The notes under the pieces: model-generated | What the model was told of the DNA's origin: nothing | What the model saw: only the letters and a program-made list of their open reading frames with translations | Database searches by the model: none | Shown here: positions 1-15,620 of the stretch, in pieces | Layout: each line of letters opens with the position of its first letter | How positions within the stretch are numbered: the first letter of the stretch is position 1 | From: Armatimonadota bacterium | Lineage (GTDB): Bacteria > Armatimonadota > Armatimonadia > Armatimonadales > Armatimonadaceae | Assembly (NCBI GenBank): GCA_043754515.1 | Contig: JAYUUO010000074.1 | Coordinates: forward strand, 1 to 15,620 | Length of the DNA: 15,620 nt | Direction: 5' to 3' | Translations under genes and position numbers: made by a program

Positions 1-190
1 CGAACGCGACCACCCACAGCCCCGCCGGACCGGGCGAGACCTGACCGACCGCGATACTCTCGGCGAACTGCGTGTCGGTCGCGTGCCCCGTCGGCACCAA
101 GTCGTCGTGCAGACTCGGGACATTGCCGAGGCCACTAAACGACAGGAGCGACGCTTTGAGCGTAACCCAGAAGAACAGGAAAGGCGTCAC
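1..190 (-). CDS. Short-chain chromate transporter (CHR family), second subunit; 5' part only, runs off the window
   Basis: Not in the ORF track. Manual translation from GTG at 190: MTPFLFFWVTLKASLLSFSGLGNVPSLHDDLVPTGHATDTQFAESIAVGQVSPGPAGLWVVAF, with CHR motifs (SF-G-G, QF..IA.GQ..PGP). GTGA overlap with the stop of the upstream CHR gene. Confidence 0.85.
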   Translation of the reverse strand, partial: MTPFLFFWVTLKASLLSFSGLGNVPSLHDDLVPTGHATDTQFAESIAVGQVSPGPAGLWVVAF

Positions 191-819
191 GGGGGCGGTG
201 CCGCCTTTCCGGGCGGCGGTGGGATCGCACGCCTCGCGCGATAGTCGGCGTTCGCCCACGACGCGGCGGCGGACACCGTGCCGCCCGCAAGAAGGACGTA
301 AATCGCGGCGATATGGTAGACGAGAACCGCGACCGCGCTGGCGACGATGATCACGAAGCCGAGCGCGAACAGCACGCCGCCCTCGCGCCGGCTCTCCTCA
401 AGCGGCGGGCGGGTGATCGCGAGCGCTGTCGCGAGTCCCAGCCCGACCGACGCGGGTATGACGGCACTAACGGCCTGCTTCACCGCCGCCAAATCCCGAA
501 CTCGGGAATACAGGGCGGTCATCAGCACCGTGATCGCGACGCTGGGGAGTAGCATCCCCACGAGACACAGCCCGATGCCGCGCCAGCCGGCGATGCGCTT
601 GCCGAGCAGTACCGTGATCGCTATCAGGTTAATGCCGGGCGCGACCTGGCAGATGGCCCAGTCATGCGCGAACTGCTCGTCCGTCACCCAGCCGTTCCCG
701 TGTACCACGGCGCGTTGCATCAGCGCGAGCGTCGCCCCGCCGCCGCCGAACGATTGCACGGAAAGGAGTAGCCAGACGCGGAGCAGGTGGCGCGACGAGA
801 CGCGGGGAGGGGCGGTCAT
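187..819 (-). CDS. chrA: Short-chain chromate transporter (CHR/ChrA family), first subunit
   Basis: SFGGG motif, W(V)TDEQF..WAICQVAPG.N motif, LLPS, several hydrophobic helices. Confidence 0.88.
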   Translation of the reverse strand: MTAPPRVSSRHLLRVWLLLSVQSFGGGGATLALMQRAVVHGNGWVTDEQFAHDWAICQVAPGINLIAITVLLGKRIAGWRGIGLCLVGMLLPSVAITVLMTALYSRVRDLAAVKQAVSAVIPASVGLGLATALAITRPPLEESRREGGVLFALGFVIIVASAVAVLVYHIAAIYVLLAGGTVSAAASWANADYRARRAIPPPPGKAAPPP

Positions 820-827
820 GTCCGGGG

Positions 828-833
828 ATTATA
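828..833 (-). promoter_or_regulatory. -10 box (TATAAT) 8 nt upstream of the chrA ATG; probable leaderless or near-leaderless promoter
   Basis: Minus strand reads cggTATAATccccggacATG; no Shine-Dalgarno in between. Confidence 0.6.
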
Positions 834-893
834 CCGCGCGGGGGGTGACTGGCGGGTGTCCTTCCGGCGGGTTCCCCGCGCGCCCTCGGCGCA

Positions 894-1571
894 TCACGCC
901 AATTCGCCCAACTCGTCGCGCCACAGCAAGCGGTTTTCGCCCGCCTCATTCGCCTGCCATATCCGCCCCGTGGCGACGTCGAAGCAGGAGAGCCAACCCG
1001 TGCCACACGCCCACGTGTCAATACAGATCGTGTGCCCGAAGTCGAGCGGCACGCCATTCTTTTGCGACGTGTGCCCCACGACCACGGTCTTGCGGGAGAA
1101 GTGCGGGTCGGGGTTACGCAATTTCTCCCAGTACAAAATGCCGTCATGTTGCTCATCCATCGGCGTTTCGGCGTCCGCGCCCGCGTGGACGAAAATGTGC
1201 GTCGCGGTCTCGTGGAACGGGCGCGTGTCTTCGAGGAAACGCCAGTGGGAAGGGGGCACGGCGTCCAGCGACCCGTCGTAGGATGCGAGCGTGGCGTCGC
1301 CGCCGACCCGCTCCCATTGTCTGCGGTATACATCGCTTTCGGAGCGCGCCGCGAGCATCATGATGTCGTGATTGCCGCGCAACGGGATCAGCCGCGTCTC
1401 CTCCGCGAGCGCGATCAGCCGTTCGAGCACGCCGCGCGTGTTGGGTCCGCGATCCACGTAGTCGCCGAGCGTGATCACAGTGTCGCCCGCGTCCGGCTTA
1501 ACCAGGGCGAGTAGCGTTTCCAGAGCGGTCAGGCAACCGTGGATGTCGCCGATGGCGAGGGTGCGGTTCAC
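894..1571 (-). CDS. Calcineurin-like metallophosphoesterase, Ser/Thr protein phosphatase (PphA/lambda-PP type)
   Basis: Motifs GDIHG, GDYVDRG, RGNHD, FVHAG, VGHT, IDT. GTG start overlaps the thioesterase TGA. Confidence 0.92.
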   Translation of the reverse strand: MNRTLAIGDIHGCLTALETLLALVKPDAGDTVITLGDYVDRGPNTRGVLERLIALAEETRLIPLRGNHDIMMLAARSESDVYRRQWERVGGDATLASYDGSLDAVPPSHWRFLEDTRPFHETATHIFVHAGADAETPMDEQHDGILYWEKLRNPDPHFSRKTVVVGHTSQKNGVPLDFGHTICIDTWACGTGWLSCFDVATGRIWQANEAGENRLLWRDELGELA

Positions 1572-2038
1572 GTAGCGTCCGTTTCGGGGGCGGTAGCATC
1601 GCGGCGGGGTTCGGGGGTGAACGCGGCGAAGGCGGCGCGGAACGGTTCGGGGGCGCGCCGGGGCTTGTAGGTCGCGGCGTCTATGAACGCGCCTTTGGTT
1701 TCGGCGGTGGCGACGACGCGCCCGGTGGCCGCCTCGGTGAGGCGGTAGTCAATCCACGCGGAGGCGGGGCGCACGTCACGAAACCGGCCCCGAATTACGA
1801 TATGGTCGCCGTACCGCGCGGGCGATACGAAGCGGAGCCGCGCCTCGACGATCACGAGCTGCACATGGTGCGCGCCGAAGTCCGCGAATGACAAGCCCAT
1901 CTGCCGCAGATATTCGGAGCGGGCTTCTTCTAGATAGTGCAGGTACTCGGCATTGTTGACATGCCCGAACGAATCGAGTTCGTAGGTGCGAACCCGGACA
2001 CTGGCGTGGAGCGGGTATTCGTCGGGCATGGCGGTCAC
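1568..2038 (-). CDS. Acyl-CoA thioesterase, 4HBT/YbgC hot-dog family
   Basis: VRTYELDSFGHVNNAEYLHYLEEAR signature and F.SPARYGD. Start may be ATG at 2029. Confidence 0.9.
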   Translation of the reverse strand: MTAMPDEYPLHASVRVRTYELDSFGHVNNAEYLHYLEEARSEYLRQMGLSFADFGAHHVQLVIVEARLRFVSPARYGDHIVIRGRFRDVRPASAWIDYRLTEAATGRVVATAETKGAFIDAATYKPRRAPEPFRAAFAAFTPEPRRDATAPETDAT

Positions 2039-2067
2039 TACGGGGCGCGTCTAATGGCGTGGTTCGC

Positions 2068-2310
2068 CTACTTGTTGAAATAGTCCGTGTTGAGTTGGAT
2101 GAACCCTTTCCACTTGCCCGGAACTTCGTCCTCCATGAAGATCGCGTCCACGGGGCATTCCGGCTCGCACAGGCCGCAGTCAATGCACTCGGTGGGATTG
2201 ATGAAGAGTTGCGTGTCTCCGTCGCGGCCGTGGATGCAGTCAACAGGGCAGACAGCGACGCAGGACTTGTCTTTCACGCCGATACAGGGTTCGGCAATTA
2301 TATAGGGCAT
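2068..2310 (-). CDS. fdxA: Dicluster ferredoxin, 7Fe ([3Fe-4S]+[4Fe-4S]) type
   Basis: C-x7-C-x3-CP-x2-C followed by CIDCGLCEPECP; upstream AAGGAAG RBS-like sequence. Confidence 0.9.
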   Translation of the reverse strand: MPYIIAEPCIGVKDKSCVAVCPVDCIHGRDGDTQLFINPTECIDCGLCEPECPVDAIFMEDEVPGKWKGFIQLNTDYFNK

Positions 2311-2385
2311 AAGGGTGAAACGCTTCCTTGAAAAAAGTTCGTCGCGCCGCTCGCTGGACGATCAAACGGGCGATGGCGCAACCGC

Positions 2386-2415
2386 ATTATGCCACGCCTC
2401 CCGTGGTCCGCGCAA
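2386..2415 (-). promoter_or_regulatory. Putative sigma70-type promoter for the ferredoxin gene
   Basis: Minus strand TTGCGC-N18-CATAAT with TG extension, about 75 nt upstream of the ATG. Confidence 0.4.
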
Positions 2416-2488
2416 CCACGAAGCGGCGTTCGCCGGTGGGGAAGAGTGCCCGTAAACATACCTGATTTAACGATGCGCCGCGCAACTT

Positions 2489-2532
2489 TTGACGGGTCAC
2501 GCTTGACACGGGTACAATCCCCGGATTATACT
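2489..2532 (+). promoter_or_regulatory. Two overlapping sigma70-type promoters upstream of the NlpC/P60 gene
   Basis: TTGACG(2489-2494)-N18-TACAAT(2513-2518) and TTGACA(2503-2508)-N18-TATACT(2527-2532). Confidence 0.65.
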
Positions 2533-2673
2533 TGCCATGACGAACTCGGGCTGACACTTCGGCACCGCGTCTACCCAGGATGTTTACGACCCCGATCTTT
2601 CGGGAAAAATAATCGTTTTCATCACCGTATCCCCCGGTTTTCTTGCGAAGACCGTGAAAGGAAGTGACATAGT

Positions 2674-4005
2674 TTGACATTTCTACGTGTAGAGTTGTGT
2701 AGCCCGACCCGAGCGGCCGGAGTGTCCCGGCGGACCGTCACCCTGCGAGGCGCGATCGCCACCGTCGTTTTCGCCGCGCTCGCGGTGTTCTCCCTGTCCC
2801 TTGTCGCGCCGCTGGCCGCGATAGCCAAGGCTCCCAAGTCGCGCAAGGCTATCGTCCGCGCCGAAACCGTGCGCCTCCGTTCCTCCCCCGGCAAAAAAGG
2901 CAAGTTATCCGGCCTGCTCGATTCGGGCCGCGTCGCCCGAGTTTTGGGCAAGAAAAAAGGTTGGGTGCGTCTGAAACTCGCTTCGGGGACCACCGGCTGG
3001 GTGCGCGCCGATCTCCTCGCGATCAACAAAAAACAGACCAAAGACACGGGCGCCTTCGCCGCGCAACACCCCGTCGCGCCCTCCCGCCGCGTTCGCCGCG
3101 CCCGTCACTCCGAAGTATCGGTCGCGAAAGTCACGCGCCACAAGAAATCCCCGACCAGAGTTGCCACCCGCAAGGCTAAAGTCGCCGCGCACATGCCGGT
3201 GATGAAACCCCTCGCAGTGACGCATCCGACGCCGAAGCGGCGCGCGACTCCAACAGCCGTTGTGAAGCCGGTCCAGGTCGCCCGCGTCATCACCCGCCTC
3301 GCACCGCGCATCCAGACGATCTCCCGGCAGATAGCGACGCCCGACACTCAGGTCGAAGCGAAAATTACGGAAGGGTATGAGACCGCGACCCTGCGCGAGG
3401 GCGTTGACAGCCAGATGCTTGCGGATCTGCCCGCCGACGCCCCCCGCGTCGTAACAGGCGAGTTGAAGGCGTCGGTTCCGCCTCTCGTGACCGACGCGCC
3501 CGCTGTGGAAGTGAGCGTCGCTCCCGAAACAATCACCGCGTCCGTGCCCATCCCCAGGAGTCGGGCAATCAAGGGCGGCGTCGCGAAGGCGGTGCGCGTG
3601 CCCATCGAGCGCGCCTCGAAGCGCGGCGACCGGATCGTGAACCGCGCGCTGTCGTACCGTGGCGTCCCGTATCGCATGGGCGCGACCGGTCACGGCGCGT
3701 TCGACTGCTCCAGCTTCACACGGCACGTCCTGAGCCAGTCCGGCGAGAGCATGCCGCGCACCGCCGCCGAGCAGTACCGCAAGGGAATGCCGGTCACCAA
3801 AGAGGAGATGCGGGCGGGCGACCTAGTGTTCTTCAAGAACACATACAAGCACGGCGTCTCGCACGTCGGGATTTACATGGGCGACGGGAAGTTCATCCAC
3901 GCCTCCAGCCACGGCGGGGTTAAGACCAGTAGCCTTTCCGAGTCGTACTTCGTCCATCATTGGGCGGGGGCGCGTCGCCCGAATATCACGCTGGGTGGCG
4001 ATTAG
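2674..4005 (+). CDS. Secreted SH3b + NlpC/P60 (C40) peptidoglycan endopeptidase
   Basis: N-terminal hydrophobic signal segment; SH3b (VRLRSSPG...GWVRLKL..GTTGWVRADLL); basic/Pro-rich linker; C-terminal FDCSSF, AGDLVFF, SHVGIY, FIHAS (Cys-His-His). TTG start follows GAAAGGAAG; the exact start is uncertain. Confidence 0.92.
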   Translation: MTFLRVELCSPTRAAGVSRRTVTLRGAIATVVFAALAVFSLSLVAPLAAIAKAPKSRKAIVRAETVRLRSSPGKKGKLSGLLDSGRVARVLGKKKGWVRLKLASGTTGWVRADLLAINKKQTKDTGAFAAQHPVAPSRRVRRARHSEVSVAKVTRHKKSPTRVATRKAKVAAHMPVMKPLAVTHPTPKRRATPTAVVKPVQVARVITRLAPRIQTISRQIATPDTQVEAKITEGYETATLREGVDSQMLADLPADAPRVVTGELKASVPPLVTDAPAVEVSVAPETITASVPIPRSRAIKGGVAKAVRVPIERASKRGDRIVNRALSYRGVPYRMGATGHGAFDCSSFTRHVLSQSGESMPRTAAEQYRKGMPVTKEEMRAGDLVFFKNTYKHGVSHVGIYMGDGKFIHASSHGGVKTSSLSESYFVHHWAGARRPNITLGGD

Positions 4006-4012
4006 GTTGCTA

Positions 4013-4050
4013 TCCCCCGGATTTTCTACGTCTGGGGGAGTTGACTTTGC
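4013..4050 (+). terminator. Possible intrinsic terminator between convergent genes
   Basis: TCCCCCGGA(4013-4021)/TCTGGGGGA(4031-4039) 9-bp stem with one G-U, 7 nt after the stop; weak T tail. Confidence 0.4.
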
Positions 4051-4132
4051 GCATGGGACCTGGTGCCCGTGGCCCGCATCCCGGACGCCTGGAACCGTGG
4101 CGGCTGCCGGACGCACGTACGACGCGGACGCC

Positions 4133-5350
4133 CTACCCGCGATCCCCCAGCCCGCGCATCGTGAACACGCCCGCGTAGTGGCGGCGGATCGGGGCGATAT
4201 TTGCCATCGCCCAGACCAGAGCGCGGTACGGATGCCAGGGCGGGCACGGGCGTCCCAGCACCGTGTTCCGTTCCGCGCGGGCGAGCGCGGTCTTCGCGGG
4301 GCGCATCCGGGCGTTCTCGTACTGATAGGGCCAGATCGTGTGGCGTATGGCCTCCCGTGTTGGCTCGCTGACTTCCGTTTCTTTCGACTTTGATCCTCCG
4401 GCTAACAGGCGCGGCAGAACGGACGCGAGTTCGCCCGCGTCCAGGAAGCCGAGGTTCATTCCCTGCCCTCCTATCGGCGAGACTATGTGCGCGGCGTCCC
4501 CGGCGAGGAATAACCGCCCCTTGTAGAACGTGGACGCGAGCCAGTACTCGATCCCGAATGGCGACATCCAGACGCACGTCTCGACCGGGATCATAAATCC
4601 GGTACGGGCGTAAACCAGGGCAGCGAGGTCGCGGGCGTCGCTCGTTTCCGTTCGCTCCGGCAGACGTGCCACCCAGCGCCGCAACCCACCGGGGAGCGGG
4701 AACGATTCCACGATCCCGCCTCGGGTCACGAACAGCGCGGCGTCGGTGCCAAAAGGAGTGTCATCCGCGAAATCACCCATAAGGTAGCAGTCGGGGTACG
4801 TGCCGCCGACGAACGGGATGCCCGCCGACCGGCGCGACGCGCTGTTCTTGCCGTCGCACGCGACCACGTACCGCGCCGTGACAGAGCGCGTGCCGTGATC
4901 CGTCTCTACAGTCAGGGTCGCGTGGGTTTGGCCGTATTCCGAGCCGGTCGCGGTCGCGCCGCGCACCAGGGCAGCGGGGGCGAGTTCGCACAGCCGCCGC
5001 TCCAGCACCGCCTCGGTCACGGTCTGCGGCACGGACAAGACGAAGGGGAATATGGGGTCTACCACGCCGAGCGGGAGCCGCCCGGCTAGTTTCCTGTCCA
5101 GATACACCCGCCCGCCGGGGATACATACCCCGCGCCCGGTCAGTTCGCCCGCGACGCCCGCCGCTTCCAGCACGTGGAGCGCGGGCGGATGGATGCCGAT
5201 CGCGCGGGAGTGAACCGCGGGGGAGACCCGCCGCTCCAGCACCACGCAGTCCACGCCGCATAGCGTCAGGAGGCAGGCTAGTGTTAGCCCCACGGGTCCC
5301 CCGCCCACGATCACGACGTCGGCCTCGCGCGGCGGGTTTACAACTTCCAA
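4133..5350 (-). CDS. FAD-dependent monooxygenase/hydroxylase (FAD_binding_3, UbiH/PheA-like)
   Basis: VVIVGGGPVGL Rossmann motif, VVACDG..S..R, FLAGDAAHIVSPIGGQGMNLGFLDA. Confidence 0.92.
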   Translation of the reverse strand: MEVVNPPREADVVIVGGGPVGLTLACLLTLCGVDCVVLERRVSPAVHSRAIGIHPPALHVLEAAGVAGELTGRGVCIPGGRVYLDRKLAGRLPLGVVDPIFPFVLSVPQTVTEAVLERRLCELAPAALVRGATATGSEYGQTHATLTVETDHGTRSVTARYVVACDGKNSASRRSAGIPFVGGTYPDCYLMGDFADDTPFGTDAALFVTRGGIVESFPLPGGLRRWVARLPERTETSDARDLAALVYARTGFMIPVETCVWMSPFGIEYWLASTFYKGRLFLAGDAAHIVSPIGGQGMNLGFLDAGELASVLPRLLAGGSKSKETEVSEPTREAIRHTIWPYQYENARMRPAKTALARAERNTVLGRPCPPWHPYRALVWAMANIAPIRRHYAGVFTMRGLGDRG

Positions 5351-5357
5351 AGAGAAC

Positions 5358-6047
5358 TCACGTTTCCCATATCAGTTGCAGGCGGAACGGGAAGGTGACG
5401 CGGACGTGCCACCCCCGCGGTGCAAGCCGCGCCAGTTCTCCCGGCGTGAAGGCGCGGCGGATCGAGATTAACCCGTCCGGCAAAATGAGCGAGTCGCGGA
5501 ACCAGCCGCCGATCAGCGGGAAACCGGCGTAGGCGAGCGGGTGCCGGTGAATATCGGCGTGCAACACGAGTCGGGACGCGAGTTCGCCGGACGTCTCGCA
5601 GAGAGTGACGACTTCGGCATCGCTCAGATGGTGCAGGAGATGGTTCGAGATCACGATGTCGAACCGCTCCCCGGCATCCGCGAGTTGCCGAGCGGGCGCA
5701 CACGCGAAGCGCACGTTCGGCGGTTGCGGCAGACTCCGCGCATAGGCAATGGCGCGATCGTCCGTATCGGCCCCGACGAAGCAGGACGTCAGGCCGTCGC
5801 GCCGCGCATAGCCCGCAAGCCGCCGCAACACGTCCCCGCCCCCGCAACCGATGTCCAGTAGTGACGCGCCGGGACCCGCCGCGCGTAGTACCGGGCGCAG
5901 ATACCGCGTGTACAGCCCGCGCCAGCCGCTCACGAGATGGTTCACGCGGTCGAAGTCGCGGTACGTGTTGCATAGCACGGACGCGTCGCACAAGGAGTCG
6001 TCCATGATCTCCGCGCTGTCTGTCGCCCGCGTTTTTAGCACCGTCAT
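5358..6047 (-). CDS. Class I SAM-dependent methyltransferase (229 aa)
   Basis: Start re-called at ATG 6047 (MTVLKTRATDSAEIMDD), 8 nt after the PKS stop; the longer track ORF overlaps the PKS. Motifs LLDIGCGGGD, FDIVISNHLLHHL, DGLISIRRAFT. Confidence 0.88.
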   Translation of the reverse strand: MTVLKTRATDSAEIMDDSLCDASVLCNTYRDFDRVNHLVSGWRGLYTRYLRPVLRAAGPGASLLDIGCGGGDVLRRLAGYARRDGLTSCFVGADTDDRAIAYARSLPQPPNVRFACAPARQLADAGERFDIVISNHLLHHLSDAEVVTLCETSGELASRLVLHADIHRHPLAYAGFPLIGGWFRDSLILPDGLISIRRAFTPGELARLAPRGWHVRVTFPFRLQLIWET

Positions 6048-6055
6048 TCGCGCGG

Positions 6056-7168
6056 CTATGCCTTCCGCATCACGGCGGTCTCCACGGTCAGGCCGGGGCC
6101 GAACGCCATCGCGACGACCGGATCGCCCGCCCCCGTCAGCGTCCCGGCGCGGAGCATTTCCGCTAGCACGAATAGAATAGTCGCCGAACTCATGTTGCCG
6201 TAATCCCGTAGCACGCGCCGGGAGGCGGTGAGTGACGTTTCGCATAGGTCGAGCGCGGACCGCACCTTGTCCAGGATCGCCCGCCCGCCGGGGTGTACCG
6301 CCCAGTGTGCCACGTCCTGGGCGCGTAAGCCGGAACCCCCGAGCGTCGGCACCAGCGCGTCCCCGATGTTCGCCCGCAGGATCTCCGGGACGTACGACGA
6401 CAGGCGCATGGCGAACCCATTGTCGCCAATCGTCCACGCCATGTCCGACTCGCCGGTCGGGGTCAGTGTCGTATCGAACCGCTCCAGGATCAGGGCGGGT
6501 TTACCGCCGCTTGGCTCACGCGCCGATACCACCGCCGCCGCCGCGCCGTCCGCGAACACCGAGCCGCCCAATATCGCGTCCGTGTCGCCGTCGAAGCGCA
6601 GGTGGAGCGAGCAAAGTTCGAGGCAGACGACGAGTACCACGGCGCGGGGGTCATTCTCGCAGATGGTCTTTGCTAGCCGTAGTGCCGGGAACGCCGCGTA
6701 GCATCCCATAAACCCCAGGTGAAAGCGCGGCACGCTCGGCGGCAGGTTCAGCGTGCGCACCAGATGGTAGTCCAGCCCCGGCTGAAAGAAGCCGGTGCAG
6801 GACGCGGTGATGACGTGCGTCACGTCGGGCGCGTCGAAGCCATCCGCGTTTTCGAAGGCGCGGCACGCGACCTCGGCACCCAGGCGGCGCGCCTCGGTAG
6901 TGTAGAGCGCGTTCCGCTCGCCTGTAGTGGGGTTGCGCAACGTGTCGGTCGCTCCGTCATAGAAGATGCCGCCCGCCGCGCCGGGCAGGAAGTCGGGAAC
7001 CGCGCTATGCCGCGTTTCTATGCCCGACTGGCTGTACAGGTAGGAGCGTACCCGCTCCTGTTTGCGGTCTCCGCCCGCCGAGAACCGCTTCATGGCTTCG
7101 GCGATGAAGGGTTGCGGGTAGGCGGTAGGCGGAACGGCGGTCTCGATGTGATGAAGGTAGACGGGCAT
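6056..7168 (-). CDS. Type III polyketide synthase (chalcone/stilbene synthase family)
   Basis: Catalytic triad in context: MGCYAA (Cys), VHPGG (His), YGNMSS (Asn); also SCTG, ELCSLH, FADGAAA, AFGPGLTVE. Confidence 0.95.
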   Translation of the reverse strand: MPVYLHHIETAVPPTAYPQPFIAEAMKRFSAGGDRKQERVRSYLYSQSGIETRHSAVPDFLPGAAGGIFYDGATDTLRNPTTGERNALYTTEARRLGAEVACRAFENADGFDAPDVTHVITASCTGFFQPGLDYHLVRTLNLPPSVPRFHLGFMGCYAAFPALRLAKTICENDPRAVVLVVCLELCSLHLRFDGDTDAILGGSVFADGAAAAVVSAREPSGGKPALILERFDTTLTPTGESDMAWTIGDNGFAMRLSSYVPEILRANIGDALVPTLGGSGLRAQDVAHWAVHPGGRAILDKVRSALDLCETSLTASRRVLRDYGNMSSATILFVLAEMLRAGTLTGAGDPVVAMAFGPGLTVETAVMRKA

Positions 7169-7253
7169 AAAAGGCGCGTGGTGCCGTTCCTTTCGACCGC
7201 ACCCGCGTCCCGTGTATATACCCGATCATGGCTCGGTTTGGAACATGGGTCGG

Positions 7254-8801
7254 TTAGCCCAAAGTGCGCACGCCCATAACCGGTAAACCGTTGGGAGCCG
7301 CGCCCGCGCCGTTCCCGTTCCCGCTCGCCATGATCGCCGAGACGGACTTCACCATCTCCTCAATGTCGGCGTACTTCTCGTCGGAGTCGTCGTAGAGCCA
7401 TTCGTTCAGCGCGTCCACGTCCACGTCGCCCCGGTCACGCTCCCAGAGTTTGCGAGCGATGCCGCGCTCGCACTTGGCGATCAGTTCGTCGGCGTTGTGG
7501 ATGTCGGCTTGAAGCGACGTGCGCCGATCCCAGAGTTGCTTGCCCTCGTCGCCGTCCGAGCGGTCGAAGAAGAAGCACCACGTATAGAACAGATGGTACA
7601 CCGTGCTGTTGATGCTCTCCCACGGCACGGACGGGCGGTTCTCCTCGAACCAGAGGTGTAGTCGGTCTTTGGCTTCCTTGAGCGAGATGTCATTACTCGC
7701 AGGGTCGGCGAATAGATCGTACATCACGCGGATGATCTGGTGCCGTTCCGCCGACGGCACATAGCGGAAGTTGTTATCGCGGAGCCAGAGCCGGAGCCGC
7801 TCGCCGGAAGTCATCTGGCTCGGCGTCGCGGTCGTGTACACCTGCGTCGAGGCGTACGGCGCGTAGGGCTGCGGGGATGATGACGGGGCGAACGGTTGCG
7901 TCTGCTGGGCCGGGGTGGGCGCGGACGCCGGGGTTGACGCGAACAGCGGCGGGCGCGTCGGCATCGGCCCGGCGTTGCCGTCGGGGCGTTGTTGCGCGTG
8001 CGCCGCACCGTTCCCATTCGATTGTCCCTGGCCCGGCGGTGTCGTGTTCGCCTCCATGCCACCTTCGAGTCGGCCCTTGGGTGCCACCGTCACGTCCCCG
8101 ATGGCGGGCTTATGCAGATCAATCAGGTCGCCGTGCGAGCGTAGGAACTCCAGGAACGACGTGTGCCCTGAGCGGGTTTCGTCGAACATCGGGTCAATCT
8201 TGCGCATCGTGGTCTTGAGCGCGGAGCCGGGCACGGGGCGGTTGCCGAGTGCGGCAAGCCCTTTAGCGAGCAGGGCGACCGGGTCCATCGGTGTCACCGG
8301 GATCGAGCGTTCGGGCAGGACCTCGCTGTTCGCGCCGTGCAGATCGTCGTAGTAGCAGAAGCGGTCGCAGGCTTTGGCGAGGTAGGTCGAGGTGTTGGAG
8401 CGCACGCCGACCCCGACCACATACCGCCCGGTCTCGCGCAGTTTCAGTACCAGTGGGGTGAAGTCCGAGTCGCCGGAAACCAGCGCGACGTGCGTGATGT
8501 CGGACTGGCGGAGCGCGACGTCCATCACGTCAATCGCGATCTTGATGTCGGCCCCATTCTTGCCTTTGTAAGTCAGGGAGAAAGTCTGAATCGGGTCGCA
8601 AGCGTTGTCGAGTAAGTCGGAGCGGTAGTCCTTAAAGACGCCCCAGTCTGCATACGCCCGCTTCAAAACGATTCGCCCCTCGGTGACTTTGCCGATCTCC
8701 TCGAAGATGCGCCGTAGCTCCACCCGCTCATTCACAAAGTAGTCGTCAACCGCCCGCTTAATGTTTTCGAAATCAACGAATACCGCCACTCTATTTTCCA
8801 T
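7254..8801 (-). CDS. NYN (LabA/DUF88, PIN-like) domain protein with OST-HTH/LOTUS-like domain and extra C-terminal domain
   Basis: VFVDFENI, KNGADIKIAID, LVSGDSDFTPL, LAKACDRF..YDDL; then LKTTMRKIDPMFDETRSGHTSFLEFL (LOTUS-like); Pro/Gln/Thr linker; globular C-terminus. Confidence 0.88.
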   Translation of the reverse strand: MENRVAVFVDFENIKRAVDDYFVNERVELRRIFEEIGKVTEGRIVLKRAYADWGVFKDYRSDLLDNACDPIQTFSLTYKGKNGADIKIAIDVMDVALRQSDITHVALVSGDSDFTPLVLKLRETGRYVVGVGVRSNTSTYLAKACDRFCYYDDLHGANSEVLPERSIPVTPMDPVALLAKGLAALGNRPVPGSALKTTMRKIDPMFDETRSGHTSFLEFLRSHGDLIDLHKPAIGDVTVAPKGRLEGGMEANTTPPGQGQSNGNGAAHAQQRPDGNAGPMPTRPPLFASTPASAPTPAQQTQPFAPSSSPQPYAPYASTQVYTTATPSQMTSGERLRLWLRDNNFRYVPSAERHQIIRVMYDLFADPASNDISLKEAKDRLHLWFEENRPSVPWESINSTVYHLFYTWCFFFDRSDGDEGKQLWDRRTSLQADIHNADELIAKCERGIARKLWERDRGDVDVDALNEWLYDDSDEKYADIEEMVKSVSAIMASGNGNGAGAAPNGLPVMGVRTLG

Positions 8802-9013
8802 ACTATATGCTTTCTAAACCGAAATAAATGCCGCTAGACCGTCGCGAGCCTCCCGAAATATAGTCCCCCGCCGCCCGTGCCGCTGTATCGGGGATGGGGT
8901 GAGGAGAGTAATACCGCCCGCGCGGGGGATCGGGTACGATCCTTTAACGTGCCGCCTTGATAGTAGCGGTTGTATAGATCCGCCGTTCTTTATAATATCA
9001 CCCGAGGCGCGTG

Positions 9014-9062
9014 CGGCGCGGGGGGCGGAACCCGCGTGACCACGGCGCGGGGCGGAACCGCG
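9014..9062 (+). repeat. Imperfect GC-rich direct repeat, 2 copies
   Basis: CGGCGCGGGGGGCGGAACCCGCG (9014-9036) and CGGCGCGGGGCGGAACCGCG (9043-9062). Confidence 0.6.
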
Positions 9063-9133
9063 AATATGTTTGCGCCGTCATGGTCGCATTATTCGCGCCT
9101 CTTTACCGTGAAGCACGGCACGGCGGGGCGGTT

Positions 9134-9364
9134 CTACGCAGCCGAATCGTTATAGGGCAACAGTTTGTCGGCGTAAAAGCCGCGTGATTCTATCGCGCAA
9201 CCGAAGGAGTCCACGAACGCGACCTCGAACGCACCGTCCGCGAGCCGGTCAACAATGGTTCCGGTTTGACCGACGCGGAGCGGCGTCCCTGGCACGTCCC
9301 TCGCGAGACGTACCACGTCGTAGAGTTTGAAAGCGGTTTGTGTGTCGGTTCGTTCGGCTACCAT
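9134..9364 (-). CDS. DUF4926-like small protein (candidate immunity/antitoxin)
   Basis: FKLYDVVRLARDVP...L..GQTGTIVD...GAFEVAF.D..G matches the DUF4926 pattern as recalled; overlaps the upstream gene by 7 nt. Confidence 0.75.
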   Translation of the reverse strand: MVAERTDTQTAFKLYDVVRLARDVPGTPLRVGQTGTIVDRLADGAFEVAFVDSFGCAIESRGFYADKLLPYNDSAA

Positions 9365-9702
9365 AGCTTGATGTACGCGCTCGTCAGACGCGGCGTTTCC
9401 TCTCCCGTATCAATGATCCACGCCGACGTAACCTCCGTGGTGTTGCCGTTGACCCCCGTCATCAAAAACCGGATCTCGTAGCGTTTGCCGTGCGCATCCT
9501 CAGTGCGGGGTTCTGCCTCGCCGGTTCGGGCGGCTGTCAACAAGGCGTCGCGTAATAGGTCAGCGTGTTCGACAGTGATTCCTAAAAACGAGCGGAAAAC
9601 ACGCGATTTAGGCCCTCCGTGTGAATGGTCGGGGTTTAAGCGGTAGGCGGTTAGTTTCGACGGGTCAACCGTTGCCCGATCGCCGTTCGGTAACTGCGCC
9701 AT
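9358..9702 (-). CDS. DUF6883-like protein (candidate toxin/nuclease domain)
   Basis: LPN..RA.VD..KL..Y.LNPDH..G..K.RVF...LG.T...A..L..AL ... G.RY ... SAWI.......PRLTSAY matches the DUF6883 pattern as recalled. Confidence 0.75.
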   Translation of the reverse strand: MAQLPNGDRATVDPSKLTAYRLNPDHSHGGPKSRVFRSFLGITVEHADLLRDALLTAARTGEAEPRTEDAHGKRYEIRFLMTGVNGNTTEVTSAWIIDTGEETPRLTSAYIKLW

Positions 9703-9729
9703 AAGCGTACGCGCGTTGCACCATCACGG

Positions 9730-9735
9730 TACAAT
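9730..9735 (+). promoter_or_regulatory. -10 box (TACAAT) 7 nt upstream of ATG 9743; probable leaderless promoter
   Basis: cggTACAATacggggcATG. Confidence 0.55.
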
Positions 9736-9742
9736 ACGGGGC

Positions 9743-10408
9743 ATGGAACCGCCCCCCGACGAGCAAGCCGAACGCGACCCGCCCGCGATGAAACCAGGCG
9801 CGGCCCGCGCGAAGCGCAGCTTCTCCGGCCTGTCGCTCAAAGAGGCTTTACGGTGCGTGGGGCTGTCCGACGTCACCGCGTGGCGAATCGCCGCCGACCC
9901 GCGCCCACCCAGCGCGTTTTTGAGCGAGGCACTAACCCGGTTCGACGCCTTCAGCCTGACGAACTCCGAGGCGGCGAAGCTACTTTTAATTGACATCCTG
10001 TTCACCGAAACCCTGCCACAGTTCCCAGGCTTGCGGGCGTGGAAGGGCGAACCCCTCGACAGCGACGCGCTAACCGGCGTCGCGGACCTGCTGATCGCGC
10101 CGAAACGCGCCTTCATGGAAACGCCGCTTTTATGTGCCGTGGAGGCAAAGAAGGATGATTTTGATCAAGGCCGGGCGCAGTGCATAGGCGAGATGGCAGC
10201 GTGCCGGGCGGTCAACGAGCGCGACGGTCACCGACTTGATGTGTACGGCGCGGTGAGCAACGGGCAGACGTGGCAGTTTTACCGGCTCGAATACGCCGGG
10301 GCGATCCATGAAACCGGCGCGTACACCCTGCAATTCCTGCCCGAACTGCTCGCCGCCCTGTTCCACGTCTGCGCCGCGTGTGAACATAACCTGCCGCATA
10401 CCCCTTAG
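9743..10408 (+). CDS. Hypothetical protein, restriction-endonuclease-like PD-(D/E)XK fold (HsdR N-terminal-like)
   Basis: GVADLLIA...LLCAVEAKKDDFDQGRAQCIGEMAA...VYGAVSNGQTWQFYRL. Start re-called from TTG 9716 to in-frame ATG 9743. The TAG stop coincides with the IS630 end. Confidence 0.7.
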   Translation: MEPPPDEQAERDPPAMKPGAARAKRSFSGLSLKEALRCVGLSDVTAWRIAADPRPPSAFLSEALTRFDAFSLTNSEAAKLLLIDILFTETLPQFPGLRAWKGEPLDSDALTGVADLLIAPKRAFMETPLLCAVEAKKDDFDQGRAQCIGEMAACRAVNERDGHRLDVYGAVSNGQTWQFYRLEYAGAIHETGAYTLQFLPELLAALFHVCAACEHNLPHTP

Positions 10409-10608
10409 TGTGCCATCCTGTTGGAAATTAGACATTTGCCGCCCCTTCTTGTTGCAACTCCGGGTACAACCGGTGCAGTTTGACCCGAGCATCACGGGTC
10501 GTGAACTGCCCGTTCACCTTGCCTTGCAGTTTGTTGCGGGCGATCTCCCAGGCACTCACCTCCGCGTCAATATCCGCTTTGCTGATCCGCCGGTTCAAGC
10601 ATTGCCTC

Positions 10609-10631
10609 TGCGTCAAAAGCCGCTTTTGACT
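10609..10631 (+). repeat. Palindromic insert A (23 nt)
   Basis: TGC GTCAAAAGC C GCTTTTGAC T; removal restores SVMARQCL. Confidence 0.85.
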
Positions 10632-10709
10632 GCCATCACCGACACTTCGATCTCGGCGATATTGAGCCACGAGCCGTGCTCCGGCGTATAGTGGAACTCG
10701 AATCGGTTC

Positions 10710-10736
10710 AGTCGAAAACCGCCGCCGTTTGTCGGG
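10710..10736 (-). repeat. Imperfect palindromic insert B (27 nt, in frame)
   Basis: Minus strand CCCGACAAACGGCGGCGGTTTTCGACT; removal restores EACRLMNRFEFHYTP. Confidence 0.7.
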
Positions 10737-10801
10737 ATCAGACGGCACGCTTCCGCGGGATCGAAAGCCATATACAAGGACCACGCCTTGTGTGTGTTCA
10801 T

Positions 10802-10827
10802 AATTTTTTCGCCGCGAAAAGAATCGC
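10802..10827 (-). repeat. Palindromic insert C (26 nt)
   Basis: Minus strand GCGATTCTTTTCGC G GCGAAAAAATT; removal restores VLDNMNTH. Confidence 0.85.
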
Positions 10828-10869
10828 ATTGTCCAGCACGATCACGATCTTGTCCGCGTCGGGACATTC

Positions 10870-10892
10870 AGGCGAAACGCAGTTCCGCCGCA
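10870..10892 (-). repeat. Palindromic insert D (23 nt)
   Basis: Minus strand TGC GGCGGAAC TGC GTTTCGCC T; removal restores RVSNEECPDADKI. Confidence 0.8.
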
Positions 10893-11008
10893 CTCGTTGG
10901 AGACGCGCCTCAGGAAATGGGCGAAGTCGACACGGGTACGCCGCTCCGTCACTTCTACCATGCGGCGGCCGGCGAGCGGTTCCACTCCCAGGAACAGATT
11001 CGCGGCAC

Positions 11009-11037
11009 CAGAGAAATCGCCGGGGCGATTTTCCCGA
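11009..11037 (+). repeat. Palindromic insert E (29 nt; 30-mer family, loop 1 nt shorter)
   Basis: CAGAGAAATCGCC GG GGCGATTTTCCCGA; removal restores DYEYVREGAANLF. Confidence 0.9.
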
Positions 11038-11198
11038 CCTCGCGCACGTACTCGTAATCCTCGCGCTTAGCTTGACCCGCCCCGGCGGGTAACCACTCCC
11101 GCGACGCGCTGCGCAGTTCCTTCTTGCCTTCATCCACGCAGACCGCCGGCCGCTTCGCGTCGTATGGCAGTTCGTACACACCCAGGACGTCCTCCATC

Positions 11199-11228
11199 CA
11201 GAGAAATCGCCACAGGCGATTTTCTTGC
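11199..11228 (+). repeat. Palindromic insert F (30 nt, in frame)
   Basis: CAGAGAAATCGCC ACA GGCGATTTTCTTGC; removal restores YVA(K/R)MEDVL. Confidence 0.9.
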
Positions 11229-11276
11229 TTGGCGACATACTGCGGCGAGGCGGTTCCGATGCAGAACCTCTCTACC

Positions 11277-11306
11277 CAGAGGAATCGCCGGGGGCGATTC
11301 TCTCGA
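11277..11306 (+). repeat. Palindromic insert G (30 nt, in frame)
   Basis: CAGAGGAATCGCC GGG GGCGATTCTCTCGA; removal restores IKPW(K/R)VERFCI. Confidence 0.9.
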
Positions 11307-11324
11307 TTCCAAGGCTTGATCGCG

Positions 11325-11332
11325 TTTTTTTT
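11325..11332 (-). promoter_or_regulatory. Slippery A8 site, probable programmed -1 frameshift joining IS630 orfA and orfB
   Basis: CTA AAA AAA ACG; a -1 shift gives LKKNAIKPW, the usual junction in this IS630 group. Confidence 0.8.
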
Positions 11333-12089
11333 AGCCGGGCGCAGACCGCCGAGTCGCTGATACTGTCCACCAGTTTGAGCTCCACTAATTTGTCGGCGAG
11401 GAGTTGCATCGTCCAGCTCGCCCGGCCTACGGGAGGCGTAGAGCAGGCAAGGAGAGTCAGCTGGGCTTCGACCGCCCCCGTGATCTTCGGTGTTTTCCCC
11501 GGTCGTGGTTTCTCAGACAAAGCCGACTCGATCCTCACTTGAACAAAAGCGCGACAGATGCGGCTGATCGTCGGACGCGAAACCAGAAGCGATTGTGCGA
11601 TTTGTTCTTGTGTCTCAGGTTTGTCTTGACTCTTATCGGCTAAGAGTAGGATGCGGGCGCGATTCGGGACGCGGGCAGAGGCATTGCCTTTGCGCATGAA
11701 ATCGAGCAGGTAGTGACGGGCTTCCGGTGATAAAGTGACGGCAAGATATTGGCTCATGCATTCATTCTCGAATTGATAAGCATATTACTGGATGCTTCAC
11801 TTAGCCTTTCAGTTCATAGCCTTCGGATTGCTTAACAAGGCGGTAATCCGGATAAGCATTGCGGGCAGGCGCATCAAAATTAATATTCGCTTTATTCAAA
11901 CGAGCTCCAAACCAGTTTTGGAAATGGAATTCTTTGTGAATACCACTCGCCGATGATAGTGTCGCGGTGAATGACGAGGACTGCGTCCGCCCCGGTGTCG
12001 CGGCAAAGCCGCTCGTAGTCGCGGACCGCTTTCCTGTTTATCCCGGCCATTTCGGGAGAGGTTGCCACTGTAGCGGGGTTCGCTACCTT

Positions 12090-12894
12090 TCAGCGTGTGT
12101 CCACGGTGGGCGGCAGATATGCGGGACGCGGCGGAGCGATGTGAGTGAGGTGTAATCTCCTTCGCATATCGTCGAAATCAGCGGAGCGAACTATGCTCTG
12201 TTTGTCCGTCAATACTCTAGAGATCCGTTCGGACGCGTCCAGTGCCGCCCGCACTAGCGCCATCTTTTTCTCGTGCATGCTGGTGTGGAAGATCCCGATC
12301 AGCCCGTACATCTTCCCTTCGGCACTGTTGAAGCCGGGAATCATCGGGGTATTTACAAGCGAACTGGAAGTGCTTTCTACCGTTTCATATTGCCGCGTAC
12401 GTATCGCGTGCTTCAACGCGTTTATAGTCCCCGAAGCTAGCGGTCATGTGCTTCCCCTGACGGGACGGGAAGGACTGAGAGAAGTGGTTGCACAGGTAAT
12501 TGATCGCGAGCACCCTGGTGAGGTAAATGTCTTTAGACGCAGTAGTTCCCTCCTTATAGACACGGTAGAACTTGCGAGCCTCCCGCCACCGGCCCCGCTT
12601 CTGTGCTATTTCGCTGAGCAGATAGACGACGCTCATATAGATTCCCAGAAATTTCTCGTCGGCCCGTCTTGCCAGCGGGAGCAATGCTTATAGTGTTCGC
12701 CGCGCGGCTAGCCACTTGCCTTCTCGGGCCATCCGGCGCGACGCGGCGACCTTGTTGAGTATGTTTTTCTCGGACGCGCTCTGAGTCAGTATAGTTTGTG
12801 CTTCAGCGGGTAGTGGCACTGTCAGCGCGACAGCCATCAGGGCGATCATGGCGTAATACATGGAGATAGGTGGCATACTTGGTGCTTCTCTCAC
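12090..12894 (-). pseudogene. Probable pseudogene of a secreted alpha-helical (TPR-like) protein
   Basis: Signal-peptide-like start (YAMIALMAVALTVPLPAEA); ORFs 12688-12894 and 12385-12684 are in the same frame, separated by one TAA; ORF 12090-12416 continues in another frame. Lower GC than the flanking genes. Confidence 0.4.
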
Positions 12895-13114
12895 AGTGGA
12901 ATCGAGGCACCATGAATGCGACCAGCGTGCGCCGCCCGAACCCCGTCCGCCGATATATTACACGATGCGAATGCGGGTTTTGCCCGGTCAGCATACTTTT
13001 TGTTTTTGTCTACGTTGCCGCTGTGTTATCGTGTATCAGCCCCATTTACTTGACCGGCGCGACGACAGCGGCGTGCGCGGCGGAACGGAGGGCGCGAAAG
13101 GCGAGGGATGCGAC

Positions 13115-13264
13115 ATGGCGACGAGACCGGAAGGACTAGAACCAGGAGAGCAGAAGCTATCGAAGCCGCCGAAGCCGAAGGTATTCAAAGGCGTCTGCAT
13201 CCGCCGTGGGTCCAGTTCGATCCAGATGCGCGGCACCTGCTCGCGGATAGGTTGCGAGCGATAG
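13115..13264 (+). CDS. Possible small protein (49 aa), basic with three Cys
   Basis: GAGGGA upstream of ATG; MATRPEGLEPGEQKLSKPPKPKVFKGVCIRRGSSSIQMRGTCSRIGCER. No family recognised. Confidence 0.25.
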   Translation: MATRPEGLEPGEQKLSKPPKPKVFKGVCIRRGSSSIQMRGTCSRIGCER

Positions 13265-13347
13265 GCGCACAGGAACGCAGTCCTTGACCTGGTGGGCTTA
13301 AGGAAAGAAGAATTTCCTAGTTATCGTTGTATGGGTCACGGACATAT

Positions 13348-13376
13348 CCCCTCTCCGGGATGGAGAGGGGGTGAGG
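13348..13376 (-). terminator. GC-rich hairpin downstream of rpsT (terminator or REP-like palindrome)
   Basis: CCCCTCTCC(13348-13356)-N5-GGAGAGGGG(13362-13370) perfect 9-bp stem, about 45 nt past the rpsT stop; no clear U tract. Confidence 0.45.
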
Positions 13377-13415
13377 TTCCGGGGCGGTCAGGCGGATGAG
13401 GTCGCGCGCAAGACC

Positions 13416-13703
13416 CTAGTCCGCGGCGGGCGTCGCGGCGAGCAACACTACGTTGGCACGGCGCATCAGGCGGGACTTGCGGCGTGCGGCGGCGTTCTTA
13501 TGGATAATGCCGCGCTTCGCGGTCTTGTCGAGAACGCTCACGACCTTCGAGAGGGCGGGCGTGATCACCGCAACGTCCGCGCCTGCGATGGCGACATTCG
13601 CCTTTTTGATGTATGTGCGCATCATGGACTTCGCCGCGCGGTTGCGCAGGTTGCGCACACGGGAGCGCAGGACATCTTTTTTAACCGACTTGATATTTGG
13701 CAC
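13416..13703 (-). CDS. rpsT: 30S ribosomal protein S20
   Basis: MPNIKSVKK...RN.RN.A.KS.MRTYIKK...LDKTAKRGIIHKNAAARRKSRL; GTG start with AAGGAAG upstream. Confidence 0.97.
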   Translation of the reverse strand: MPNIKSVKKDVLRSRVRNLRNRAAKSMMRTYIKKANVAIAGADVAVITPALSKVVSVLDKTAKRGIIHKNAAARRKSRLMRRANVVLLAATPAAD

Positions 13704-13751
13704 TGTTCTTATTCTTCCTTGGGATTCCGCCGGTTCCCGGCGAATCGTCTG

Positions 13752-14336
13752 TTACTTCTTGGGGGCGTCGCTCGCCTTGGGACTGTCGCTCGTGCTAGGC
13801 ACCCCACCGCTTCTACCGGGACCGCCGCTCATCAGAGCGGGGATCAGTCCTTGCTCCGGCGGGAGTGTCCCGTTCGGCCCGAGTGGAACCCGTAGCGTAC
13901 CGTCCACCGACACGCCGGGCTTTGTAGCACCGCCCGGCTTGGCATCGAGATTGACCGCGTCTATTTCGGCGGTCGGCATCACCTTTTTGATCGTTTCCAC
14001 CGCAGTGTAGATAGAGGAGGAATTGCCCTGTATCGCCGGCGTCCACTGCCACGCGACCACGATCTTCGGCTTGCCGCCAGGCTTGCCGAACGACTTCATG
14101 CCCCCCCAACTCGCTACCTCGTTCGCGCCGGGCGACGTTTCGCCGCTCTGCGTCGGCGGCGGGTTGTTCTTCGCGTTCGCCGCGTTCTTTTTCGCTTGCT
14201 CGCGTTCCTGCTCTTTGCTGACCTTCTCGCGGATGACGGGGTCGTTGTTCTGCTGCATGATATTCAGCCCCAGCAACGCGCCCGCGGCGCAGACGGCGAC
14301 CACGATCAGCGGCAAATTGTTCGGTTTTTGTGCCAT
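13752..14336 (-). CDS. Hypothetical membrane-anchored/exported protein
   Basis: N-terminal hydrophobic segment (LPLIVVAVCAAGALLGLNI), charged linker, small globular region, Gly/Pro tail; co-oriented with rpsT; GC-rich third positions. Confidence 0.7.
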   Translation of the reverse strand: MAQKPNNLPLIVVAVCAAGALLGLNIMQQNNDPVIREKVSKEQEREQAKKNAANAKNNPPPTQSGETSPGANEVASWGGMKSFGKPGGKPKIVVAWQWTPAIQGNSSSIYTAVETIKKVMPTAEIDAVNLDAKPGGATKPGVSVDGTLRVPLGPNGTLPPEQGLIPALMSGGPGRSGGVPSTSDSPKASDAPKK

Positions 14337-14340
14337 ATTC

Positions 14341-14730
14341 TTACGAATCTCGCTTCTCGGCGGTCAGTAGCCCCAGGGTCTCTGTGTTGCCGTGCGACGC
14401 CGCGAGCACCCGATCGCGGACCGACTCGGGAGACACGCCAGACGCCGCGAACGCGTCGCGCAGGAACAGTTGCCGGTCGGGGGCGAGTAGCAAGTCCAGC
14501 GTTGAGATGCCCAGTGCCTCCGACAGCGCGGCGAGGGCGGGCGCGATGGTGTGTATCTCGCTCTCGGCACGGGCGCGTAGCATCCCCCGCGCGAGTTGCA
14601 ACTCCTTGATAGCCTGCTCGACCGGCGCGACAAGGATGCGATATTCGCTCATCTTGTCGAGCACCACGGTCGCCGCGCCGTCCTGGGGGTCGCCCTCTAT
14701 ATCCATGCCGTTCTGATCCTCTGGTGTCAC
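14341..14730 (-). CDS. Hypothetical helical protein
   Basis: Protein-like composition; ends 4 nt before the next ATG. Start is GTG 14730 or ATG 14706 (AGAGGA upstream). Confidence 0.7.
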   Translation of the reverse strand: MTPEDQNGMDIEGDPQDGAATVVLDKMSEYRILVAPVEQAIKELQLARGMLRARAESEIHTIAPALAALSEALGISTLDLLLAPDRQLFLRDAFAASGVSPESVRDRVLAASHGNTETLGLLTAEKRDS

Positions 14731-14767
14731 ACAAAGCCGACGGCGTCCTGGGGGACGCCATCGGGCA

Positions 14768-14776
14768 GTATAGCAC
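14768..14776 (-). promoter_or_regulatory. Extended -10 promoter (TG-n-TATACT) for the hypothetical-hypothetical-rpsT cluster
   Basis: Minus strand gTGcTATACTgccc, followed by a hairpin CGATGGCGTCC-CCCA-GGACGCCGTCG (about 14738-14763). Confidence 0.5.
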
Positions 14777-15079
14777 GCTCCGTGGGTGTGTGCAAGGGCG
14801 CGGCGTGTCCAGCGGCTGTTACTTCAGGGTGCCCACCGTCGGGCAAGTGATTGTCTCCTGCCCATCGGCTGATTTCCATTGCCGTGACAATTCACTGAGG
14901 CAACGGCTCACGCTCGACGAAATGGGAAACGCCATGTTTCGCGAGATAATACTGTAAGCCTCGTTCCGCGACATCGAACAACACCTCCGCCATCTCCCAC
15001 TCGGTCCACTGCTCGCGCCTGAATGTAGAAACTACCGCGATTGAATTTGCCCTGATCACCTGTGTTCATGACACACGTC

Positions 15080-15620
15080 TTATTTAACCGAGGACTGGTC
15101 ATAATTCAAGCCGCTCTTACGGAACGGTTTTAACCCGCGACTGGTCGGCAGACCGAGTTCATGCCTCGCCCATAAGCCCAGTTCATAAACCAGTATCGCA
15201 CCTGAAACAAATCGGCTCGTTGCCATCTTTCCTTTTGTCGGCACATCACAATGACTATCAAAGATCGAATTGAAATGCTCATTGAAGTTTTCGATCCCCT
15301 TCGAGACCTCCTTACCCGCGTCGGCGTGCGGACATTTCCCCCCGCGTGTTGCCACAAGTTCCATGCCGCGTAGGTGACAAGCCGCCTCCTTCTCCTCGGT
15401 CCGGTAATGCTGATCCCCTAAAACGAAGCGAGCGCCCGTCGGCACTTCGGAAACCATCTCCTGACCCACCTTACCGTCATACACATTAGCGGCAGTCAAT
15501 CGTGCCGAGAGCGCAATCCAGGCATCTCCTACCGTTGCCGCCACGTGAAGTTTCCACCCATAAACCCATCCGTTCGATGAAAACGTGTTTTCATCTGTCC
15601 AACCCCTCTTCGTCCACCCT
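15080..15620 (-). mobile_element. 3' part of a degenerate DDE transposase (IS982/IS4-like), runs off the window
   Basis: GWVYGWKLHV, RLTAANVYD, FVLGDQHY, IENFNEHF. Appears to lack a few residues before IENFNE, and probably has a 1-nt slip before a native TGA at 15106-15108. Confidence 0.75.
15575..15598 (-). repeat. Palindromic insert H (24 nt, in frame) in the second transposase
   Basis: Minus strand ACA GATGAAAAC AC GTTTTCATC G, perfect 9-bp arms; removal gives GWTKRGW(N/T)GWVYGWKLH. Confidence 0.75.

Follow-up and report, generated by a model that had tools for sequence, protein, structure and literature searches.

The window analysed here is the whole of a 15,620-nucleotide stretch (positions 1 to 15,620) of contig JAYUUO010000074.1 from an Armatimonadota bacterium (GCA_043754515.1), and it contains an IS630-family element whose transposase gene is interrupted by seven short inserts, A to G (Table 1). 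IS630 elements are characterized by TA flanks, terminal inverted repeats and a -1 slippery run of A, and, as read from the sequence, the window element has all three, with TA at 10406-10407 and 11802-11803, imperfect terminal inverted repeats and a -1 A run that recurs in identical form in four related copies (L021, L010, L011 and L013). Its HTH and DDE transposase, with homology end to end, agrees with membership of the family; model NF033545 matched the N-terminal ORF with an E value of 9e-17, a match that lies under the whole-protein cut-off. Apart from a 60-nt, 90% match to the left part of the element on contig C171, no further copy of this IS630 was found in the genome. The neighbouring DNA, window positions 9134-9702 (minus strand) and 9716-10408 (plus strand), holds genes for DUF4926 and DUF6883 proteins and a 230-residue ORF without a Pfam match, which has seven paralogues in the genome and whose stop codon abuts the IS630 end. 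A strain of run X5 has an 18-nt insertion at window position 9166, which is not a hairpin of the CAG...YG family described below.

Table 1. Features of the window, with positions counted from its first nucleotide
Feature	Position	Strand	Description
IS630-family element	10408..11801	-	Ends approximate, terminal inverted repeats imperfect; read from sequence
IS630 transposase pseudogene	10428..11757	-	380 aa without inserts; HTH part, then DDE part
Insert A	10610..10632	-	23 nt, CAG...CGC, 8-bp stem; frameshifting
Insert B	10709..10735	+	27 nt, CAG...CGG, stem decayed; in frame
Insert C	10802..10827	+	26 nt, left end atypical (no CAG); frameshifting
Insert D	10869..10891	+	23 nt, CAG...CGC; frameshifting
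Insert E	11009..11037	+	29 nt, 30-mer subfamily; frameshifting
Insert F	11199..11228	+	30 nt, 30-mer subfamily; in frame
Insert G	11277..11306	+	30 nt, 30-mer subfamily, compensatory stem change; in frame
A8 slippery run	11325..11332	-	-1 frameshift between two ORFs
Eighth family member	15574..15597	-	24 nt, perfect 8-bp stem; near contig end, outside IS630

A sequence-only reading of this DNA had described the transposase gene as broken by seven tiny hairpin insertions. When aligned with an intact IS630 copy of the same genus (L021) and with four more distant copies (L011, L012, L013 and L014), all seven segments were indeed clean gaps of the lengths it gave; the alignment with L009 spans inserts A-D only. 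Its coordinates hold for C, E, F and G, whereas A, B and D each move by one base once the fixed ends of the family are applied. Inserts A, B, C, F and G are not assembly errors, because they are bridged by contigs from three other studies (X5 10525-10782 for A and B, X5 11064-11282 for F, X8 10617-10887 for B and C, and X6 11183-11381 for G); among the matches listed, D and E are bridged only by X1, possibly the source run. The claim that each segment is an inverted repeat is upheld for the five of the seven that fold better than mononucleotide shuffles (p<0.05), but D folds weakly (z -1.5) and the value for B (z 0.2) lacks significance. Relatives of B were found at C127:5473 and C138:35897, and the stem motif of C was found at 10 further places in the genome. 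All seven inserts lie in the DDE part of the gene (10428-11310) and none in the 420-nt HTH part (11333-11757), with a binomial p of 0.052. Insert E is the first of the four frame-breaking inserts (A, C, D and E) in reading order, and the lengths of B, F and G are multiples of three.

Once the seven segments are deleted, 1142 nt remain; given the -1 shift at A8, their translation contains VDE, LDN and AEIE and continues up to the stop codon, so that the catalytic motifs are kept as had been claimed. At the boundaries first assigned, removal does restore a full ORF; at the family boundaries, the base at the junction of insert D, which matches neither end, leaves a TAA stop codon, and the implied intact gene beneath the inserts was therefore only partly right. 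The statement that no other lesion is needed stands for frameshifts, of which we found no other in the IS630, but the conserved W of the C-terminal WQFT motif is now G. The copy thus shows some decay besides the inserts and, with this W replaced and the TAA left at D, is dead on more than one account. Because removal of D at the family boundaries leaves a stop codon, the inserts are best read as lesions and not as removable introns.

A family of short hairpins with CAG and YG ends

The commonest flanks of perfect A/T-tract hairpins in the genome are CAG and CGA. Scanning for CAG-hairpin-YGN produced 147 matches; at a stricter score there were 116 CAG-led hairpins, where six control trimers gave 10-33. 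A search with 99 seeds and three to four mismatches allowed then yielded 207 copies against one for the reversed seeds; the seed set left out 22 of the 147 scan matches, several of them in housekeeping ORFs, that were judged by eye to be chance hairpins, and it included 15 seeds added from alignments, the seeds being drawn partly from IS-borne copies. Three of the 207 matches were dropped to give a set of 204 copies, and 176 copies were collapsed to 115 independent sites. A CAG start is present in 169 of the 204 and a YG end in 188, figures that arise partly from the construction of the seeds. Lengths run from 21 to 33 nt, with 22, 30, 24 and 27 the commonest; 138 of the 204 are of 21-27 nt and the remainder of 28-33 nt. 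The layout is N1-CAG-(stem-loop with an A/T tract)-YG-N2, in which the end bases N1 and N2 are variable, with A at N2 in 59% of the 115 sites.

Stem sequences vary widely yet stay paired. In 14 24-mers, 95.7% of cells pair (0 of 500 shuffles) and four of ten pairs change on both sides, although these rows were picked as hairpins and so illustrate variety under pairing and are not an independent test of it. Loops are frequently inverted between copies, copies are nested up to three deep, and both orientations occur within one gene. No Rfam family matched the elements in four sources (59.6 kb), the single match being to one tRNA. The seven inserts are genuine copies of a 21-33-nt hairpin family of about 200 copies, and the class of very small mobile palindromic elements proposed from the window alone is borne out by this number of dispersed copies, by filled and empty alleles, by nesting and by compensatory stems. 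Further clean gaps of 22-30 nt were present in IS3-like, IS701-like, another IS and Rpn genes (G000 and G002). A second type of small insert, a 20-nt unit with nested forms of 40-43 nt, was seen in Rpn/DUF4351 genes (G000 C238:6678-7200 and C202; L193 and L198) at sites common to two paralogues.

Copies crowd into IS, prophage, RHS and Rpn genes and repeat DNA. The dense contigs are prophages and IS remnants (Pfam sample of 100 of 195 ORFs), and the flanking frames belong to IS630, IS3, IS4/5, IS21, RHS and ParB or are unassigned (64 of 80 flank frames sampled), with one LacI-type gene end abutting a copy. The interiors of strong host-like ORFs, which make up 52.5% of the genome, hold 12 of the 204 copies, all 12 on prophage, IS or RHS stretches, a count that is blind to host genes already broken since an insert breaks the ORF. 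A neighbour lies within 1 kb for 112 copies, compared with 15 at random. A copy lies within 400 bp of 11 of the 20 transposase loci that four Pfam models identified (four of these share one site), compared with 5.4% of random stretches outside strong ORFs, and four IS families, chosen because they carry copies, hold 3-4 copies per kb against 0.08 per kb outside strong ORFs. Thirty-five copies represent one insertion amplified inside a REP-like composite (about 35 loci, e.g. G000 C119:5509), which contains two nested family members and has been amplified as a unit. Elements of frame-shifting length lie in long open prophage ORFs (G000 C143:2447, C99:3734 and C87:9285), which implies compensating changes and selection to keep the frame. 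Neither the flank-frame Pfam check nor the strong-ORF check found a copy in a housekeeping ORF; purifying selection would exclude the elements from host genes.

Of 121 genomes in the phylum, two exact patterns were each present in G000 and in one other genome only, G003 or G002; a third pattern matched three times in G002, was absent from G000 and had two stray matches. The 30-mer, with three mismatches allowed, has 30, 9, 1 and 1 copies in the four genomes of the genus and one stray in the other 67 of the order, and sister genomes carry inserts of their own in the same IS630. All four genomes of the genus carry the family, which is hardly seen beyond it. An exact-pattern scan of GTDB genomes returned at least 98 stretches, with single matches, many not complementary and many from one Rhodobacteraceae stretch; among the matches listed were two exact copies in one named Armatimonadota record. 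Exact-pattern scans of viral sequences gave 0 and 5 stretches. Within the assembly (92.7% complete, 313 contigs), one CRISPR spacer (G000 C61:2303) holds the CAG end of the 30-mer element and other spacers match C87, C172 and C260, contigs that carry copies, so that invaders probably carry the elements.

Junctions, target site and shared sites

In 36 of 45 distinct comparisons of filled and empty sites, exactly one target base lay between the flanks, the empty alleles being paralogues or relatives and not true pre-insertion alleles. This base matched neither end base of the element at 22 of the 36 junctions, one at 11 and both at 3; the 61% matching neither can be compared with the approximately 56% expected if the element brings both end bases and the target base is lost. 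The 33 best-matched comparisons included 28 one-base junctions, with 18 matching neither end. Nine of the 45 depart from the one-base rule (0, 2 or 3 bases), sometimes by 1-2 bases or with microhomology, and two of the 45 lose no base. We found no target duplication at the insertions, and no polymorphic empty allele or insert-free joint was listed in contigs of four runs. These junctions indicate that one target base pair is replaced by the element.

The 115 independent sites share the target C-N-R-N-x-N-Y-N-G, a palindrome centred on the lost base, with C at -4 in 58, R at -2 in 93, Y at +2 in 85 and G at +4 in 58 (chi-square p from 1e-5 to 3e-14 for these positions). The motif is weak, with a leave-one-out median percentile of 11%, and the seven IS630 sites rank from 18 to 345 of 1128. 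No guide-like pairing between element and flank was detected (45-241 of 300 shuffles reach the observed value), there was no pre-existing hairpin at empty sites, where folding was below that of controls, and elements showed no similarity to their own flanks. Subfamily and target are loosely associated, the 30-mer subfamily occupying 31 unrelated sites with no long consensus, and flank sharing among closely related cores (3.79 compared with 3.55 of 12) is too weak an effect to use.

The same site is nevertheless occupied by the same subfamily in diverged paralogues. The IS3-like copies C1 and C153 have three sites in common, L010 (genome G002) has a member of insert G's subfamily at the G site of the window, which in L021 is empty, and RHS, Rpn and other IS630-type paralogues behave likewise. 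Synonymous divergence between these carriers is saturated (0.80 for C1 and C153, 0.86 for the window and L010), yet their element cores are identical or nearly so, and no single tree fits the presence patterns in the IS3 set, as read from the alignment; neutral descent from a single dead ancestor therefore fails. Such reuse points to recurrent or homology-guided copying. The excess of flank identity over the overall identity of a pair was 0.127 between carriers (16 pairs) and 0.029 between carrier and empty copies (54 pairs), figures in which the pairs are non-independent, one carrier pair in fact joins two distinct sites, and neither the G site nor one of the IS3 sites is counted. We read this pattern as homology-guided copying, although longer sequence-specific targeting could also produce it. 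Copies C153 and C251 have frameshifting inserts in common and yet differ by a pS of 0.08 and a pN of 0.018 (about 6 and 4 changes), a pattern closer to that of a gene with residual function than to that of a dead duplicate; codon positions, compared between close paralogues, were for the most part uninformative.

Possible mechanisms

Overall, the window IS630 and many other IS copies were probably killed by non-autonomous, ultra-small mobile hairpins, the explanation that best accounts for the observations. We give about equal weight to acceptance and rejection of a trans-acting, probably dimeric nuclease/strand-transferase that inserts a folded single-stranded DNA hairpin in place of one base. 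Such an enzyme would recognize the folded hairpin by its shape and its CAG/YG foot, make cuts flanking a single target base (leaving a 1-nt gap or a 1-nt 3' stagger) and join the hairpin in its place, after which replication would fix the insert and the target base would be lost. We lean slightly towards the idea that an insert, once present, is also copied, in a homing-like manner and by way of short homology in its flanks, to the empty homologous site in diverged paralogues; copying of this kind would explain both the multi-copy-family hosts and the pairing of same site with same subfamily. The boldest version, in which a hairpin-for-one-base-pair DNA-writing chemistry followed by homing silences IS elements and prophages across the genus, and falls outside DDE, Y1, serine and tyrosine transposition in their described forms, seems to us rather unlikely.

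Screens for a mobiliser linked to the elements found none among Y1 transposases, reverse transcriptases, tyrosine and serine recombinases, IS110, Ku and autonomous parents. No autonomous element with the same ends was found in the assembly, 92.7% complete and in 313 contigs, a half-element search giving only nested copies and chance pairs among the matches listed; IS110 was absent from G000 and Ku from five genomes. The recombinase matches of G000 comprise 14 tyrosine and 7 serine enzymes. Copies showed no telling arrangement around the tyrosine, reverse transcriptase or Y1 matches, and no integron integrase scored above the cut-off among three tyrosine recombinases tested. A multi-copy tyrosine recombinase family is present at G000 C259:4263, C149:7962, C51:32503 and C122:6793, with two members beside a large serine recombinase.

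Targeted mutagenesis of mobile elements, in which a system of the host or of a phage would deliberately place hairpins in IS and prophage DNA under guidance that matches subfamily to site, is improbable, though not negligibly so. The density of copies in the carrier-selected IS families, their frequency at transposase loci and the filling of one site by one subfamily in saturated paralogues would all suit such a system, but the 30-mer subfamily at its 31 unrelated sites and the lack of complementarity between element and flank do not, nine of the 20 transposase loci have no copy, REP-like repeats, RHS, Rpn and the elements themselves are also filled, and neither a guide array nor an enzyme was found. 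We assign a similarly small likelihood to RNA-mediated copying, in which reverse transcripts of short hairpin RNAs would be joined by template switching and the end bases, which vary, would be non-templated additions. Variation at N1 and N2 with the preponderance of A at N2, and the junctions that are off by 1-2 bases or use microhomology, are consistent with this, and the genome does encode a retron-like reverse transcriptase (C263:17469-18881) and another that is DGR-like or group-II-like (C197:29307-30928), the latter preceded by a small Avd-like ORF, which we take to suggest a DGR. Neither enzyme has a copy nearby, however, the stems have few G-U pairs (4 of 140 cells), none of the four sources matched an Rfam family, and the symmetric target with its mostly exact one-base loss is better suited to a dimeric cutter.

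Movement of the hairpins as REP-like units by a Y1 (RAYT or IS200-type) HUH transposase, with NCAG as a GTAG-like foot, is less probable again. Y1 chemistry produces seamless joints at a fixed 2-5-nt target, in contrast to the symmetric site with a lost base seen here. The candidate is a Y1/IS200-like gene (L023, G000 C71:14139-14624) whose protein keeps H-L-H (HUH) and Y-x-x-x-Q in five of five aligned orthologues; it is solitary, lies directly after trpB, has a single strong orthologue in 14 genomes of the family, occurs also in genera without the elements and looks domesticated. None of the four Y1 matches is flanked by copies, and the copies are intragenic singlets and not extragenic doublets, although in length and imperfect palindromy they fit the REP sizes (20-60 bp) given in the available part of PMC3116915.

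We think it highly unlikely that the hairpins are removable micro-introns or ribosome-bypass elements, excised, spliced or hopped over in genes that stay functional. Sites at conserved motifs and common to divergent copies, the pN below pS between the insert-bearing C153 and C251 and the window IS630 without another frameshift would accord with this, but both orientations occur in one gene, removal at the family ends produces the stop at D and missense scars elsewhere, other riddled copies have stops and deletions, no copy was found in a housekeeping ORF, and no insert-free joint was present among the DNA contigs listed. Finally, local errors of replication that duplicate neighbouring sequence in inverted form, or artefacts of assembly, which have nothing in their favour except that the inserts are short and palindromic, are refuted by the 207 copies against one control, the same cores at dozens of unrelated sites and in sister genomes, the lack of flank similarity and the five inserts in independent contigs of three other studies, and the likelihood we leave them is vanishingly small.

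Relation to known small repeats

The nearest printed kind is the small dispersed repeats (SDRs) of Nostoc, a parallel that the sequence-only reading had aptly drawn, and the Armatimonadota family is SDR-like, its junctions and target leaving a signature that is unusually clear. Elhai et al. (2008, Genome Res 18:1484) reportedly described SDR1-8 from Nostoc and relatives. SDRs are about 21-27 nt long and show a conserved hairpin with compensatory changes, nested copies and host repeats as targets; the present family resembles them in its hairpin with compensatory changes, its nesting and its use of host repeats as targets. In the available parts of the sources, SDRs are confined to Nostocaceae (PMC5861425), SDR5 is 21 nt long (PMC13756078), and SDRs are of low-twenties length, dispersed and mobile without a known enzyme (PMC5861425, PMC13756078), features to which our family corresponds, as it does in keeping to a single lineage. 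It differs in belonging to one non-cyanobacterial genus of Armatimonadota, whereas SDRs, as far as those parts go, belong to Nostocaceae; in having fixed CAG...YG ends over 21-33-nt stems; in replacing one base at the degenerate symmetric C-N-R-N-x-N-Y-N-G, where SDR5 inserts in HIP1; and in loading transposase genes heavily. A search of 50 kb of Nostoc plasmid gave no informative copy, and the SDR comparison is by description and not by sequence.

REPs are described in the available part of PMC3116915 as 20-60-bp imperfect palindromes present in hundreds per genome and moved in trans by RAYT. The likeness to REPs and REPINs in size, palindromy, number and movement in trans holds against that partial description, but the present copies are intragenic singlets in mobile DNA with no doublets and no flanking RAYT, and they insert into REP-like composites of the same genome. 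With MITEs and Rickettsia palindromic elements (RPEs) the family has in common, as far as the sources at hand describe them, that it is non-coding, palindromic, multi-copy and able to enter coding sequence. It lacks, however, the direct repeats of MITEs, and no parent IS was found; RPEs, according to the available part of PMC10969869, are about 150 bp, in frame and in metabolic genes, whereas the present family is about a fifth of that length, mostly frame-breaking and not seen in metabolic genes, so that the RPE parallel also offered by the earlier reading is a weak one. Membership of either group, REP/REPIN or MITE/RPE, fails on defining features. Homing introns and inteins reuse conserved sites in homologous genes, and mitochondrial byps are small hairpin inserts in coding DNA; both habits recur here, but without an encoded endonuclease or evidence of removal, and the family is not seen in essential genes. 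We found no description of a CAG...YG family or of one-base replacement in the literature, where subscription papers, including Elhai 2008, may bear on novelty.

How elements of 20-30 nt move has been an open question since SDRs were described. The present family constrains the enzyme sharply, through fixed ends, free stem sequence, replacement of one base pair, a symmetric target and apparent copying between paralogues, and these constraints are directly convertible to an oligonucleotide assay; an enzyme that places a structured oligonucleotide for one base would also be of interest as a tool. For the organism, the hairpins represent a route for the mass killing of IS elements and prophages in one lineage, with up to seven inserts per 700 nt, and the hairpin-for-base chemistry, if true, would supply the missing mechanism for SDR-type elements.

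Follow-up and report, generated by a model that had tools for sequence, protein, structure and literature searches.

Why does a single transposase gene hold seven short hairpins, and how did they get there? The question is raised by a stretch of 15,620 nucleotides from an uncultured Armatimonadota bacterium (hereafter the window). A preliminary description made from the letters alone had singled out two 23-base segments within it, A and D, that lie in opposite orientation. They were taken for insertions of one element family, which keeps its structure and not its sequence, was selected for a single-stranded hairpin, and is able to insert either way round. Here, the window is compared with the remainder of its own genome (G000, 5.13 Mb), with three other genomes of the same genus (G001, G002, and G003), and with relatives of the interrupted gene in public genomes.

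The interrupted gene is part of an insertion sequence (IS) of the IS630 family: it encodes an HTH plus DDE_3 transposase whose two reading frames meet at an A-run, and it aligns over the whole gene with a relative, L010. In the Pfam searches, ORF1 (positions 11272-11757) matches HTH_32 (1.8e-12) and HTH_29, and positions 10613-10867 give a weak match to DDE_3 (22.4 bits, which is under the cut-off of 28.6). A scan of public genomes, with one genome per species, gave 134 stretches related to this IS. The best two of the 134, L009 and L010, served as reference relatives and are from the MAG Armatimonadota bacterium GFS_9362, a congener (G002). L009 shows 73% identity to L010 and 62% to the window IS. 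The second frame of L010 is uninterrupted, and this relative was therefore used as the insert-free reference for a base-by-base alignment. The A-run and the two-frame layout are present also in L010 and L009, and the same holds for most of the 19 relatives that were translated. Hence, the A-run represents the normal frameshift site of the family and is not a lesion. Searches of G000 with blastn and tblastn revealed no further copy of the window IS, which is thus single-copy in the assembly.

Relative to L010, the window IS carries seven surplus blocks of 30, 30, 29, 23, 26, 27, and 23 bases, every one of which is a hairpin. The features of the locus, with the types of hairpin discussed below, are:

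About 10407 to 11802, minus strand: IS630-family insertion sequence; its ends were set by the L010 alignment and are approximate
11325 to 11332, minus strand: run of eight A, at which ORF1 (...LKK) passes into the -1 frame (KKNAIKPW...)
11277 to 11306, minus strand: insert #1, family 1, 30 bases, in frame, after KPW
11199 to 11228, minus strand: insert #2, family 1, 30 bases, in frame, before MEDV
11009 to 11037, minus strand: insert #3, family 1, 29 bases, shifts the frame, after DYEYVRE
10870 to 10892 (alternatively 10867 to 10889), minus strand: insert D, type II, 23 bases, shifts the frame
10803 to 10828, minus strand: insert C, an odd hairpin with the T-tract first, 26 bases, shifts the frame, directly after VLDN
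10711 to 10737, minus strand: insert B, type III, 27 bases, in frame, adds PTNGGGFRL
Within 10609 to 10634, plus strand: insert A, type II, 23 bases, shifts the frame
15574 to 15597, plus strand: a further type II copy outside the IS, TC followed by a 9-bp stem with a 2-nt loop and TG

Elsewhere in the window, the minus strand at 4133-7168 holds a small biosynthetic cluster with a type III polyketide synthase (chalcone/stilbene synthase domains), a methyltransferase, and an FAD-dependent monooxygenase; an NYN/OST-HTH protein and an NlpC/P60 protein with SH3 domains are encoded nearby.

The inserts are no product of the assembly. Logan contigs from three other studies contain pieces of the IS that retain A, B, C, #1, and #2 with 0-10 differing letters, and these independent contigs, with the inserts in place, rule out an assembly artefact. 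None of the pieces skips an insert. Joints expected of empty-site or spliced variants of the IS were not found in four runs, as represented by assembled contigs, which drop rare variants. The runs thus give no direct indication that the inserts moved recently.

Besides the seven inserts, no additional stop or shift was seen relative to L010. Four of the seven inserts shift the frame and stops follow after each of them, so this copy is a pseudogene; the broken frame leaves it dead. Could the transposase nevertheless be made, with the inserts cut from the transcript or skipped by the ribosome? Frames that are otherwise clean would be consistent with such a scenario, as would the finding that the lengths of 9 of 16 inserts in genes (counted by eye) are multiples of three. 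However, lengths of 23, 26, and 29 are mixed with 27 and 30, and the inserts comprise several unrelated hairpin types in both orientations. Moreover, one family-1 insert in another IS has an in-frame stop, most copies lie outside genes, and no known RNA family was matched within the window at gathering thresholds. Removal or bypass of the inserts is thus very improbable.

Turning to A and D, the letters quoted for A (10609-10631, plus strand) and D (10870-10892, minus strand) are found at these coordinates. Inspection by eye also bears out that the two align without gaps and that their stem differences are paired (T-A to G-C, A-T to G-C, A-T to G-T, and G-C to C-G). Both are true insertions: the homologous sites in L010 are empty, and each of the two amounts to a surplus of 23 bases. 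Relative to the transposase gene, A is antisense and D is sense, and members of the family are found both ways elsewhere, in keeping with insertion in either orientation. When folded as single-stranded DNA, A is a strong hairpin, with -7.3 kcal/mol (z -3.9) for one strand and -7.5 kcal/mol (z -3.3) for the other. D folds more weakly than A, with -5.4 kcal/mol (z -1.7) for the minus strand and -4.1 kcal/mol (z -1.1) for the plus strand. As to the other inserts, #2 gives -8.3 kcal/mol (z -3.6), while B and C fold weakly, with z about -0.2 (-0.24 for C).

The boundaries of A and D can be resolved against L010 only to within 2-3 bases. For A, the preliminary description gave 10609-10631, the gap in the L010 alignment is 10612-10634, and the stem-loop itself covers 10612-10630. 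Reading the unit as TGC, hairpin, and T is one of the permitted solutions; the filled and empty pairs discussed below instead give TTC...T or C...TGC. At the joint of D, an open sense codon results only with TGC+19+T or 19+TGAA, according to our own reading.

As a signature of the family, TGC...T did not hold. The pattern search that had been proposed, TGC-[8-9 bp stem, 1-3 nt loop]-T, gives 14 matches in the genome compared with 9, 16, 24, 6, and 19 in five dinucleotide shuffles, and with looser settings 45 compared with 48, 51, and 58. The 12 matches other than A and D among the 14 do not resemble them. Conserved are instead a (T)C on the 5' side of the hairpin and a TG on its 3' side. The pattern C-[A-tract hairpin]-TG occurs 78 times in G000 and 2, 1, and 2 times in shuffles, and the TC...TG version 58 times compared with 0, 0, and 0. 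Within this dispersed family, which is defined by the fold and the short flanks and not by the stem sequence, A is a member of the GTCAAAAGC/GGCAAAAGC subgroup, and D belongs, as a diverged copy, to the GGCGAAAC subgroup. A copy similar to A is present at C143:27430-27466.

Of the 78 copies of C-hairpin-TG, 28 lie inside a 183-bp element and 50 outside it. This element is present in about 40 copies in G000 (e.g., C150:30254-30436) and has 16-bp terminal inverted repeats with TA on both sides, features by which it is an IS630-type MITE. A type II hairpin is situated in the middle of the MITE, so that the hairpin has been multiplied by hitch-hiking. An IS605/omega-RNA reading of a 32-copy hairpin was dropped because this hairpin lies within the same TA-flanked MITE.

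Is it the structure that is kept? Copies outside the MITE were collected with a pattern consisting of a fixed TCG, variable bases, AAAC, two loop bases, and a final TG. No constraint was placed on the 3' arm, since choosing hairpins and then finding pairing would be circular. Seventeen copies have no mismatch in the 3' arm, three have one and two have two, and a separate random hump appears at 5-8 mismatches. The 17 perfect type II copies carry eight different stems, with GGCAAAAC in eight of them. These results bear out the claim that structure is kept while sequence varies, and they support the conclusion that stem variants persist only when both arms change together.

Two further architectures share the TC start and the TG end with type II. 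Family 1 reads CAAGA-AAAYCGCC-loop-GGCGRTTT-CTCTG and is 29-30 bases long, with 35 copies in G000. Its end motifs pair poorly and are conserved as sequence, and its core varies in a paired manner. Allowing up to three mismatches, family 1 is found 29 times in G000, nine times in the congener G002, and not at all in G001 or G003; the reversed control gave 0. The core AAAYCGCC...GGCGRTTT gives few matches in relatives beyond G000, and these are mostly without the family end motifs. The strict type II pattern occurs three times in G003 and is absent from G001 and G002. Type III is built from an outer stem, a mismatch, and an inner AAAYNGC-G-GCNRTTT.

The suggestion that B and C may be longer relatives of A and D is not supported. 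B, of 27 bases, is of type III, i.e., of another structural type, and matches a copy at C138:35902 in 25 of 27 bases (read by eye). C, of 26 bases, has its T-tract first and has no clear relatives. The load on this one IS thus comprises two type II hairpins, three of family 1, one of type III, and one odd hairpin. Counting A-tract hairpins of all kinds, G000 has 365 loci, and the strand hits number 979 compared with 180-235 in shuffles, which is about a quarter. A GTAG hairpin seen in two IS copies was dropped as a family, as it is present at two loci only.

Paired changes would also be expected if the hairpins were made in place by local template switching or fold-back synthesis at A-tract sites, without transposition, since local synthesis renders the arms complementary by construction. 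That 17 of the 22 stems are perfectly paired even though their sequences differ is in line with this mechanism. In addition, where A, D, B, and #1 are missing from L010, a stretch of 7-8 bases close to the empty site is similar to one arm of the hairpin that occupies this site in the window; the resemblance was read by eye, carries no statistics, and may be due to chance or to a target preference. However, hairpins with the same stem, loop length, and flanks are found at unlinked loci, as illustrated by the eight perfect copies that share one stem. Likewise, the 35 copies of family 1 have conserved ends, CAAGA...CTCTG, that do not pair, and family 1 is present also in a congener. Whole elements are moreover nested within others. 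Synthesis in place, which would account for the lack of target duplication discussed next, is therefore improbable, and we favor dispersal of preformed elements.

Comparison of filled and empty sites provides information about the inserted unit. Besides the IS, such pairs were obtained from a gene elsewhere in G000, with the gene's own paralogous units and those of G002 as the empty sites:

C112:12317 to 14950: large repeat-domain gene with four inserted hairpins (30 and 24 bases), the frame being kept by length

The family-1 insert in this gene amounts to a net gain of 30 bases. Type II inserts in two units give a net gain of 24, which can be read as TTC, a 20-base hairpin, and T, the G that follows being part of the target; the third hairpin also gives a net gain of 24, read as C, hairpin, and TGC. 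It follows from the comparison of filled and empty sites that the inserted unit consists of the hairpin and four bases, in agreement with the 19 + 4 of A and D. How these flanking bases are divided between the two sides varies among cases, 3+1 or 1+3. No direct repeats flank the inserts in C112, i.e., there is no target duplication, and neither TA nor a duplication was seen at three filled and empty pairs and the seven sites in the IS. Across these ten sites, no fixed word lies beside the insertion points. For copies on C11, C154, and C126, the congeners gave no usable matches as orthologous empty sites.

Nesting is illustrated by a DUF5131 gene on the prophage-like contigs described below, in which the loop of a family-1 element holds two type II copies; together they amount to 78 bases and are in frame. 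A DNA methylase gene on these contigs has likewise received a family-1 hairpin in frame, and another lies farther on.

Where in the genome do the hairpins reside? A crude test based on ORFs and GC3 places 286 of the 334 classifiable loci outside genes, 34 in frame, and 14 at a frame change; the corresponding numbers for 3000 random sites are 1677, 1243, and 80. Two prophage-like contigs hold 50 of the 365 loci within 1.5% of the genome. Their phage genes include portal, tail tube, tape measure, Mu Gam, and lysozyme, and the two contigs flank a type I-E CRISPR-Cas system.

This system (Cas1, Cas2, Cas3, Cse2, Cas7, and Cas5) is encoded at C143:1-1314 and C138:1-9003. Its CRISPR array is split over two contig ends, and both contigs run on into the hairpin-rich prophage-like DNA.

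Around 26 transposase hits (DDE_3, rve, DDE_Tnp_1, TnpB, and Y1), 16 strict hairpin loci were found in 25.6 kb. This corresponds to 0.63 per kb near transposases compared with 0.071 per kb genome-wide, an about 9-fold difference. Other IS630-type copies also have inserts, as seen by eye. Among 20,000 random 1.1-kb windows, 18,839 are without a hairpin and the maximum is four. Seven inserts in 1.4 kb is far over even the intergenic density, and since the load exceeds the maximum in random windows to such an extent, tolerance alone may not explain it.

Two diverged copies of another IS630-type element (C262:900-1800 and C149:6400-7400) have three hairpin inserts in common, one of which is in C262 a 15-base remnant that keeps the frame. 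As the inserts are common to the two copies, an IS that already carried them was copied onward.

These data raise the possibility of targeted insertion, in which transposase genes and other mobile DNA are preferred by the elements or by their mobilizing enzyme (perhaps because such DNA is often single-stranded, or because of short motifs) and the IS is in effect silenced. The density near transposases and the seven inserts within this single IS fit such a preference, and at least one strict hairpin is present at 10 of 18 DDE-type loci. In other IS630-type copies, inserts are located close to the catalytic DN and E motifs. Moreover, site #1 is occupied also in L009, the 62%-identical IS of G002: a family-1 hairpin of 30 bases is inserted at precisely this position and with the same orientation, 24 of the 30 bases being identical, while L010, the closer sister of L009, is empty there. 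A second hot region is at #3, where L009 has a different hairpin (AAAGTTGC core) about five bases away. A scan of 51 relative loci for perfect 8-bp hairpins within the gene revealed an A-tract hairpin only in L009. With respect to site #1, either the same spot was struck twice or L010 lost the insert cleanly. An insert at the identical position in a congener IS points to a site preference, which is outside the predictions of the model that we favor (see below).

Against targeting, hairpins are frequent also between prophage genes and within the ordinary repeat-domain gene on C112, and a hairpin is present at only one of the eight TnpB and Y1 loci. No target motif common to the seven empty sites of L010 is visible. 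The common sites could also be permissive loops of a protein that continued to function with in-frame inserts, or reflect an old insert that L010 lost. Targeted insertion is hence unlikely.

The hairpin families, their insertion, their covariation, the lack of target duplication, and the enrichment in transposase genes and prophage-like DNA are directly supported by the data. What moves the hairpins? We consider it probable that A and D represent a REP-like mobile element that is moved in trans as single-stranded DNA. The element is a non-coding A-tract hairpin of 17-20 bases together with four flanking bases, (T)C-hairpin-TG. It would move as single-stranded DNA and be recognized by its fold; its copies land in either orientation without duplicating the target. 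The unit defined by its fold, the fixed ends, the two orientations, the absence of duplication, the nesting, and the head-to-head pairs are features also of REP elements and of IS200/IS605-type single-strand elements (PMC8266576; PMC3733652). The build-up in mobile DNA would result from insertions being tolerated there and from their being copied along with the host element.

In this model, the hairpins are moved by an HUH/Y1 (IS200-like) enzyme that presumably acts in trans. The candidate is a distant IS200-like Y1 gene at C71:14121-14621, which is single-copy and encodes an HLH motif; the protein scores 25.8 bits relative to the IS200 NCBIfam cut-off of 55. Each of the four genus genomes has one close copy (56-66% identity), a pattern expected of a domesticated transposase. 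A split Y1 copy is present on C279. No hairpins lie beside the three Y1_Tnp loci of G000, i.e., no RAYT gene flanked by hairpins was found, and the link between enzyme and hairpins is accordingly one that we infer.

A chromosomal and vertically inherited Y1 enzyme together with the hairpins could also constitute a built-in system that riddles and silences IS and prophages, with recurrent positions in unrelated copies. We regard this extension as doubtful.

How does this element compare with known systems? Miniature derivatives with hairpins are known for the IS200/IS605 family. According to the mechanism summarized in PMC8266576, the hairpin is the recognition element and insertion occurs without target duplication. 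The hairpins described here resemble this family in both respects, i.e., in having a hairpin and in lacking a target duplication. They differ in that there is a single hairpin and not separate left and right ends, and in that no fixed tetranucleotide marks the insertion point. IS630/Tc1-type MITEs have terminal inverted repeats and duplicate a TA target, whereas neither a TA nor a duplication accompanies the hairpins described here.

REP/REPIN sequences, which are moved by RAYT (TnpAREP) Y1 transposases, are dispersed palindromes of 20-40 bp that are mostly extragenic, are present in both orientations, and sometimes form head-to-head pairs or clusters (PMC8266576; PMC2817692). Recognition of these REPs involves the folded single strand and short conserved bases next to the stem. 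The Y1 enzyme cuts this folded strand at CT or CA. The units discussed here, 23-31 bases long, dispersed in many copies and mostly extragenic, are similar. In contrast to REP/REPIN-RAYT systems, however, there is no unpaired GTAG at the 5' foot, the flanks being (T)C/TG or CAAGA/CTCTG, and there is no REPtron layout with a Y1 gene flanked by hairpins. Copy numbers are in the tens and thus lower than in the classical REP families. Moreover, at least three architectures with common end bases are involved, and the load inside transposase genes is heavy.

Among intragenic palindromes, the intragenic REPs and the Rickettsia RPE-4 and RPE-6 of Di Nocera et al. 2013 (PMC3733652) are small palindromes within ORFs that encode extra peptide segments. 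Some genes were struck twice, and different REPs lie near the same site in homologous genes. Both features as given there have counterparts here, viz., palindromes within ORFs and inserts at nearly the same site in homologues. The CGTC-type REP of that account carries an unpaired CGTC at its terminus and a CCA tail; its stems, of 8-9 bp, start with A-T pairs, and its loops comprise 4-5 bases. In contrast, GTC in the CGTC of A is paired, the loops here have 1-3 bases, and a CCA tail is missing. The genes highlighted in that paper function in replication and repair, whereas transposase and prophage genes are mainly affected here, and, compared with the intragenic REPs it describes, many of the present inserts break the frame. 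Hence, the hairpins are REP-like in anatomy, yet they lack the defining tags of both described super-families. The literature surveyed holds no description of such repeats in Armatimonadota.

What does the locus mean for the biology of these elements? Few components of bacterial genomes are as poorly understood as small palindromic repeats. To our knowledge, nearly all work on them concerns Proteobacteria. The present case is from an uncultured member of the Armatimonadota, in which several architectures without the known tags have end bases in common, keep their fold by paired changes, and accumulate in transposase and prophage genes. The hairpins are ready substrates for tests of an orphan Y1 enzyme. 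Should the accumulation be targeted, it would represent a new way for one mobile element to disable another; if it is untargeted, the locus nonetheless offers a clean natural record of the frequency of hairpin insertion.

Follow-up and report, generated by a model that had tools for sequence, protein, structure and literature searches.

Insertion sequences of the IS200/IS605 type insert cleanly beside a short, specific 5' target and rely on hairpin recognition with strand asymmetry; they carry two different subterminal hairpins, extend over hundreds of bases and use fixed tetra- or pentanucleotides as targets. The palindromic elements of Rickettsia (RPEs) measure about 100-150 bp and reside in housekeeping genes. 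Moreover, the SDRs of Nostoc and other cyanobacteria, which Elhai et al. are said to have described in 2008, are reportedly 21-27 nt long, mobile, in some cases hairpin-forming and nested in repeats, with a mover that is not known. In PMC3733652, REPs are noted to occur inside genes and small palindromes and to be marked by a GTAG or CGTC tetranucleotide at one end, and RPEs are presented as in-frame palindromic repeats in ORFs that are probably still functional.

Here we describe R1, a 30-nt element with three copies (E, F and G) in the window, i.e. the whole stretch of 15,620 nt analysed, from an Armatimonadota bacterium. Our preferred reading, to which we assign a probability of roughly 0.6, is that these are copies of a lineage-specific, non-autonomous mobile hairpin of the REP kind; its movement, we infer, probably takes place as single-stranded DNA and depends on an HUH/Y1 enzyme provided in trans. 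Where small palindromic repeats are usually seen as extragenic, R1 would then be a parasite or silencer of other mobile elements, and it is found seamlessly inserted in coding DNA, both of prophage genes and of no fewer than eight transposase families.

R1 resembles the IS200/IS605 elements in its insertion without duplication, its hairpin and its strand asymmetry, but it is a single 30-nt hairpin, and the 5' motif beside which it lands is looser than their targets, with alternate positions conserved. With the RPEs it shares the palindromic repeat lying in-frame in ORFs, whereas it is 30 nt long and found mainly in genes of mobile elements; it is far smaller than both RPEs and MITEs, and comes without duplication. 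The Nostoc SDRs are likewise very small, in some cases hairpin-forming, and nested, but differ in phylum and sequence, and we know of neither a bias to transposase genes nor a 30-nt frame-keeping unit among them. With REPs and REPINs as described in PMC3733652 and PMC3116915, R1 agrees as a 20-40-nt imperfect palindrome that is dispersed, lineage-specific, strand-asymmetric and present inside genes and palindromes. R1, with a moderate copy number of about 55, works like a REP but lacks three of the defining REP features tested: instead of a GTAG or CGTC tag, its consensus ends read CAGAG... and ...CTTG(A); REPs are predominantly extragenic, whereas most R1 copies are intragenic, with a concentration in genes of transposases and prophages; and no RAYT gene is flanked by its repeats. 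The literature surveyed covers intragenic REPs, RPEs, MITEs and bypass elements; no account of tiny hairpins concentrated in transposase genes was found in it, and the supplements of PMC3733652, on REP-bearing ORFs, may contain transposase cases. R1 bears on two open questions, namely what moves REP-like hairpins without a RAYT partner, and whether insertion sequences are themselves held in check by even smaller elements. It represents a testable system: the element is defined, its target motif is described, Y1 enzymes are available as candidates, and filled as well as empty sites occur naturally. Genome annotation is affected too, since inserts of this kind break up genes, those of transposases among them, into pseudo-fragments or introduce spurious loops into the predicted peptides.

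The features of the window on which the analysis rests are the following.

11009..11037, plus strand: R1 copy E, a 28-nt core (11009-11036) with the 2-nt loop GG, plus a 3' A; 39.3 bits
11199..11228, plus strand: R1 copy F, a 29-nt core (11199-11227) with the loop ACA, plus one base; 44.1 bits
11277..11306, plus strand: R1 copy G, a 29-nt core (11277-11305) with the loop GGG, plus a 3' A; 40.1 bits
10428..11757, minus strand: IS630-family transposase gene with HTH_32 and DDE_3 domains, single-copy in the genome
10612..10634, minus strand: 23-nt insertion of family F3 (CAG-T-CAAAAGC-S-GCTTTTG-A-CG), a strong hairpin (z -3.9)
10708..10734, plus strand: 27-nt insertion, a weak or degenerate palindrome from CAGTCGAAAAC, folding not better than shuffles
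10803..10828, no strand assigned: 26-nt insertion with the small palindrome TTTTCGC-C-GCGAAAA, weak or degenerate
10867..10889, plus strand: 23-nt insertion, hairpin CAGGCGAAAC-GCA-GTTCCGCC, F2/F4-like, a weak or degenerate palindrome
11325..11332, minus strand: A8 run (T8 on the plus strand) at the overlap of two reading frames; the intact homologue also changes frame there

A sequence-only reading of this DNA had called three hairpin copies in the same orientation, with a varying loop and a kept stem, and both their positions and the plus strand are borne out. The core palindrome AATCGCC-N1-6-GGCGATT occurs three times in the window against an expectation of 0.01, and 0 of 200 shuffles reach three; E, F and G follow one another at spacings of 190 and 78 nt. 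The compensatory pair claimed in the same reading is also seen, with GAATCGCC/GGCGATTC in G versus AAATCGCC/GGCGATTT in E and F, that is, G-C in the former and A-T in the latter. Folded as DNA, F and G (z -5.4 and -3.2) are each better than all of 200 shuffles, whereas E, with its 2-nt loop, stands out less (z -1.55; equalled by 11 of 200 shuffles).

The family extends well beyond the window. In the fragmented genome searched here (G000; 5.13 Mb, 313 contigs, 92.7% complete), a 16-17-nt palindrome is found at 13 places, 12 of which have a longer consensus in common. Similarity alone, with two changes allowed per arm, recovers 41 copies, and a covariance model built from an alignment of 51 copies gives at least 54 matches at E<1e-3 (150 of 4718 candidates scored), so copies exist outside this IS. 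They are present in unrelated genes on about 40 contigs, and homologues of the window gene lack the elements at the sites of E, F and G, congruent with the independent insertions proposed earlier. Core length is 29 nt in 36 of the 51 aligned copies, 28 nt in 12 and longer in three. As parsed from E, F and G against empty sites, the unit is a 29-nt imperfect hairpin, CAGAGAAA-YCGCC-N3-GGCGR-TTTTCTTG, plus one 3' base, usually A, giving 30 nt in total. Of the 13 pairs in its stem, two are G-T and one is an A-C mismatch as read on the CAGAG strand. There is hardly any variation in the outer arms CAGAGAAA and TTTTCTTG, and the G-T pairs and the mismatch are kept on one strand only; written as G-U, each of the two pairs is retained in 44 of 49 distinct copies. 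The forward (CAGAG) strand scores 40-50 bits and the reverse about 20 bits, and thus R1 is oriented. The suggestion of a family with conserved structure likewise holds: 8 of the 13 pairs vary on both sides, a covariation that 0 of 500 shuffles match and that lies above every slid register, the counts representing fewer events than cells because several copies are paralogous, and the paired percentage being inflated because part of the seed was chosen by rule (4 of 5 inner pairs). One stem pair is U-A in 28 copies, C-G in 19 and G-C in one. Inverted R1 pairs 117-296 nt apart occur on contigs C143, C147, C157 and C233; there is no conserved doublet, and most copies are single. The flanks of R1 do not pair with each other, so the stem is not extended. 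A search of the elements against Rfam returned no family match, and a weak match to CRISPR-DR23 at 11411-11446 is below the cut-off and outside the elements. A CRISPR repeat was considered and rejected, as the spacings of 190 and 78 nt are irregular and the genome's own arrays have unrelated repeats.

R1 inserts cleanly, directly 3' of a loose C-N-R-N-T target and in either orientation relative to the host gene, and it also inserts into the loops of other hairpins. Aligned with three hairpin-free homologues from two other genomes, the window gene displays gaps of exactly 30 (G), 30 (F) and 29 nt (E), in agreement with the claim of frame-keeping 30-nt copies next to a shorter, frameshifting E. 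On the transposase (minus) strand F keeps the frame and adds the peptide QENRLWRFLW, G keeps it as well, with NRENRPRRFLW, and E shifts it. A diverged fourth homologue, in the sister genome G002, has an R1-family copy at the same site as G. Paralogues within the genome itself provide two further 30-nt filled/empty cases and one 26-nt variant. The cleanest pair is an IS3-type gene, of which two contigs here carry the filled form and G002 has two empty ones at 86% identity, and where exactly 30 nt are inserted with at most one base of ambiguity at the junction. At every filled/empty site compared, neither a target duplication, the absence of which had been noted from the window alone, nor a loss of target bases was found.

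The target motif was derived from 40 copies, after eight paralogous duplicates and one member of a tandem pair had been dropped. Position -5 is C in 32 of the 40; C at -5 together with R at -3 precedes 29 of 40, against a genome frequency of 0.157, and the full C-N-R-N-T precedes 15 of 40, against 0.031. In three empty sites the C and the R are already present, and hence these bases belong to the target. Both are also present at five of seven distinct loci from another genome and metagenome contigs, as read by eye. The motif is loose: 11 of the 40 copies are without the C(-5)/R(-3) combination, among them copy E and the IS3-type pair, both of which lack the C. As to the base at -1, it is C in all three window copies (11008, 11198 and 11276), while T is the commonest overall (21 of 41 copies). 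A T at this position would give an in-frame TGA on the transposase strand, and a C there gives TGG.

All three window copies are antisense to the IS630-family transposase gene, and the four additional insertions in it (23, 27, 26 and 23 nt) are missing from all three homologues. The sequence-only reading had reported neither these four nor the sister hairpin families, the 5' target motif and the bias to mobile genes. The seven short insertions are the only lesions of the gene, without any other indel relative to the intact homologue and without a stop. Once the seven stretches are removed, frame 0 stays open as far as codon 152, and frame 2 from codon 82 right through to the end, as in the intact homologue. 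Analogously, in an IstB gene on another contig, three R1 insertions (37, 29 and 32 nt) account for all frame changes, and the Walker motifs are intact. That hairpins form the sole, and multiple, lesions in two genes suggests either that insertion is locally very frequent or that the hairpins are often excised seamlessly, so that selection continues to act on the genes.

It had further been supposed that in-frame copies could be tolerated inside proteins, and R1 is indeed located in-frame within open ORFs of a GH25 lysozyme, two DNA methylases, an IS3 integrase core and ISL3 and IS256 transposases, and, elsewhere, of an ISAZ013-type transposase in another genome and of DDE_Tnp_4-type transposases. 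Since 30 is a multiple of three and four of the six R1 frames are without a stop, many copies are read through as a 10-residue loop; the 28-nt R1 variants and the sister families (23-27 nt) break the frame. No orthologues of the GH25 gene were found in the sister genomes. A GH2 gene of 1741 aa (C306:8860-9120; L079:5380-5640) is variable in that G000 and G002 carry an insert, some 110-130 nt long, which G001 and G003 lack; the G000 version of the insert includes a weak R1-like hairpin, the membership of which is uncertain, and the G002 insert has another sequence. The A8 run at 11325..11332 is presumably a programmed frameshift site, judging from IS630 elements in general. Copy G is about 19 nt downstream of it on the transposase strand, and R1 is located 5 nt downstream of an IS3-type A-run at two other places (G000 C153:2784-2814 and C310:1107-1137; L109 and L116). 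An R1 hairpin near an A-run might affect programmed frameshifting.

The placement of R1 is biased towards mobile DNA. Contexts were assessed for 56 copies (54 model matches and two regex copies) from ORFs of at least 90-100 aa overlapping or near them, and 40 random genome positions, drawn with a fixed seed, received the same treatment. Within or at most 150 nt from a transposase-domain ORF are 18 of the 56 copies as compared to 1 of the 40 random positions (Fisher p 2e-4), the test overstating the difference as the 18 represent 11 loci and the events are not independent. With the clustering allowed for, 11 of about 40 loci is still far above 1 of 40. The families concerned are IS630 DDE_3, IS21 IstB, IS3 rve, IS256, ISL3, DDE_Tnp_4/1 and DDE_5. 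Twelve more copies are in two prophage-like regions or in the GH25 lysozyme gene, or adjoin a serine recombinase, so that any mobile-element context applies to 30 of 56 copies versus 4 of 40 random positions (Fisher p 9e-6). The control hits comprise one transposase, itself the R1-bearing IS3, and three phage, integrase or recombinase genes. Up to seven more transposase cases are indicated by paralogy, a weak IS1 match or an IS3-type alignment, with weaker support; the remainder lie either in ORFs with no family assigned or amid ordinary genes. In another genome and metagenomes, a transposase ORF covers or adjoins R1 at seven of eight loci. Low G+C was rejected as the cause, the flanks of R1 (59.9%) being only 2.5 points lower than random windows (62.4%), too small a shift. 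Tolerance in dispensable mobile DNA probably explains part of the bias and not all of it; alone, it does not obviously account for transposase genes being struck far more often than intergenic DNA.

Several sister hairpin families accompany R1, some of which also begin with CAG and end with GA. F3 (CAG-N-CAAAAGC-S-GCTTTTG-N-CGA) has eight exact copies in the genome; elsewhere it was not found in the sister genomes, and two distant genomes of the order have a single copy apiece. F2 is CAGGCAAAAC-NN-GTTTTGCCGA, and one F2-like 24-nt insert is readable in an otherwise poor alignment at C157. At five places R1 arms surround 80-149 nt of other hairpin families, and twice the same cargo is found between them in opposite orientation: C143:5213-5296 and C143:12633-12716 contain the same two inner hairpins, as if the inner segment had been inverted or the composite copied both ways. 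The composites are consistent with hairpins having inserted repeatedly into the loops of others. A 484-aa ORF of the phage-type DUF5131 family (C138:18046-19497) is open across a nested composite of R1, F3 and F2, and its DUF5131 match spans 374 residues for a 243-position profile.

Three rival explanations deserve consideration. The strong placement bias could reflect directed colonisation or silencing, where a host- or element-encoded process places hairpins in transposase and prophage genes, for instance while the mobile DNA is extrachromosomal, being cut or poorly translated, and where the hairpins are the main, perhaps reversible, inactivating lesions of the IS. The excess at transposase ORFs and in mobile contexts over random positions, the spread over at least eight unrelated IS families, the agreement of the loci from the other genome and the metagenomes, the several insertions per gene, with hairpins as sole lesions of the IS630 (seven) and IstB (three) genes, and a flank composition that offers no explanation all point this way. 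On the other hand, no candidate machinery was found, some copies are intergenic or in non-mobile contexts, and survivorship in dispensable DNA biases in the same direction; the search for other lesions covers two genes, and the control 40 positions. A dedicated mechanism, perhaps a reversible one, that directs the seamless insertion of 23-30-nt hairpins to genes of transposases and prophages appears unlikely to us. Were it true, it would possibly be coupled to single-stranded or extrachromosomal states of IS and phages, and the hairpins would be the dominant off-switch of such genes in the lineage.

The anatomy of R1 and of its composites also invites a reading as a minimal MITE or a DDE footprint, with the 13-nt arms as terminal inverted repeats and R1 as the smallest derivative or an excision remnant; the arms are indeed inverted repeats with a fixed outer sequence and a variable centre, and the five composites hold other DNA between them. 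We find this distinctly improbable, given the absence of target duplication, and a cargo made up of hairpin families that also occur alone, which nesting explains better. Neither was any arm pair 0.2-5 kb apart enclosing a gene found in this fragmented, 92.7% complete assembly. Two double-stranded transposon ends cannot, as a general matter, be synapsed across a 3-nt spacer. Lastly, the elements could act at the RNA level, as terminators, stabilisers, frameshift stimulators or segments that are removed or bypassed, with host genes that stay functional. The G-U pairs kept on one strand, the copies shortly past the IS3 A-runs and the A8 run, and the two interrupted genes without other lesions would suit such a role. 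It is nonetheless highly doubtful, as R1 occurs in both orientations in host genes (about 13 antisense and 9 sense among 22 copies in genes with an assigned frame), Rfam returns no family, and expression-neutral hairpins would be expected in housekeeping genes too, where they are not common. Intrinsic terminators were rejected specifically, with E alone flagged in the scan against 1.6 expected in shuffles, and with copies located inside genes in both orientations. So was translational bypassing: reading by eye revealed no matching take-off and landing codons beside the frame-breaking inserts of the IS630 and IstB genes.

Returning to the mobile single-stranded hairpin as the preferred reading, R1 would leave and join as single-stranded DNA in a peel-and-paste manner; an HUH/Y1 enzyme provided in trans would recognise the hairpin, cut at its foot and join the element next to a short target. 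The enzyme class is suggested by the combination of hairpin recognition, strand asymmetry, a short 5' target and insertion without duplication, four features which to our knowledge only HUH/Y1 chemistry combines, as in IS200/IS605 and TnpA-REP. Y1_Tnp is matched four times in the genome, in one case by an intact ORF of 161 aa that bears HUH and Y-x3-Q, and there are five TnpB-like matches. The intact gene (G000 C71:14139-14621; L093:1414-1899) directly follows trpB, with one truncated R1 1.1 kb downstream at the contig end and none upstream; beyond this single copy, no R1 was found around the Y1_Tnp loci L092, L093 and L095, nor at the orthologous loci in G001 and G002. A RAYT link was rejected, as no R1 flanks the Y1 genes in REPtron style at the loci inspected, including the orthologues in the two sister genomes. 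Of the 32 family genomes, 22 have an orthologue of the intact gene, at 40-67% identity; these represent 11 of the 12 genera, among them genera without R1. The gene is conserved and single-copy across the family, and it has the look of a domesticated gene, not of an IS component. A search for Y2, silent in every control genome as well and hence uninformative, gave no match in the genome.

The distribution of R1 is narrow. Among the 71 genomes of the order, the covariance model finds 51, 9, 1 and 1 matches in four genomes of the same genus and none in the 67 others. The exact R1 pattern, searched in a public set with one genome per species, gives two loci, both in one MAG labelled Armatimonadota; it is found on six metagenome contigs and yields no match in viral contigs. 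Contigs from four other metagenome runs have the filled alleles at E, F and G and at three other inserts, and none joins across an element, although contigs cannot show absence; with no empty allele among them, mobility at present is putative.

Other repeats are also present in the same genome. A further hairpin family, CCCCTCTCCCT-TCGG-AGGGAGAGGGG, occupies 22 places, and a CAAAAC-NN-GTTTTG repeat with at least 16 nt of conserved flank on each side is found at about 35 (e.g. C26:16073, C33:23342 and C264:9117), often where contigs end; it probably represents the terminus of an IS or MITE present in many copies. An array of 20 type I-E CRISPR repeats (C143:134-1323) and a cas operon (cas2, cas1, cas3, cse1, cse2, cas7, cas5, cas6e; C138:221-9704) are each located at a contig start and are each followed by hairpin-rich, prophage-like DNA, and a 71-repeat array of another type is present on C61. 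In the window itself, a type III polyketide synthase, a methyltransferase and an FAD monooxygenase are encoded together on the minus strand at 4133-8801, adjoined by a 515-aa NYN-domain protein.
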